A DNA stretch of 51,668 nucleotides from Cyanophyceae cyanobacterium (GTDB lineage Bacteria; Cyanobacteriota; Cyanobacteriia; Cyanobacteriales; JBHJGN01). The position numbers and the translations under genes are program-made. The notes below the pieces were generated by a model, which was not told the origin of the DNA, searched no databases, and was given only the letters and a program-made list of their open reading frames with translations. The stretch is taken from the NCBI GenBank assembly GCA_050331735.1, contig JBHJGN010000028.1:1-51668 (forward strand), given 5' to 3'. Below are positions 1-51,668 of the stretch, in pieces. How positions within the stretch are numbered: position 1 is the first letter of the stretch; each line of letters opens with the position of its first letter.

Positions 1-120
1 AGACAGTTTTCTCCCAAGACCGCTAAAAAAGTTGATTTGCTCATCAAAATAGCGATGTATCTCATAAATCCTCAGCATTTGCGTAACTGGTTTACCCACT
101 GCTGTTATTGTCCCTCATAA
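1..120 (+). CDS. IS630-family transposase, C-terminal fragment (window edge; not in ORF track)
   Basis: Frame 1 reads RQFSPKTAKKVDLLIKIAMYLINPQHLRNWFTHCCYCPS*; the ..NWFTHCCYC.. ending is characteristic of cyanobacterial IS630 (ISY100-like) transposases. Confidence 0.8.
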   Translation, partial: RQFSPKTAKKVDLLIKIAMYLINPQHLRNWFTHCCYCPS

Positions 121-137
121 ACCTGCAAAGCGCTGTA
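1..137 (+). mobile_element. Right end of an IS630-family insertion sequence
   Basis: Transposase stop at 118-120 is followed by acctgcaaagcgctg then TA (136-137), consistent with a terminal inverted repeat and TA target. Confidence 0.7.
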
Positions 138-206
138 TCTCCACGAACCAATTGGCGAACACAAGCTATTTGCTTTGCTCGAACCTGATTACCCAATTCA
201 AAAAAG

Positions 207-1859
207 CTAAAATTCTCGCAATTTCCTTTCGACGGTAAAAACATCAAACCAGCTACTGGTCGGTCTGCCATAGATGCGTGGCGTGTAGCCGAGTGCCTGT
301 TTGACTTCCTGGTTGGTCACCGTATGAAGTGAGCGTCCTTCGGCAATGGCAATGGCTGCTGCGATCGCCAATCCTTCCCCGACCGAGATATTAAATTCGA
401 CAATTCTGCCGGCGGTGGTTCCCAATCCACCAAAGCCCGAAGCCGGACCCAACACCGCCAGGTTTTGATACTCAACGGGTAAAGTATGGCGAAAGCCGTA
501 GTTAAAAATTGGCATCAGAAATGTGTCAATGTCATGAATGCCTGCATCCGCCATTTTTTCGTCTAATCCGGCAATGCCGCCGCGAAAATCAAAGTGATAG
601 GCAAAGGTTCCCAACGCCTCCGCTGCCGGCACTCCTCCATCTGCCATTTTGGTGGCGGTTAAATCATCGAGGGATGCGGCAATTTGTCCCACATTCCGAA
701 TATACAGCTCGTCCATAAACTCGATGCGCTGGAAACCCAAACGCTGGAAACAGGTGGCTACCTGGTCAGCAATCTCCCGCATTTGAGCGGTGGGTTGAGA
801 ACCATTATGGCTCAGTTCTCTTGCTTGAGTCGCGCTCACGTCAAACAGCAGCGCATTGATACTAAGCCTGTCGCTTAACACAGCAACATTGGCGCGATCG
901 AGGACCGCCGGCGTTTTTCTGAGATTAAATAGCGTACCAACACACCCGTGATAACCGGCACTGAGGGCGAGCGATCGCACGTCTGCCGAGTCAGGAGTAA
1001 CCTGATACAGCGTTGCTGGCTGGCCATAGCGATTCGTCAAAGAGCGCTCAAAATAAGCTAATTGATCTGGGTCGTTACCAGTCGCGGTCGCCAGCCAATT
1101 CTGAGCTTGGCGATCGTTGTTGTCTAAAAACCGCTCAATTAACTCTGCTTCAATTTGCTTGAGTTGCTCAATACTGCCGTAGGCTTCAAATACCCATCCT
1201 ACGCTGAGGCTACTGTCGGGTAATCCTAGTTGAGCAAATCCCATCGCCATCTCGACTCCACTGATTTCGGCTAGCTTACCGCCCTGGGTCGCATCAATAA
1301 ACTGACTCGCAACGAACGAGCCATGATGAGACGTTGTTAACGAACAAACAAATTGATTAGCGGTAGCGACAGTCTCTAGCTCAACATCATCGATTAGGGC
1401 AATCTGCTCCTTCCAGAATAAATAATTGAAGGCTTGTGCTGCTCTAAAGCGATCGAGAGCAACGGCATCGGTGCCAGTGACATCCAGAAATTCTTGATAG
1501 AGCTGACTAGTAGCGCCAAAAGTCCCTAACTCCTCTCGCAGCCCTGGGGGAGACTGATTGCGGTCGAGATAAGCTAAGCCGCCTCTGACCAAGTGTCCGC
1601 CAATACCCTTGTCTGTATCTCCTTCCGTAATAAGCGCAACTTTTGCAGTTCCGGTTTTTTGCTCTAGCTCTCGCTTGACCTTAACCGCTGTCATCACTCC
1701 TGGTACTTCGTCCCCAAAAACAATGACATCGTATTGGCGCGGGTTGTTTAACTGAACGTTGGCTTGAATACAGCCGGGATGAGCTTCCTGTGCTAAAGCC
1801 TTTCCTAAAAAGACGCTAACCGTGGCAAACGAGCTAAATAAAGAGATTAAACGACGCAC
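207..1859 (-). CDS. FAD-dependent oxidoreductase family protein with predicted signal peptide
   Basis: N-terminal MRR-hydrophobic-ALA|QE signal; YDVIVFGDEVPG dinucleotide-binding start, GIGGHLVRGGL, FIDATQGG; GTG start. Confidence 0.75.
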   Translation of the reverse strand: MRRLISLFSSFATVSVFLGKALAQEAHPGCIQANVQLNNPRQYDVIVFGDEVPGVMTAVKVKRELEQKTGTAKVALITEGDTDKGIGGHLVRGGLAYLDRNQSPPGLREELGTFGATSQLYQEFLDVTGTDAVALDRFRAAQAFNYLFWKEQIALIDDVELETVATANQFVCSLTTSHHGSFVASQFIDATQGGKLAEISGVEMAMGFAQLGLPDSSLSVGWVFEAYGSIEQLKQIEAELIERFLDNNDRQAQNWLATATGNDPDQLAYFERSLTNRYGQPATLYQVTPDSADVRSLALSAGYHGCVGTLFNLRKTPAVLDRANVAVLSDRLSINALLFDVSATQARELSHNGSQPTAQMREIADQVATCFQRLGFQRIEFMDELYIRNVGQIAASLDDLTATKMADGGVPAAEALGTFAYHFDFRGGIAGLDEKMADAGIHDIDTFLMPIFNYGFRHTLPVEYQNLAVLGPASGFGGLGTTAGRIVEFNISVGEGLAIAAAIAIAEGRSLHTVTNQEVKQALGYTPRIYGRPTSSWFDVFTVERKLREF

Positions 1860-2488
1860 GATGTTTAAAGCTACTCCTCACGAAAATTTCAGCAGTATCA
1901 ATGGCTGTCTGCTCAACCGTCAATAAAAATAACCAAGTTAATCCGGGGGATGAGCTCCAGCAGAAAAGCGATTACCATCTGGCTCATCTTTATTCATCAG
2001 ACCAGGATAGATCTGCAAGAATAGATAGTACTCTACCGCAACTCTGAAAATCTTGCCTGATATTGCTCAGACTTGGCTAGTCTCAATAGATAAAAGAAGA
2101 CTGGCGACCCCCTGCTGCAGAAAGGTGCAAGGAATCGCGCGAGGAAAAATTGCTGGTTTAGTTCATCTAGATGACTCTGATTGGCACTGACCACAGATTA
2201 AAGCATCTTAAGCTAACGGTACTTGCTGCTGATTTTACAATCGCACGACATCCTTAAGGGAAGCTTAGTAGAAGGAAACTAGTACTGGAAAAAAGCCCGG
2301 ATGCTATCGACGAGGTATGCTAGTGTCGAGGAAAAAGGTATCTAAATAAGCAATGAAAGCGAGCAATAACCGCCCCCAGGTTCGCTTCAAAAAGCTTACC
2401 GATCTTGGCTAGCTCTAGAACCATTACGCTCTTGATTGGCGAGTAGCTAATAGCTAACAGACCGAAAACACGATGAGGAGAAAATTTT

Positions 2489-3541
2489 ATGCAGTACAAA
2501 CTACTCGGAAAAAGCGGACTGAGAGTATCGGAACTTTGCCTCGGCACAATGACCTTTGGGGAAGACTGGGGATGGGGCTCGTCTCAAGAAGAGAGTCATA
2601 AAATTTACCAGGCTTTCCGCGAAGCGGGCGGTAATTTTATCGATACGGCTAATGTTTATACGAATGGCACAAGCGAAAAATTTGTCGGGGAATTCATCGC
2701 CTCAGAAAGAGATGCCATTGTTTTGGCCACTAAGTACACCAATGGCTTTGGCGACGGGAATCCGAACGGAGCGGGAAATCAGCGTAAAAATATGGTGCAG
2801 TCGGTCGAAGCGAGCCTCAAACGCCTTAACACCGACTATATCGACTTGCTCTGGCTGCACACCTGGGACTTTATGACCCCAGCCGAAGAAGTAATGCGCG
2901 CCTTCGACGATTTGGTAAGAGCTGGAAAAGTTCTCTACATCGGCATCTCTGATACTCCCGCCTGGGTCGTCTCTCAATGCAATACCTTAGCAGAACTCCG
3001 GGGCTGGACCCAGTTTATTGGTTTGCAGATTGAGTATAGCCTCGTCCAACGTGACCCGGAACGAGAACTCATCCCCATGGCTCATACTCTCGATATTGGC
3101 GTAACCGCCTGGTCGCCGCTAGCCAGTGGCTGGTTGACGGGCAAGTATACCAACGGAAACAGCAATGAAGACGACAGACGCTTAGACAACGAGATGATGT
3201 CTGGATTTGTGGACCAAAATGAGCGCAATCTGAATATTGCTCAAGAGGTCGATAAAGTGGCCGAGCAACTCGGTAAAAGTTCGTCCCAGGTTGCTTTGGC
3301 TTGGTTATTAGCTCAAGGCGTCATTCCCATTGTGGGAGCTAGAAAGGTTCACCACGTAGAGGATAATCTTCAGTGCGTTGATATAGAACTATCAGCCGAA
3401 CAGATGCAACAGCTTGATGAAGTCAGTCAAGTTAAACTGGGCTTCCCTCACGATTTCTTCACCGCCGATATGGTCAGAAACTTTGTCTATAACGGCACGT
3501 TCGACAAAATTGAAAATCATCGTTACTCACAGCTAGCATAG
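2489..3541 (+). CDS. Aldo/keto reductase
   Basis: LGKSGLRVSELCLGTMTFG, IDTANVY, LATKY, YIDLLWLH, AWSPL motifs; GAGGAG RBS upstream. Confidence 0.95.
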   Translation: MQYKLLGKSGLRVSELCLGTMTFGEDWGWGSSQEESHKIYQAFREAGGNFIDTANVYTNGTSEKFVGEFIASERDAIVLATKYTNGFGDGNPNGAGNQRKNMVQSVEASLKRLNTDYIDLLWLHTWDFMTPAEEVMRAFDDLVRAGKVLYIGISDTPAWVVSQCNTLAELRGWTQFIGLQIEYSLVQRDPERELIPMAHTLDIGVTAWSPLASGWLTGKYTNGNSNEDDRRLDNEMMSGFVDQNERNLNIAQEVDKVAEQLGKSSSQVALAWLLAQGVIPIVGARKVHHVEDNLQCVDIELSAEQMQQLDEVSQVKLGFPHDFFTADMVRNFVYNGTFDKIENHRYSQLA

Positions 3542-3549
3542 GTGACGCT

Positions 3550-3579
3550 AAGCTCCTCTGCCAGTGGCAGAGGAGCTTT
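3550..3579 (+). terminator. Probable intrinsic terminator hairpin
   Basis: 13-bp perfect stem aagctcctctgcc-agt-ggcagaggagctt just after the AKR stop. Confidence 0.7.
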
Positions 3580-3827
3580 ATGGTGTGCCAGAGATTTTCA
3601 GAAAACCAGAGAATTAGGATCGTTACCCTGAATTTTGCCCGAAAAACCTTGTTCAAGAGCAATCAGTCCTGGCGTTACTTCTGGGCAGGACGGATTTGCC
3701 CTTGTCTATTTTCCAGCGCAAGAGAAACTTAGGCCAAAACTGTTAGGCTAAATGGGGAGTATGTCGCGTCTCCTGAGCGTTGCTGAGACACAGTGATTGT
3801 GTTTGGGATGCTCGTAAAAATTGTTGA

Positions 3828-5114
3828 GTGTTGGAGAATCATTTGATCAGCGATCGCAGTGCTGAACGCCCTTTTTTACTTCAGTCAGCCAGCGCCCAAG
3901 TATGGATTCAGGCAGTGGGGCGGTTGCTTTACCAGGGCGGGTATGGTGCTATTCATTTTTTTATTCCCCTTGTTTTTGTCAATCAGGTTCATCTCTCAGC
4001 AACAGCCGTTGGATTTGCCCTAGGGTGCGGTTCGCTAGCGGGAATTATCGGTCATCTCCTCGGAGGCTACCTGGCTGACTCTCCGGCCTATGGACGCAAA
4101 CGAGCACTGCTACTTGCCGCAATTTTGTCTCTGATAGCGGCAGTAATTTTGGTCGAAACCCAAACGCTCGTGCTGCTGATTTTCGTCAATTTGGTGATGG
4201 GCGTGAGTGCTGGCTGTTACTGGACGGCTGCCGATGCCACCGTAGTAGATGTAACCCCCTCTGAGGCCCGACAGAAAGCCTTTGCCATTTTGGTCTTGGC
4301 AGATAGTTTGGGACTGGCACTCGGTATCGGCGGTGGCGGCTGGCTGCTAGAGACTCATCCTCAAACGCTCTTCTTGGCGGGTGTTGGGGTGCTGCTGCTG
4401 TTTCTTGGCTTGGTGCTGGTGGGAATGGAAGAAACCCATGTTGCCTCCCATGAGCATGAGCAGGAGACGCTGCGAGGATTTGGGGTAGCGATTAAAGACC
4501 GTGCCATGCAGCTTTTTTTCCTCGTCAATGTCATCTTTGCCACCTATGCTGCTGTTATCACCGATATCTTGCCTCTGTACTTTGCCAATCGAGTCGCGGC
4601 AGAGCTATCTATGGCCAGTGTGTCGAACCTATTTACCTGGTGGTACGTTGGCCTAGGGGCACTGATTCAGTTTCCGTTTGTTCAGCTTGTCAGTTCGCTG
4701 CGGCAGGTTTCGGTATTAATGATATCGATGGTGCTATGGGCCGTCGGCTTTTTACTCGTCTGGCTCACTCAAACTCCGGTGTGGATGGCAATCTCCCTCG
4801 TCGTCTTATCTATTGCCGGAGCCGCCTATAAACCCTTTGCTCCTGCGGTTGTTTCTGAACTAGCACCTCCGTCGCTGAGGGGAATTTATCTGGCGATTAG
4901 CTATCAGTGTTGGTCCATTGGCTATTTTATTGGACCCCTCATCGGTGGATGGGCGCTCGATCGCTCAGATACTTTTATCCACAACGCCTGGCTAGTTGCC
5001 GCTGCTTCAACAATAGTTGGTTTACTGTTACTTGGTGTCCTGAGTCGGCAAAAGCTCACAAATATTCCTCCGGAACGGGCACAGGAAAGCGCCGTCGGCG
5101 CGGGGAAAGGGTAA
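3828..5114 (+). CDS. MFS transporter
   Basis: About 12 hydrophobic segments; motif A GGYLADSPAYGRK; second-half ELAPPSLRG; last codons derive from repeat DNA. Confidence 0.9.
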   Translation: MLENHLISDRSAERPFLLQSASAQVWIQAVGRLLYQGGYGAIHFFIPLVFVNQVHLSATAVGFALGCGSLAGIIGHLLGGYLADSPAYGRKRALLLAAILSLIAAVILVETQTLVLLIFVNLVMGVSAGCYWTAADATVVDVTPSEARQKAFAILVLADSLGLALGIGGGGWLLETHPQTLFLAGVGVLLLFLGLVLVGMEETHVASHEHEQETLRGFGVAIKDRAMQLFFLVNVIFATYAAVITDILPLYFANRVAAELSMASVSNLFTWWYVGLGALIQFPFVQLVSSLRQVSVLMISMVLWAVGFLLVWLTQTPVWMAISLVVLSIAGAAYKPFAPAVVSELAPPSLRGIYLAISYQCWSIGYFIGPLIGGWALDRSDTFIHNAWLVAAASTIVGLLLLGVLSRQKLTNIPPERAQESAVGAGKG

Positions 5115-5385
5115 AGGGCCAGGGGGAAAGGAACGCCAAACTTTTCTGCCGTTCCACGGCAGCAAGCAGTTAGCAAAGTAGTGATCGAGCTGGCTCCTTC
5201 ATCCTGAGTTCTCTACCCGTCGCGCAGCGACTGATTTCCCTTGCCCCCTTCCCCGTTCCGGAGGAACGTGTTTCCCTTGCCCCATCGCGCAGCGATATTG
5301 CCTTCCCCCTTCCCCGTTCCGGAGGAACTTATTTCCCTTGCCCCATCGCGCAGCGATATTGCCTTTCCCCGTTCCGGAGGGGACT
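5064..5385. repeat. Inverted heptamer (TTCCCCT-like) array with GNA-loop mini-hairpins, including three ~61-65 bp tandem units
   Basis: Units start cgcgcagcga at 5221, 5286 and 5347, each containing ccccgttccggagg; reverse-complement copy at 5065-5131. Confidence 0.85.
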
Positions 5386-5421
5386 TCGCTAAGATTGTTA
5401 AGGTCTATCGATGAAGCCTTC

Positions 5422-8373
5422 ATGCCTGATTCTGACAACCGCAATCAAAACGCTATTCGCATCCGTGGCGCTCGGCAACATAATCTGAAAAACGTCGATC
5501 TCGACCTGCCCCGCGATCGCCTGATCGTCTTTACGGGAGTGTCTGGTTCGGGAAAATCTTCTCTGGCCTTTGATACTATCTTCGCTGAAGGTCAGCGGCG
5601 CTACGTTGAATCGTTGAGTGCCTATGCCCGTCAGTTCCTCGGACAGCTTGATAAACCCGATGTCGATGCCATTGAAGGCTTAAGCCCTGCTATTTCCATT
5701 GACCAGAAATCCACGTCCCATACTCCCCGCTCGACGGTGGGCACCGTTACGGAAATCTACGACTACCTGCGACTCCTGTTTGGTCGAGCGGGAGAGCCTC
5801 ACTGTCCGCTCTGCGATCGCTCAATTGCTCCCCAAACCATCGATGAAATGAGCGACCGCATTATGGAGCTTCCTGACCGCACCCGCTTTCAGCTCCTTGC
5901 TCCGGCGGTACGCGGCAAAAAGGGAACTCATAAGCAGCTACTGTCGAGTTTAGCCTCTCAAGGATTTGTGCGCATCCGGGTCGATGGCGAGGTGCGAGAA
6001 CTCTCTGATGCGATTGAGCTAGACAAAAATTATACCCACAGCATCGAGGTGGTCGTTGATAGACTGATTAAGAAGCCCGGTATTGAGGAGCGTTTGGCCG
6101 ACTCCTTGGGAACCTGCCTCCGTATTTCCAACGGGATTGCCATTGTTGACGTGCTCAATGATACATCGACCGAGGCAGCCGGGGTCCGGTCTGATAGTAA
6201 GTATAACTCAACTGGGGAAAAAGATAGCGCTCTTTCCTATCAAGAAAAACCGCCAGAAATTGTCTTTTCAGAGAACTTTGCCTGCCCCGAACATGGGGCC
6301 GTGATGCAAGAATTGTCGCCGCGCTCTTTTTCGTTTAACTCACCTTATGGAGCCTGTCCCCACTGTCATGGCATCGGCAGTTTACGGCGGTTTTCACCGG
6401 AGCTGGTGATTCCCGATCCGTCGCAGCCTGTGTATGCGGCGATCGCGCCTTGGTCGGATAAAGATAGCTCCTACTACCTGTCTCTGCTCTACGGCGTTGG
6501 GCAAGCCTACGGGTTTGAAATTCAGTCTCAGTGGAGTCACCTGACCTCTGAGCAGCAGCAAGTTCTGCTCCACGGCAGCGACCAAGAGATTTATTTCGAG
6601 GCCGATTCCCGCTACAGCAATAAAAAAGGCTACTACAGACCCTACGCCGGGATTCTCCCGATGCTGGAGCGGCAGTATCGAGAATCCGGTTCGGATGTAT
6701 ATAAGCAAAAGCTGGAAAAGTATCTTGTTAATCAGCCCTGTGAAGACTGCGGTGGTAAACGGCTTAAGCCTGAAGCCCTGGCGGTGCGCCTCGGGCAGGC
6801 CAACATTATTGAATTAACCACGGTTCCAATTCGTCAGTGCCTGAATCGAATTAATCAACTACAGCTCAGTCCCCGACAGGCTCTCATTGGCGATTTAGCC
6901 CTGCGAGAAATTCGAGCGCGTCTTCAGTTTCTAATTGATGTCGGCTTAGACTACCTCACCCTTGACCGAGCGGCAATGACGCTTTCTGGCGGGGAAGCCC
7001 AACGCATTCGACTCGCAACTCAAATTGGAGCCGGATTGACCGGAGTCCTCTACGTCCTCGATGAGCCAAGTATTGGACTGCACCAGCGCGATAATAGCAA
7101 ACTGTTGCAGACGTTAAAAAGACTGCGCGATATCGGCAATACTCTAATCGTCGTTGAGCACGACGAAGACACCATTCGCAGTGCCGATCAAATTGTTGAT
7201 ATTGGTCCGAGGGCTGGCATTCATGGCGGTGAAATTGTGGCTCAAGGAGATTTAGCCGACTTACTCGGAGCAGAAGCATCGTTAACAGGAGCTTATTTAT
7301 CGGGCCGCAGAGCGATCGCGACACCGGGAGAACGCCGACCCGGCAATGGTGCGTCTTTAGTCCTCAAAGATTGCCGCGAAAACAATCTTAAACACATCGA
7401 TGTAGAAATTCCTCTCGGAAAATTGGTCTGCGTCACTGGCGTTTCGGGTTCAGGAAAATCAACGCTGGTGAACGAACTACTTTACCTCGCCCTTCAGCAT
7501 CATCTGACACGCAAGGTGCCTTTTCCCCAGTCTATGGGCCAGATAGCAGGACTTTCTGCCGTTGATAAAGTGATTGTTATCGACCAGTCTCCGATTGGCA
7601 GAACGCCTCGCTCTAATCCTGCTACCTATACCGGAGTATTTGATGCTGTTCGGGCAGTGTTTGCCGAAACCATTGAAGCCAAAGCGCGGGGGTACAAACC
7701 AGGCAGATTTTCCTTTAACGTCAAAGGAGGACGCTGCGAAGCCTGTAGCGGACAGGGAGTCAACGTCATTGAAATGAATTTTCTGCCGGATGTTTACGTG
7801 CAGTGCGAGGTGTGTAAAGGGGCGAGGTACAACCGGGAAACGCTCCAGGTGAAATACAAAGGCAAGTCCATTGCGGATGCTTTAGCGATGACGGTTGAGG
7901 AAGCGGCAGAGTTTTTTAAAAATATTCCTAAAGCCGCTAGTCGCCTGCAAACTTTGGTTGATGTTGGCTTAGGCTACGTCAAGTTAGGACAGCCGGCACC
8001 GACGTTATCTGGTGGGGAAGCACAGCGGGTGAAGCTAGCAACGGAACTGTCCCGTCGCGCTACTGGCAAAACGCTTTATTTAATCGACGAACCGACGACA
8101 GGATTATCGTTTTACGACGTCCATCACCTGTTAAATGTATTGCAGCGACTGGTAGATAAGGGCAATTCGATTCTAGTGATCGAACACAATTTAGACGTGA
8201 TTCGCTGTGCCGACTGGCTAATTGATTTAGGCCCGGAAGGCGGGGATAGAGGCGGCGAAATTATTGCGGTGGGCACGCCAGAAGAAGTGGCAAACAATGA
8301 GCAGTCTTATACAGGACAGTATTTAAAGCAGGTGTTAAAACAGCATCCACCAGCACTAGCAAACGGAGAATAA
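5422..8373 (+). CDS. uvrA: Excinuclease ABC subunit A
   Basis: Two Walker A GVSGSGKS, two LSGGEAQR signatures, Zn-finger CxxC pairs; ATG 5422 preferred because the 5338 extension is repeat-derived. Confidence 0.98.
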
Positions 8374-8592
8374 CAGTTCCCTGATGAATAAATCTCAATC
8401 TAAGGTGTGGAAGTGGCGTATTTTGGTGAATGAGATTTTTAGCTTGCAGTTTAATTCTTCTCCGATGTTAGCGATAATTTTTGACGATTCTTCGATTGGT
8501 CTTTGGCGTTATGTACTGAGCGCGCCAGCAGAGCGATCGCCCCATCTTTCGCAATCTGTTGCGGTTGTTTTGCTACAGCCTTTATTCTGATT

Positions 8593-11500
8593 CTAAACCT
8601 CCTGATAAGTACGTTTCTCATCTGCTAATTCTGACCTCTTCTCTGACTGGTTCTGATTTCCGCGCTTGATTATTGAATACACCGCAGGAACAAAATAGAG
8701 AGCCAGGATGGAAGAACCGCTAATGCCGCCCGCGATCGCAATAGCTAGAGGTCGCCAAAAAGGTCCGCCGCTAGCTAACAGGGGAATAAACCCAGCAATG
8801 GTCGTAACGGTAGTGGTCAGGACGTGACGAGTCGCTTTGACAACCACAGTTTCGATTGCTTGTCGGTTTCCAACTCTTGCTTGAGGATGTTCGTTGAGGG
8901 CTGAAAGGACGATTACCGTATCGTTAATGGCAATACCTACTAAACCCATCGTGCCAACAATCGCCATAAAGCCCAAAGGTGCGCCAGCGACTTTCAGGGA
9001 AAACAGGGCCGTGCCGATACAGCCAACGGCAACCGCACCGACAATCCCCGCCTGACGGAAAGAGCCAAGAGAGAGAACCAAAGCCGCGATCATGACGACT
9101 AGCAGTAAGGGGACATACTGCGCCAGATCGCTTCTCGCTCTGGTGCTTTCTGCCTGTTCCCCACCCCATTCATACCGGTAGCCAGGGGGGAGCTGAAAAT
9201 TCTCTGCTGCTAGCCGTTCTTGAAAGTTATTCAGGACGACAGAAGGTAAAACCCCTGCGGTAATATATCCCTGAACGGTATTGACTCGCTGTTCGTTGTA
9301 GCGGGCGATGTTAGCTAGTTCCGGTACAAGCTCGAACTCTCCTAAAGCGGAGGTAGAACGAAAATCGCTGGTTTCAGGACCATTAACGCTTAAATTCAAA
9401 GACGCAATTTGACTCAAATCGGCGCGTGCGGTATTGCTGATCCTCACTCTTACCGGCAGATTCTCCGTCGCTTCAAGGATCGAACCTCCAATGGCACCTT
9501 CTAGGTAAGCGGCCAACTGTCGAGCGATCGCGGTATTGGTCAAACCCGCCTGCTGTGCTTGCTCCTCGTCTACGGATAGCCCTAATTTGGGCAGTGCTTC
9601 GGTTAAGTCGTCGCGGACGTGAATCACGTCGGGGACAGTCGCTAAAATAGCTCTGGCTTCCATCCCCAAGCCTCTTAACTCTTCAAGATTCGGTCCAAAA
9701 ATCCGCATTTCGATCGGTGCATCATAGGGAGGCCCTTGCTGTAGCTGTCTAACGAGAATTCGAGCGGAGGGAAATTGAGCGTCTAGGTCATTCTGTAGCT
9801 CTTGGACAAGAGTGGAAAGCTCCGTGTCGGTGTTTAACTGCACCATCGCCTGAGCGTAATGGGACTGGTTTTCTCTACTGCCGGTAAAGTTATAGTAGAA
9901 TTTGGGCGCACTTTCTCCCATAAACCAGTGAACCTCGCGGATTTTGGGATTTGCTAAAATTGTCTCTCTGGCTTGCAGCATCTTGCTTTGAGTTTCGGAG
10001 ATCGCGGTAGAGGAAGCAAACTCCACTTCAATTTGAAACTGATCGCGAGATACTAGCGGGAAGAACTGATCTTCTAAAGTCGTAGCGCCGATAAAGCCGA
10101 TTAAAGGAATGCAGAAAGTCAGGGCGATCGCCAGTAAGGGTTTTGAGGCAGCAAATTTCAACGATCGACGATAGGGACGAGCCAGCCGAGGTGACGTCAA
10201 GCCCTCATGCCACCAAGCCCCAGGCTTTATTAAAAAGCGTTGAATTTGTCGCGGGATGTCTTGGGAGCGAGTGTCTTGACGTTCCAATTGTTCGGCTTGA
10301 TTGCGACTTCTAGCTAACATTCGCGCTGCTAAGGAAGCAATAATTGACAAAGATAGTGCTAAAGAGGAAATCAACGCCATAATAACGCTGAGGGCGATCG
10401 AGCCGACAAATTCCCCCGGAGCACCAGGAAGGAGGAAAATCGGTAAGAAAGTTAGAACGGTTGTCAGAGTGGAAGCAAACAGGGGAACTTTAAGATAGTT
10501 TACGGTTTTTGTTAGAGCTTTGAGCGGTTTTTCCCCGTGTTCCATTTCCATCTGAATTTCATCGACAACGATGATCGCATTATCAATGAGTAACCCCAAA
10601 GCAATAATTAAGCCCGTTACCGACATTTGCTGAATGGGAATATTTAAAATCGTCATCCAGCCAAAAACCATAAACGTCGTTAGCGGTAAAGCAATTCCCA
10701 CGACTAAAGCCGAACGCCACCCCATCGATACCAAGCTGACAGCAACGACTAGTAGCGCACCGACGACTAGGTTAGAGAGCAATGAGCCAATGCGCTCGTC
10801 TACATATTCACTCTGGTCGAAAATTAACTCTAAACTCACTCCTTGAGGTAAACTTTTCTCAAAATCGGCAATTTCTGCCTTGACTTCCTTTGCCCATTGG
10901 TCAATTCTTAAGCCCGATTTCATCAGCACTCCCACCACCATCGCCGGTTTACCGCTAACGAGGGCTAGATCTGTAGGAGGTAGCTGGATACCGCGACTGA
11001 CTGAAGCCAGATCGCTCAAGCGGGTAAACTGTCCCGAACTCGTTTGAATTGGTATTTGCCGAATGCGTTCAATGGTTTTCAGTTCGCTATCTACCTCAAT
11101 GGCAATATTCTTGCGATCGCTGCGGTACTGACCCGCTGAAACTTTAGCATCGCTGAGATTTACCTGTTCGGCCAATTCCTGGGGCGAAAGTCCGACCGCC
11201 ACTAATTCCGCAGCCTCGATTTCTACGGTAATCTCTTCATTAGGATCGCCGAAGATTTCTACTTCCTCTGTTCCTTCTACTCCCCGCATGGCCACTTCTA
11301 GCTGTTCTGCATACCGTCGCAATACGGGATAGTTCGGCTCACTAGGTTGCTCCCAAGTTAAAGAGGCGATCGCGGTATAGGCTTTGATCTTTGCTTCATC
11401 CAGTTCGGGGACTCCTGCACCAGGGGGCAATAAAGCCGCAGCATCGTCCATTCGGTCGCGGACTTTTGACCAGATAGGTTGAGCATTCTCCACCACATCG

Positions 11501-11781
11501 ACTAGCTCAACGCTAACGGTAGAAAACCCGACCCGCGAATCGGATTCTATCGTTTTAACCTCTTCAATCTCGGCAATTTCGCCTTCTAAAACTTCCGTCA
11601 CCAGGGCTTCTACTCGTTCGGCATTCGCACCCGGAAAAGCCGTCTTAACCACCGCCGTCCGCGAAATTAATTCGGGGTCTTCCTGTCGGGGTAGAGTTTG
11701 ATATGAGAATGCTCCCCAGGAAACTATCAATACAAAGGACAGGATTAGTAAACGGGTGTTGCGATAGAAGGATTTAATCAT
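8593..11781 (-). CDS. RND efflux transporter permease subunit (AcrB/AcrD/AcrF family)
   Basis: 1062 aa; LPRQEDP, GANAERVE, ALGLLIDNAIIVVD, GIAINDTVIVL, TTVTTIAGFIPL. Confidence 0.95.
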   Translation of the reverse strand: MIKSFYRNTRLLILSFVLIVSWGAFSYQTLPRQEDPELISRTAVVKTAFPGANAERVEALVTEVLEGEIAEIEEVKTIESDSRVGFSTVSVELVDVVENAQPIWSKVRDRMDDAAALLPPGAGVPELDEAKIKAYTAIASLTWEQPSEPNYPVLRRYAEQLEVAMRGVEGTEEVEIFGDPNEEITVEIEAAELVAVGLSPQELAEQVNLSDAKVSAGQYRSDRKNIAIEVDSELKTIERIRQIPIQTSSGQFTRLSDLASVSRGIQLPPTDLALVSGKPAMVVGVLMKSGLRIDQWAKEVKAEIADFEKSLPQGVSLELIFDQSEYVDERIGSLLSNLVVGALLVVAVSLVSMGWRSALVVGIALPLTTFMVFGWMTILNIPIQQMSVTGLIIALGLLIDNAIIVVDEIQMEMEHGEKPLKALTKTVNYLKVPLFASTLTTVLTFLPIFLLPGAPGEFVGSIALSVIMALISSLALSLSIIASLAARMLARSRNQAEQLERQDTRSQDIPRQIQRFLIKPGAWWHEGLTSPRLARPYRRSLKFAASKPLLAIALTFCIPLIGFIGATTLEDQFFPLVSRDQFQIEVEFASSTAISETQSKMLQARETILANPKIREVHWFMGESAPKFYYNFTGSRENQSHYAQAMVQLNTDTELSTLVQELQNDLDAQFPSARILVRQLQQGPPYDAPIEMRIFGPNLEELRGLGMEARAILATVPDVIHVRDDLTEALPKLGLSVDEEQAQQAGLTNTAIARQLAAYLEGAIGGSILEATENLPVRVRISNTARADLSQIASLNLSVNGPETSDFRSTSALGEFELVPELANIARYNEQRVNTVQGYITAGVLPSVVLNNFQERLAAENFQLPPGYRYEWGGEQAESTRARSDLAQYVPLLLVVMIAALVLSLGSFRQAGIVGAVAVGCIGTALFSLKVAGAPLGFMAIVGTMGLVGIAINDTVIVLSALNEHPQARVGNRQAIETVVVKATRHVLTTTVTTIAGFIPLLASGGPFWRPLAIAIAGGISGSSILALYFVPAVYSIIKRGNQNQSEKRSELADEKRTYQEV

Positions 11782-11789
11782 GTCAGTGG

Positions 11790-13187
11790 TTAGTAGTTAG
11801 TGGTTAATTGCTGATTATCACGACTCGCTACTTTTACTCGTTGTCCTGGTACTAAACGATGCGTCCCGTTAGCGACAATCTCATCCCCTGGCTGTAATGT
11901 GCCGCTGACTAAAGCGCGATCGCCTTGTTGATGGATAATTTCTACGGCTTGTTGCTGTACCTGCTGCGTCCCGCCATTGGACTGAGTAATGACATAGCAA
12001 GTCCACAAGCCTCTAATGCCTTTAGCTAAAGCATCTGCCGGTAGCCAGTAGCCATCCGTATCAATTTCATTGACTAGCTCTAGCCTCACGGTTTGACCGG
12101 GATTAATTTGAGGGATGGCAGAGCGACCTAATTGAAATACCACGATTTGGGTACGAGTGTTTAAATTCACCTCCGGTAGAATGGAAGCGACTGTCGCTTT
12201 GTATGTTTGCGAGCCGAGTTTGAGAGTTTGAGAACTCCCAATTTCTAAGCCTGCAACGATCCGAGTCGGCATCCCGATTCGGGCTTCGGGCGCGGCATTT
12301 TCGAGCAGGCGAATAACAGACTGACTCGCATTGGCAACTGCTCCTTCATCTAGTTCTCGCGCTGCTACGATGCCGTCGAACGGAGCTTTAAGGGTACTTT
12401 TATCAATCGTGATATCGAGGTCTGCAATCCTGGCTGCTAGCTGCTGTACCGTTGCTTCCTGGGCTGCAATCTGTTCCCAGCGCGTCCCGTTTGCTAGTTC
12501 TGCTAGGTTGCTTTTGGCCCGATTTAACCGCGCCTGTAGCGTCCCTTCCTGATACGCATATTCATCTAGTTCTTCTCTAGAAATGGCTCCTTCGTTATAT
12601 AAAAACTCTCGCCTTTCTCTTTGCCGTTCCTGGAGTTTTAGCTGCTGTTCGATTTCTTTGACTTCTGCTTTAGCGGCATTAATATCTTCAGGACGCGCCC
12701 CCCGTTCCAATTCCGCTAACTGGGCTTCGGCGCGAGCTTTTTCCGCTAGTAGCTGCTGCCGTTGGGTTTGCAGGTTGCGAATATCCAATTTAGCTAATGG
12801 CTGTCCTGCGGTAACGTGATCGCCTTCTTCAACTAAAACCACCTCTATTTCGCCACTGCGGGAGAAGCCCAAATTACTGGTTCTCATCGCAGCAATTTCT
12901 CCGGTATAGGTCCGAGACACTTGATAGGAATCAACGGGCTGTACCGTAATCGTCTCTACGGGTAAAGCTCTTGTTTGTGACTCGGCGGGCGGGCTGTCAG
13001 CAGAGGAAGTAAAGTGCGGTCGGGCCCAGAAAAATGTCAGCCCTACTCCCCCAATTCCTAACACGAGAGAGACGAACTGACCCCATTTTCGACGAGGGCG
13101 ATCTAACTTAAGCTCAGGCGCAGGGCGATCGCGGAACTCTGAGAGTTGATGGTTGTCTTCTTGGTGCGATAGAGGATCGGTAGTCAT
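11790..13187 (-). CDS. RND periplasmic adaptor (membrane fusion) subunit
   Basis: Single TM; lipoyl halves LVEEGDHVTAGQPLAKLD and LKAPFDGIV around a long coiled coil; directly upstream of the permease. Confidence 0.95.
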   Translation of the reverse strand: MTTDPLSHQEDNHQLSEFRDRPAPELKLDRPRRKWGQFVSLVLGIGGVGLTFFWARPHFTSSADSPPAESQTRALPVETITVQPVDSYQVSRTYTGEIAAMRTSNLGFSRSGEIEVVLVEEGDHVTAGQPLAKLDIRNLQTQRQQLLAEKARAEAQLAELERGARPEDINAAKAEVKEIEQQLKLQERQRERREFLYNEGAISREELDEYAYQEGTLQARLNRAKSNLAELANGTRWEQIAAQEATVQQLAARIADLDITIDKSTLKAPFDGIVAARELDEGAVANASQSVIRLLENAAPEARIGMPTRIVAGLEIGSSQTLKLGSQTYKATVASILPEVNLNTRTQIVVFQLGRSAIPQINPGQTVRLELVNEIDTDGYWLPADALAKGIRGLWTCYVITQSNGGTQQVQQQAVEIIHQQGDRALVSGTLQPGDEIVANGTHRLVPGQRVKVASRDNQQLTTNY

Positions 13188-13200
13188 AGCCTAAATTTAA

Positions 13201-13218
13201 ATCAAACGAACGTTCCAA
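13201..13218. promoter_or_regulatory. Candidate TetR (PsrA-like) operator 1
   Basis: atCAAACgaaCGTTccaa, matching ttCAAAC-N3-CGTTTGaa, 13 bp upstream of the adaptor ATG. Confidence 0.5.
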
Positions 13219-13332
13219 AAGAGTTGGGGCTAACAGGCTGGCGGCCAGCTTGGATTTAGCTTTAAGTTTTTTGCAGGGCTGCGTCAATCCCAAAATGTCC
13301 AAGCGAATACTATATTTCTTTGCCTGAACTTA

Positions 13333-13350
13333 TTAAAACAAACGTATGAA
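13333..13350. promoter_or_regulatory. Candidate TetR operator 2
   Basis: ttaAAACaaaCGTaTGaa, two mismatches to the same consensus. Confidence 0.5.
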
Positions 13351-13986
13351 TTAGGATCAACCCGCCTAGACTTTTATCTATCCAGCGGCAGATCTACAGT
13401 CTCTATCTCTATCGAGCGGTTCTCTGAGAGGAGCTTTTTATCAGGATTCTGTTGGAAAAAATTGATAAACTGCATATTTTGGCAATTTTTCCTGAAATTA
13501 ATAAGTTTTTCATTAGCAATATTGCGTTTACTCAATCCGGTTTATCTTGCCAATAGTTCCGCTGCTGTCGACAATTCTTGCTATTTTGCGCTCTGCTTTG
13601 CTCTATGAGCGGCGAAAGCTCTTTACTAACGGAGCTTTTAGTTATTTCATTGACATGATGAGGGCAATATGAACGTTTGTATAATATTGGGTAAGGGCAA
13701 GGTTGCATGAGGATGGTCCCCCTCGACTCTGGCATGTCAACAGGTGTTTCAAGCTCAGAGGAATAGAACGCGCTGCTCAATCCAGGTAGTCCATTGGGTG
13801 GCAAATGTGTAGGTACGACTCCCAGAGAGTATCGTCAAGGGGTGTAGTCCTCAATTCTCCGATGATGAGGATTTTGTCAAAAAAACTGCGCTCAGACTCT
13901 AAAACTACAATTAAAGGTTGAAGATTGAGGCTTTGAATGTTGAGATATTCTCGATATGGCTCAAGGATTGTCTATCTTCAATGCAG

Positions 13987-14004
13987 TTCGTACATTCGTT
14001 TGAA
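13987..14004. promoter_or_regulatory. Candidate TetR operator 3 (autoregulatory)
   Basis: ttCgtACattCGTTTGaa, ending 1 nt before the tetR ATG at 14006. Confidence 0.55.
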
Positions 14005-14005
14005 C

Positions 14006-14677
14006 ATGACCTCGAGTTCTTCTCCTGATACTAAAGAACAGATTCTAGACGTTGCCGAACGGCTATTTGCTGAGAATGGTTTTGCCGGAACGTCTTTGCG
14101 TAGCATTATTGGTGAAGCCGAAGTGAATCTATCCGCCGTGAACTATCATTTCGGTTCCAAAGAAGAATTATTTCGTGCAGTCGTAGCGCGTATTGCCAAA
14201 CCAGTCGTTGAAGGTCAACTCAAAAAACTAGCACAGTGCGAAGCTAATAATGATTGTCCAAGCGTTGAAGAAATACTAGAAGCCTTTTTAACTCCTCCTT
14301 TGGAAGTGATTTTAAACAGTGGCGATCGCCCTGACGACACAGCTATCTCTAGTGGAGACGCTACGCGAAAGCAAAGCAGCATTTATTGCGCTCGTTTTAT
14401 GGGGCGCTGTCGCACTGAACCCGATTCGATACGAGCTCTTGCCGAGAAAGAATTTCAGAGGAGCAGCAGAGCTTATTTAGATGTCCTTGGACGGGCATTA
14501 CCCAATTTTTCTCGTACCGAACTGACCTGGAAGCTCGATTTGGCGATCGCGGTTCTCCTGCGCGTATTAGTTGAAGCCAACAAACCAAACGCCTTAATTC
14601 AAGATACGTCCCCCGAACATATTAAAGCTACAGCGACAAAGTTGGTCGATTTTTTGGCTCCGGGTTTGCGTTCTTGA
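14006..14677 (+). CDS. TetR/AcrR family regulator (PsrA-like)
   Basis: TKEQILDVAERLFAENGFAGTSLRSI..AEVNLSAVNYHFGSKEELF HTH; divergent from the RND operon; start moved to ATG 14006. Confidence 0.93.
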   Translation: MTSSSSPDTKEQILDVAERLFAENGFAGTSLRSIIGEAEVNLSAVNYHFGSKEELFRAVVARIAKPVVEGQLKKLAQCEANNDCPSVEEILEAFLTPPLEVILNSGDRPDDTAISSGDATRKQSSIYCARFMGRCRTEPDSIRALAEKEFQRSSRAYLDVLGRALPNFSRTELTWKLDLAIAVLLRVLVEANKPNALIQDTSPEHIKATATKLVDFLAPGLRS

Positions 14678-14830
14678 GTTAGCATCGGTCTGGTATGCGG
14701 TCCTCGCCTGATTCTCAGAAGTCCAAGCTCAACCGCTGACTCCTGAATTTTTAGGGCTCGCTTTACATTTCTTAAAAATCTATCTTTGTAGATATGGCTT
14801 GTTTGTTTTGTTCAGATTTAGGATGAGATG

Positions 14831-14981
14831 ATACCAATTAGAAAAAGTAATAGGAGACTCGATGAGTTGGGGGAAAGGGCAAGGGGTCAAGGGGAAAGGG
14901 AAGCACAGCAGCTCTTTGCCCTTGAACCTCCAATGCTTGGTGAGTTTAAGGAACTATCTGACTACTTTCGGTAAATGAGAT
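14831..14981 (+). mobile_element. ~150 bp MITE, copy A
   Basis: ATACCAATTAGAAAAAG...CTATCTGACTACTTTCGGTAAATGAGAT; colinear with copies at 23209, 37797 and 41861; internal GGGGAAA heptamers. Confidence 0.85.
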
Positions 14982-15102
14982 GACTTACTAAACGACCCTC
15001 ATAAGCTGTAGCAGCGATCGCCCTTTCCAGCCGCTTTTACAAACCTTTTAAAGAGGATGTGGTGTGTCATTACTCAGCTCTAGCCTTTACTATCTGATAC
15101 AA

Positions 15103-16140
15103 ATGAGGACTTTTGTGAAGCAAAACCTTTTTCCTCGTCTTGCCGAGTTTTGGAACAGCCACAGTGGCGATTGGCACTGGCTCATCGAAAACCCCAGACC
15201 CATTGCCAGCATCAATCGTCATCTCTGGCGGTTATCGGTACCGTCCTTTAGCTTTTACTTCTTGCAGACTCTCTCCGCCATCATTGCGACTTTAGGACTC
15301 CTCGCCGATAGCGTCGCGATTATTATTGGGGCCATGATTATTGCTCCCCTGATGGGTCCAATTATCGGCATCGCGTACTCAATGGTTGTTGCCAACCGCC
15401 GCCTTCTGCGTCGCTCAATTTTAACGCTGCTTAAAGGAGTTATTCTCACCGTTGTCACGGCTTTTTTAACGGCTACTCTAATTGGGCTGAGAGCCCCTAA
15501 TTCAGAAATTTTGGCCCGGGCTAACCCGACTCTGATTGATTTAGGAGTTGCTCTGGCTGCTGGCGCTGCTGGCGCTTTTGCTAACTCTCGTCGCAGCATT
15601 GCTGAAGCTTTACCCGGGGTGGCCATTGCTGTTGCCCTTGCTCCCCCCTTAAGCGTTGTCGGTATTGGTCTTTCTATCGGCGAAGAAAGGCTCTATCTGG
15701 GCGCACTGTTGCTGTTTGCTACCAACCTCGTCGGGATTATTTTCAGCGGTGGACTGGTATTTCTGCTGCATCGATACGGCAACGTCGAGCGAGCGAAAAA
15801 AGGGTTATTAATTTCGGTTGTGGCTCTGTGCCTATTGGGTTTACCGTTAGGATTTTCCCTCAACAAAATTCTTGTCAAAGAAAATGTTCGCCGTCACGTT
15901 GGCGAGCTAATTCGCTATCAATCTGCTACTTTTTCTCGCACCGAGATTATGGGAGTTAGTGTTGAGCCTCAAGGACAAACCATTTCAGTCGAGCTAGAAG
16001 TTGCTGCTCCTTTAGACTCAATTTCTGATGAAGATATTAAGAAAGCGAGAGACTTCTTGGTTAAAGAGCTAGATAAATCGATAAGTCTGAAAGTACAGGT
16101 CTTTCCGGTGAAGACTCTAGAAGTTCCTTCTGCTCCTTGA
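15103..16140 (+). CDS. DUF389 (TIGR00341-like) membrane protein
   Basis: IATLGLLADSVAIIIGAMIIAPLMGPI, EILARANPTLIDLGVALAAG, LPGVAIAVALAPPL; start uncertain (15064 or 15103). Confidence 0.9.
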   Translation: MRTFVKQNLFPRLAEFWNSHSGDWHWLIENPRPIASINRHLWRLSVPSFSFYFLQTLSAIIATLGLLADSVAIIIGAMIIAPLMGPIIGIAYSMVVANRRLLRRSILTLLKGVILTVVTAFLTATLIGLRAPNSEILARANPTLIDLGVALAAGAAGAFANSRRSIAEALPGVAIAVALAPPLSVVGIGLSIGEERLYLGALLLFATNLVGIIFSGGLVFLLHRYGNVERAKKGLLISVVALCLLGLPLGFSLNKILVKENVRRHVGELIRYQSATFSRTEIMGVSVEPQGQTISVELEVAAPLDSISDEDIKKARDFLVKELDKSISLKVQVFPVKTLEVPSAP

Positions 16141-16329
16141 ACCCTGAGAATCTAATTTATGTTTTGTTGATTTTTTTCTCCTTTTTAGATTCAGCAAGAT
16201 GGGGCTAGATTCCTTTATTTCTCCAGCATGATGAATTTATTGCTGAGCCTATCTACAGTAGTAGTAGGCTCGTTCATTTAGCAACGCATAAGACGAGCTT
16301 TATCATCGATAGCAATCGAGGAAACCAAC

Positions 16330-17112
16330 ATGACTAGTCTAGAAAAAGACAAAATTAAAGAAGATATCAAAGCCATTAAAGAAGAAGGCAAGCTCCGGGT
16401 AGAAAGAATTAGAGAAATTGTTAAATCTGCGGTCTTCCACGCTACGTTAGAACTGAAAGAAGGGTCTCAAGAAATACGCTCGGTGGTAAAAGATGCCATC
16501 GCTACGGTTATTGAAGTGCTGCAAGAAAGAGGGCAAACCGTTAAAGAAGAAGTGACCGCCTCAGTCGAAGGAGCCGTGGAAGGAATTAGCAGCACTAGAC
16601 GACAGGCGATCGCCGAAGCGCAAGAGAAGGTTAAACAGCTTCAGGAGCAAATCGAATCGGAGGAACAGGAAATGACGGAGCAGGTCGATCTCGTCCTCAC
16701 GGACGTTCAGGATACCGCCCAGGATAAATCCACAGATATTAAAGCAGCCGTGGAATCAGCGGCCAGCAATATCAAGAATAGCGAAGAGGTCGCTCTGTTG
16801 CAAAAGCGATACGCCCAGCTCAAAGCTCAGCTCGCGATTGTTCAGGCTAACCTAGCGGGTCGCTACGGAGAACGGTTTGAGGATATTCAACAATACCTCA
16901 ACGATGCTAAGGTCTGGTACGACAAGGCCAAAGAAGATCCAGAAGTGTTTACAGAACCAGCCCAGCAAAAGCGGCAAGAGTTTGAGAACAAGCTTGGCGA
17001 AGCGGGAACTGCCGTGGCACGCAAAGAAAGACAGGTCAAGCAGGTCTTAAAAGAGCTATGGACATCGATGACGGAGCTATTTAGCGAAAAAGAATCTCCT
17101 AGACATAAATAA
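16330..17112 (+). CDS. Hypothetical coiled-coil protein
   Basis: 260 aa, E/K/Q/A-rich and helical, GAGGA RBS; no catalytic motif seen. Confidence 0.8.
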   Translation: MTSLEKDKIKEDIKAIKEEGKLRVERIREIVKSAVFHATLELKEGSQEIRSVVKDAIATVIEVLQERGQTVKEEVTASVEGAVEGISSTRRQAIAEAQEKVKQLQEQIESEEQEMTEQVDLVLTDVQDTAQDKSTDIKAAVESAASNIKNSEEVALLQKRYAQLKAQLAIVQANLAGRYGERFEDIQQYLNDAKVWYDKAKEDPEVFTEPAQQKRQEFENKLGEAGTAVARKERQVKQVLKELWTSMTELFSEKESPRHK

Positions 17113-17143
17113 TCTAGGAGAATGGCGAGCGTTGAACAAATAT

Positions 17144-17332
17144 TTAGTAAGCTTCACGTTCGCCTGCTTTTTCTGCCTCTTTGGTAATAATCCAAACGGC
17201 ATGGATCGAGCCAGGAAGCCAGCCAAGAAGAGTGAGCAAGATATTAATTAGGAAGGCAGTACTAACACCTGTGGTGAGAAAAACGCCTAAGGGAGGCAGC
17301 AAAATACCGAGTAAAATTCTAAGTAATCTCAT
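17144..17332 (-). CDS. YqaE/Pmp3 family small membrane protein
   Basis: ILLPPLGVFL...INILLTLLGWLPGSIHAVWII signature. Confidence 0.92.
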   Translation of the reverse strand: MRLLRILLGILLPPLGVFLTTGVSTAFLINILLTLLGWLPGSIHAVWIITKEAEKAGEREAY

Positions 17333-17556
17333 CTGTTGTACTCGTTTAATCTAAGGTTTAACTTACCCTATAATCTTTGCAAACTTTAGGCTTGTTGAGC
17401 TTCCATCTCAAGAATGATAAACAGTAAATTTTTATTGCAACTTTAGGTGAATATACTGACATATCTATCTTTATAGTGATGAAGAAAACCCCCGAGTAGA
17501 TAAAAAATGAAGATAACTATCAGCCTATATTAACACCCCATAAGAAAGGAGTAATT

Positions 17557-17949
17557 ATGCTCAGTTCACTACTATCTCTCATTGCGACGGCTCTTAGCCT
17601 ATTAGTGGTAGATATTCTATTTAAAGGCGTTTCCATTGCTAGTTTTCCGGTCGCTCTCATCGCCGGACTAGCCATTGGTGCTGTGAATGCGTTTATCAAG
17701 CCCGTCATTTCTACTCTGTCTTTACCGCTGAACTTTCTTAGCCTAGGAGCTTTCTCGTTAGTAATTAACGGATTGTGCTTTTGGCTGGCTTCTGTTCTGG
17801 TTCCCGGATTTCAGGTTAGTGGCTTACTCGCCTTTATCCTCGGGCCTGTCATTCTCTCGGCGGCTAATACTCTAATCGGCAACTACATTGGCGAAAAGTA
17901 TCCGCAGATTACCGGAAGCGACTCTCCTCAAATCTCCCCGGAAAAGTAG
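17557..17949 (+). CDS. Phage-holin-family (YvlD/DUF360-like) 4-TM membrane protein
   Basis: GAVNAFIKPVISTLSLPLNFLSLGAFSLVING motif; AAGGAG RBS. Confidence 0.88.
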   Translation: MLSSLLSLIATALSLLVVDILFKGVSIASFPVALIAGLAIGAVNAFIKPVISTLSLPLNFLSLGAFSLVINGLCFWLASVLVPGFQVSGLLAFILGPVILSAANTLIGNYIGEKYPQITGSDSPQISPEK

Positions 17950-17968
17950 AATATAGTGACTAGAACGG

Positions 17969-18000
17969 ACAGGAGCGATCGGGTGATTGATCGCTCCTGT
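17969..18000 (+). terminator. Hairpin, probable terminator
   Basis: 12-bp perfect stem acaggagcgatc-gggtgatt-gatcgctcctgt followed by tgttgt. Confidence 0.6.
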
Positions 18001-18083
18001 TGTTGTATGAGATTTAACAAATGCTCAGCGGCGATCGCACTGTGCGGCTCGCCGCCCATTCAACCATTGTGCGGACTCCCAAG

Positions 18084-19586
18084 GTGAACGCTTACATCCA
18101 AACAATTCTCCGCAACACCGGGCGATTGCTGCATATTCCGAGCGTCATGGCCCTGCTGACCCTACCCATTTGTCTCATATTTCAGGAATACGGCAATATT
18201 TTGCCATTCTTGCTGACATCAGGAGTGGCTTTTGCCGTTGGTCAGCTACTCTTTCGTCTCTTCCGTCGGCGAACCGACGTATACCTCCGCGAAGCGATGC
18301 TGATTGTTGCCATTAGTTGGGCAGCCATTCCGCTGGTTAGTGCGCTGCCTTTTGTGCTGATAGCTTCCCAGTCAGAACCGCCCCTCACCCCCCTTTCCCT
18401 ACTGGACTTTCAGAATCCGCTCAACGCTATTTTTGAATCCATGTCTGGATTTACCAGTACCGGACTTTCCATGGCCACTTCTCCAAGTAACCTGCCCCAC
18501 AGTTTGCAGTGGTGGCGATCGTTTATGGAGTGGGTAGGCGGCGTTGGGATCGCAATCCTGATACTTTCGATCCTTGAACCGACCATAGACGAAGATAAAC
18601 TATATTCTGCTGAAGGGCGCAGCAAAAAAATCGGCGACACGATTAAGGGAACAGTACAGCGAATCTGGAAAATTTATCTCCTCTATACAGCTCTCGGTAT
18701 TTTGCTACTGCGCGTCGCCGGGATGCCTTGGTGGGATTCGATCAATCACGCCATGGCCGCTATTGCTACCGGAGGATTCTCGATTAAAGACGACAGTATT
18801 GGGAGCTACAGCCCCCTCATTCAGCTTGCTGTCATTCCGATCATGATTGCCGGGGCGATTAGTTTTTACACCCACTATTATTTTCTTAGGCGTCGTCGTC
18901 TTTCGGCCCTATGGATAGATACCCAACATCGGTTTCTGTGGGCGTTGTTAGCAGCAGGAACGCTGATTTTGGCCGTGGAAAATTACTGGTTCGAGGGATC
19001 GTTTCTGTGGCTAGATTCGGTGTTTCAGTGGGTGTCAGCCTTGGGAACGTGCGGGTACAACACCGTCACAATTCAGGACTGGAGTGCGGTCGTAAAAGTC
19101 TGGCTTTGTTTTGCTCTCATCGTCGGTGCAGCAGCGGGTTCTACAGTCGGCGGCATTAAGATGAGCCGATTGGCGGCCCTGTGCAAAGGAGTTTTATGGC
19201 GATTTAAGCGAATTGTGCGACAGCCGCAAGCACCAATCCGCTACCGCATTGACAGCCAAGAATTGTCAGAACAAGAGGCCAATGACCGAGTCCGAGGCGC
19301 GTCAGTGCTATCTCTACTGTGGCTTGCGATGCTGTTTTTGGGAACAGTCATTTTGCTCCACGTCGTCTCTCCTCAATATTCCACCGTCGATGTATTTTTT
19401 GAAGCCGCTTCAGCGTTAGGAGGAGTTGGGTTATCAACCGGCATTACTGGCCCAGACCTCCATTGGCTGGGCAAGGTTATGTTAACTGTTTATATGTGGA
19501 TGGGAAGATTGGAAATTATTCCGGTGCTGATTTTGCTCTCCACTTTACTGCAAGGCTTCGAGCCAGTAAAATCTACTCAAGAATAG
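18084..19586 (+). CDS. trkH: TrkH family potassium uptake protein
   Basis: Four pore loops: FESMSGFTSTG, AIATGGFS, SALGTCG, SALGGVGLSTG; MWMGRLEI; start GTG 18084 or ATG 18021. Confidence 0.9.
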   Translation: MNAYIQTILRNTGRLLHIPSVMALLTLPICLIFQEYGNILPFLLTSGVAFAVGQLLFRLFRRRTDVYLREAMLIVAISWAAIPLVSALPFVLIASQSEPPLTPLSLLDFQNPLNAIFESMSGFTSTGLSMATSPSNLPHSLQWWRSFMEWVGGVGIAILILSILEPTIDEDKLYSAEGRSKKIGDTIKGTVQRIWKIYLLYTALGILLLRVAGMPWWDSINHAMAAIATGGFSIKDDSIGSYSPLIQLAVIPIMIAGAISFYTHYYFLRRRRLSALWIDTQHRFLWALLAAGTLILAVENYWFEGSFLWLDSVFQWVSALGTCGYNTVTIQDWSAVVKVWLCFALIVGAAAGSTVGGIKMSRLAALCKGVLWRFKRIVRQPQAPIRYRIDSQELSEQEANDRVRGASVLSLLWLAMLFLGTVILLHVVSPQYSTVDVFFEAASALGGVGLSTGITGPDLHWLGKVMLTVYMWMGRLEIIPVLILLSTLLQGFEPVKSTQE

Positions 19587-19966
19587 CGCTCTCAGCAACT
19601 CAACGTTTTCCGAGCGCTCACGACAAACAACTAATATTGAATCCGTTTATCGCGGTTCTCACTTTAATAAGGTACAGTCTTACATCCCAGTTTTTTGTTG
19701 ATTGTTCGTCTTCGCATACTTCCTTACAATCTGTAAATTATTGATTTTTCTTTCCTTAGATATAGCTGAAGGCGCTTCAACCCTGTAAGCTTTCAGGTAA
19801 TTCTCAGGCTTAAGATGGATGTTTCTCGGTTTCGTACCGAGGAAACTAATAGTTCATACCTGAGTTAATTAGACTACAAACTCCGCCCTTCATTAGCATT
19901 GGGCAAAAAGATTTACAGACGTGTCGTATCCAGTGGGGAATTATCGTGATGGGACTAGGTATCCCG

Positions 19967-22900
19967 ATGTTTAACTTGATGCAGCTAGTGGCGCAAATTC
20001 CGCTCGAATCGCCGGTCGATAATGCCGAAGATGCTGCTTTGGTATTTAGCGGACCGCAATTTTTCACAGCTTTGGTTGCTGGAGTGTTGCTCGCTTTCGC
20101 TTTTCAGCTTTTGCTGACAAACTTGGGAGTGGCGGCTGGCATTTCTATGCTGGGAGGGTCAGACGATTCTCAGTCTGATGACAACAGTGGCGGGAGCGTC
20201 GGAGGAACCATTCGCAAAATCGGTTTTGCCCTCGGACTCGCCACGTTAATCACTGTAACGATCTCCTTGTTTTTTGCCAGCCTCTTTGCCGTCAAGCTGA
20301 GCTTATTTGTCTCAGCTTTTTCTGGTGCCATTGTTGGTTTAGTCATTTGGGCTACCTATTTCTCAGTGCTGGTCTTCGTCAGCTCCTCTACTGTCGGGTC
20401 GCTCGTTGGCTCGATTGTCAACACGGCTACCTCCGGTTTCCAGGCCGTGTTAGGAACAGCAACAGCCGCTATTGGCGGTCAAGCCGTCAACAAACAAGTA
20501 GTCGCCACTGCTGAAGCCGCTGCCTCGGCTGTGCGCCGCGAACTCGGAAGCGCCATCGATCCCATTACAATCCGAGAAAACGTTGAAGACTACATCAACG
20601 CTCTCAAAGCACCGACCGTCGATCGCGCATCGATTCGAGCCGATTTCGAGCGACTGCTGGAAGACCCTAGCGTTCAAGAGATTGCTGGCGCACAGGGAAT
20701 CGAGAGAGTCAATCGACAAACATTCGTCGAGCTGCTCAACAATCGCACCGACTTATCCAAACGAGACATTGAAAGCATTGCCGACGAACTAGAAGTGGTG
20801 TGGAATCGGAAAGTACGCAGCTCTCAGCGCCGAGATTCCCTAGGAGAACTGGTAGACTACGTGAAATCGGCCACGCCGGATCAGTTAGTCGGGGCCAACT
20901 TTTCAGATAAGCTGGACAGCCTCATCGAAGAAATGCGTCTCAGCCGCGAGGCCCAACAGAGTCACAGCCAAACTCAAACTCAGCAGGGGCAAGGCCAAGG
21001 ACCAGTCAATCAGGCGATCGCTATGGGCATGAACAGCCTCATGGGCATGGTGATGGGACGAGCTGACTTAACAGACATTAGCGCCGAACAGATTGTTAAT
21101 CAGCTCAAAAAGCTCGGAGCGCAGGCCGGAATTTCCACCGAAAAGCTCCCGAAGCAGTTGCCTGGAACTGCTACTAACCCCATTCGCACCGATGTAGAAA
21201 ACTATATCCTCAACGCCTACCCCTGGCAGCTCAAGTCAGAAAACTTAGAGCGAGAGTTTAGAGATTTGCTCTACGACCCCGATGCCGATCCCGGAACGGT
21301 CGGCGATGCCCTCGAGCAAATCAGCCGTTCGGATCTCGCCGACTGGCTTCAGCAGAAAGGACTCTATACTCAATCAGAAATTAGAGAGCTATCGCTCAAG
21401 CTCGATGCGGTTCGGCGAGAGGTACTGGTTACTGCTCGCGCGGCTCAGGAGCGCGAGAAATCCCTGGCTTTGCAGCGAGATGTGGAGCAGTACCTGCTGA
21501 CAACTCCCAAAGAAAACCTGACTCCTGAACAGATTCAGAGCGAGTTCAAACCACTCTTAAGAGATCCCGATACCGATTACGAACACCTCAGTAATCGATT
21601 AGCTCAATTTGACCGCCCCACCTTCGAGCGCCTGCTGGCGCAGCGTGGAGACCTAGAGCTCGTAGAGGTATCGGCGATGACCAACGAGCTAGAAATCGCC
21701 CGCGATCGCGCGCTGAGCGAGTCCCAGGAGGTCACAGAGTCGACAAAAGCCCAGGCTGAAGCGCTGTGGTCGCGAGCCAAATCTTTCTTTCAGGAAACCA
21801 GTGCTCAAGACCTCACCGACAAGAACGTTCAGCACGAGCTAGACCTGCTGTTTAAAGATGCGGGCTCGACCGGAGCCGCTTCACTGCGTACGCGCGCGGC
21901 TCGCTTTAATCGCGACGACCTGGTGCAGTTGCTCACCCAAAGAGGCGACCTCAGCCAAGAGCAGGCCAATCGAATTGCCGACCAAACCGAAAGAACCTGG
22001 ACTCAGATTCGCTATGCGCCTCAGCAGCTCACCGGGAAAGCGCAGGAGCAGTACAGCAAAGCAGAGTCGGCGATCGCCGATTATCTCCGCTCCACCGGGA
22101 AAGCCGAACTTAACCCCGAAGGCATCAAACGAGACCTGCAAAAGCTGTTTGCCGATCCGCAAACGGGAGCTCAGGCAATCCGCAACCGCCTCGCCTCGAT
22201 GGATCGCGATACTCTGGTGCAGTTGCTCAATCAGCGGGACGACCTCAGTGAGGAGCAGATCAATCAAACCATCGATAGCGTTCAGGATACGCTCCGCAGC
22301 ATCGCCAGAACCCCGCGTCGGTTGGCCAGACGCGCTCAGGGTCAGGTGCAGAGTTTCCAAGACTCCATCGCCGACTACCTGCGCTCTACCGGGAAAGACG
22401 AACTCGACCCCGAAGGCATCACGCGCGACGTTCAGCTACTGCTCAACGATCCTCGCGCTGGCCGGGAAAGCCTACAGGAGCGGCTGTCTCAGTTCGACCG
22501 CACGACTCTGGTCGCGCTGCTGTCTCAGCGCGAAGATATTGCCGAAGAAGATGTCAACCAAATTATCGACCAAATTCTGTCGGTTCGCGACCAGGTAGGC
22601 CTACAGGTGCGCACGATTCAGCTCAAGATTGAGGCAGCCATCGAAAACCTCCTCGACCGCATTCGCCAGTACCTAAACGGCTTAGAGCGCCCAGAACTCA
22701 ACTACGAAGGCATTACCACAGACCTGCGTACCCTGCTAGACGACCCGCAGGCCGGCTTTGAGGCGCTGCGCGATCGCCTGTCGCAGTTCGACCGCGATAC
22801 CCTCGTCGCCATTATGAGCTCCCGCGAGGATATGTCTGAAGCCGATGCCAACGGCTTAATCGACCGCATCGAACAGACCCGCAACCGCTTGCTACAGCGG

Positions 22901-23077
22901 GCAGAGCGGATTCAGCAAGAAACCCTGCGTCGCCTTGAAGAAACTAAAGAACAGGCTCGCCGACAGGCAGAAGAAACCCGCAAGGCAGCGGCAGCAGCCT
23001 CGTGGTGGCTGTTTGCGACCGCTCTGATTTCGGCGCTTGCTTCTGCTGGAGCGGGTGCTCTCGCCGTCCTCGACTAA
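19967..23077 (+). CDS. Large membrane-anchored protein with ~100-aa helical repeats
   Basis: About three N-terminal TM helices and one C-terminal TM; repeated DYLxxTxxxELxPEGIxRDLxxLxxDP..RLSQFDRxTLVxLLxQRxD units; start uncertain (19946-19967). Confidence 0.85.
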   Translation: MFNLMQLVAQIPLESPVDNAEDAALVFSGPQFFTALVAGVLLAFAFQLLLTNLGVAAGISMLGGSDDSQSDDNSGGSVGGTIRKIGFALGLATLITVTISLFFASLFAVKLSLFVSAFSGAIVGLVIWATYFSVLVFVSSSTVGSLVGSIVNTATSGFQAVLGTATAAIGGQAVNKQVVATAEAAASAVRRELGSAIDPITIRENVEDYINALKAPTVDRASIRADFERLLEDPSVQEIAGAQGIERVNRQTFVELLNNRTDLSKRDIESIADELEVVWNRKVRSSQRRDSLGELVDYVKSATPDQLVGANFSDKLDSLIEEMRLSREAQQSHSQTQTQQGQGQGPVNQAIAMGMNSLMGMVMGRADLTDISAEQIVNQLKKLGAQAGISTEKLPKQLPGTATNPIRTDVENYILNAYPWQLKSENLEREFRDLLYDPDADPGTVGDALEQISRSDLADWLQQKGLYTQSEIRELSLKLDAVRREVLVTARAAQEREKSLALQRDVEQYLLTTPKENLTPEQIQSEFKPLLRDPDTDYEHLSNRLAQFDRPTFERLLAQRGDLELVEVSAMTNELEIARDRALSESQEVTESTKAQAEALWSRAKSFFQETSAQDLTDKNVQHELDLLFKDAGSTGAASLRTRAARFNRDDLVQLLTQRGDLSQEQANRIADQTERTWTQIRYAPQQLTGKAQEQYSKAESAIADYLRSTGKAELNPEGIKRDLQKLFADPQTGAQAIRNRLASMDRDTLVQLLNQRDDLSEEQINQTIDSVQDTLRSIARTPRRLARRAQGQVQSFQDSIADYLRSTGKDELDPEGITRDVQLLLNDPRAGRESLQERLSQFDRTTLVALLSQREDIAEEDVNQIIDQILSVRDQVGLQVRTIQLKIEAAIENLLDRIRQYLNGLERPELNYEGITTDLRTLLDDPQAGFEALRDRLSQFDRDTLVAIMSSREDMSEADANGLIDRIEQTRNRLLQRAERIQQETLRRLEETKEQARRQAEETRKAAAAASWWLFATALISALASAGAGALAVLD

Positions 23078-23208
23078 ACCAAGTCGAATTAGTAAATCGG
23101 CAACGATACTAACGTCACCTCAATCCAAGTTGAACACCAGGCATCGGGACTGAAGCTGTTAGCTTTAGTCCCAATTTTTTTTAGTTCTGTTGGCTGTAGC
23201 TCTTCCTT

Positions 23209-23355
23209 GTACCATTTACCGAAAGTAGTCAGATAGTTCCCAAACCAACCAACAATTGGAGGTTCAAGGGCAAAGAGCTGCTGTGCTTCCCTTTCCCCTT
23301 TCCCCCTTCCCCTTTCCCCCAACTCATCAAGTCTCCTATTACTTCTAATCGGTAT
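23209..23355 (-). mobile_element. ~150 bp MITE, copy B
   Basis: Reverse complement of copy A (ATACCGATTAGAAG...ACTACTTTCGGTAAATGGTAC). Confidence 0.85.
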
Positions 23356-23512
23356 TAATTTTTTATCTCTCTAGAGATAGCGCTCTTGCTAACTAGAAAA
23401 GCATCCGTAAGCATTAGGGATGAAGCCGCCTCATTCTGATTGCATCCGCAGGAAGATAATCTTCTTAATAAAAATTGCTAATTTTTAAGAATCTATTAGC
23501 GGATAAGATGCT

Positions 23513-25165
23513 ATGACCAACCTAGTTGAGTTCAAACTGTTTGCTCCTTATAACAAGGAAGCCGCGTTGTTTGGTTGCTTTTCTAACTGGGAAGATATCC
23601 CGATGAAAAAAGACGACCAAGGCTATTTTCGGACTCAGGTGGAGTTAGCAGACGGAATTTATCAGTATAAATTCCGTGTGCGCTCCAAAAGCTGGTTTTT
23701 TGAGCCGGATCAGTGGGTGGATGTTGTCGATCCCTACGCCACCGATATCGATAATCCAACCCAGAACGGCGTAGTTCGCATCAAAGACGGGGAAAAAATC
23801 GTTGATACCTACGTTTGGTTTCACGACGATCAGCCCCTCCCTCAAAATCACGAATTAGTCATCTACGAAATCCACGTTCACGACTTTTCCGGCGGCGAAG
23901 ACGACCCGTATCCCAGAGGAACCTACAAGCACGTCATTGAAAAGCTTGACTATCTCAGCGAACTGGGCATCAACGCCATTGAGCTGATGCCAGTCAAGGA
24001 ATACCCCGGAGACTATAGCTGGGGATACAACCCCCGCTATTTTTTTGCCACTGAATCCAGCTACGGCACTACCGCAGAATTAAAACAGCTCGTCGATGAG
24101 TGTCATGCCAGAGGCATTCGCGTCCTGATGGATGGAATCTACAACCACTCCGAAGCATCGAGTCCGCTAACGCAAATCGATCACGACTACTGGTATTATC
24201 ACGAACCCCGCGACCCTGATAACAACTGGGGACCAGAGTTTAACTACGAACATACCGACGAGAACCTCGACGTTAAACCCGCCTGGAAGTTCATCGGCGA
24301 TACCGTTCACTTCTGGATCAAGGAGTATCACATCGACGGCATTCGCTACGATGCCGCGCGGCAAATTGCCAATTACGACTTCATGCACTGGATTACGGAC
24401 CAAACCCGGCAAGCCGCCTCCATGAAGCCATTTTTCAACATTGCCGAACATATCCCCGAAACCACCAGCATCACAAATTTTGATGGACCGATGGATAGCT
24501 GCTGGCACGACAGCTTCTATCACACCATCAAGGCTCACCTCAGCGGAGAAACTTTTTCCCTCGACGAACTGAAAGATGTCATCGACTGTAAGCGCCAGGG
24601 TTTTATGGGAGCAACCAACGTTGTTAACTACCTCACCAACCACGACCACGAGCGCATGATGGTCGAATTAGGCCAGCGGGAAATTCTCGATGAAGCCGCC
24701 TTTAAGCGCCTCAAGCTTGGCGCTGTTATTCTAATGACGGCGGTAGGCGTTCCGATGATTTGGATGGGACAGGAGTTTGGCGATTACCACGATTTGGATC
24801 CAGAACCGACTAAAATCGATTGGAGTTTGCTCAAGAATGACCTTAATCGGGGTTTGTTTGAGTACTACAAAGGATTAATTGACCTGCGTAAGCACAATCA
24901 TGCCCTCCACACCGAAAATATCGAGTTCTTTTTTGAAGATGCTGACTCAAAAGTAATTGCCTATACTCGCTGGAACGGGGAAGGGTCTCGCGTCGTCGTG
25001 GTAGCTAATTTCTCCGACCAGTATCTTGGCGGGTATCGAGTACCAAACTTCCCGGAAAATGGCTCTTGGCACGAGTGGACGGGAAACTACAACACTGAAG
25101 CAGGAGACAACAATATTCTGATTGACTTACCGGAATACGAAGCTAAGGTGTTTGTCTGGCAATAG
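23513..25165 (+). CDS. GH13 alpha-amylase-family glycoside hydrolase with N-terminal CBM48-like domain
   Basis: LGINAIELMP, WGYNP, DGIYNH, IDGIRYDA (nucleophile), IAEH, NHD. Confidence 0.92.
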   Translation: MTNLVEFKLFAPYNKEAALFGCFSNWEDIPMKKDDQGYFRTQVELADGIYQYKFRVRSKSWFFEPDQWVDVVDPYATDIDNPTQNGVVRIKDGEKIVDTYVWFHDDQPLPQNHELVIYEIHVHDFSGGEDDPYPRGTYKHVIEKLDYLSELGINAIELMPVKEYPGDYSWGYNPRYFFATESSYGTTAELKQLVDECHARGIRVLMDGIYNHSEASSPLTQIDHDYWYYHEPRDPDNNWGPEFNYEHTDENLDVKPAWKFIGDTVHFWIKEYHIDGIRYDAARQIANYDFMHWITDQTRQAASMKPFFNIAEHIPETTSITNFDGPMDSCWHDSFYHTIKAHLSGETFSLDELKDVIDCKRQGFMGATNVVNYLTNHDHERMMVELGQREILDEAAFKRLKLGAVILMTAVGVPMIWMGQEFGDYHDLDPEPTKIDWSLLKNDLNRGLFEYYKGLIDLRKHNHALHTENIEFFFEDADSKVIAYTRWNGEGSRVVVVANFSDQYLGGYRVPNFPENGSWHEWTGNYNTEAGDNNILIDLPEYEAKVFVWQ

Positions 25166-25263
25166 CTGGAACGGTAACGATGGCAGAAGTGAGGGGCCTA
25201 TCCTCGCTGTAGCAACTGGAGCCAATTGCCTGTTCGCGAGTACGCTCTTCACTCAATAAAACA

Positions 25264-25293
25264 AGAAAGCCTAGCAAATTTGCTAGGCTTTCT
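25264..25293. terminator. Bidirectional terminator between convergent genes
   Basis: Perfect 30-nt palindrome agaaagcctagcaaatttgctaggctttct. Confidence 0.7.
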
Positions 25294-25337
25294 GACGTAA
25301 AAATTAAGTAACATGCTGTCTTGACTAAAAACTCACT

Positions 25338-25634
25338 CTAAATGACTCCAGGCCCTTTATTGCCCTGTTGTTTAACTTCTTCAAGTTCTTCTGCTCTTGC
25401 CGCTTTTTCAGCTTCTTCCTGTTCTCTAAGATCTCCTGGCTCTTCAACGTACATCTCTGGCTCAATCGCGTAGTTGTTTGCTCGTCCTTCTCGGTCTACT
25501 GTATAGCCGCTCGTTGTATCAACATCACTCGCTTTTTGAGGAGGCTTCATCTCTTCCCTTTCCTGACGAGCAGCCGATTCAGCATCTGTCATATTGGGAT
25601 CATAATTTGGGTCTTGCGTATTTTGAACATTCAT
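25338..25634 (-). CDS. Small acidic hydrophilic protein (hydrophilin-like)
   Basis: 98 aa, very E/D/Q-rich, no W/C/F; GAGG RBS; GYTVDREGRANNYAIEPEMY core. Confidence 0.75.
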   Translation of the reverse strand: MNVQNTQDPNYDPNMTDAESAARQEREEMKPPQKASDVDTTSGYTVDREGRANNYAIEPEMYVEEPGDLREQEEAEKAARAEELEEVKQQGNKGPGVI

Positions 25635-25889
25635 CTTAGTTAACCTCAGCTTCTAATCAATAGAATTTCTGTAGCTTATCAACCAAAAAAGGTCGTACAC
25701 ATCTAACTTTTTTCCGATTTTGATAATCAAAAGACAGAGGCGGATTGAGGGGGGTGAGCGATCACGCTGAGGAGCTTTTCTCTGTCCCAAGGCTCAGATC
25801 GCTCTGCCGATTGTCTCTTTAGAAAGATTACGTAGCGATCGCACAATGGTAAATTTGTCCCAACCTCTTTAAATTAACAAACATAAAAA

Positions 25890-26048
25890 ATGGATTTAAT
25901 ACGAATAATCTGTGCTATACTTTTACCTCCCCTAGGAGTATTTCTGCAAGTAGGTATCGGACCACAGTTCTGGATTAACATTCTCTTGACTCTGCTCGGG
26001 TATATTCCAGGCATCGTTCATGCCATTTGGATTATCGCCCGCCGATAA
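25890..26048 (+). CDS. YqaE/Pmp3 family small membrane protein (52 aa; absent from ORF track)
   Basis: Translated by hand: MDLIRIICAILLPPLGVFLQVGIGPQFWINILLTLLGYIPGIVHAIWIIARR*. Confidence 0.93.
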   Translation: MDLIRIICAILLPPLGVFLQVGIGPQFWINILLTLLGYIPGIVHAIWIIARR

Positions 26049-26077
26049 AGTCCCTAGTCTTGAGACGTTCTGCTTTT

Positions 26078-26989
26078 ATGAGCGAATTGCTATCCACCGT
26101 TATAGATAGTCTACAAGAGTTAGTTGGCAGTGCTGTCAAGATCGTGCCAGCATTGCTCGCTGCTCTAATCTTAGTTTTCTTAACCCGCTACGCGGCTCAG
26201 TTTGCTCGAAACATCGCAACCAGAGTTGGCGATCGCACCATCAGCAGCCTGTCCCTGCGGGCCCTGCTCTCTAAAACGGTCTTTATTACTGTATGGGTTG
26301 TCGGCGTACTCATGGCGTGCGTAGTGGCTTTTCCGGGTCTCAGGCTCGGTGACGTGATTGCCACGCTTGGACTGGGGTCAGTGGCGATTGGTTTTGCATT
26401 TCAAGATATTTTCAAAAACTTCCTCGCGGGCATCTTGCTGCTGCTTCAAGAACCCTTTCGCATCAACGATCAGATTGTCGTTGGCGAATTTGAAGGAACA
26501 GTTGAACGAGTCGATATTCGCACCACCAAAATTCGGACCTACGGCGGAGAGCGAGTTCTGCTGCCCAATTCAACGGTGTTTACGAGTGCGGTGGTCGTCC
26601 GCACCGCGTTTAGCTCTCGCCGGACTGATTTAGCCGTTGGCGTAGACTACAATACCTCTTTGCCGAAAGCGGCGCAGCTTCTGCAACAAACGATCGCCGG
26701 AGTAGAAGGAGTTTTTGACGATCCAGCCCCAGAAATCGACTTGGTCAGCTTTAACGATAGCTCCATCGACTTCGTCGTTCGCTACTGGACGCGCCCGCAG
26801 CAAAAAGAAGTTCGTTACGTACAGACAAGAGCGATTATCGCTATTAAAAAAGTGTTCGACCAAGAAGATATCAATATTCCCTATCCAATCCGTACCGTGT
26901 ACTACTATGACCAGCAAAAATTCGATGATTATCTGCCCGCCTCCGCTAACGGTGACGATACTCGTCGTTCAGTGACCCGTGACCAGTGA
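26078..26989 (+). CDS. Small-conductance mechanosensitive channel (MscS family)
   Basis: LGLGSVAIGFAFQDIFKNFLAG, PFRINDQI, EGTVERVDIRTT, INIPYP; start moved to ATG 26078 because 26027 overlaps yqaE. Confidence 0.93.
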   Translation: MSELLSTVIDSLQELVGSAVKIVPALLAALILVFLTRYAAQFARNIATRVGDRTISSLSLRALLSKTVFITVWVVGVLMACVVAFPGLRLGDVIATLGLGSVAIGFAFQDIFKNFLAGILLLLQEPFRINDQIVVGEFEGTVERVDIRTTKIRTYGGERVLLPNSTVFTSAVVVRTAFSSRRTDLAVGVDYNTSLPKAAQLLQQTIAGVEGVFDDPAPEIDLVSFNDSSIDFVVRYWTRPQQKEVRYVQTRAIIAIKKVFDQEDINIPYPIRTVYYYDQQKFDDYLPASANGDDTRRSVTRDQ

Positions 26990-27010
26990 TTGGGTATCGG
27001 GTTACTGCTT

Positions 27011-27073
27011 TTTCCCCTTTCCCCGTCCTGGAGGGATAGTTTTCCCTTGACCCTTTCCCCGTTGCAAAGCAAC
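27011..27073. repeat. Decayed heptamer/mini-hairpin array
   Basis: tttcccc units with gtcctggagggat and gttgcaaagcaac, degenerate versions of the 5.2 kb and 32 kb hairpins. Confidence 0.65.
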
Positions 27074-27117
27074 ATACCTTTGATAGGCTATTAGCAACAA
27101 ATCATTGAGGGCGACCG

Positions 27118-27672
27118 ATGCTAACAGCAAACATTTTGCAGCCCGACCTCGTTTTAGGGGGGACTGTGACTAGCCTCACTCCAGATATCTTAGAGCAGCA
27201 TCAGCTCCACGGCTTAGTGTTAGATGTTGATGAAACGCTGGTTCCGCTCAAGCAAAGTCACGTCACTCCCGAACTAACGCAGTGGGTCGAGCAGATTAGA
27301 CAGGTCGCGTCGTTATGGCTGGTGAGCAACAACCTCAGCGAGAGTCGGATCGCGAATATCGCTCAGTCTTTAGATTTGCACTATATTGCAGGCGCTCGGA
27401 AACCTTCGCGGCGGAAGCTAAGACAGGCTCTACAGTCGATGCAGCTCCCCATCGCTCAGGTGGCTATGGTCGGCGATCGCCTGTTTACTGATGTGTTAGC
27501 CGGCAACCGACTGGGCATGTTTACGATCTTGGTGGAACCGATGGTCGATCCGGCGATCGCTACTGCCTCTTACCCCATTCGTAACTTTGAAGTGTGGCTA
27601 TCTCAAATTTTAGGAGTTTCCCTAACTGCGCAACAAAACTATGTAGAATCTGATAAGTCGCAACATTCGTAA
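27118..27672 (+). CDS. YqeG family HAD IIIA phosphatase
   Basis: LVLDVDETL, LVSNN, ARKP, VGDRLFTDVLAG. Confidence 0.93.
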   Translation: MLTANILQPDLVLGGTVTSLTPDILEQHQLHGLVLDVDETLVPLKQSHVTPELTQWVEQIRQVASLWLVSNNLSESRIANIAQSLDLHYIAGARKPSRRKLRQALQSMQLPIAQVAMVGDRLFTDVLAGNRLGMFTILVEPMVDPAIATASYPIRNFEVWLSQILGVSLTAQQNYVESDKSQHS

Positions 27673-27735
27673 ACATAAAAAAACTCTTAAAAAATGGGGT
27701 GAAGGCTAGAAAATCTGAGATTCTATATTTAGTTC

Positions 27736-27837
27736 AAATGGGGTCAGCCAATATAAAGACCCTAAACATAACAAGCTAGTTGATGAGGAGCGCTCAATTG
27801 CCAAATTTGGTTGTTCAGCACTCCTCAAAACTTTTTT
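27736..27837 (+). ncRNA. Candidate sRNA or proB leader/attenuator
   Basis: TATATT -10-like element at 27724; hairpin ggggtc-N12-gaccct; long hairpin tgaggag...ctcctca followed by T6. Confidence 0.4.
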
Positions 27838-27873
27838 GGCTATTTTAGGAAATGAATTTCCGCAGGCCAAACC

Positions 27874-28998
27874 ATGCCGTCTCAAACCTTGGTAGTTAAG
27901 ATTGGTACCTCTAGTCTGACCCAATCTGCCACGGGCCAGCTCGCTCTCTCGACGATTTCCGCCCTGGTTGAAACGCTGACCCAGATGCGATCGCTCGGTC
28001 ATCGCGTGATTTTGGTGTCTTCCGGGGCCGTTGGTGTCGGTCGCGTCCGCTTAGGTCTAGCTGAACGCCCCCGGAAAATGGCTCTCAGACAAGCTGTTGC
28101 CGCCGTCGGCCAGGGCCGCTTGATCAGAATTTATGACGATTTATTTTCAAGTTTGCAGCAGCCGATTGCTCAAGTGCTGTTGACTCGGCGCGACCTGATG
28201 CAGCGTAGCAGCTACGTCAATGCTGACAATACCTTCAAGGCTCTGCTAGAGCTAGGCACAATTCCGATTGTCAACGAAAACGATACCGTAGCCATTGACG
28301 AACTCAAGTTTGGCGATAACGATACCCTCTCCGCTCTCGTCGCCAGCTTGGTTGAGGCAGATTGGCTGTTTCTGCTGACCGATGTAGATCGCCTCTACTC
28401 TGCTGATCCCCGTCTCGTTCCCGAAGCCAAACCCATTACTTTAGTAGAAATCGACCAATTTTCCCAGCTTCAGGTAGAAGCCGGAACTAGCGGGTCTACC
28501 TGGGGAACCGGAGGCATGGTGACTAAACTAGCCGCCGCTCGCATTGCCATCAGCGCCGGAGTCAAGACGGTCATTACCCAAGGAAAACAGCCGCAAAACA
28601 TTCTCAGAATTTTGCAGGGAGAGCCAATCGGGACTCAGTTTGAACCCCAACCTCGTCCCAATAACGCCCGCAAGCGCTGGATTGCTTACGGTCTGATGCC
28701 GAGGGGCAAGCTCTCCCTCGATTCTGGAGCCGTGAGAGCAATTTGCGAGCAAGGCCGGTCTCTGCTAGCAGCGGGGATCGCCCATGTAGAGGGAACTTTC
28801 TCCGCTTCCGATGCGGTTCAACTATACGCCCCCGACAACCAAGAAATTGCTCGCGGAATTGTTAACTATAGCAGCTTAGAGATTGAACAAATTAAAGGAC
28901 ATCACTCCGAAGAAATCCCGGCTCTTCTCGGGTATGCTAGCGCTGAAACCGTTATTCACCGCGATAACTTAGTGATTAAAGACGAAAAACTTATGTGA
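27874..28998 (+). CDS. proB: Glutamate 5-kinase
   Basis: [38 protein letters not shown]-terminal PUA domain. Confidence 0.97.
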
Positions 28999-29208
28999 AA
29001 CTCAGTTCAGCAAAATTTCAAGTTTGATTTTCGCCGGTTTGTCAAGGTATGATTGTCCGGTGAGAGTGAAACAATTTTTGCCAAGGATAAGTAGATCTTC
29101 CTAATAAAAAGCAATCAAAGAAATACTCACCGCTGAGCGCCTACATCTAGCTCATGGTGTTATCATCAATTAGCAGAAAATATAGATAGTACGAGTAGGG
29201 CGATAATT

Positions 29209-30807
29209 ATGGCACAGGCACCTGTATCTCCGGTGGTGCTAGTTATTTTAGATGGCTGGGGACATCGTGAAGCTACTGACGCAAATGCCATTGCAGCAGC
29301 TAATACACCAATTATGGATAGTCTCTGGTCTGTCTATCCCCGTACGCTGATTCGCACTTCGGGAAAAGATGTTGGGCTGCCGCAAGGCCAGATGGGAAAC
29401 TCGGAAGTCGGGCATCTCAATTTGGGTGCTGGGAGAGTAGTTCCTCAAGAACTAGTGCGGATTTCGGATGCCGTAGAAGACGGCTCCCTGTTTGAGAATC
29501 CAGCGCTCGTGGAAATTTGCCAGGAGGTCAAAGCGAGAAAGGCTAAGCTCCACTTAATTGGACTCTGTTCTGAGGGCGGAGTTCACTCCCACCTTAACCA
29601 CTTGACTGGGTTGTTAAACCTAGCCAAACTCCACGCGATTACTGATGTTTGTGTACACGCCATTACCGATGGGCGCGATACCAACACAAACGAAGGAGTC
29701 AGCGCTCTGCAAAAAATTCAAAATCACATGGAGCGCGTCGGCGTAGGGCGAATTGCTACCGTTAGCGGTCGCTACTACGCGATGGACCGCGATCGCCGCT
29801 GGGATCGGGTGAAAAAAGCTTACGATGTCATCACTCAAGACGGCACGGGAGACGGTCGTTCCGCCGTTGAAGTGCTCAAAGATTTTTATGCCCAAGACAT
29901 CACCGATGAATTTATTCTCCCCACTCGCACGGCACCGGGAGCCATAGAACCGGGAGATGGAGTGGTCTTCTTTAACTTCCGTCCCGACCGAGCCAGACAG
30001 CTCTGTTACGCCCTACTTTCTCCCGACTTTAATGGTTTTGAGCGTCAACAGGTCCACCCCCTGTCGTTTGTGACCTTTACTCAATACGATCCTAAACTGC
30101 CCGTGGAGGTCGCGTTCAAGCCACAGAATCTTAGCAACATTTTAGGAGAGGTGATTGCTGAACACGGTCTACGTCAGTTCCGCACCGCCGAGACAGAAAA
30201 GTACCCCCACGTGACCTACTTCTTCAACGGTGGTTTAGAACAGCCCTTTTCCGGAGAAGATAGAGAGCTGATTCAAAGCCCAATGGTGCCTACTTACGAT
30301 CTCGCCCCAGCGATGTCCGCCGTCGCTGTGACCGACACCGTCTGTGCCGCGATTGAAAAGGGCATTTATGCGTTTGTCGTCATTAACTACGCCAACACTG
30401 ATATGGTGGGGCATACGGGCAACATTGAGGCCGCAACCACGGCGGCAGAAACGGTTGACCGCTGTTTAGGTCGATTGCTGGAGAGCGTCAATAAAATGGG
30501 GGGGACGGCGCTAATTACTGCCGATCATGGAAACGCAGAAACGATGCGCGACGAAGCTGGTAACGCCTGGACAGCACACACAACCAATCCAGTTCCCTTT
30601 ATTTTGGTCGAAGGAGAAAAGCGAAAAATTCCCGGACACGGAACGGATGTTCAGCTTCGGGACGACGGACGGCTGGCTGATATTGCCCCCACTATTCTAG
30701 ACATCCTTCAGCTTCCTCACCCCCCGGAGATGACCGGGCACTCTTTGATTAAGCCGGTTGGATTTGAAGTCAAAGCCAATCGAACTCCTGTGCGTCTGCC
30801 AATGTGA
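29209..30807 (+). CDS. gpmI: 2,3-bisphosphoglycerate-independent phosphoglycerate mutase
   Basis: ILDGWG, GQMGNSEVGH, GRYYAMDRD, AETEKYPHVT, DMVGHTG, TADHGNAE. Confidence 0.98.
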   Translation: MAQAPVSPVVLVILDGWGHREATDANAIAAANTPIMDSLWSVYPRTLIRTSGKDVGLPQGQMGNSEVGHLNLGAGRVVPQELVRISDAVEDGSLFENPALVEICQEVKARKAKLHLIGLCSEGGVHSHLNHLTGLLNLAKLHAITDVCVHAITDGRDTNTNEGVSALQKIQNHMERVGVGRIATVSGRYYAMDRDRRWDRVKKAYDVITQDGTGDGRSAVEVLKDFYAQDITDEFILPTRTAPGAIEPGDGVVFFNFRPDRARQLCYALLSPDFNGFERQQVHPLSFVTFTQYDPKLPVEVAFKPQNLSNILGEVIAEHGLRQFRTAETEKYPHVTYFFNGGLEQPFSGEDRELIQSPMVPTYDLAPAMSAVAVTDTVCAAIEKGIYAFVVINYANTDMVGHTGNIEAATTAAETVDRCLGRLLESVNKMGGTALITADHGNAETMRDEAGNAWTAHTTNPVPFILVEGEKRKIPGHGTDVQLRDDGRLADIAPTILDILQLPHPPEMTGHSLIKPVGFEVKANRTPVRLPM

Positions 30808-30987
30808 TGGCTCTCTATTAATAGGCGGTGAGGAAAACAAGCTGTGGCGAGGAGCCAGAATTAAATTGGTTACTTTAACGGCACGGTAGCTCCTCCCAGA
30901 AGAATTTTCGCCGATGTTCGGGCACAGGTAGGTCAAAATGTTAATATCGCTGTAGTCAGCCTGATACTGTCTCTTGAACTGTCATCC

Positions 30988-31218
30988 ATGAAAATCGATC
31001 AGCTTATTCAAATTATTTGGGTCGCTTCTGCCGTTTTGCTTATCGTGCTAGTGTTGCTGCACTCTCCCAAAGGAGACGGCATCGGCGGCATCGGTGGACA
31101 GGCTCAACTGTTTACCAGCACCAAAAGTGCTGAGAAAACCCTAAACCGCGTTACCTGGGCACTCAGCATTACCTTTATTAGCTTGACCATCGTTTTAAGT
31201 GCCGGCTGGTTGGGGTAA
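30988..31218 (+). CDS. secG: Preprotein translocase subunit SecG
   Basis: VLLHSPKGDGIGGIGG..FTSTKSAEKTLNRVTW; gpmI-secG synteny. Confidence 0.96.
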   Translation: MKIDQLIQIIWVASAVLLIVLVLLHSPKGDGIGGIGGQAQLFTSTKSAEKTLNRVTWALSITFISLTIVLSAGWLG

Positions 31219-32071
31219 AAAACATCGGACAGCGCTAAGAAGCTGGTGGCGAAAGCGACGAATTGTCCTGATTGGAGTCGCGCTAGCTACCAGCATTATG
31301 GCTGTGGGGTGGCCGGCACCAGGAAGCGCCTACTATTCTGCTGGAGTCTCTATGGGCCTCAAGCAAGCTCAAACGACCTTGCCTACCTTGCAAAGTCATC
31401 CTTTACCCCCGTCTCTGGCTCAATGGCAGGCGACGGAAGAAAACTATTTTTCTGCGGTAGCATCTACTCCCGTTGGCTATCTGATCTGGTCGGAGTTTCC
31501 CGTTAAAGTTTACTTAGAGCGCCCCCCGCTGACCAATGCAGCAGCCAGCACCCAACGTTTTCAGCAGTGGGTAGACGCGGTCCAGTCGGCCATACAGGAA
31601 TGGAATCGCTATTTCCCCTTGGTAGCAGTAGAGCAACCGGAAATAGCAGATATTGTGATTGAGCGATCGCACCCTCCTCGCAAAGTCACCGTCAGAGAAG
31701 ATGGTCTCCTAAACATTCCTCGCGCTCGCTCGGCGCAAACTACCTATAGGTTTTATCTCCAGCAGTCTATTCTGTCTCATCGGATGTTGATTCAGATTCG
31801 TCCTGGACAAAGCCCTGCTGCTACCCAAGCAACCGCTCGTCACGAACTCGGACATGCCCTCGGAATTTGGGGACATAGCCCGTCGCCCAGCGATGCTCTC
31901 TACTTCTCTCAAGTCCGCGATTCTCCAGCAATTTCCCCTCGAGACATCAATACCCTCAAGAAAATCTACCAGCAGCCGACTCGACTCGGTTGGAAACTTA
32001 AGACTAAGTCGCTCCGCGACGGGGAAAAGGAGAAAGGGAAATCTGTCCCTCCGGGACGGGGAAGGGGATAA
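31199..32071 (+). CDS. Zinc metallopeptidase (matrixin/M10-like)
   Basis: HELGHALGIWGHS zinc-binding motif; N-terminal signal/anchor; C-terminal tail is repeat-derived. Confidence 0.85.
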   Translation: MPAGWGKKHRTALRSWWRKRRIVLIGVALATSIMAVGWPAPGSAYYSAGVSMGLKQAQTTLPTLQSHPLPPSLAQWQATEENYFSAVASTPVGYLIWSEFPVKVYLERPPLTNAAASTQRFQQWVDAVQSAIQEWNRYFPLVAVEQPEIADIVIERSHPPRKVTVREDGLLNIPRARSAQTTYRFYLQQSILSHRMLIQIRPGQSPAATQATARHELGHALGIWGHSPSPSDALYFSQVRDSPAISPRDINTLKKIYQQPTRLGWKLKTKSLRDGEKEKGKSVPPGRGRG

Positions 32072-32172
32072 AGGAGCACCCTTTACAATTCCTTCCTTTC
32101 CCCCTTACCCCTTCCCCGTTGCGCAGCAGCTATTTTCCTATCGCGGAGCGACTGATGGGCTCTTTTCCCCGC
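32008..32172. repeat. Inverted heptamer array with GNA-loop mini-hairpins
   Basis: Purine-rich arm 32008-32074 (gtcgctccgcgac, gtccctccgggac) and pyrimidine-rich arm 32090-32172 (gttgcgcagcagc, tcgcggagcga). Confidence 0.75.
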
Positions 32173-32306
32173 GCCAATAGCGTGTTCCCTTTCTACCTGT
32201 AGCCAGAGACGGTCGTTTGGTCGCTCTTGTCATAATACAAAGCATCAATAGTTTAATTGAGACGACGAACTACTCTAATCGTCTTGTCAAAGTTTTAGTG
32301 AGAGCC

Positions 32307-33884
32307 ATGAATCAAACAGAAGCCGTTGTCGCCCAGGTCAACGATTTACAGGACGGACAGATGCAGCTCGCCTCGGTAGGGGAAACAAAAGTCCTGTTAG
32401 CGAAAGTTGGAGGAAACTTTTACGCTGTTGGGGCATTCTGCACTCACTACCAAGCCCCCTTAACCAATGGAGCGCTCAGGGGCGATCGCGTGATCTGTCC
32501 TTGGCATAACGCCTGCTTCAATGTCGTCACAGGAGATCAGGAGAATCCGCCTGGGTTAGATTCGTTAGCTCGCTACGACGTACGGATCGATGGCGAAGAT
32601 GTGATTGTACGTGTCCCCACCCAGACAACCGGACGACGTACGCTGCCGATGGCGCAACATAACCCAGACGCTGACGGACGCACCTTCGTTATTCTCGGTG
32701 CCGGGGCTGCCGGAACTCATGCCGCCGAAGCCCTGCGCCAAGAGGGATTTGAAGGGCGAGTGGTAATGGTGACGAAAGAAGATAAACTGCCCTACGACCG
32801 CACCTGGCTGAGCAAAGACTACTTTACTGGCAAGGTTGAGAAAGAAGATTTACCGCTGCGATCGCCAGAATTTTATCAGCGCCACGATATCGAAGTCCTG
32901 CTCAATCAGACGGTGTTGCGCGTGGAGGTAGCGAACAAAAAAATCTTCTTGAGCGATGGTGAACTGAGCTATGATGCTGTATTGGTCGCAACCGGCGGAA
33001 AAGTAAATCAGCTACCGATGGACGGCCAAGAGTTGCAAAATGTGTTTACTCTGCGCAGCTTTGCGGACACCGAGAAAATTCTGGCTGCTGCCCAGTCTGC
33101 CAAACAAGCTGTGGTAGTTGGCTCCAGCTTCATTGGCATGGAAACGGCAGCAGGTTTGACTAAGCATGGCGTCAAAGTTACGGTGGTTTCCCCTGAATCT
33201 GTGCCCTTTGAGCCAATCCTGGGAGCGGAAATCGGTAAGCTCTTTCAAGAAATTCACGAAGAGAACGGAGTCTCCTTTCAACTGGGAAGAAAAGCCAGTG
33301 GGTTCGTCGGAGAGCAGCATGTAGAAGCCGTCCTTCTTGACAACGACGAACGGCTCGAGGCCGATTTGGTGGTTGTGGGCATCGGGGTCAAGCCAGCCAC
33401 AGAATTTTTGGAGGGCATCGAACTGCAAGAAGATCAAAGTATCAAGGTTGATAAATCTCTGTGCGCTGCCGATGGACTGTATGCTGCTGGAGACATTGCC
33501 ACCTATCCTACGCATACTGGAGAACCAACTCGTATTGAACACTGGCGCGTGGCTGCTGCCCAAGGTCGTGTCGCCGCGGCGAATATGACTGGATTGACAG
33601 TAGAGTATCAAGACGTCCCGATCTTTTGGACAATGCAGTTCAAGTTTCCCCTTCGCTACGTCGGACACGCTGATGAGTGGGATGCAGTGATTGTTGATGG
33701 CAAGCTGGAAGAACGGCAGTTTATTGCCTACTACATTAAATCCGATCGGGTCGTTGCTGCGGCTAGCAGCAAGCGAGATACCGAAACCGCCGCCATTTAC
33801 GAACTCATGCGTCTCCAGCAGATGCCGATACCAGCGGAATTGCGTCAGGGATCTGTAGATTTAGTAGCGCGCCTGCAAGCTTGA
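32307..33884 (+). CDS. Rieske [2Fe-2S] plus FAD/NAD(P)H oxidoreductase (AIF3-like ferredoxin-reductase fusion)
   Basis: CTH...CPWH Rieske ligands; GAGAAG, ATGG, GSSFIGME, YAAGD, RIEHW; start moved to ATG 32307. Confidence 0.92.
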   Translation: MNQTEAVVAQVNDLQDGQMQLASVGETKVLLAKVGGNFYAVGAFCTHYQAPLTNGALRGDRVICPWHNACFNVVTGDQENPPGLDSLARYDVRIDGEDVIVRVPTQTTGRRTLPMAQHNPDADGRTFVILGAGAAGTHAAEALRQEGFEGRVVMVTKEDKLPYDRTWLSKDYFTGKVEKEDLPLRSPEFYQRHDIEVLLNQTVLRVEVANKKIFLSDGELSYDAVLVATGGKVNQLPMDGQELQNVFTLRSFADTEKILAAAQSAKQAVVVGSSFIGMETAAGLTKHGVKVTVVSPESVPFEPILGAEIGKLFQEIHEENGVSFQLGRKASGFVGEQHVEAVLLDNDERLEADLVVVGIGVKPATEFLEGIELQEDQSIKVDKSLCAADGLYAAGDIATYPTHTGEPTRIEHWRVAAAQGRVAAANMTGLTVEYQDVPIFWTMQFKFPLRYVGHADEWDAVIVDGKLEERQFIAYYIKSDRVVAAASSKRDTETAAIYELMRLQQMPIPAELRQGSVDLVARLQA

Positions 33885-33892
33885 CTAACGGG

Positions 33893-33912
33893 GGACAGGC
33901 GATCACCTGTCC
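33893..33912. terminator. Hairpin between convergent genes
   Basis: ggacagg-cgatca-cctgtcc. Confidence 0.45.
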
Positions 33913-34013
33913 AATCGAGAGAGGATTGAATCAATGAGCGCTCTGTTGGACTTGTCGCTGTACAATTCTTTCAGCAAGAGAGACAAAATTCTCCTCGTTC
34001 TCAGGAGAAGCTC

Positions 34014-34904
34014 CTACGGGTGAATCGTGCCATCGGGCATAATTGTCTTCTGAAGCTTCGCTTTGTTGAAGGTTGCTTCTTTAATATCAGCCTTCTGCAA
34101 GTTTGCTCCGCTAAGATCTGCTCGGCTCAGGTTGGCACCTCTGAGGTTTGCGCCTCTTAAATCAGTGCTTTGAAGACTCGCACCTTTAAGATTTGCTCCT
34201 CGTAAATTGGCCTCAATTAACTGAGCGCCTCTAAGATCTGCTTGACTTAGGTTAGACCATCTCAGATTAGTTAAATACAGATCAGCCTCCAACAAATCAG
34301 CCTCAAATAGATACGCTTTGCTGAGATATGCTGCTACTAAATTCGCTCGCTCTAGGTTAGTTTTATACAAAAAAGCTCCTAAAAGTTCCGCTTCATAAAG
34401 GTTAGCGTTCCTTAGATCCGCTTCACTAAGGTTCGCTTCGGTTAAATTAGCGGCACTCAAATTTGTGCGGTTGAGTTTTGCTCCTCTAAGATCGGCTTCT
34501 TTGAGATTGGCTTCTCTTAGAGTCGTAGCAATCAGGTTAGCGTTACTCAGATTCGCCCCTCTTAAGTTGGCCCGTTTTAGCTCAGCGCCAATGAGATTCG
34601 CAAAGCTCAAATCGGCTTCCACTAAATAAGCTCCCGTCAGATCTGCCGTACTGAGATCGGCATTTTGGAGATTCGCGTCAATCAGTTGAGCTTCTTTGAG
34701 GTTAGCACTATTAAGATGAGCGGCCACTAAACTAGTCTCGCACAGATCAGCTCTGCCTAGATCAGCCCCCGACAAATCTAGCTTTTCCCAACGACGCCCG
34801 CTTAGATTAGCGTCCCTTAAATCTGGTGTTTGAGGAGCGCTCTTTCTCCATTCCGTCCATCTGTCCTGATTTCTCAGCAAAGTGAGATGTTCTCGATTCG
34901 CCAT
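34014..34904 (-). CDS. Pentapeptide repeat protein
   Basis: Long A(D/N)Lxx array after MANREHL..W..WR; ends TIMPDG. Confidence 0.95.
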   Translation of the reverse strand: MANREHLTLLRNQDRWTEWRKSAPQTPDLRDANLSGRRWEKLDLSGADLGRADLCETSLVAAHLNSANLKEAQLIDANLQNADLSTADLTGAYLVEADLSFANLIGAELKRANLRGANLSNANLIATTLREANLKEADLRGAKLNRTNLSAANLTEANLSEADLRNANLYEAELLGAFLYKTNLERANLVAAYLSKAYLFEADLLEADLYLTNLRWSNLSQADLRGAQLIEANLRGANLKGASLQSTDLRGANLRGANLSRADLSGANLQKADIKEATFNKAKLQKTIMPDGTIHP

Positions 34905-34942
34905 TGGAAGTCTCCTATATCACTCAGCCACGACGCGACCAG

Positions 34943-35581
34943 TTACTCTTTTTTCCCAGCGGAAGATTCGCGCCCAGCGACACTTTCGATCGCCGTGAGA
35001 GCAGCAGCCGAGCCAGCAATAATATCGCGTTCTTCCCCGCCTAAATAAAGACGACCAAAGCTGCCGACAGCCTGCACCGTGAGGATGTTAATCAAAGCCG
35101 CTTTCTCGGCTTCGTTAGCAGCTAAAGCCGCATAGGCAGCCGGCTGAACTTCTAATACATAAAGAGATTCACCCGCCAAGAGCATCTGCCCGCGTCGGTT
35201 CCGGTTAATGAGCTGCGCCTGATACGGATCAATATTGCGGATAATCTGGCTAGAAATCACTCTCGGCTTGAGGCATTCGCGCTGATCGACTCCTAGCGCT
35301 GCTAAGATTGCCTTCCCCGCCGCTCGGGTTTCGCCCTGTCTGCTGGAATGAATTTCTAAGAGGCCGTAGAGCCTTTCAACAAACTGTACGCCTGGGCGCA
35401 CCACCGCCGCTTTAAGAGCGACATCGGTAATGCGGTTAATTTCGATGCCAGGAGAAATTTCAATCCATAGAGAAGCATCGCCCGGAAGAGGCAAAAACCC
35501 GAGCGCCACCGTCCCAATGTACGACGCATGCTGAGGCTGTAAGCGATCTAGATATACGTAACTGCGCAGTTCTACGCCCAA
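34943..35581 (-). CDS. ccmP: Carboxysome tandem-BMC shell protein CcmP
   Basis: [56 protein letters not shown]. Confidence 0.9.
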
Positions 35582-35953
35582 AGTTTAAATCTCCGTCCAG
35601 TCAAAATGAGAGGTCCAACGCCTTTTGAGTTTACCGTTAATTGCTGACCTCTTACAAAGAGGCAAACCCTCGTCGATCAGGCTTTTGCACAGCAAAAAAA
35701 ATAGCCAAGCGAGGACGTTTCTTTGATGAGCGATAGCGATACAGCAAGGCTGGAAATGTTGCCGCTCGCAAGGGCATAATCAAGCTGAAAAGCTGACTGT
35801 TCCCAGAAAAGAGCGCTAGGCAAAGGACAACAGGTAGCAGGAGTTTCTGCTTTCTTTGCCTGTCTATCCTGTCCTTCTCCTTAATTATGCACAGCGACTT
35901 ACTCGAGTTCCGCAGTAAATTAGAAGTAGGAGCACTAGGTCTGGAGAGGAGAG

Positions 35954-37318
35954 ATGGGAATCGCTACAGTTAACCCAGCAACAGGAAAAACTTTAAAAAC
36001 CTTTAAGCCGCTCGCACAGGAGGAAGTTGAAGCGAAGCTTAGTCTAGCAGCGTCTAGCTTTGAACAATATCGATGTCTGCCGCTAACGCAGAGAAGCGAA
36101 TGGCTGCATCAAGCGGCAGATATTCTAGAGCGAGATGCAGTAAAATTTGGCAAAATCATCACCACAGAAATGGGAAAGCCGCTCAAAAGCGCGATCGCTG
36201 AAGTGCAAAAATGTGCGTGGGTGTGCCGCTACTATGCCGATAACGCTGCCGATTTTCTCGCTGATGTTCCGGCGGTAACGGATGCCAGTCTGAGTTTCGT
36301 TCGCTACCAGCCGTTGGGACTCATCCTCGCCGTGATGCCCTGGAATTTTCCGTTTTGGCAGGTATTTCGCTTTGCAGCTCCTGCTTTAATGGCGGGTAAC
36401 GTCGGCCTGCTTAAACACGCTTCTAACGTTCCTCAGTGTGCCTTGGCGATCGCCGCTATTTTCCAAGAGGCAGGCTTCCCGGAAGGCGTATTTCAAACCT
36501 TGTTAATCGGTGCAGACCAAGTAGCAGCGATTATTCAAGATGAGCGAGTTAAAGCCGCCACGCTCACCGGCAGCGAACCTGCTGGAGCCAGTTTAGCCGC
36601 CGCTGCCGGAAAACATATAAAAAAAACGGTGCTGGAATTGGGAGGCAGCGATCCGTTTGTGGTTTTAGAAAGTGCAGATTTAGAAGCGGCTGTAGCCACG
36701 GCAGTCACGGCAAGAATGCAAAACAACGGACAGTCCTGCATTGCAGCCAAGCGCTTTATCGTTGTGGCAGCAGTGGCCGATGAGTTTGAACGTCGCTTGC
36801 TGGCCAAATACAAAGAACTAAAAGTGGGCGAGCCAATGGATGAGCACACCGATATTGGTCCGCTCGCCACGCCCTCAATTCTTGAAGAGTTGGATGGCCA
36901 GGTCCACAAAACGGTGACGATGGGAGCCAAAGTGCTCATCGGCGGCATCAGGAGCGATCGCCCGGGTAACTTTTATCCGCCCACGATTCTCACGGAGATT
37001 CCGGCTGGCTCTCCGGCTGAGAGCGAAGAATTTTTCGGCCCCGTAGCGCTTTTGTTTCGAGTGGCCAACCTGGATGACGCCATTGCGCTGGCCAATCAAT
37101 CTGTCTTTGGATTGGGGGCTAGTGGCTGGACAAACAATGAGCACGAACGCGATCGCCTCATCAACGAACTCGAAGCCGGAGCCGTCTTCATCAATGAACT
37201 CGTTAAATCCGACCCCCGCTTACCCTTCGGCGGCATCAAGCGTTCTGGATATGGTCGAGAATTGGGCATCTACGGCATTCATGAGTTTGTTAACATCAAA
37301 ACGATTTGGGTGAAATAG
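35954..37318 (+). CDS. gabD: NAD(P)-dependent succinate-semialdehyde dehydrogenase
   Basis: MPWNFPFWQ, LKHAS, LTGSE, LELGGSDP, NNGQSCIAAKR, EEFFGP, PFGGIKRSG. Confidence 0.88.
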   Translation: MGIATVNPATGKTLKTFKPLAQEEVEAKLSLAASSFEQYRCLPLTQRSEWLHQAADILERDAVKFGKIITTEMGKPLKSAIAEVQKCAWVCRYYADNAADFLADVPAVTDASLSFVRYQPLGLILAVMPWNFPFWQVFRFAAPALMAGNVGLLKHASNVPQCALAIAAIFQEAGFPEGVFQTLLIGADQVAAIIQDERVKAATLTGSEPAGASLAAAAGKHIKKTVLELGGSDPFVVLESADLEAAVATAVTARMQNNGQSCIAAKRFIVVAAVADEFERRLLAKYKELKVGEPMDEHTDIGPLATPSILEELDGQVHKTVTMGAKVLIGGIRSDRPGNFYPPTILTEIPAGSPAESEEFFGPVALLFRVANLDDAIALANQSVFGLGASGWTNNEHERDRLINELEAGAVFINELVKSDPRLPFGGIKRSGYGRELGIYGIHEFVNIKTIWVK

Positions 37319-37461
37319 GTTGGCAGTGAAGCACTTGCCCCCTCGATTTTTCTTGGAGGCTGTTTGCTCTTTTTTAACTAATATTCATTATCGACATCAA
37401 AAATACTGTGTCTCAACAGATCAACAGTGCTCCTCTTGACGTGCCTTGCTTACTGTTTGAC

Positions 37462-37551
37462 TCAACGGCTCTCTGGTAACGGATAAAGAGTTACCTGCTC
37501 TAAAAACGCTTTGAGATGACGAGCAGCTTCCTCAACGCTGACTTTAGACAT
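37462..37551 (-). pseudogene. Probable truncated Phd/YefM-type antitoxin remnant
   Basis: Hand translation MSKVSVEEAARHLKAFLEQV then TLYPLPESR*; the first 20 aa resemble a Phd N-terminus, but the expected GEEVII continuation is missing. Confidence 0.4.
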
Positions 37552-37754
37552 TGAGTTGGGTTGAGAAATAAAAATTGAAATTTGTCAAGCCTATCTCATT
37601 GAGCTTACCCGGTAAGTATCATTCTAAACAATTGCTATTTTGAATTAGCCCTCTTCCGCTACCCCCTTAAACCATTTCTCTAAAGCTGGTAGAGCTTTGA
37701 ACCACGCCTTATTGGTCTGATAGGATTGACGGTAACCTAATCGGCTGACAGACT

Positions 37755-38330
37755 ATGGCAATTACAACTGGGCGGCTGACCCTTGACGACTACCTCATAC
37801 CATTTACCGAAAGTAGTGAGATAGTTCTCCTAGCTAACAAAGAGTTGGCTCTTAAAAGGGAAAGGCTTGCTGTGTTTACCTTTCCCCCTGACCTTTTCCC
37901 CAACGGAATTAAGCGATTAGGGCGAGACTGGGCGACAAAACAGATGGTTATCGGCATCCAATCCCCACGAGGCGATCGCTGGGATACTGTTCGCATTCCA
38001 GACGTGGTTGTTTTACCCCTTGATCAGTGGCGCGAGCTTCAAAATCGGGAGGCGGTTATTCGCCTTGGTGAGCCACCACCACTGCTTATCGTAGAAGTTG
38101 TAAGCGAATCAACCAGAGGAGTTGACTATCGAGCTAAGCGAGCTGAGTATAGTGTTCTTGACATTCCTGAGTACTGGATTATCGATTCGCTTTCTGAGCA
38201 GGTCACTCTCCTCACGCTGACTGAAGGATGGTACGATGCTCAGGAGTTTACAGGAAGTGACGTTGTGCGATCACCGACGTTTCCTGACCTTGCTCAATCT
38301 GTAGAAGAAATCCTGAAGGGGGAGTTGTGA
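37755..38330 (+). CDS. Uma2 (DUF820) PD-(D/E)xK endonuclease-family protein, chimeric with a MITE and possibly inactive
   Basis: RIPDVVV, LIVEVVSES, DYRAKRAEY, IPEYWIID; codons 15-50 are MITE sequence replacing the usual YELxxGxL..MPP..H segment. Confidence 0.8.
   Translation: MAITTGRLTLDDYLIPFTESSEIVLLANKELALKRERLAVFTFPPDLFPNGIKRLGRDWATKQMVIGIQSPRGDRWDTVRIPDVVVLPLDQWRELQNREAVIRLGEPPPLLIVEVVSESTRGVDYRAKRAEYSVLDIPEYWIIDSLSEQVTLLTLTEGWYDAQEFTGSDVVRSPTFPDLAQSVEEILKGEL
37797..37904 (-). mobile_element. MITE copy D, truncated, inside the Uma2 ORF
   Basis: ataccatttaccgaaagtagtgagatagtt...ttttccccaac aligns with copy B; the last ~40 bp are missing. Confidence 0.85.
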
Positions 38331-38494
38331 GGGCTAGCGTAGCTCCCGTTCGCGCAGTCTTGCACTGTCAAAGCCTGTTTGTCATCTGATAGAAGCGGTG
38401 GTGAATCAGCACTGTAGTCAATTAAATAAAGCTCGGTTGTACTGTTACTATAGCTAACTTTAAAATGCGATCGCCTTGTGAAGATTCTGCTTGA

Positions 38495-40579
38495 TTACAA
38501 CTTAATTTCTACTTCTAAAAAAGCTCGTTCTATTGCCTGGGCTAAATTTAGTTTCTGTTGTTGAGCGTATAGATCAGCCGCACTACGATATGCTAGCAAT
38601 ATCTCGCGAAAGTTTTCAATCTTTCCATTTGAAGTTTTGATATTGAGAAGAACCCAACCTAAGTTATGTTGTGCCTGCGCGTAGTGCGACTTTAATTGAA
38701 CAGCCTTTTCTAAACAAAGACGTGCTTGAGTCCAATATCCACTTCTTCCCCATAAAGTACCCAAGCGAAATAGAACAAGAGGATTTGGGGAGAATTTTTG
38801 AGCGTGTTCTTCATAAGCTTGGATGGCTCCTTGAGGGTTATTTAAGCGTTCTTGAGTCACGCCTCGATTAATTAATAGCCAGCTTGGAACTTGTGCTTGA
38901 GAATTTGCTTGTTCAAAACTAGTTTGGGCATCAGACCATAATCCTTGTTTAGCCTGCTTCCAGCCTTTAAATCCCCAACCCCAAGCACTATTTGGTAGTT
39001 GGGTAATAAATTCTTCAATCCGTCTGTCTACATCCCTGGCTTGCTTGGTAACAACCGCTTTATCTAGGGCAATAATGAGAAGCGGATAAATCCATTGCTG
39101 TAGCGCTTGAGAATTTCTAGACTGAGCCGCTTTTGACTTAAAGACTGCTTGAGTAGCTGCCCGAATAGCGGGTTTCCATTGCTGTTGATTGGCTGCTATC
39201 CAGGCTTGGATTCCTAAAGCAAAAGTGCAACGGCTGTCTATTTGAAGCGATTTCGCTACCGCCACCTCAGCCTGTTGCCAATTGCCGGATTTTCCGAGTG
39301 CCCAAGCTAAATTTGTCTGTATCCAAGCTTCCTGGGAAGAAAGACTCGCTGCTTGCTGTAGCTGACTAACGGCAACTAACCACTGGGCTTGGCGGCAGCT
39401 AATCAGCCCCAACACTCCATAGCTTCTGCCGTCGTTGGGTTTGAGCTGAATCGCTTTTTGAGCCGCCGCTTCTGCTTGAGATTCATCGAGGTGAATTTGC
39501 ACTAATGCTAGTTCGACGGCGGCTTCACCATTACTGGGTTCATAAGAGAGACATTTCTCGTAAGCTTGAACGGCTTCCGCTAGCCGAAGCTGCTTAGCTA
39601 GCTCTTGGGCGCGTTTTTGGATTGGAGAAATTAACTTTCCTTCGAGAGCGTTAATTAATTCATCAGCAGATTGAAACCGATCCTCGACCCGCATTTGGAG
39701 TCCGGTTAAGACAACCTTTTCAATTAGCTCAGATAGATCGGAGCGTAATTGTCTTGGAGGAATTAGGGAGTCTGAATGGACTCTGACAACGGGATCGGCA
39801 GGCAGTTCTCCGGTTAATACTTCATACATCGACGCGCACAGAGCATAAATATCGGTTGCTGCCCAGCGCTTACTTTTGTAGCTGTATTGTTCAAGAGGAG
39901 CATACCCTTTTGTCAAAGTGACGCTCAATTCGCGGGTTTGACCAGCAATAAATTCTTTCGTCGCCCCAAAATCAATCAATACAGCTCGGTCTTGACCGTC
40001 GATAATAATATTTTCTGGTTTGAGATCTCGATGTAAAAAGTTATTTCCATGAACAACTTTGAGAGCTTCTGCCACTTGAATAAAGTAACGTTTGACTCGC
40101 TCTTCGGAAACTCTCCCTTCTCTTTTAAAAATGCTATATAAAGTTTCGCCAGCGACAAATTCCATGACGATGTAAGCGGTATCGTTTTCGTCAAACCAGT
40201 CGTAGACTTTGACGATGTGGGGATGTCTGCATTGGTGTAGATAAGAAGCTTCCAGCTTAAACTTAGTGAGCTGTTGCTGTCGTTCCTTGGGGGCGATCGC
40301 ATGAGGCCAGGTAACGCTAGTTCCCTGCCTCACTGCTTTTTCTGGCCACAGTTCTTTGAGGGCAACTGTTCCTGCATTGGTCAAATCAGTTCCTTGATAG
40401 GTAATGCCGAACCCACCGTCGCCAATGACTTTTTCAATGCGATAGTGTCCTTGCTTGAGGAGCGTTCCTGTTGGCAAATGGTACGTTGAACTACTGAGTT
40501 CCAAAGGAGTGCCGCAGCTAATACAGGATTGGCTGTTGTCAGAATTAGCAGTGAGGCAACTAGGGCAATCGAGTGTCAT
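38495..40579 (-). CDS. Zn-ribbon + Ser/Thr protein kinase + TPR protein
   Basis: CPSC/CISC; IGDGGFGITY, VALKE, HRDLKPEN, IDFG, GYAPLE; C-terminal TPR repeats; no TM. Confidence 0.93.
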   Translation of the reverse strand: MTLDCPSCLTANSDNSQSCISCGTPLELSSSTYHLPTGTLLKQGHYRIEKVIGDGGFGITYQGTDLTNAGTVALKELWPEKAVRQGTSVTWPHAIAPKERQQQLTKFKLEASYLHQCRHPHIVKVYDWFDENDTAYIVMEFVAGETLYSIFKREGRVSEERVKRYFIQVAEALKVVHGNNFLHRDLKPENIIIDGQDRAVLIDFGATKEFIAGQTRELSVTLTKGYAPLEQYSYKSKRWAATDIYALCASMYEVLTGELPADPVVRVHSDSLIPPRQLRSDLSELIEKVVLTGLQMRVEDRFQSADELINALEGKLISPIQKRAQELAKQLRLAEAVQAYEKCLSYEPSNGEAAVELALVQIHLDESQAEAAAQKAIQLKPNDGRSYGVLGLISCRQAQWLVAVSQLQQAASLSSQEAWIQTNLAWALGKSGNWQQAEVAVAKSLQIDSRCTFALGIQAWIAANQQQWKPAIRAATQAVFKSKAAQSRNSQALQQWIYPLLIIALDKAVVTKQARDVDRRIEEFITQLPNSAWGWGFKGWKQAKQGLWSDAQTSFEQANSQAQVPSWLLINRGVTQERLNNPQGAIQAYEEHAQKFSPNPLVLFRLGTLWGRSGYWTQARLCLEKAVQLKSHYAQAQHNLGWVLLNIKTSNGKIENFREILLAYRSAADLYAQQQKLNLAQAIERAFLEVEIKL

Positions 40580-40582
40580 TTT

Positions 40583-41857
40583 CTAATAAGTTTCAAAGCG
40601 AAAACGAACTTTACCAAAAGCAATTTCATCTTCTGTGTTCAATTTTTGAGGAAGAGTAATTCTCTCAAAACGTGATTGACCAACACACTTAACAAAAATG
40701 CCGTTAGCTGAGCCTGAATCGGCAATTTTCCACTCTCCTGATTCTCTGTAAATTTTGCCGTGTTGACGCGATACAGTTTGAGAACCAGAAAAGTGATTTA
40801 AATCAATATCGACTGAAGCGCCCGGTTCGGCTCGTCCAATAACGTGCTGCGTGTTTTCTAAGATGAATTCTGGACAAGAGCTAACGGATGGAACGGGAAT
40901 AAGTTTAGCAATCTGCTCTCCTCCCGTCAGTGCTTTCAGCAGTTCGTCTGCTGTCTGAAAACGCTCTTGGACGCGCATACTCATACCAGTCCAGATAACT
41001 TGTTCTAGGAGGGGATCGATATGAGGAGCGAGATGGCGAGGAGGAATGAGGGCTTCTGAGGCAAACCTTTCTGTAGCGGGTGCTGGTAGCTTGCCAGTGA
41101 GCGCTTCGTACATGGAGGCACACAGCGCGTAGATGTCTGTAGCAGGCCAGCGCTTGCTTTCATAACTGTATTGTTCCAGAGGAGCATAGCCAGGAGTGAG
41201 CGTGACGCTCATTTTGCGAGTTTGACCAGCAATAAATTCCTTAGTTGAGCCAAAATCGATCAATATAGCTCTATCTTGACCGTCGATAATAATATTTTCT
41301 GGTTTAATATCACGATGAAGTAGATTAACCTGGTGAATGGCTTTGAGCGCTTCAGCCAGTTGAATAAAGTAGCGCTTAACCTGCTGATTCGGCAAAGGAC
41401 TCGCTTTAATCAATTGGGAAAGTGGCTGACCAGTAATGAGCGCCATGACAACGTAGGCGGTGTTGTTGGCTTCAAAGCAGTCGTAAACCCGAACGATACT
41501 GGGGTGATGGCATCGGGAAATGTAGGTCGCTTCGGTAGCTATCTGTTTTAGCTGTAGCTGGCGGTTGTGGGGCGTTACTGTTGGGGGCCAAACAATCGTG
41601 GTTCCTTGGCGAATAGCTTTTTCGGGCCAGCTTTCTTTAACGGCAACGGGGCGAGAGTGAACTACATCAATAGCTTTGTAAGTAATGCCAAAGCCGCCTT
41701 CACCCAGGACTTTTTCAACCTGATATTTCTGTTGTAGAAAGCTACCGGACGGCAACAGGTAGCTGTGCTGATTCGCGTTTAAAGCTACACCACAAGCAAT
41801 ACAGATAGCTGCGTTAACTTGATTCTCTGCCATACAGGTAGGACATTGAATAGACAT
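40583..41857 (-). CDS. Zn-ribbon + Ser/Thr protein kinase + FHA protein
   Basis: True start MSIQCPTC (41857), since the upstream extension is MITE; LGEGGFG, HRDIKPEN, IDFG; FHA motifs IGR, SRQH, SANG. Confidence 0.93.
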   Translation of the reverse strand: MSIQCPTCMAENQVNAAICIACGVALNANQHSYLLPSGSFLQQKYQVEKVLGEGGFGITYKAIDVVHSRPVAVKESWPEKAIRQGTTIVWPPTVTPHNRQLQLKQIATEATYISRCHHPSIVRVYDCFEANNTAYVVMALITGQPLSQLIKASPLPNQQVKRYFIQLAEALKAIHQVNLLHRDIKPENIIIDGQDRAILIDFGSTKEFIAGQTRKMSVTLTPGYAPLEQYSYESKRWPATDIYALCASMYEALTGKLPAPATERFASEALIPPRHLAPHIDPLLEQVIWTGMSMRVQERFQTADELLKALTGGEQIAKLIPVPSVSSCPEFILENTQHVIGRAEPGASVDIDLNHFSGSQTVSRQHGKIYRESGEWKIADSGSANGIFVKCVGQSRFERITLPQKLNTEDEIAFGKVRFRFETY

Positions 41858-41860
41858 TTT

Positions 41861-42010
41861 ATCCCAATTAGAAAAAGGAATGAGAGACTTGCTGAGTTGG
41901 GAAAGAGGGAAAAGGGTAAGGGGGAAAGGGAAGTAAGCAGGTCTTTTTCTTTGAACCTCCAACTCTTTGTTAGTTTGGGGAATGATCTGACTACTTTCGG
42001 CAAATGGTAT
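41861..42010 (+). mobile_element. ~150 bp MITE, copy C, inside the kinase operon
   Basis: ATCCCAATTAGAAAAAG...GACTACTTTCGGCAAATGGTAT; fills the gap between the PP2C stop and the kinase ATG. Confidence 0.85.
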
Positions 42011-43815
42011 TAGTTAGCCTTAATCCGGCACTGTAAAGCGAGAAGAGTAGCATTATCAGCCGCTCCTCGCTTAAGGACTAGCTCAATCGTCCTATCTACA
42101 GAGGATTGCAGATATTGTGGACACGTAAAAATTTCTGCGAGTTCTTCCGGTGAAACGAGATCCCAAACGCCATCCGAACACAGAAGCAACAGATCCTCAT
42201 CTTCTAGGATCATCGATCGGGTTCCAGCGGTACGGCTGAGATCCTGAACGTAGCCACTGCTTAACTGTTGTTTTGAACCAAGAGATTTAATCAGCACACT
42301 CCGCTCTGGATGGTTTAAGCTTTCTTCATCGGTAATTTGACCGCTCGCTACCAACATGGCAACTAGGGTATGATCTTCACTTAACTGGCGGATTTCTCCC
42401 TTGCGTACTAGGTAGATGCGGCTGTCTCCGACATGGGCGATCGCTAATTGATTGGCACTTGCCATGACCACGCTCAAAGTCGTTCCGCCGTCGCGCACCG
42501 CTGTGGCGGTCGCCTGATTTGCTTGCTCAAAGAGCGATATTAGCCAGTCTGCTCGTTGTTCCGACTTCAAACCTGGAGGAATTGGTTCACTCAGAACCGT
42601 TTGAATCGCTAGTTTACTCGCCACTTCTCCTTGAGACATGCCCCCCATACCATCAGCGACAGCGGCTAATAGATACGTATCGGTATTGCTGAGCTGCTGT
42701 TGGACACCGTAGCTATCTTCGTTTTGCAGGCGATCGGTTGATAGTCCGACAGTAGAACGACTAGCGATGTTCCAACGAACTTCAGGAGTGCGAAACGAGT
42801 TCCGGGAACTGACTAAAAGGGTAAGTAACTGAGCAAGGGAAAAGCGTTCTTCGCAGATAGGAGAGAGGCTAATTTTCAGGAGTTGATGGACGTGAGGAAT
42901 GGGCTGAATTTCGATATTTAGTGGCTGATCTGACGGTGGGGGCTGCTGATGAATCGCTTGGTAGAGTAGCGCTCCAACGGTATAGGTACTCATGGTTTCA
43001 TCGAAAGGATAACCAGAAGCGAGTTCGGGAGCGCAATAATCGCCTATCAGTCCTAAGCTTGGCTTTTCTCCCACAGGGTAAGCAGTGGTGAGATCGAAAA
43101 ACTTTAGGGGTGTCCCAATTTGAATCAGTTGAGGCAGCAAATTGGCAAAGCACCACCCTCGCTGAAAGACATAGGAAAAGCCTTGACAAATTTGTACAGC
43201 CAAAGATAAGCACTTTTCTGGGGAATTATCCCCTGTTAGCCAAGTTTCCAAAGTGGAACCCTCTGGAAAATCCGTTAAGAGAATTAGCTTTTGCTGAGAT
43301 TCTGGACCAATTTCTTTTTCTGGATAGTATTCTTCTTCTAAATACTCTGATGTTGGTTCAATTTGTTCAGGAGGTTCTATCTGTTGTTCGCTAGACGTTT
43401 CGGCAGCCAACGATATATCTGGGCTGTTTTCATCGACATCTTCAGCGATCGCCTCAAGCTGCTCTCCCTGCTCCTTTTCTATCCATTCCGTTTCTTGGTT
43501 AGTGATTTGACAGGAAAGCTTGAGCGCCACAGACTCTTCAACAGTATGAGCCAGCAAGGGGGCAACCATGCCGTAATCGCCCAGCACTTCCCTAAGCTGT
43601 AGTTCCCGACTCAAGCCACCGTCGATAGCCCCAACTCGCAGCAAGCCTAATTGCTCAGTGTTAAAATTGTCGTCTGAATTAATTTTTACTTTAAAGGAGT
43701 GAACATCTTCCGAGAGTAAGCCCAGGTATGCCAATACTTCTACTCGATAGTTTTTAAGGTAGAAGCAGTGGTTTTCCTGAATGACTAACTCTTGATTGGG
43801 TAAGGCTAAAATCAT
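42010..43815 (-). CDS. Degenerate kinase-like domain + PP2C (PPM) phosphatase
   Basis: NEDSY, VADGMGG, GGTT, HVGDSR, DHT, LCSDG, DNAT; N-terminal half has YCAPE and YTVGALLY but lacks HRD and DFG; acidic linker. Confidence 0.9.
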   Translation of the reverse strand: MILALPNQELVIQENHCFYLKNYRVEVLAYLGLLSEDVHSFKVKINSDDNFNTEQLGLLRVGAIDGGLSRELQLREVLGDYGMVAPLLAHTVEESVALKLSCQITNQETEWIEKEQGEQLEAIAEDVDENSPDISLAAETSSEQQIEPPEQIEPTSEYLEEEYYPEKEIGPESQQKLILLTDFPEGSTLETWLTGDNSPEKCLSLAVQICQGFSYVFQRGWCFANLLPQLIQIGTPLKFFDLTTAYPVGEKPSLGLIGDYCAPELASGYPFDETMSTYTVGALLYQAIHQQPPPSDQPLNIEIQPIPHVHQLLKISLSPICEERFSLAQLLTLLVSSRNSFRTPEVRWNIASRSTVGLSTDRLQNEDSYGVQQQLSNTDTYLLAAVADGMGGMSQGEVASKLAIQTVLSEPIPPGLKSEQRADWLISLFEQANQATATAVRDGGTTLSVVMASANQLAIAHVGDSRIYLVRKGEIRQLSEDHTLVAMLVASGQITDEESLNHPERSVLIKSLGSKQQLSSGYVQDLSRTAGTRSMILEDEDLLLLCSDGVWDLVSPEELAEIFTCPQYLQSSVDRTIELVLKRGAADNATLLALQCRIKAN

Positions 43816-43839
43816 GGAAAAAGCTATCTGAGTAAGGGC

Positions 43840-44388
43840 TTAGGCACTTTGGAAGAGAAAGCGAACTTTAGCGATCGCCACTTCATCTCCCGAATGAATC
43901 GTTTCTGGGGTAGTAATTCTGGCTCCAAAACGGCTTTGACTGACAGGTTTAATAAACACGCCATTCGTAGAGCCAAGGTCTTTAATTTTCCACGCTCCTG
44001 CTTCTTGATAGATCTCAGCATGGTTGCGTGAGATGGTTTCGCTCCCTGGAAATTCTTCTAGATCGATATCGACGGGTCCGGTATCTGGATCGAAGATGCC
44101 CACAATGGCATAACTATCTAGACAAAATTCAGCAATGGGAGCGTTTGGCTGCTTGGCGACTAACTTAGCAGGTACAGCAGAAGTTTGGGGAATTGTTGGC
44201 TCAGGAACGGGGTTTGAAGTTAGCGGAGGCGGGGACTGTGGCTCCAAAGAAGGTGCTTCTGGCACTGGTGAGGATTCAATCGGAGCGGATGCTGATGCGG
44301 TTGGTGATAGTTCTGCGCCGCAAGCATCGCAGAATTCCGAACCATCGGGGTTTTGATCGTAACCACAGCTTGTACAAAGGATTGACAT
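43840..44388 (-). CDS. Zn-ribbon + Pro/Ser-rich linker + FHA domain protein
   Basis: CTSC/CDAC; SRNH and GSTNG FHA motifs; start moved to ATG 44388 (AAGGAAG upstream). Confidence 0.9.
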   Translation of the reverse strand: MSILCTSCGYDQNPDGSEFCDACGAELSPTASASAPIESSPVPEAPSLEPQSPPPLTSNPVPEPTIPQTSAVPAKLVAKQPNAPIAEFCLDSYAIVGIFDPDTGPVDIDLEEFPGSETISRNHAEIYQEAGAWKIKDLGSTNGVFIKPVSQSRFGARITTPETIHSGDEVAIAKVRFLFQSA

Positions 44389-44448
44389 AGTTTTGACTTC
44401 CTTCAATAGACAATAAAGTATGTTGAGTAATCAAGCTAAGAGCTAATT

Positions 44449-46374
44449 TTACGTACCTGAAAGCGCTCGTATTTCTGCTTCTGAAGGCAGGTCGTCGTTA
44501 ATATCGCTGCCCATTTTGACCGTTTTGCCTTTGGAACCCATTTTGACGGTTTTACGAGTTCCGGCTGAAATTTTGCGAGTGAGGCGTAGCTCGTCAATTC
44601 CTTCATTGAGAGATTCTTCCATCGCTTTATTCCCAATCTTGACCGTAAGGCGACGAGCAGTTTCCATTAGTTTTTCTGCTTCTTGAGGATTCTGTTCTGC
44701 TACCTGTGTAGCGTTGTTCACAAGCTGAGAAATGTTGCGCTGCTGAACGTACCCCATCACCTCTTGGTCTACTTGAGCAGCACCATTTTGTCCGGCAACA
44801 AACTGCACCACTACGTTTTGAGGAGGAAGTTCGCCGCGTCGGTTTTGTCCGGGAACATCGTAGGTTAAGCCAAGCTGGGCAACGCGTACGCGAGAGGTGA
44901 CGCGACTGTCTACGTTGAATTCTAAGATAAACACCGTTTCATCATTGCCAACAGCAGTACCAATAGGATAGGGTTGAGTCGTCAATGGAAATTCGGCTTG
45001 GTCGGGATAGACGCGAGTAACGCGCTCTAGCTCAACTCCTTTCACGGACTTAACGCTGAGGGCGAGGTTGTTAATTACTTCTTGCTGAGCTTGACTAAAT
45101 TCGCCAAACAGGGTTCGAGGCAGATCGTTGATAGAAACTTGCGTCCCCGTTGCCTGTCCGGGAACGACATGAAAGAGATGACCGCCAGTGGTATCGCTAA
45201 GATGAATGAGTAAATCTTCGTTATATTCCCCAACGCCAAGGGCGGTCATGGGAATCCCAGCGCTGGCAAACTGCTGAGCGAGATCTCGACACTCAAAATC
45301 ATCAAAGGTTTCGCCATCGGTAAAAATGAGAGCGCGGCGACTGGTCATAGTTTGGTTGGAGAGTAAATCCATCGCTTGATTAAGACCTAGCCCTAGGCGA
45401 GTCCCGCCAGAAAAGTCATGGAGATTATCAATTGCCTTTTGGAGCTGATTGATTTCGGTTGCTGGTGTGAGTCCAATGAGAGTAGAAGCTTGGTCGTCGA
45501 ATTGAATCAGAGCAATGCGATCTGTTTGCTCTAGTTTTCCTGACCAAATTAGCTCTTGCAGGGATTTAATGACCAGAGCAATTTTTGTTTCTCCGCCAGT
45601 GACTGCCATGTAATTTTGACCGTCTACCTGAAAGGTTTGTCCGGTTGGCTGTGAGTCTCCGGTGACGACTTCATACATCGAGCCGCTTGTATCGATTAGA
45701 AAAGCGAAGGTTGTCGGTGGGCGAGTATTGGCAATCTCTCTTGTCGGTCGCAGCTTCAGCATAATAAACAATTTCTGAGCGGCGGTATCGGCAGGCAGAA
45801 ATTCACGATGGGAGGTAAGAGTAACGTTTAGCATGTTGATATCAGTAGTGGAGTCTGCGTTTTGATGGCAATTTGACGAGGCATCGTGTGGGTTTGTAGC
45901 TGTGTCTGTTGCTTGGGGAAGATCTTGATGAGCTTGTTCTGTAAAGCGCAGGCGGAGCAATTCTTGCTTTTGGGTTTCGACGAGATCGGCTTGTGGAGCG
46001 GAGATAGCATGGAGAAGACGAGAAATGCTGTCTAAGGCGCGGTAGGTGTCATCGGTTGAGAAGTTACCGCTGTGCGCCCACTGGTTGCGAGCCGTGCGTA
46101 GTTCGCTCACTAAACTGCGTTCTGCGTAGCCTAAGCTTTGTTTGAAGACGTTATGCCATTTATTGCAGATTAAGATCAGCAAAGCTGAAATATCTTCTTT
46201 AAGAATTTGAGCAGTACTGCGTCGCAGGGTGCGGTCTTCCGGTACGCTAGCCGCCGCAGCGTCTAGCCAGTTGTCTTGATAAGCAGAACGCATTTCTTGT
46301 TCCACAAAGGGATATAAGCCTTCTCTGAGAAGGTCTAAGGCTCTACCCACTCGTTCTTGGTTTGTCATTGCCAT
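44449..46374 (-). CDS. Swt1-like HEPN domain fused to a vWA domain protein
   Basis: aa 1-~150 MTNQERVGRALDLL..ELRTARNQWAH..DTYRALD (Rx4H); linker; from M181 a vWA with MIDAS DTSGS, GGT, TDGE. Confidence 0.88.
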   Translation of the reverse strand: MAMTNQERVGRALDLLREGLYPFVEQEMRSAYQDNWLDAAAASVPEDRTLRRSTAQILKEDISALLILICNKWHNVFKQSLGYAERSLVSELRTARNQWAHSGNFSTDDTYRALDSISRLLHAISAPQADLVETQKQELLRLRFTEQAHQDLPQATDTATNPHDASSNCHQNADSTTDINMLNVTLTSHREFLPADTAAQKLFIMLKLRPTREIANTRPPTTFAFLIDTSGSMYEVVTGDSQPTGQTFQVDGQNYMAVTGGETKIALVIKSLQELIWSGKLEQTDRIALIQFDDQASTLIGLTPATEINQLQKAIDNLHDFSGGTRLGLGLNQAMDLLSNQTMTSRRALIFTDGETFDDFECRDLAQQFASAGIPMTALGVGEYNEDLLIHLSDTTGGHLFHVVPGQATGTQVSINDLPRTLFGEFSQAQQEVINNLALSVKSVKGVELERVTRVYPDQAEFPLTTQPYPIGTAVGNDETVFILEFNVDSRVTSRVRVAQLGLTYDVPGQNRRGELPPQNVVVQFVAGQNGAAQVDQEVMGYVQQRNISQLVNNATQVAEQNPQEAEKLMETARRLTVKIGNKAMEESLNEGIDELRLTRKISAGTRKTVKMGSKGKTVKMGSDINDDLPSEAEIRALSGT

Positions 46375-46484
46375 GCGGGAAGACTGAAATCTGTAGCCTT
46401 ACTGTTTATATTTCCCACTAAAGCAGCAAGAAGTAGCATAAAATCTAAAAAAAATCTGTTCTGGTTCCGAATAGTAGAATTTAC

Positions 46485-47318
46485 GTGAGAACTGATACGA
46501 TCTTTTTTCGTCTGTTTCAATCTTTCCCGGAAATTTTCTTTGAACTGCTCGATGCTCCGGTACAGCCATAGGCTTATCAGTTTGCCTCGGTAGAAGTAAA
46601 ACAACTAGCTTTCAGAATCGATGGCGTGTTCCTTCCGGCTGCTGATGACCCCGAACAACCAATCTACTTTACCGAAGTGCAGTTTCAGCCGGATGCTCAG
46701 TTTTACTCGCGCTTTTTTAGCGAAATCTTTCTCTATCTTGCTCAAACCGATTTAACCAATAACTGGCGAGGGGCCATTATTTTTCCCAGTCGTCGTGTTG
46801 AGATTGGTAATTCTGAGCGCTACAGTGAGTTGCTTGCTTCTACACGAGTGACCAGGATTTATCTGGATGAGCTAGGAGCGAGTGCGGATGAGTCCGTTGG
46901 CATGGCAACAGTTCAGTTAATAGTGACTGAAGAAGAAACGGCTATAGAACGGGGCAGGTCTTTAATCGATAGAATTAGAAGTGAAAGCGAAGATGAGCAG
47001 CAAGCTAGAGAACTTTTAGAGTTAATCAAGACCATCCTAATTTACAAGCTACCCGAAACCAGCCGGAGGAAGATAGAAGCCATGTTTAGTTTGAGTGATT
47101 TGAAGCAAACTAAGGTTTATCAAGAAGCATTAGAGGAAGGGAGACAAGCAGGCAAAGAAGAAGGGAGACAAGCAGGCAAAGAAGAAGGCAAGCTGGAAGG
47201 CAAATTAGAATCTGTACCATTGCTGCTGTCTTTAGGCGCAACGGTAGAACAAATAGCCGAGGCGCTGAATCTGGATGTAGAACGAGTGCGACAGGTAGCG
47301 CAGCAGCAAAGTGAGTAG
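46485..47318 (+). pseudogene. Rpn-family (DUF2887) nuclease gene with a premature stop
   Basis: GTG 46485 reads VRTDTIFFRLFQSFPEIFFELL..QP*AYQFASVEVKQLAFRIDGVF, in frame with the 46626 ORF; TAG at 46569-46571; EVQFQ motif; EEG repeats. Confidence 0.85.
47136..47183 (+). repeat. Perfect 24-bp tandem duplication (EGRQAGKE x2)
   Basis: gaagggagacaagcaggcaaagaa twice; typical variable C-terminal repeat of Rpn proteins. Confidence 0.9.
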
Positions 47319-47351
47319 CGTTGTGAGATTGTTAAATGCGATCGCCTGATA

Positions 47352-47735
47352 CTACCCAAAGACTAAGGGTGGTAATGCGCCACCTTGCGGTTCAATGCCT
47401 GTTAAGTCAGGCTTAACTGGTTCGGGGAGCTGCTGATTGCCATCCTCTTTAAGTTGTTTAATATTGGCTTCAATCAGCAGAGGTAAGTCTAAAGTGACTG
47501 TGGTGGTGCGATAGCCTTCACCAATATCTTCCAGCCAAGCTGTTATTAAGCGGTTGAGATTCGCTTCGCTAATCTGGCAAGCACTTTGACTTTGCAAGGA
47601 TTGCTGGACTTTCTGCCGAATTTCTGGGGTAAATATCTGTTTTGGTTGATTCTCCTGACTGGTAGATAAATTGAAAGCATAACTGTAGCGCTCTTCGGTA
47701 TCTTTCAGTTGTAGGAACAGGGTGTAAGTAGCCAT
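47352..47735 (-). CDS. Hypothetical protein (127 aa)
   Basis: Clean ATG ORF with protein-like composition, same strand as the kinase operon. Confidence 0.7.
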   Translation of the reverse strand: MATYTLFLQLKDTEERYSYAFNLSTSQENQPKQIFTPEIRQKVQQSLQSQSACQISEANLNRLITAWLEDIGEGYRTTTVTLDLPLLIEANIKQLKEDGNQQLPEPVKPDLTGIEPQGGALPPLVFG

Positions 47736-47865
47736 AATTAACAGCTAGGTTGTTTTGACTTCAATGGCAATAGTTCCCAATTTGCGTCGATCTCCGCTCA
47801 CCAATTCATGAACAAGCTTCTTCATGCCTTTTGCTTTGTAGTTGGCGCATTCTACAACTTCAGAA

Positions 47866-48744
47866 CTAGGGAAAACTTACTTCTGCCCAAATGCGAGTCT
47901 TTTCTACATCAGAGTTTGTATCGACAAAAGCTTCTATTCGATTAATCTCTACCTGCTGACCTGTTTTAAGAGGATTACTTGCTTTTTCAGCTAGTTTAAA
48001 ATTGGGAGGTTGTGGCACGTTACGACGCAAGTTTACACCTGTTTTGAGGGTTACTACTTCTCCTGGTACAGGAACAATAGATGGAGTAATTGACACAGGC
48101 TGACTTTTTGTAGGGATTAATGGTTCATTATAAGAAAAAGTACCAGACGTATTATTAACAGCACCTATCCATATCCAACCGATAGCTTCAGACTGAGTTA
48201 CTGCGGTAGAACGATTTAAACTCGTTTTTTCTGGCTGAGGAGAATAAGAATTATTAGAATTAGTATTATGTTGAGCTGCCTGAGATGGTAAATAGTTTGA
48301 CTCAGCAGTAGGCAAGGGCTGAGTATTATTCAAACTCATTTCTATGTCGAAAGTTGTAGAAGCTTTTATAGCAGAAATTTGTATTATATAGCTACCTGTT
48401 TGTGGCAGAATACTGCTTTGTAAAGCTTTGCTTTCTGGAGTGTAAATTAAAACACAAATATCTTTGTTAACTTGATTATCAAGTTTTTGTCTTTTCTGAG
48501 CTTTAAAAGCATACGCTATCGGTTTACTTTTATGCGCTATTCCAGATTCTTGAGTTGGCTGCTCGTTTAGTTCAATCATTTTTACATTTCTGCTGCTTAA
48601 GCTAAAATTTTGCTTTTCAGGGCACTTTTCTTTCTCGGTTGATAAATCTCGTTCTGTAGAGTTAGTCCTTTCGTGCTTTAGATTAGAACAGCTAACGCAA
48701 ACGAGTATCAAAGAAACAAGATAACAAATCTTTAGTTTAAACAT
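47866..48744 (-). CDS. Hypothetical lipoprotein with PPC-like beta domain and C-terminal SH3-like segment
   Basis: LVCVSC lipobox-like; YAFKAQKRQKL..ICVLIYTP..LPQTGSYIIQI; VNLRR..LKTGQQVEI; AT-rich. Confidence 0.7.
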   Translation of the reverse strand: MFKLKICYLVSLILVCVSCSNLKHERTNSTERDLSTEKEKCPEKQNFSLSSRNVKMIELNEQPTQESGIAHKSKPIAYAFKAQKRQKLDNQVNKDICVLIYTPESKALQSSILPQTGSYIIQISAIKASTTFDIEMSLNNTQPLPTAESNYLPSQAAQHNTNSNNSYSPQPEKTSLNRSTAVTQSEAIGWIWIGAVNNTSGTFSYNEPLIPTKSQPVSITPSIVPVPGEVVTLKTGVNLRRNVPQPPNFKLAEKASNPLKTGQQVEINRIEAFVDTNSDVEKTRIWAEVSFP

Positions 48745-48780
48745 TTATTGTATTACGTTTTAGTATTTTGAAAGCAAGCA

Positions 48781-49698
48781 CTAAATGTTTTTATTAATTA
48801 ACCAACTGTCTCTCTCTTTACTCCATACTAGATAAATACGACTTTTATAATCTTCAAACACTGTATTGTTGTTCATGACATACCATAATTCAGCATTGAC
48901 TACAGCAGTAGTGTGAGATTGAGCAATCAACGTTACTTTTCCTATTTTTATTTCTTTGACACTGTTCCACCACTCTTTATATTTAGAATAAGATGGTAGT
49001 TTTCTTTGAAATTTGAAAGAAAGTTTTTCCCAAGTTGGTTTATAATCGCGGTCATTAAGTTTTTTGTAATACTCTACAATAAATTCATCTGCCGCTGGAC
49101 GTTCTTCTATTTCTTTGTAATTTGTTAGACTAGTTGTTGAGGGAACTTGTTCAGAGAAAGATGGAGCTTGAGCATCTTCTATAGCTAAACTAAGTTTAAA
49201 AGTAGTAGAGCCACGAGGAACAGAAACTTGAATTATGTATTTACCATTTTCTGGTAATTCCACGCTGTCAAGCATTTCATTTCTTTGGTTATAAATCCAT
49301 ATACAAAGCTCGTTTTCTGTGTTGCAAGAAAGCTTTTGCTTTTCTTTGCCTTCAAAAATATATCCTAGATCTTTCCCAGATATTATTTGAGCAGATATGG
49401 TAGTACTCTGACTATCAACATTGACTTCTTCTACCTGTGCCGGACTAAGTTCTCCTGGTTTGTCTGAACACTCATCCTTTGCTGTTGCAGGATCTATAAT
49501 CGTTGCTTGTGTAGTATTTGAAAATTTTGAACAACCAATACATTGTAAAACAATAATTCCAAGGAAAAATACTTGTGGGGATTGTACCAGTAGTTTAAAT
49601 TTGGTAAATAACGACAAAGCACTTAAAACGTTTTCTTTAAGCAGTTGAACCGTCATTTTGTTTTTAGATTTTGCTATTTTTATGAAGGCAAATCTCAT
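48781..49698 (-). CDS. Hypothetical exported protein; N-terminal domain paralogous to 47866 ORF, plus NTF2-like C-terminal domain
   Basis: YIFEGKEKQKL..LCIWIY..LPENGKYIIQV; FIVEYYKKLN..W..LS..FQ..Y.EWW; start uncertain. Confidence 0.7.
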   Translation of the reverse strand: MRFAFIKIAKSKNKMTVQLLKENVLSALSLFTKFKLLVQSPQVFFLGIIVLQCIGCSKFSNTTQATIIDPATAKDECSDKPGELSPAQVEEVNVDSQSTTISAQIISGKDLGYIFEGKEKQKLSCNTENELCIWIYNQRNEMLDSVELPENGKYIIQVSVPRGSTTFKLSLAIEDAQAPSFSEQVPSTTSLTNYKEIEERPAADEFIVEYYKKLNDRDYKPTWEKLSFKFQRKLPSYSKYKEWWNSVKEIKIGKVTLIAQSHTTAVVNAELWYVMNNNTVFEDYKSRIYLVWSKERDSWLINKNI

Positions 49699-50000
49699 TT
49701 TTTATAGTTTTCAGTAAATTGAGAAACAGTAGTTGTGTTGCTTTTATAGTTCGGAGATTGTTTTTGTTTAACCAGTGCTCAATGCAACAAGGTTTAGCGA
49801 CAATTACATCGAGATGTTTTAATTTGTCAAGTATTTTTTAAGTAAACTTTAGTTGGCTTCGCTAACTTTCTTGATATACAATAAAGCTGAATAAGAAGAG
49901 GATTTAAAAGCTTTGTTTTAAGGCTTAAAAGCTTCTATCCTCTTCCTCTCATTGTTTTTTACAGTTACCGAAGCTTGAAGATTATCTTAATGATATTAGT

Positions 50001-50336
50001 CTATTGAGGATCGCCACAGACATAATCAGATCTGACCCAACCCTGAGAACCGTTATGATAGACATTCCACCAGTAAAAACCGTCACTCGCATATCTCCCG
50101 CTACTCAGCGCTACCGTATGACCGTTAGGTATTTCCTTGATCTTGCCAAAGTTTGTTCCCGGACCCATACGCAAAGAAAGACGACCATTGCCAGAACGGG
50201 TACAAACTTGTGCGTAAGTTCCTTGGTTTGAGGAATGATTAATGTAGTCTGTTACCCCTAGTCCAGGGCCGACCTGAGCCTTGACAGGAAGTGCAGCAGC
50301 TAGTAAGAAAGCGCTAGTAACAATAGTTCTGAACAT
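50001..50336 (-). CDS. Secreted SH3b-domain protein
   Basis: Signal peptide ..VKA|Q; LSLRMGPGTNF..IPNG..WW.V..GWVRSDY; AGGAG RBS. Confidence 0.88.
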   Translation of the reverse strand: MFRTIVTSAFLLAAALPVKAQVGPGLGVTDYINHSSNQGTYAQVCTRSGNGRLSLRMGPGTNFGKIKEIPNGHTVALSSGRYASDGFYWWNVYHNGSQGWVRSDYVCGDPQ

Positions 50337-50369
50337 GATATTAATCTCCTGAGTGAGTGAATGTGAGCT

Positions 50370-51056
50370 TTAAATGTTGACTTCGAGGTACTGAGGTTGA
50401 TAGGTGCGAATGAAAGAGAGAACGTGGTCGAGATCTTGCCGATTCGTCAATGCAATGCAGCCAGATGTCCCATCTTTACCGTTAGACATATCGAAGGACG
50501 GGTCATAATGAATGCCCAAAGCAGAGCGCCCGGTCTGAAACTGAGGATAGATGGGCAAAAAGCGATCGCCCACTTCTGGATGCGTTCCCGGAACCGTTGA
50601 ACTAGCAACGGTATAGCGTCCGTTAGGCAGTGGAGCTTCCGTTCCGGCAACATGACGATTGTTGTCTTGAGTATGACTACGACCAGTAACGCTTTCAAAA
50701 GCAGCAGCTCTTTGTCCGTTAGCGTATAAAGAAATCAGATAAAGCGGATTCCCTTGAGCGTTAGTATTTCCCGTCTTCGTGAGAGTTATGTAGCTACCTT
50801 GGTTGGATAGCTGCGAATTGCTCTGAGCCATACGATGTTGGTCGAGTGGCTGTTTTTCAATCGTCTCTGCAATTGAGGACGGGGAAATTGCTCTCAGGTC
50901 TTGCCGCTTCTGTGCGCTTAATTCGTCCGGTAAAAGCTGCTTAGTATTGACAGATTCAGCCTCAGATGGAGGTAGTAGATGTTCCTGATCAGCATTAGCT
51001 GTACAAGCAACAACTGCGATTAGACTGGCAGTTGCCAGGGTTATTTTGAGCAACAT
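50370..51056 (-). CDS. L,D-transpeptidase-like (YkuD/DUF2778-type) lipoprotein
   Basis: VVAC lipobox; APLPNGRY; LGIHYD....GTSGCI catalytic His/Cys motif; start moved to ATG 51056. Confidence 0.8.
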   Translation of the reverse strand: MLLKITLATASLIAVVACTANADQEHLLPPSEAESVNTKQLLPDELSAQKRQDLRAISPSSIAETIEKQPLDQHRMAQSNSQLSNQGSYITLTKTGNTNAQGNPLYLISLYANGQRAAAFESVTGRSHTQDNNRHVAGTEAPLPNGRYTVASSTVPGTHPEVGDRFLPIYPQFQTGRSALGIHYDPSFDMSNGKDGTSGCIALTNRQDLDHVLSFIRTYQPQYLEVNI

Positions 51057-51532
51057 AAATTTGGCTAGAATCTTATAACTGCCGCTGTGCTTTACAAGCA
51101 ATAGCAACATTGATTAATCACAGAATATCTAGCCAAATATGAATAAACATCGGTATTAATAAGCAGAATATGCCCTAAAATCCTCAAAAATGCGGGATTT
51201 TACGGCTTAATCCTAAACAATATCGGCAGTATAGTTGAGAAACTACTCAAGACGGAGCGGGAATAGCAACTCCGCAAAAATTCAAGCTAAGCACCGTAGT
51301 AAGCAAAACCTCCAGAAATTAGTTATTTCTGACTATGAAAGTTTTCTACATGGATACAGAGTCTTTAAAAGGGACGAGCTAAAAGCGTTACTAATATCAG
51401 TTTTATTCGTAGTATTTTTTCTATAAAGTTGCTTCTCGCCTTTATGCAGAAGGTTTTTTGATGAGTTTTCACGATACCAATGCCCGAAAATGACCAACTA
51501 TCAATCTGTTAAATACTTAATCTTCTTCACTG

Positions 51533-51668
51533 CTAGTAGACAACCAGATTAATTTTGACAAGCATTAAATTGGGGGAGAAGATGAAAGAAACTTGATGTG
51601 TATAACTAAATCCCATGCCAGACAAGTATAGTGTCAGCCTCACTGATGAGGAGCGCTCACAACTACTA
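51533..51668 (+). mobile_element. Left end of an IS630-family element with transposase start (ATG 51615, truncated by window)
   Basis: MPDKYSVSLTDEERSQLL resembles IS630 HTH N-termini; CTAG at 51533 followed by tagacaaccagattaattttgac as candidate end (boundary approximate). Confidence 0.65.

Follow-up and report, generated by a model that had tools for sequence, protein, structure and literature searches.

An ArnA/ArnB-like kinase, phosphatase and FHA module with a fused HEPN domain in a cyanobacterial genome

Introduction

The ArnA/ArnB module represses motility in the archaeon Sulfolobus acidocaldarius and is described as an experimentally characterised phosphorylation-dependent switch (PMC12852372). 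It works with the kinases ArnC and ArnD and the phosphatase PP2A, and tunes archaellum expression with nutrient state (PMC6509490; PMC12852372). Structures of ArnA and ArnB have been deposited as PDB 5A8I, 5A8J and 8S05.

Three bacterial groups of proteins share parts with the locus presented here. TerY-P systems (Anantharaman et al. 2012, summarised in PMC11090510) are triads of a vWA protein, a PP2C and a Ser/Thr kinase; the kinase bears at its C-terminus either a zinc ribbon or, in the form tested for defence, an OB fold, and anti-phage activity is reported for TerY-P-like modules (Gao et al. 2020, cited in PMC11090510). The DO-GTPase/GAP1 class, predicted to consist of conflict systems, includes a DO-GTPase/GAP1-N2 "third theme" made of a kinase-zinc ribbon protein, a PP2C and a standalone vWA protein (Kaur et al. 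2020, PMC7159879); according to that account, the theme occurs in actinobacteria only, cyanobacteria are not named among the main GAP1-N2 phyla, and no HEPN fusion is described. Finally, AAA+ ATPases of the HEPN_Swt1-DUF499 type (Ava_2192 type) belong to restriction-modification-type operons (PMC3710099).

We analysed a stretch of 51,668 nucleotides (hereafter the window) from a cyanobacterial genome assembly. An earlier note, made from these letters, had proposed that five of its genes form a candidate new defence or stress system, and had pointed to TerY-P as the known triad of vWA, PP2C and kinase.

Results

Gene content of the locus

Five intact, co-oriented genes lie on the minus strand at 38495-46374 (ORF listing). 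Their mechanical ORFs span 44449-46374, 43840-44406, 42010-43815, 40583-41962 and 38495-40579 (all minus), and those of g2 and g4 start at TTG codons upstream of the real start. Alignments with homologues begin only at M7 (g2) and M36 (g4), and the starts were accordingly corrected to 44388 and 41857, respectively, giving spacers of 60, 24, 152 and 3 bp. With this correction, the arrangement and gaps agree with the earlier note, which was also right to call the third spacer MITE-filled, as the 152 bp in question (41858-42009) gave 217 blastn HSPs genome-wide. The features are as follows.

44449..46374, minus strand: g1, HEPN-vWA protein, 641 aa (Pfam, alignment, AF2 model, fold and PDB sequence matches)
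43840..44388, minus strand: g2, zinc ribbon-FHA protein, 182 aa from M7 (Pfam, PDB sequence matches, motifs, synteny)
42010..43815, minus strand: g3, pseudokinase-PP2C protein, 601 aa (Pfam, NCBIfam, PDB matches, motifs in 28 sequences)
41858..42009, no strand given: MITE-like dispersed repeat, 152 bp, filling the g3-g4 spacer (blastn)
40583..41857, minus strand: g4, zinc ribbon-Hanks kinase-FHA protein, 424 aa from M36 (Pfam, catalytic motifs, synteny)
38495..40579, minus strand: g5, zinc ribbon-Hanks kinase-TPR protein, 694 aa (Pfam, motifs in 27 sequences, synteny)
46626..47318, plus strand: DUF2887 gene, N-terminally truncated, between fam1 and g1 (Pfam)
47352..47735, minus strand: fam1, 127 aa (clustering, alignment)
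47866..48744, minus strand: fam0 copy 1, 292 aa, predicted exported protein or lipoprotein (blastp clustering, tblastn)
48781..49698, minus strand: fam0 copy 2, 305 aa, predicted exported protein or lipoprotein (blastp clustering, tblastn)

No 19-residue segment with a mean Kyte-Doolittle hydropathy of at least 1.6 was found in any of g1 to g5, consistent with the absence of transmembrane segments noted before. The two fam0 products have hydrophobic segments at residues 1-22 (copy 1, at the N-terminus) and 36-56 (copy 2), and SH3_3 and YkuD genes adjoin the fam0 genes in the window. The Pfam match of the DUF2887 gene spans profile positions 47-200 of 200. At a related locus (L007), fam1 and the HEPN-vWA gene are separated by about 110 bp with no DUF2887 gene in between; this gene is an interruption and not a part of the system. 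The neighbours of the five genes within the window are mostly housekeeping genes, and the locus is not in a defence island, an outcome that the earlier note had named as speaking against its reading.

Homology of g1 and g2 to ArnB and ArnA

The g1 protein starts with a HEPN_Swt1 domain (residues 11-125, window 46000-46344, E 4.8e-41; Pfam) that matches PF18731 over the full profile, positions 1-115. It continues with a variable linker (approximately 136-180), a vWA domain (residues 225-403, window 45166-45702, E 6.7e-17; Pfam), a beta-sandwich, a C-terminal helical bundle and a Thr-rich basic tail. As in Swt1-like HEPN domains, an Rx4-6H motif sits in an all-alpha, profile-matching domain: the Rx4H motif is R96-N-Q-W-A-H101, the very pair previously pointed out, and the HEPN region is helical in the AF2 model, which is of moderate confidence (mean pLDDT 63; HEPN blocks 51-76). 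Among 13 aligned sequences, the MIDAS residues D228, S230, S232 and D353 are invariant, as are T599, T606, T609 and T618 of the tail, which stand in a T-[RK]-K or T-V-K context.

The sole PDB sequence match of g1 was ArnB (8s05_A, E 0.0035). Ranks 1-3 and 7 of the Foldseek search were taken by 4FX5, 8S05 A and B (ArnB) and 5A8J, with target-normalised TM scores of 0.55-0.61 over about 430 columns at a sequence identity of just 14-17% or so. The order of vWA, beta-sandwich and helical bundle in the g1 model, with an intact MIDAS, agrees with the description of ArnB (PMC6509490). For its part, g2 has the layout of an ArnA-type reader, with an N-terminal four-Cys zinc ribbon (Zn_Ribbon_1), a Pro-rich linker and a C-terminal FHA domain (E 4.4e-11; Pfam), and its best PDB sequence matches were ArnA 5a8i_A (E 4.5e-8) and 8s05_C. 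The SRxH and NG motifs are conserved in 32 aligned sequences. The canonical Arg of the GR pair is replaced by Ile in g2 and varies between I, R, K and V across the family, so that g2 may bind phosphothreonine less strongly or in an unusual way. As judged by the sequence matches and, for g1, the modelled fold, g1 and g2 are homologous to ArnB and ArnA.

The likeness extends to the adjacency of the zinc-finger-FHA gene and the vWA/beta-sandwich/helical-bundle gene, the presence of Hanks-type kinases and a C-terminal region rich in Thr followed by basic residues. Unlike ArnA/ArnB, the locus is bacterial, a pseudokinase-fused PP2C takes the place of PP2A as eraser, its kinases bear their own zinc ribbons with FHA or TPR, and the N-terminal HEPN domain of g1 has no counterpart in ArnB. 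In relatives, moreover, the module sits inside a cluster of GTPase and membrane-vWA genes.

Kinases and phosphatase

The Pkinase match of g3 is weak (residues 172-313, 27.9 bits versus a cut-off of 31.7; Pfam), and its N-terminal part, which resembles a kinase C-lobe, is without HRD and DFG and is thus a pseudokinase. Its PP2C domain (E 1.6e-15; Pfam) has intact PP2C motifs and is predicted to be active. The match to NCBIfam Stp1_PP2C (E 3.5e-52) was below the cut-off, and the PDB matches were PstP, Stp1, tPphA, PppA (6jkv) and the PknB C-lobe. Pkinase domains were clear in g4 (E 3.2e-39, with FHA; Pfam) and g5 (E 9.1e-41, with TPR; Pfam); both keep the catalytic Lys, HRD and DFG and look like active Hanks kinases. 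CxxC...CxxC ribbons occur at the N-termini of g2, g4 and g5. Pfam and motif searches therefore recovered the whole inventory of the earlier note (HEPN, vWA, three zinc ribbons, two FHA domains, two kinases, a pseudokinase, PP2C and TPR).

A conserved 3' module of a larger cyanobacterial cluster

The neighbourhood of the vWA family, whose survey had been suggested as a check, was compared at 32 cyanobacterial loci. The gene order was fixed (vWA, ZnR-FHA, pseudokinase-PP2C, optional kinase-FHA, kinase-TPR). The HEPN domain proved to be rare, and the stretch from vWA to kinase-TPR is the 3' end of a cluster of 13-16 genes instead of a free-standing five-gene system. In all 31 loci that extend 0.8 kb or more downstream, ZnR-FHA directly follows the vWA gene. 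Where at least 6.5 kb was available downstream, kinase-TPR was present in 23 of 23 loci and kinase-FHA (g4) in 7 of 23, making the latter an optional member; the PP2C gene was found in 22 of 23.

DO-GTPase-like genes open the larger cluster, which also encodes lipoproteins and vWA proteins of the membrane and periplasm. The first two to three genes of the cluster in relatives are paralogous and match DO-GTPase1/2 Pfam models with marginal scores (26-33 bits versus a cut-off of 27). They are followed by fam2 (approximately 740 aa), whose closest named ESM-Atlas clusters carry GAP1-N2 and GAP1-M; these neighbours (scores 0.76-0.81) are leads only, and no Pfam GAP1 model matched fam2 at E≤1. Membrane vWA proteins and extracytoplasmic peptidoglycan-type domains come next, and kinase, PP2C and vWA genes are last. 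Cluster partners also carry ARC6-like IMS, VanY and beta-lactamase-like domains. Relatives have fam1 (31 of 32 loci by clustering) immediately upstream of the vWA gene; it has a conserved C-terminal tail (IEPxxGxLPPLxF) and matched no Pfam family and no PADLOC model. The number of fam0 copies ranges from 0 to 5, and their C-terminal domains are swapped.

Only three upstream cluster genes (fam1 and two fam0) are retained in the source genome. Homologues of fam2, 3, 4, 5 and 6 gave no tblastn match at E≤1e-6 in this genome, which is 99.98% complete, and no cluster-type GTPase was found in the window or the genome (tblastn, E≤1e-6). Matches to PF19993 at other places in the genome are generic, and a control search gave matches in 5 of 14 genomes as well. 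The source genome has lost the GTPase half of the cluster.

The presence of the module is patchy, in 18 of 401 genomes of the phylum and 9 of 60 relatives, and varies within genera (4/9, 1/5, 1/3). The vWA part is 60-78% identical across cyanobacterial orders (32 loci), and its tree largely tracks taxonomy. The module is the constant 3' end of a patchy, membrane- and envelope-facing cluster in cyanobacteria.

Origin of the HEPN fusion

The HEPN fusion was found in 1 of the 32 related loci and in none of the 60 related genomes, and it is not a core part of the module. A relative with 86% identity (P0001) retains the same fused gene. All seven fused homologues keep the Rx4H motif, and their HEPN regions are 63-78% identical to that of g1. 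In the HEPN tree, the eight fused domains group together (support 91/66; recovered in 92% of bootstrap trees), and a Myxosarcina HEPN-DUF499 protein (P0122) is the sister of this group (support 100/96). The g1 domain is 56-68% identical to the N-terminal HEPN of cyanobacterial HEPN-DUF499 proteins of about 1100 aa and nests among them. From the tree and these identities, the HEPN domain of g1 was captured only once, as a rare event in this Pleurocapsales lineage, its source being a HEPN-DUF499 restriction-type ATPase of Pleurocapsales. The partner of HEPN is a DUF499 ATPase in those proteins and an ArnB-like vWA trunk in g1, and no restriction-modification genes were found in the window. The earlier statement that the architecture is not a named system holds, as the exact HEPN-vWA architecture appeared in no paper found by our literature search.

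Comparison with other described systems

PADLOC, also proposed before as a check, matched no system model to g1-g5, only generic kinase models, with the reservation that v2 may not hold TerY-P models. The g1 protein gave only a spurious 25-residue match (C3a64, E 1.5e-4) and g3 kinase models only. No PADLOC system model matched the upstream cluster genes, and just 8 of 82 downstream ORFs of relatives matched PADLOC models, mostly generic domains.

With DO-GTPase/GAP1 systems, the clusters of relatives, and these only, share a DO-GTPase-like start (at marginal scores) and a kinase/PP2C/vWA end, and the protein after the GTPases is at most tentatively GAP1-like. The source genome differs by having neither the GTPase nor the GAP1-like genes (tblastn).

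The locus also shares its parts list (Hanks kinase, vWA, PP2C, FHA) with the threonine-phosphorylation pathway of type VI secretion, composed of the kinase-vWA protein PpkA, the PP2C PppA and Fha1, and in which the vWA of PpkA faces the periplasm. PpkA is described as a kinase-vWA fusion (PMC1262709), whereas the vWA is separate from the kinases at our locus, and the window showed no genes for type VI secretion.

Discussion

We consider it likely that the five genes form an ArnA/ArnB-type phosphothreonine switch that acquired a HEPN domain, a putative RNase that would be gated by the assembly of g1. By homology, g1 is the ArnB-like scaffold (vWA with MIDAS, beta-sandwich, helical bundle and conserved Thr-rich tail), g2 the ArnA-like reader, g4 and g5 the active-looking kinases with FHA or TPR, and g3 the PP2C eraser with its pseudokinase. 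By analogy with ArnAB, the kinases would act on the helical C-terminal part of g1 and on its tail; the phosphorylated protein would then be clamped by the FHA domain of g2, and also by that of g4, and the PP2C of g3 would reset the state. The earlier idea of writers, readers and an eraser has its precedent here, ArnA and ArnB being homologues of g2 and g1. The HEPN RNase would be gated by the phospho-dependent assembly state of g1, with stress or anti-invader RNA cleavage as its output. More tentatively, the phosphothreonine clamp might gate the RNase directly, kinase input sensed through the TPR changing the assembly of the vWA scaffold and leading to RNA cleavage. A role of the locus in defence is plausible.

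Rather unlikely, in our view, is that the genes serve housekeeping or developmental signalling (envelope, peptidoglycan or differentiation control), with the HEPN as an RNA-binding or RNA-processing output and not a suicide RNase. The fixed gene order, the vWA identity of 60-78% across orders and a tree that follows taxonomy speak for it, such conservation being unusual for arms-race genes, as do the ARC6-like IMS, VanY and beta-lactamase-like domains of relatives' cluster partners, the SH3_3 and YkuD genes next to fam0, the regulatory nature of the ArnAB precedent as described and the lack of PADLOC matches. However, the module is present in few genomes (18/401 and 9/60) and varies within genera, fam0 is variable in copy number (0 to 5) and has swapped C-terminal domains, the HEPN donor belongs to a restriction-associated family (PMC3710099), and the DO-GTPase/GAP1 class is predicted to comprise conflict systems (PMC7159879).

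A self-contained five-gene TerY-P-like anti-phage system, in which infection, sensed by the vWA or TPR, would release the HEPN RNase, is improbable. As in TerY-P, which is associated with nucleic-acid-targeting defence components, a vWA protein, a PP2C and a Ser/Thr kinase are encoded together, the HEPN looks active, and activity against phages has been reported for TerY-P-like modules (Gao et al. 2020, in PMC11090510). However, the ribbons of g4 and g5 are N-terminal and their C-termini are FHA or TPR, with no OB fold, and the locus, unlike TerY-P, has FHA readers and a pseudokinase. The kinase architecture rules out membership in TerY-P; PADLOC returned generic kinases only, 31 of the 32 related loci are without HEPN and the module of relatives belongs to a larger cluster. 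That the genes are a non-functional remnant is very doubtful: with the GTPase/GAP1 half lost (fam2, 3, 4, 5 and 6 missing), a truncated DUF2887 gene between fam1 and g1 and a MITE between g3 and g4, this copy could be decaying, but the ORFs of g1-g5, fam1 and both fam0 are intact, all catalytic and binding motifs are conserved, and P0001 retains the fused gene.

ArnA/ArnB have so far been archaeal. The locus adds a clear pair of bacterial homologues, which is linked with Hanks kinases and a PP2C and has been conserved in many orders of cyanobacteria. The finding also brings to cyanobacteria the theme, predicted computationally, in which a DO-GTPase is combined with kinase, PP2C and vWA. The rare HEPN fusion places a recognisable, predicted enzymatic output on the switch, and so offers an easy read-out (R96/H101-dependent RNase activity or toxicity) for an otherwise obscure module. 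If true, a clamp-gated HEPN would represent a new effector of abortive infection or dormancy under kinase control, and the first functional handle on a widespread, unstudied DO-GTPase-like/ArnAB-like cluster of cyanobacteria.

The five genes and their motifs

In the ORF listing, five genes follow one another in the same direction on the minus strand of the window, and every domain that the earlier note had named for them was matched in Pfam, the kinase of g3 at a sub-threshold score.

Genes of the phospho-module, with Pfam assignments
g1: 44449-46374, minus strand, HEPN_Swt1 (E 4.8e-41) and VWA domains
g2: 43840-44406 (ORF), minus strand, zinc ribbon and FHA domain
g3: 42010-43815, minus strand, sub-threshold kinase match and PP2C
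g4: 40583-41962 (ORF), minus strand, kinase and FHA domain
g5: 38495-40579, minus strand, kinase and TPR

Because homologue alignments begin only at M7 of g2 and M36 of g4, these two genes probably start at 44388 and 41857; the spacers are then 60, 24, 152 and 3 bp long. The 152-bp gap between g3 and g4, which had been read as filled by a MITE, consists of a dispersed repeat for which blastn returned 217 HSPs genome-wide. Copies of this ~150-bp repeat family are found in the window at 41858-42009, 14834-14977, 23210-23335 and 37798-37848; they are 80-88% identical to each other, and several lie at contig ends. No TM-like hydrophobic window was found in any of the five proteins, as expected from the earlier note. 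Directly downstream of g5 is a putative restriction-endonuclease-like gene of the Uma2 family (37755-38330, plus strand), matching the PADLOC candidate family PDC-S03 (E 5.5e-52).

The catalytic and binding motifs were examined in alignments. The HEPN motif Rx4H is present in g1 as R96-N-Q-W-A-H101 and is retained in all seven aligned fused homologues, and the MIDAS residues D228, S230, S232 and D353 of its vWA domain are invariant across 13 sequences. Both g4 and g5 are intact Hanks kinases with the catalytic Lys ([AI]xKE), HRD and DFG. All of the commonest variants listed for the g5 family (27 sequences) retain the Lys, HRD and DFG motifs, and one of the six sequences of the g4 set has HRG and EFG in place of HRD and DFG. 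The N-terminal part of g3 has neither HRD nor DFG in the variants listed from a 28-sequence alignment and is therefore considered a pseudokinase. The PP2C motifs DGMGG, GDSR, DG and DN of the same protein are intact. The FHA domain of g2 retains SRxH and NG, but Ile replaces the Arg of the canonical GR pair, a position taken by I, R, K or V across the family. FraH of Anabaena is another ZnR-FHA protein and a possible relative of g2.

A larger cluster in related cyanobacteria

A scan of species-representative genomes yielded 32 cyanobacterial loci carrying the vWA trunk (g1 minus HEPN) at 60-78% identity. Downstream of the trunk, ZnR-FHA comes next at all 31 loci whose flank extends 0.8 kb or more. 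Of the 23 loci whose flank reaches 6.5 kb or more, all 23 carry the kinase-TPR gene, 22 the pseudokinase-PP2C gene and only 7 the g4-type kinase-FHA gene. Past kinase-TPR, no conserved genes were seen among the loci compared. At locus L007 of a relative, a TniQ-like gene (17927-19867, minus strand; PADLOC TniQ_IB, E 2.3e-35) abuts the cluster end. Upstream of the trunk, nearly all loci have a long series of co-oriented genes, running fam7, fam6, fam2, fam4, fam3, fam0, fam5 and fam1. The module had been proposed as a new five-gene system; this synteny instead places the g1 to g5 types in a larger conserved cluster.

Protein families of the upstream series in relatives
fam0: 0-5 copies, common N-terminal part with an ARC6-like IMS, VanY or beta-lactamase-like C-terminal part
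fam1: 129-aa protein, in 31 of 32 loci
fam2: protein of ~700-790 aa without a Pfam family
fam3: vWA protein with TM segments on both sides
fam4: four-TM protein
fam5: multi-TM vWA protein
fam6: two paralogues, matched by Pfam DO-GTPase1/2 models at 26-33 bits versus a cut-off of 27
fam7: small GTPase-like gene, optional

Of the 25 loci whose upstream flank is 9 kb or longer, 24 have fam3, 23 have fam4 and 20 have fam2 within that flank. The ESM-Atlas neighbours of fam2 include clusters with GAP1-N2 and GAP1-M (scores 0.76-0.81), which serve as leads only. The relevant part of Kaur et al. (PMC7159879) describes a third theme of the DO-GTPase/GAP1-N2 class, which combines a zinc-ribbon kinase, PP2C and a standalone vWA and is there called restricted to actinobacteria; the cyanobacterial cluster of the relatives resembles the layout predicted in that account. 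In relatives (L009:6840-7931 and L001:7755-9536), the fam5 vWA proteins of the full cluster have another 4-7 TM segments, and several vWA domains of the cluster therefore probably face the periplasm; the fam4 proteins combine four TM segments with a C-terminal region that resembles an FHA domain on visual inspection. A reading of the cluster as a TolQ-like/TPH-vWA motor was set aside: fam4 of the relatives, with its four TM segments, had no Pfam match to MotA/ExbB, and the genes are missing here. The C-terminal tail of fam1, IEPxxGxLPPLxF, is nearly invariant in 30 sequences, and the acidic residue in it may serve as a MIDAS ligand.

Across the phylum, the vWA trunk was detected at E<=1e-60 in 18 of 401 sampled genomes and in 13 of 156 genera, with variable presence within a genus (4/9, 1/5 and 1/3). 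The vWA tree mostly agrees with taxonomy, the exceptions being the pair of Scytonema NUACC26 and Desmonostoc, placed near Spirulina, and Stigonema, placed outside the main Nostocales clade. The cluster is thus accessory, strongly conserved but frequently lost.

State of the locus in this genome

The genes that lie upstream of g1 in the window are listed below; beyond the fam0 pair, SH3_3 and YkuD genes come next.

Genes upstream of g1 in the window
46626-47318, plus strand, truncated DUF2887 gene, between fam1 and g1
47352-47735, fam1
47866-48744, fam0
48781-49698, fam0

The DUF2887 gene matches only profile positions 47-200 of 200 and is therefore N-terminally truncated. Neither fam0 gene of the window had a Pfam match. 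A low-GC segment (48001-50000; 0.33-0.34 versus ~0.47 around) spans both of these lipoprotein-like genes, and the highest-GC stretch of the window (up to 0.586) contains a 1043-aa ORF (19946-23077, plus strand) with no Pfam match at E<=1e-5.

Using queries from three Pleurocapsales-type loci, we found no tblastn match to fam2, fam3, fam4, fam5 or fam6 at E<=1e-6 in the entire 5.57-Mb genome, which is 99.98% complete. The organism has therefore kept the phospho-module, fam1 and fam0, and the GTPase half is missing. The PF19993 profile did match elsewhere in the genome, and since the same search was positive in 5 of 14 control genomes, these matches look generic. At L007, the other HEPN-bearing locus, fam2 is still found a short way upstream.

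Origin of the HEPN domain

Among the best 120 vWA homologues listed, HEPN and VWA occur together in only six clusters (643-657 aa), and the remaining ones are ~410-470 aa long and lack HEPN. The domain was present in one of the 32 related loci, and none of 60 related genomes had the HEPN-vWA fusion; nine of the 60 had the vWA trunk alone, matching g1 residues ~167-641. Longer fused forms of the trunk (at least 808 aa) were not found at E<=1e-30, a null result of little weight. The HEPN region of g1 shares 56-68% identity with the N-terminal part of cyanobacterial HEPN_Swt1-DUF499 proteins (~1100 aa), a type that the HEPN survey, in its relevant passages, assigns to restriction-modification-type operons (PMC3710099). 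A phylogeny of 38 HEPN domains placed all eight fused ones together (support 91/66, recovered in 92% of bootstrap trees), with a HEPN-DUF499 protein of Myxosarcina as their sister (100/96). This topology is consistent with a single HEPN capture within Pleurocapsales. The vWA tree grouped the window with L007 and L008 (98/95). The relative's locus L008 is without HEPN, which implies that the domain was lost there afterwards or that its history is more complicated.

All seven HEPN-vWA fusions retain the start Met of the ancestral, unfused vWA protein (M181, window position 45834), and the gene called for g1 in the window is a 461-aa form that begins there. Given this retention and its use by the gene call, both a long and a short isoform of g1 might be made.

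A proposed ArnAB-like switch

The best PDB sequence matches of g2 were the archaeal FHA reader ArnA (5a8i_A, E 4.5e-8) and chain C of the ArnAB complex 8S05, and the only one of g1 was the vWA scaffold ArnB (8s05_A, E 0.0035); g1 and g2 are thus homologous to this pair. The identity of 8S05 is confirmed in PMC12852372. The AlphaFold model of g1 (mean pLDDT 63, vWA blocks 63-85) consists, in order, of a helical HEPN, a disordered linker, the vWA, a beta-sandwich, a helical bundle and a tail. Foldseek with this model returned 4FX5, 8S05 chains A and B, and 5A8J at ranks 1-3 and 7. Two papers describe how, in Sulfolobus, ArnC phosphorylates the C-terminal helical domain of ArnB, whereupon the complex, until then loose and joined through the zinc finger, becomes tight and is joined through the FHA domain (PMC6509490, PMC12852372). 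They quote ArnB phosphopeptides with T-T-R-R at the end, and the invariant tail of g1, with T-R-K twice and T-V-K twice, may resemble these.

By analogy, g4 and g5 would phosphorylate the C-terminus of g1, and the TPR of g5 would receive the input. The resulting phosphothreonines would be read by g2 and by the FHA of g4 and erased by the PP2C of g3, whose pseudokinase would act as a docking module. The altered assembly of g1 would then control the HEPN RNase. We regard this switch-plus-effector description, taken as a whole, as somewhat favored.

The HEPN fusion is the new element here, while the ArnAB-like switch and the DO-GTPase-type cluster are of known kinds. A literature search found no work combining Swt1, HEPN and vWA, the literature covering HEPN, vWA, FHA, PP2C and kinase together does not describe the HEPN-vWA fusion, and the relevant passages of the HEPN survey (PMC3710099) mention no vWA fusion. 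A search for a cyanobacterial vWA/FHA/PP2C cluster returned general surveys only; the source data of Kaur et al. may already list the cluster.

Possible role in defence

The locus had been proposed as a candidate defence system, and the defence-island association expected of one was not shown. In PADLOC, g3 to g5 matched only generic kinase models (PD-T4-6, mad6, MkoA), and g1 and g2 had one negligible short match each (C3a64, and PD-T4-6 over the ribbon stretch). No match was obtained for the fam0, fam1 and DUF2887 genes of the window or among 14 upstream-cluster proteins of the relatives' loci L001 and L009. The rest of the window consists of transport, metabolism and repair genes. Only 8 of 82 ORFs downstream of the cluster in relatives matched PADLOC at E<=1e-8, mostly through generic domains (cyclase, helicase fragment, AAA ATPases, TniQ). 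A true phospho-gated RNase defence is a rather unlikely reading, and the module may serve in anti-phage defence, stress dormancy or regulation.

Follow-up and report, generated by a model that had tools for sequence, protein, structure and literature searches.

The locus described here raises the question of how a Swt1-like HEPN domain, a predicted RNase, came to head an otherwise ordinary vWA protein, and what the combined gene may now produce. The window, i.e. the whole stretch of DNA that was analyzed, comprises 51,668 nt of contig JBHJGN010000028.1 (assembly GCA_050331735.1) of Cyanophyceae cyanobacterium (GTDB order Cyanobacteriales; JBHJGN01).

Architecture of the fusion gene

The gene and its segments are as follows:
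44449..46374 (-), HEPN-linker-vWA fusion gene (P0001), 641 aa, with a frame open for 641 codons
45928..46374 (-), captured module, aa 1-149, a Swt1-like HEPN plus trailing helix, recognized by homology to the N-termini of HEPN-DUF499 ATPases
46072..46089 (-), R-x4-H catalytic motif RNQWAH, aa 96-101, identified by position and the HEPN alignment
45835..45927 (-), linker, aa 150-180 (31 aa), disordered and of low complexity, with a G-poor coding strand
45832..45834 (-), ATG of Met181, the ancestral vWA start, still present in each of the 9 recent fusions
44452..45834 (-), ancestral vWA-family body, aa 181-641, defined from Pfam, relatives and the predicted fold
44491..44586 (-), C-terminal tail, aa 597-628, disordered and containing the KTVKMG repeat twice

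The Pfam match to HEPN_Swt1 (PF18731; E 4.8e-41, 140.1 bits against a cut-off of 27.5) spans aa 11-125 (46000-46344) and the full profile (1-115 of 115), and the RNQWAH motif lies within it. In the AlphaFold2 model of P0001, helices occupy residues 5-150, pLDDT falls below 50 for residues 147-178 (about 30 in the linker) and the first strand is formed by residues 182-191. An earlier note on this DNA, made from the sequence alone, had pointed to both the motif and a low-complexity linker between the HEPN domain and Met181, and these two readings hold. The linker differs in length between the fusions and is unalignable among them. A composition profile revealed no GC anomaly over the HEPN segment and a strongly G-poor coding strand in the linker.

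The vWA body begins at aa 181 with MLNVTLTSHREFLPAD, whose first base is 45834 by arithmetic from 46374. It contains a match to VWA (PF00092; aa 225-403, E 6.7e-17), and the AlphaFold2 model divides it into a split beta-sandwich with the vWA domain, the beta-sandwich part at residues 432-524 and a helix bundle at residues 537-602. Five residues of the tail (T599, S603, T606, T609 and T618) are invariant across 38 sequences. By analogy with the archaeal Arn system (see below), we infer that this tail may be a kinase target and a docking site for an FHA domain.

Origin and insertion of the HEPN module

The best 120 matches of the HEPN segment included 106 proteins with the PF18731+PF04465 (DUF499) architecture and six in which the HEPN is fused to RNase III, in agreement with the statement of the earlier note that this HEPN type usually heads DUF499 ATPases. 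Residues 1-150 show up to 72% identity to the N-termini of PF18731+PF04465 proteins of ~1110 aa, and the homology stops at about aa 149, i.e. at the same HEPN domain boundary as in HEPN-DUF499 ATPases (Ava_2192 type; HmaC; type-1 BREX-related). In the HEPN tree all nine vWA-fused HEPNs and seven DUF499 HEPNs form one clade of 16 rows (SH-aLRT 97), which lies deep within DUF499 diversity. These comparisons show that aa 1-149 derive from the front part of a HEPN-DUF499 ATPase (HmaC-type, BREX-related type 1) of cyanobacteria. The DUF499 matches found on plasmids are just 52-54% identical. The rest of the donor system is absent: P0001 has no Pfam match to a DUF499 (PF04465) body, and neither a DUF499 ATPase nor an N6-methyltransferase or Snf2 helicase-nuclease is encoded among the window ORFs of at least 100 aa.

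The recipient gene belongs to an operon whose conservation in cyanobacteria is shown by locus comparison: o127, vWA, a zinc-ribbon (ZnR)-FHA gene, a pseudokinase-PP2C gene and one or two ZnR-kinase genes. In the window the neighbors of the fusion gene are:
47352..47735 (-), small conserved protein o127, of no known family, recognized by locus comparison
46626..47318 (+), DUF2887/Rpn-family nuclease-transposase-like gene, between o127 and the fusion gene
43840..44388 (-), zinc-ribbon + FHA protein, an ArnA-like partner (CxxC...CxxC; FHA E 4.4e-11)
42010..43815 (-), pseudokinase + PP2C phosphatase, the kinase-like domain being under the Pfam cut-off
40583..41962 (-), zinc-ribbon + Ser/Thr kinase + FHA, with intact G-loop, VAVK, HRDIKPEN and DFG
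38495..40579 (-), zinc-ribbon + Ser/Thr kinase + TPR, with intact catalytic motifs

The order of the operon is conserved in about 50 loci. The vWA/FHA/PP2C/kinase genes occur in all but a few of 54 cyanobacterial loci (the exceptions are mostly cut by a contig end), o127 immediately precedes the vWA gene at 51 of 53 cyanobacterial loci, and about 50 related loci carry a ZnR-FHA homolog downstream. The ZnR-FHA gene probably starts with the ATG at 44388, which is preceded by AGGAAG, and the kinase-like domain of the pseudokinase-PP2C protein lacks HRD, DFG and the G-loop. The DUF2887/Rpn gene, transcribed from the strand opposite to the fusion gene, is absent from that position in another fused locus (L001) and in the other loci. 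An Atlas search with o127 gave no usable match. The window also contains the housekeeping genes uvrA, proB and iPGM, and the operon is not within an obvious defence island.

Fusion to HEPN is exceptional in this family. Of 397 relatives of aa 181-641, the 120 matches listed comprise 113 without HEPN, six with HEPN, and the window's own gene as called from Met181 (P0002, 461 aa). A HEPN-fused vWA gene was present at one of the 54 cyanobacterial genome loci, and nine recent HEPN-vWA fusions were found, the eight others on separate contigs. At 35 unfused loci the vWA ATG is preceded by an in-frame stop, 0-68 codons upstream, and no HEPN is encoded within 9 kb. The final linker codons of L001 are similar to the 5′ leader found at L002, a related locus. 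These comparisons of gene sequences show a recent in-frame graft, in which the HEPN module was inserted between o127 and the start of the ArnB-like vWA scaffold gene, and the former 5′ leader is now translated as the disordered linker that runs into the vWA gene, itself unchanged.

The same kind of graft was acquired independently by P0250, a distant singleton with the architecture HEPN_Swt1-vWA-FHA. Its vWA part shares 56-58% identity with unfused proteins; its HEPN is 61% identical (aa 1-152) to that of another DUF499 protein (P0404) and about 30% identical to the window HEPN (an estimate read off the alignment). In the vWA tree the fusions do not form one clade, at least two to three changes being required; the AU test rejected their monophyly (p 0.0004), for a group that had been named after the first tree. 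The HEPN half and the vWA half of L001 also group differently, and P0004 and P0007, sisters of L001, are unfused. The history of the fusions therefore includes loss, recombination or miscalled starts.

The earlier note had described a HEPN grafted onto a standard vWA gene, and the 113 listed relatives without HEPN agree with this, so that the domain is not common to all homologs. Its suggestion of a variable N-terminal slot finds no support. The best 150 cluster representatives of the vWA family (2021 members) nearly all begin at residue 1, and real N-terminal additions among them are confined to P0250 (another HEPN), P0359 (a protein kinase) and P0357 (a weak match to DUF6575). The mobile element, as judged from the homologs, is the HEPN module, which has also moved to RNase III, and not the N-terminal slot of the vWA protein. 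Two further candidate extensions were rejected: (i) that of P0306 (159 aa), which is rich in R, G, H and P and ends in ...STMLNV, both features indicating a miscalled start, and (ii) that of a Deinococcus homolog, where a tblastn match reached query aa 114, a stretch considered spurious because the annotated CDS has 460 aa.

Met181 and a possible second product

Among the top matches, 80 family members have their start residue, a Met, at exactly the Met181 column, while 47 further relatives start 3-6 residues earlier and carry P, N, V or another residue at this column, never M. The alignments identify Met181 as the ancestral start of the vWA gene, as the earlier note had supposed. Its ATG and an unstructured initiation region are still present in the fusion gene. 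The 60 nt around this ATG have a minimum free energy of -0.8 kcal/mol. None of the 166 internal in-frame ATGs (mean -12.6) has a weaker value, and 32 of 33 ORF starts (mean -8.2) are more strongly structured; the value for the corresponding ATG of L001 is 0.0. The database gene call for the window also starts at Met181.

It is plausible that two isoforms, HEPN-vWA and vWA-only, are produced, a prediction for which the in silico signs point both ways. The strongest competing explanation, to which we give a little less than an even chance, accepts the same graft and supposes that the full-length protein is the sole product, with Met181 and the open RNA around it surviving as functionless leftovers of the old start. 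Consistent with it, no SD-like 4-mer is found at -20 to -4 of Met181 in the window or in L001, the two fused genes for which DNA was available (25 of 35 unfused orthologs have one), a promoter scan of the coding strand over 45834-46625 (HEPN and the region just upstream) found no sigma-70-like site, and P0250 has lost the junction Met, carrying K instead. The RNA-structure minimum may also be due in part to the linker itself, since codons for a disordered polar segment yield G-poor, weakly folding RNA anyway. However, the ATG is kept in all nine recent fusions, although synonymous change between the window and L001 has almost reached saturation (dS 1.3-2.6) and the linker is free of constraint (pN 0.58). 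The structure minimum is centered on the ATG in both genes, and M is absent from this column in the earlier-starting relatives. Moreover, L002, the nearest unfused relative, has no SD-like motif either, which shows that the vWA gene can do without one.

HEPN activity, related systems and a possible role

R96, N97, A100 and H101 show no variation among 42 aligned HEPNs, and the window HEPN retains all 14 invariant positions (including R96, N97 and H101) and all 29 near-invariant ones. Between the window and L001, dN/dS falls from 0.12 in the HEPN to 0.09 in the vWA domain and 0.06 in the C-terminal region. Given the intact residues and this purifying selection, the HEPN is probably still functional as a predicted RNase domain; with nine sequences and an intact motif it is not the degenerate one-off that the earlier note had considered. 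The AlphaFold2 model of aa 1-150 (pLDDT 90.4) is an all-alpha bundle of seven helices. A Foldseek search of the HEPN-only model against the PDB gave no match at E ≤ 0.001; the top TM-scores among 50 rows were those of 4pqz, the C-terminal domain of yeast Swt1, at a TMq of 0.44 and an E of 1.1, which is not significant. HEPN endoribonuclease activity usually comes from a dimeric composite site. A complex prediction for two copies of aa 1-150 gave a median score of 0.31 (mark 0.42), which bears neither for nor against pairing.

The HEPN might instead be an RNA-binding sensor or regulatory domain, feeding the vWA/FHA/kinase switch or targeting the complex to RNA, and not an RNase effector. Some Swt1-family HEPNs, e.g. 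that of eukaryotic Swt1, are thought to be inactive RNA binders (PMC3710099), and the host operon, found in most sampled cyanobacterial lineages, looks like a housekeeping signaling module. We nevertheless regard this as unlikely: R-x4-H and all invariant residues common to the "active" DUF499 HEPNs are retained, and the DUF499/Ava_2192 branch is among those classed as active by Anantharaman 2013 (PMC3710099). The HEPN of DUF499 systems is described as a predicted active endoRNase acting as a back-up suicide effector (PMC3710099; PMC12839542). A last alternative is that the long ORF results from faulty annotation or assembly, or is a remnant in decay, and that the real gene encodes the 461-aa vWA protein, as in the database call and as the usual length of the relatives (about 460 aa) would suggest. 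This is extremely improbable, since 180 stop-free in-frame codons encode a complete domain under purifying selection and the same architecture recurs in the eight other fusions.

The modeled fold of the vWA body resembles ArnB and Sec23/24. A Foldseek search against the PDB matched 8s05_A of the ArnAB complex (TMt 0.75, E 2.9e-18), 5a8j and 4fx5; phmmer against the PDB reached 8s05_A at E 0.0035 only. The window system shares with ArnA-ArnB of Sulfolobus acidocaldarius (i) the fold of aa 181-602, with a split beta-sandwich, vWA and C-terminal helix bundle, (ii) an adjacent partner with an N-terminal zinc ribbon and FHA (ArnA being ZnF-FHA), (iii) a Ser/Thr phosphatase together with kinases, of which one has TPR (the Arn kinases being ArnC/ArnD), and (iv) a threonine-rich C-terminus of the vWA protein. 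In ArnB, C-terminal pThr sites bind the ArnA FHA domain, and the ArnA ZnF docks on the beta-sandwich (PMC12852372). The two differ in that identity to ArnB is just 15-18% in the structural alignment, no ArnB-specific Pfam family is found in P0001 at E ≤ 0.01, the window system is bacterial and its phosphatase is PP2C instead of PP2A, ArnB has no N-terminal RNase, and the Arn output (archaellum repression) has no counterpart in the window.

A sequence homolog of aa 181-640 (40% identity by tblastn) is the vWA protein of the Deinococcus radiodurans DRA0331-DRA0334 operon, which encodes the same four functions (vWA, STPK, FHA and PP2C), in a different gene order and without HEPN; the preprint describing it deals with its FHA and phosphatase components and not with its vWA protein (bioRxiv 10.64898/2026.01.23.701218).

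As in the TerY-P triad, vWA, PP2C and a zinc-ribbon Ser/Thr kinase are encoded together in the window, but here the zinc ribbons are N-terminal and FHA proteins and o127 are additional. PADLOC, which includes TerY-P models, gave no match to the vWA body and, for the whole fusion protein, no family beyond a 25-residue stretch to C3a64, the kinase matches being generic. An NCBIfam scan found nothing specific. The TerY-P triad occurs by itself or attached to CoCoNuT systems; in types II and III-A of the latter it is accompanied by HEPN proteins (PMC10542128), the HEPN there being located in a separate CnuE protein instead of being fused to vWA.

vWA proteins with an N-terminal effector domain are also known from the MoxR-vWA-VMAP ternary systems (Kaur et al. 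2020, PMC7159879, in which HEPN occurs in the reference list only), whereas the vWA family described here is almost never effector-fused. Assignment to such a ternary system was rejected, no MoxR ATPase or VMAP being found among the scanned window ORFs.

We consider it reasonably probable that the whole arrangement, taken jointly, is a recent graft of a DUF499 HEPN on an ArnB-like scaffold, forming a phospho-gated RNase assembly with retained initiation at Met181. We infer the mechanism by analogy with archaeal ArnA/ArnB and with the predictions for DUF499 HEPNs. The kinases and PP2C would control how the threonine-rich tail at the C-terminus of the vWA protein is phosphorylated, as in ArnA/ArnB, and the FHA protein would read this state, altering assembly of the complex. 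In the fusion clade this assembly switch would now bear an RNase: two or more HEPN-vWA chains brought together would form a composite HEPN active site and cut RNA, so that growth would stop or an abortive response would follow, as has been proposed for the same HEPN in DUF499 systems. Less certainly, initiation at Met181 may persist, and the ratio of HEPN-vWA to vWA-only protein may tune the amount of RNase assembled. A further reading, which we hold to be quite doubtful, is that a single gene encodes an effector and its own governor, i.e. a phospho-gated HEPN-vWA RNase, firing when the kinase/PP2C/FHA switch makes the vWA scaffolds assemble, that is diluted by a co-assembling vWA-only form, started at the retained ancestral codon and acting as an intragenic antitoxin. 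If so, dilution of the HEPN domains by vWA-only protein would set the firing threshold, and the widespread o127-vWA-FHA-PP2C-kinase operon would be a switch for conflict or dormancy to which RNases have been added on at least two occasions.

The locus represents a case of domain shuffling in which the donor, the breakpoint at about aa 149, the site of insertion and the leader-turned-linker are all still visible. It is also a warning for annotation, as gene callers can conceal such fusions; the database call for the window omits the HEPN. With its ancestral initiation site retained, such a fusion is an obvious candidate for a bacterial gene with two protein products. For the cyanobacterial operon, the occurrence of a predicted RNase on its vWA scaffold, in one clade and in an independent singleton, provides a concrete candidate output, namely regulated RNA cleavage, and suggests that the role of the scaffold may be controlled assembly.

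The fusion protein and the start of its vWA part

The fusion gene (P0001) is an ORF of 641 open codons, whose product carries the following features (helices, low-confidence segment, bundle and tail according to the AlphaFold2 model):

44449-46374 (-): fusion gene
aa 5-150: helices
aa 11-125: complete Swt1-like HEPN (Pfam PF18731, profile positions 1-115 of 115, E 4.8e-41; 140 bits against a cut-off of 27.5)
aa 96-101 (46089-46072): RNQWAH motif
aa 147-178: low-confidence segment, pLDDT about 30
aa 181 (first base 45834): Met181, first residue of MLNVTLTSHREFLPAD
aa 225-403: vWA domain (Pfam)
aa 537-602: helix bundle
aa 601-628: disordered tail

The model was based on a 38-row alignment (mean pLDDT 73); residues 1-150, modelled alone, gave a pLDDT of 90. 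The coordinates of RNQWAH and MLNVTLTSHREFLPAD in the earlier note were exact.

Forty-two HEPNs were aligned, from vWA-fused, DUF499 and RNase III-fused proteins, P0250 and P0404. Fourteen columns, including R96, N97, A100 and H101, are invariant and 29 others are conserved in at least 90%; the window protein deviates at none of these 14 + 29 positions (the near-invariant ones were compared by eye). Comparison with the second fused gene (locus L001) by the Nei-Gojobori method gave dN/dS values of 0.12 for the HEPN (dS 1.31), 0.09 for the vWA domain and 0.06 for the C-terminal region, which show constraint but not its exact strength, since they come from one sequence pair with synonymous sites near saturation. 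For the linker the ratio is undefined (pN 0.58, pS 0.83), i.e. this segment is unconstrained.

The earlier note proposed that the HEPN had been grafted onto a standard vWA gene, and a search with residues 181-641 (397 matches) confirmed this. Among the best 120 matches, 113 are vWA-only cyanobacterial proteins with 65-77% identity (mostly 458-467 aa; four are shorter, 409-448 aa) and six contain PF18731 plus vWA (643-657 aa). The remaining one, P0002, is the protein collection's own call for the window gene: 461 aa from Met181, with the HEPN dropped. Miscalls of this kind could conceal more fusions among the "460-aa" relatives.

The residue at the Met181 column was tabulated for stored family members with an H-[RK]-x-aromatic motif (the conserved HREF stretch) in their first 260 residues. 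It is the start Met of 80 proteins, in agreement with the suggestion that Met181 is a natural vWA-protein start; another 47 begin 3-6 residues earlier and have P (15), N (13), V (11) or another residue there, never M. All six listed fusions have M at this position. Judged from these alignments, Met181 is the ancestral start of the vWA gene.

All nine recent fusions (the six listed, the window, L001 and the fragment P0208) keep the ATG of Met181, despite the absence of constraint on the linker next to it. The 60 nt around this ATG fold with -0.8 kcal/mol, the weakest value among 166 in-frame ATGs inside 33 window ORFs (mean -12.6, sd 4.3); at the ORF starts (mean -8.2; starts as ORF-called, not curated), folding is stronger in 32 of 33. 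The corresponding value in L001 is 0.0, and in both genes the minimum of the sliding profile is centred on the ATG. The starts of unfused orthologues are also open (mean -3.8, n=35). No SD-like 4-mer is present at -20 to -4 of this ATG in the window or L001 fusion; one occurs in 25 of 35 unfused orthologues, the nearest relative, L002, being without it, and the polar-linker codons are G-poor in any case. A promoter-like site was not found on the coding strand at 45834-46625, and in P0250 the junction residue is lysine, not Met. The odds that Met181 is really used as a start are rated as roughly even.

Origin of the HEPN and history of the fusions

Residues 1-150 as a query gave 1047 matches. 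The best 120 comprise 106 DUF499 proteins (PF18731 plus PF04465, about 1100 aa, mostly cyanobacterial), seven vWA fusions, six HEPN-RNase III fusions (386-403 aa) and a 1119-aa protein with PF18731 alone recorded. The link to DUF499 ATPases, which the earlier note had named, thus holds, and PMC3710099 agrees: there, the Ava_2192 branch of Swt1-like HEPNs, fused to the DUF499 ATPase within restriction-modification-like operons, counts as active. Such systems are now named type-1 BREX-related or Hma; according to PMC12839542, 1370 of 2446 taxa have the HEPN fusion, and the domain's predicted role is that of a last-resort suicide RNase.

Among the matches listed, the highest identity of a DUF499 protein to the window HEPN is 72% (P0122; P0123 from Myxosarcina). 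Homology to these proteins extends from residue 1 to about 149 (LRLRFTEQAH vs LRLRFEEQAR), with none beyond. A tree of 123 HEPN segments unites the nine vWA-fused HEPNs, without exception, and seven DUF499 HEPNs in one 16-row clade (SH-aLRT 97), nested in DUF499 diversity; the branching order inside it is unresolved, so a single capture of the HEPN for the vWA fusions is possible.

The DUF499-type HEPN also stands N-terminal to RNase III in six proteins that are monophyletic in this tree (P0199, P0215, P0218, P0221, P0232 and P0234), with a breakpoint at about residue 141. In these the module was exported for a second time, bringing two RNases together in one protein.

In the vWA trees (121 rows, FastTree; 40 rows, IQ-TREE) the fusions occupy three places within one subclade, and the sister group of L001 consists of the unfused P0004 and P0007 (support 100/100). 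When the eight fusions, a group named after the first tree had been seen, are kept together, the best tree is 109 log-likelihood units worse (p-AU 0.0004). The halves of L001 are discordant: its HEPN groups with the P0016/P0010 set and its vWA part with the window's set. The scatter fits a single capture followed by loss. It also fits exchange of the 5' segment between alleles, as well as miscalled starts in the "unfused" sisters, an error that had affected the window's own gene.

The vWA part was also compared with 1.84 billion cluster representatives (2021 matches). Nearly all of the best 150 are 420-470 aa long and align from residue 1. The following partners were recognized (Pfam):

P0250 (724 aa): HEPN_Swt1 + vWA + FHA
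P0359: protein kinase + vWA
P0357: weak DUF6575 match + vWA
P0343: vWA + C-terminal serpin

The extension of P0306 was rejected as junk from a miscalled start. P0250 is a singleton, in which FHA, a domain of the neighbouring protein, is also fused, placing three system parts on one chain. Its vWA part shares 56-58% identity with unfused proteins of about 443 aa; its HEPN shows 61% identity to the DUF499 protein P0404 over residues 1-152 and about 30% (estimated from the alignment) to the window HEPN, and lies on a very long branch of the HEPN tree. The same donor type, breakpoint and recipient family have thus been joined twice, which argues for functional compatibility. It is no argument for the "variable N-terminal slot" of the earlier note: N-terminal partners do exist (HEPN, kinase and, weakly, DUF6575), but general variability is not supported by the best 150, nearly all of which lack an extension.

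Genomic context and insertion site

A scan of species-representative genomes revealed at least 79 loci; the 54 cyanobacterial ones listed comprise 52 full-length orthologues and two fragments. Of these 54, L001 (Xenococcaceae MO_167.B27) alone is matched over residues 1-641. In 35 unfused loci (those anchorable by script) an in-frame stop lies 0-68 codons 5' of the ATG, and in the remaining loci the tblastn match begins at query residue 143-182. When every ORF of 50 aa or longer in L001-L056 was searched with phmmer, no HEPN was detected outside L001.

The conserved gene order is o305/o292 paralogues, o127, vWA, zinc ribbon-FHA, pseudokinase-PP2C, zinc-ribbon kinase with FHA (some loci) and zinc-ribbon kinase with TPR. 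In the window, the surroundings of the fusion gene include:

50370-51110: YkuD L,D-transpeptidase, adjoining o292/o305
50001-50336: SH3_3 protein, adjoining o292/o305
47866-48744 and 48781-49698 (-): o292 and o305, paralogues with lipoprotein-type signal peptides and without known family
46626-47318 (+): DUF2887 / Rpn-family nuclease-transposase-like gene, between o127 and the fusion gene
43840-44388 (-): FHA protein
40583-41962 and 38495-40579 (-): two active kinases

The FHA protein and both kinases each open with a CxxC...CxxC zinc ribbon. Homologues of o292/o305 also lie 5' of o127 in many related loci. No Pfam match at E <= 1e-5 was obtained for the 1043-aa ORF 19946-23077 (+) or the ORFs 31199-32071 (+) and 34943-35581 (-).

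Since an o127 homologue directly precedes the vWA gene in 51 of 53 loci (the two exceptions end at contig ends), the HEPN was inserted between o127 and the vWA start. The final linker codons of L001 (..aacaatctctcaattaaaaatATG) are similar to the 5' leader of L002 (..aattaatctcttaactaaaaaaATG), which suggests that the linker ends in the old leader, now read through. In L001 and the other loci the operon is contiguous, but in the window the DUF2887 gene splits it, which means that a promoter for the fusion gene itself must lie within 46375-46625. A TA[G/A]GTGGGAA motif with an A/T-rich hexamer is located 5' of the HEPN start in the window (about 46410-46430 (-)) and in L001 (about 8917-8935), the intergenic DNA of the two being otherwise unalignable; it may be a promoter or operator brought in with the HEPN.

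The unfused operon is plasmid-borne in several cyanobacteria (plasmid matches H1-H8; L012), namely Gloeothece PCC 7822, Nostoc linckia NIES-25, Nostoc ATCC 53789, Trichormus variabilis ATCC 29413 (35.8-kb plasmid) and Tolypothrix PCC 7601 and 7712, and is therefore mobile to some degree.

The ArnB-like recipient

Foldseek matches of the full model were the Catenulispora vWA structure 4fx5 (E 1.3e-19), chain A of 8s05 (E 2.9e-18, TMt 0.75), whose title reads [quoted passage not shown], and the ArnB paralogue 5a8j; Sec23/24 came after these. According to PMC12852372 and PMC6509490, ArnB of Sulfolobus combines a vWA domain with a split beta-sandwich and a helix bundle. Its C-terminal threonines are phosphorylated by the kinase ArnC, which has a TPR-like stretch, and PP2A removes the phosphates; the phosphorylated C-terminus is bound by the FHA domain of ArnA. 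The zinc finger of ArnA docks on the beta-sandwich, with the beta1-beta2 loop as part of the contact. In the window, the gene after the fusion codes for a zinc ribbon-FHA protein; beyond it come a pseudokinase-PP2C protein, in which HRD, DFG and G-loop are all absent, and two zinc-ribbon kinases with intact motifs, one with FHA and one with TPR.

The disordered tail (44491-44586 (-), aa 597-628) contains two KTVKMG repeats nine residues apart, and T599, S603, T606, T609 and T618 are invariant in 38 sequences; it is likely a double phospho-site for the FHA partner. In the model, the invariant HREF-P motif (aa 189-194) spans the end of the first strand and the following loop; by analogy it would be the zinc-ribbon docking site, directly behind the linker. 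Because the ArnA zinc element docks on ArnB, the FHA protein and both kinases may compete for one site on the vWA protein.

A vWA-kinase-FHA-PP2C operon is also present in Deinococcus radiodurans, where the vWA protein is a sequence homologue of the window's vWA part (40% identity); its FHA and PP2C proteins are the subject of a 2026 preprint. The composition of the window operon further recalls the TerY-P triad, which in CoCoNuT systems travels with HEPN proteins (PMC10542128). The PADLOC models gave no match to the fusion protein beyond a stretch of 25 residues.

We found no description of a HEPN-vWA fusion in the literature, although supplementary tables of PMC3710099, PMC7159879, PMC8195603, PMC12839542 and the ParA preprint might still list this architecture. 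The term "vWA" is absent from the main text of PMC3710099, and HEPN occurs in PMC7159879 in the reference list only. The HEPN, FHA and vWA passages of PMC8195603 and the 2026 ParA preprint deal with other systems, and PMC12839542 treats the HEPN as a DUF499 fusion only. Both modules were known already; the functional implication of the HEPN-vWA fusion is clear and testable.
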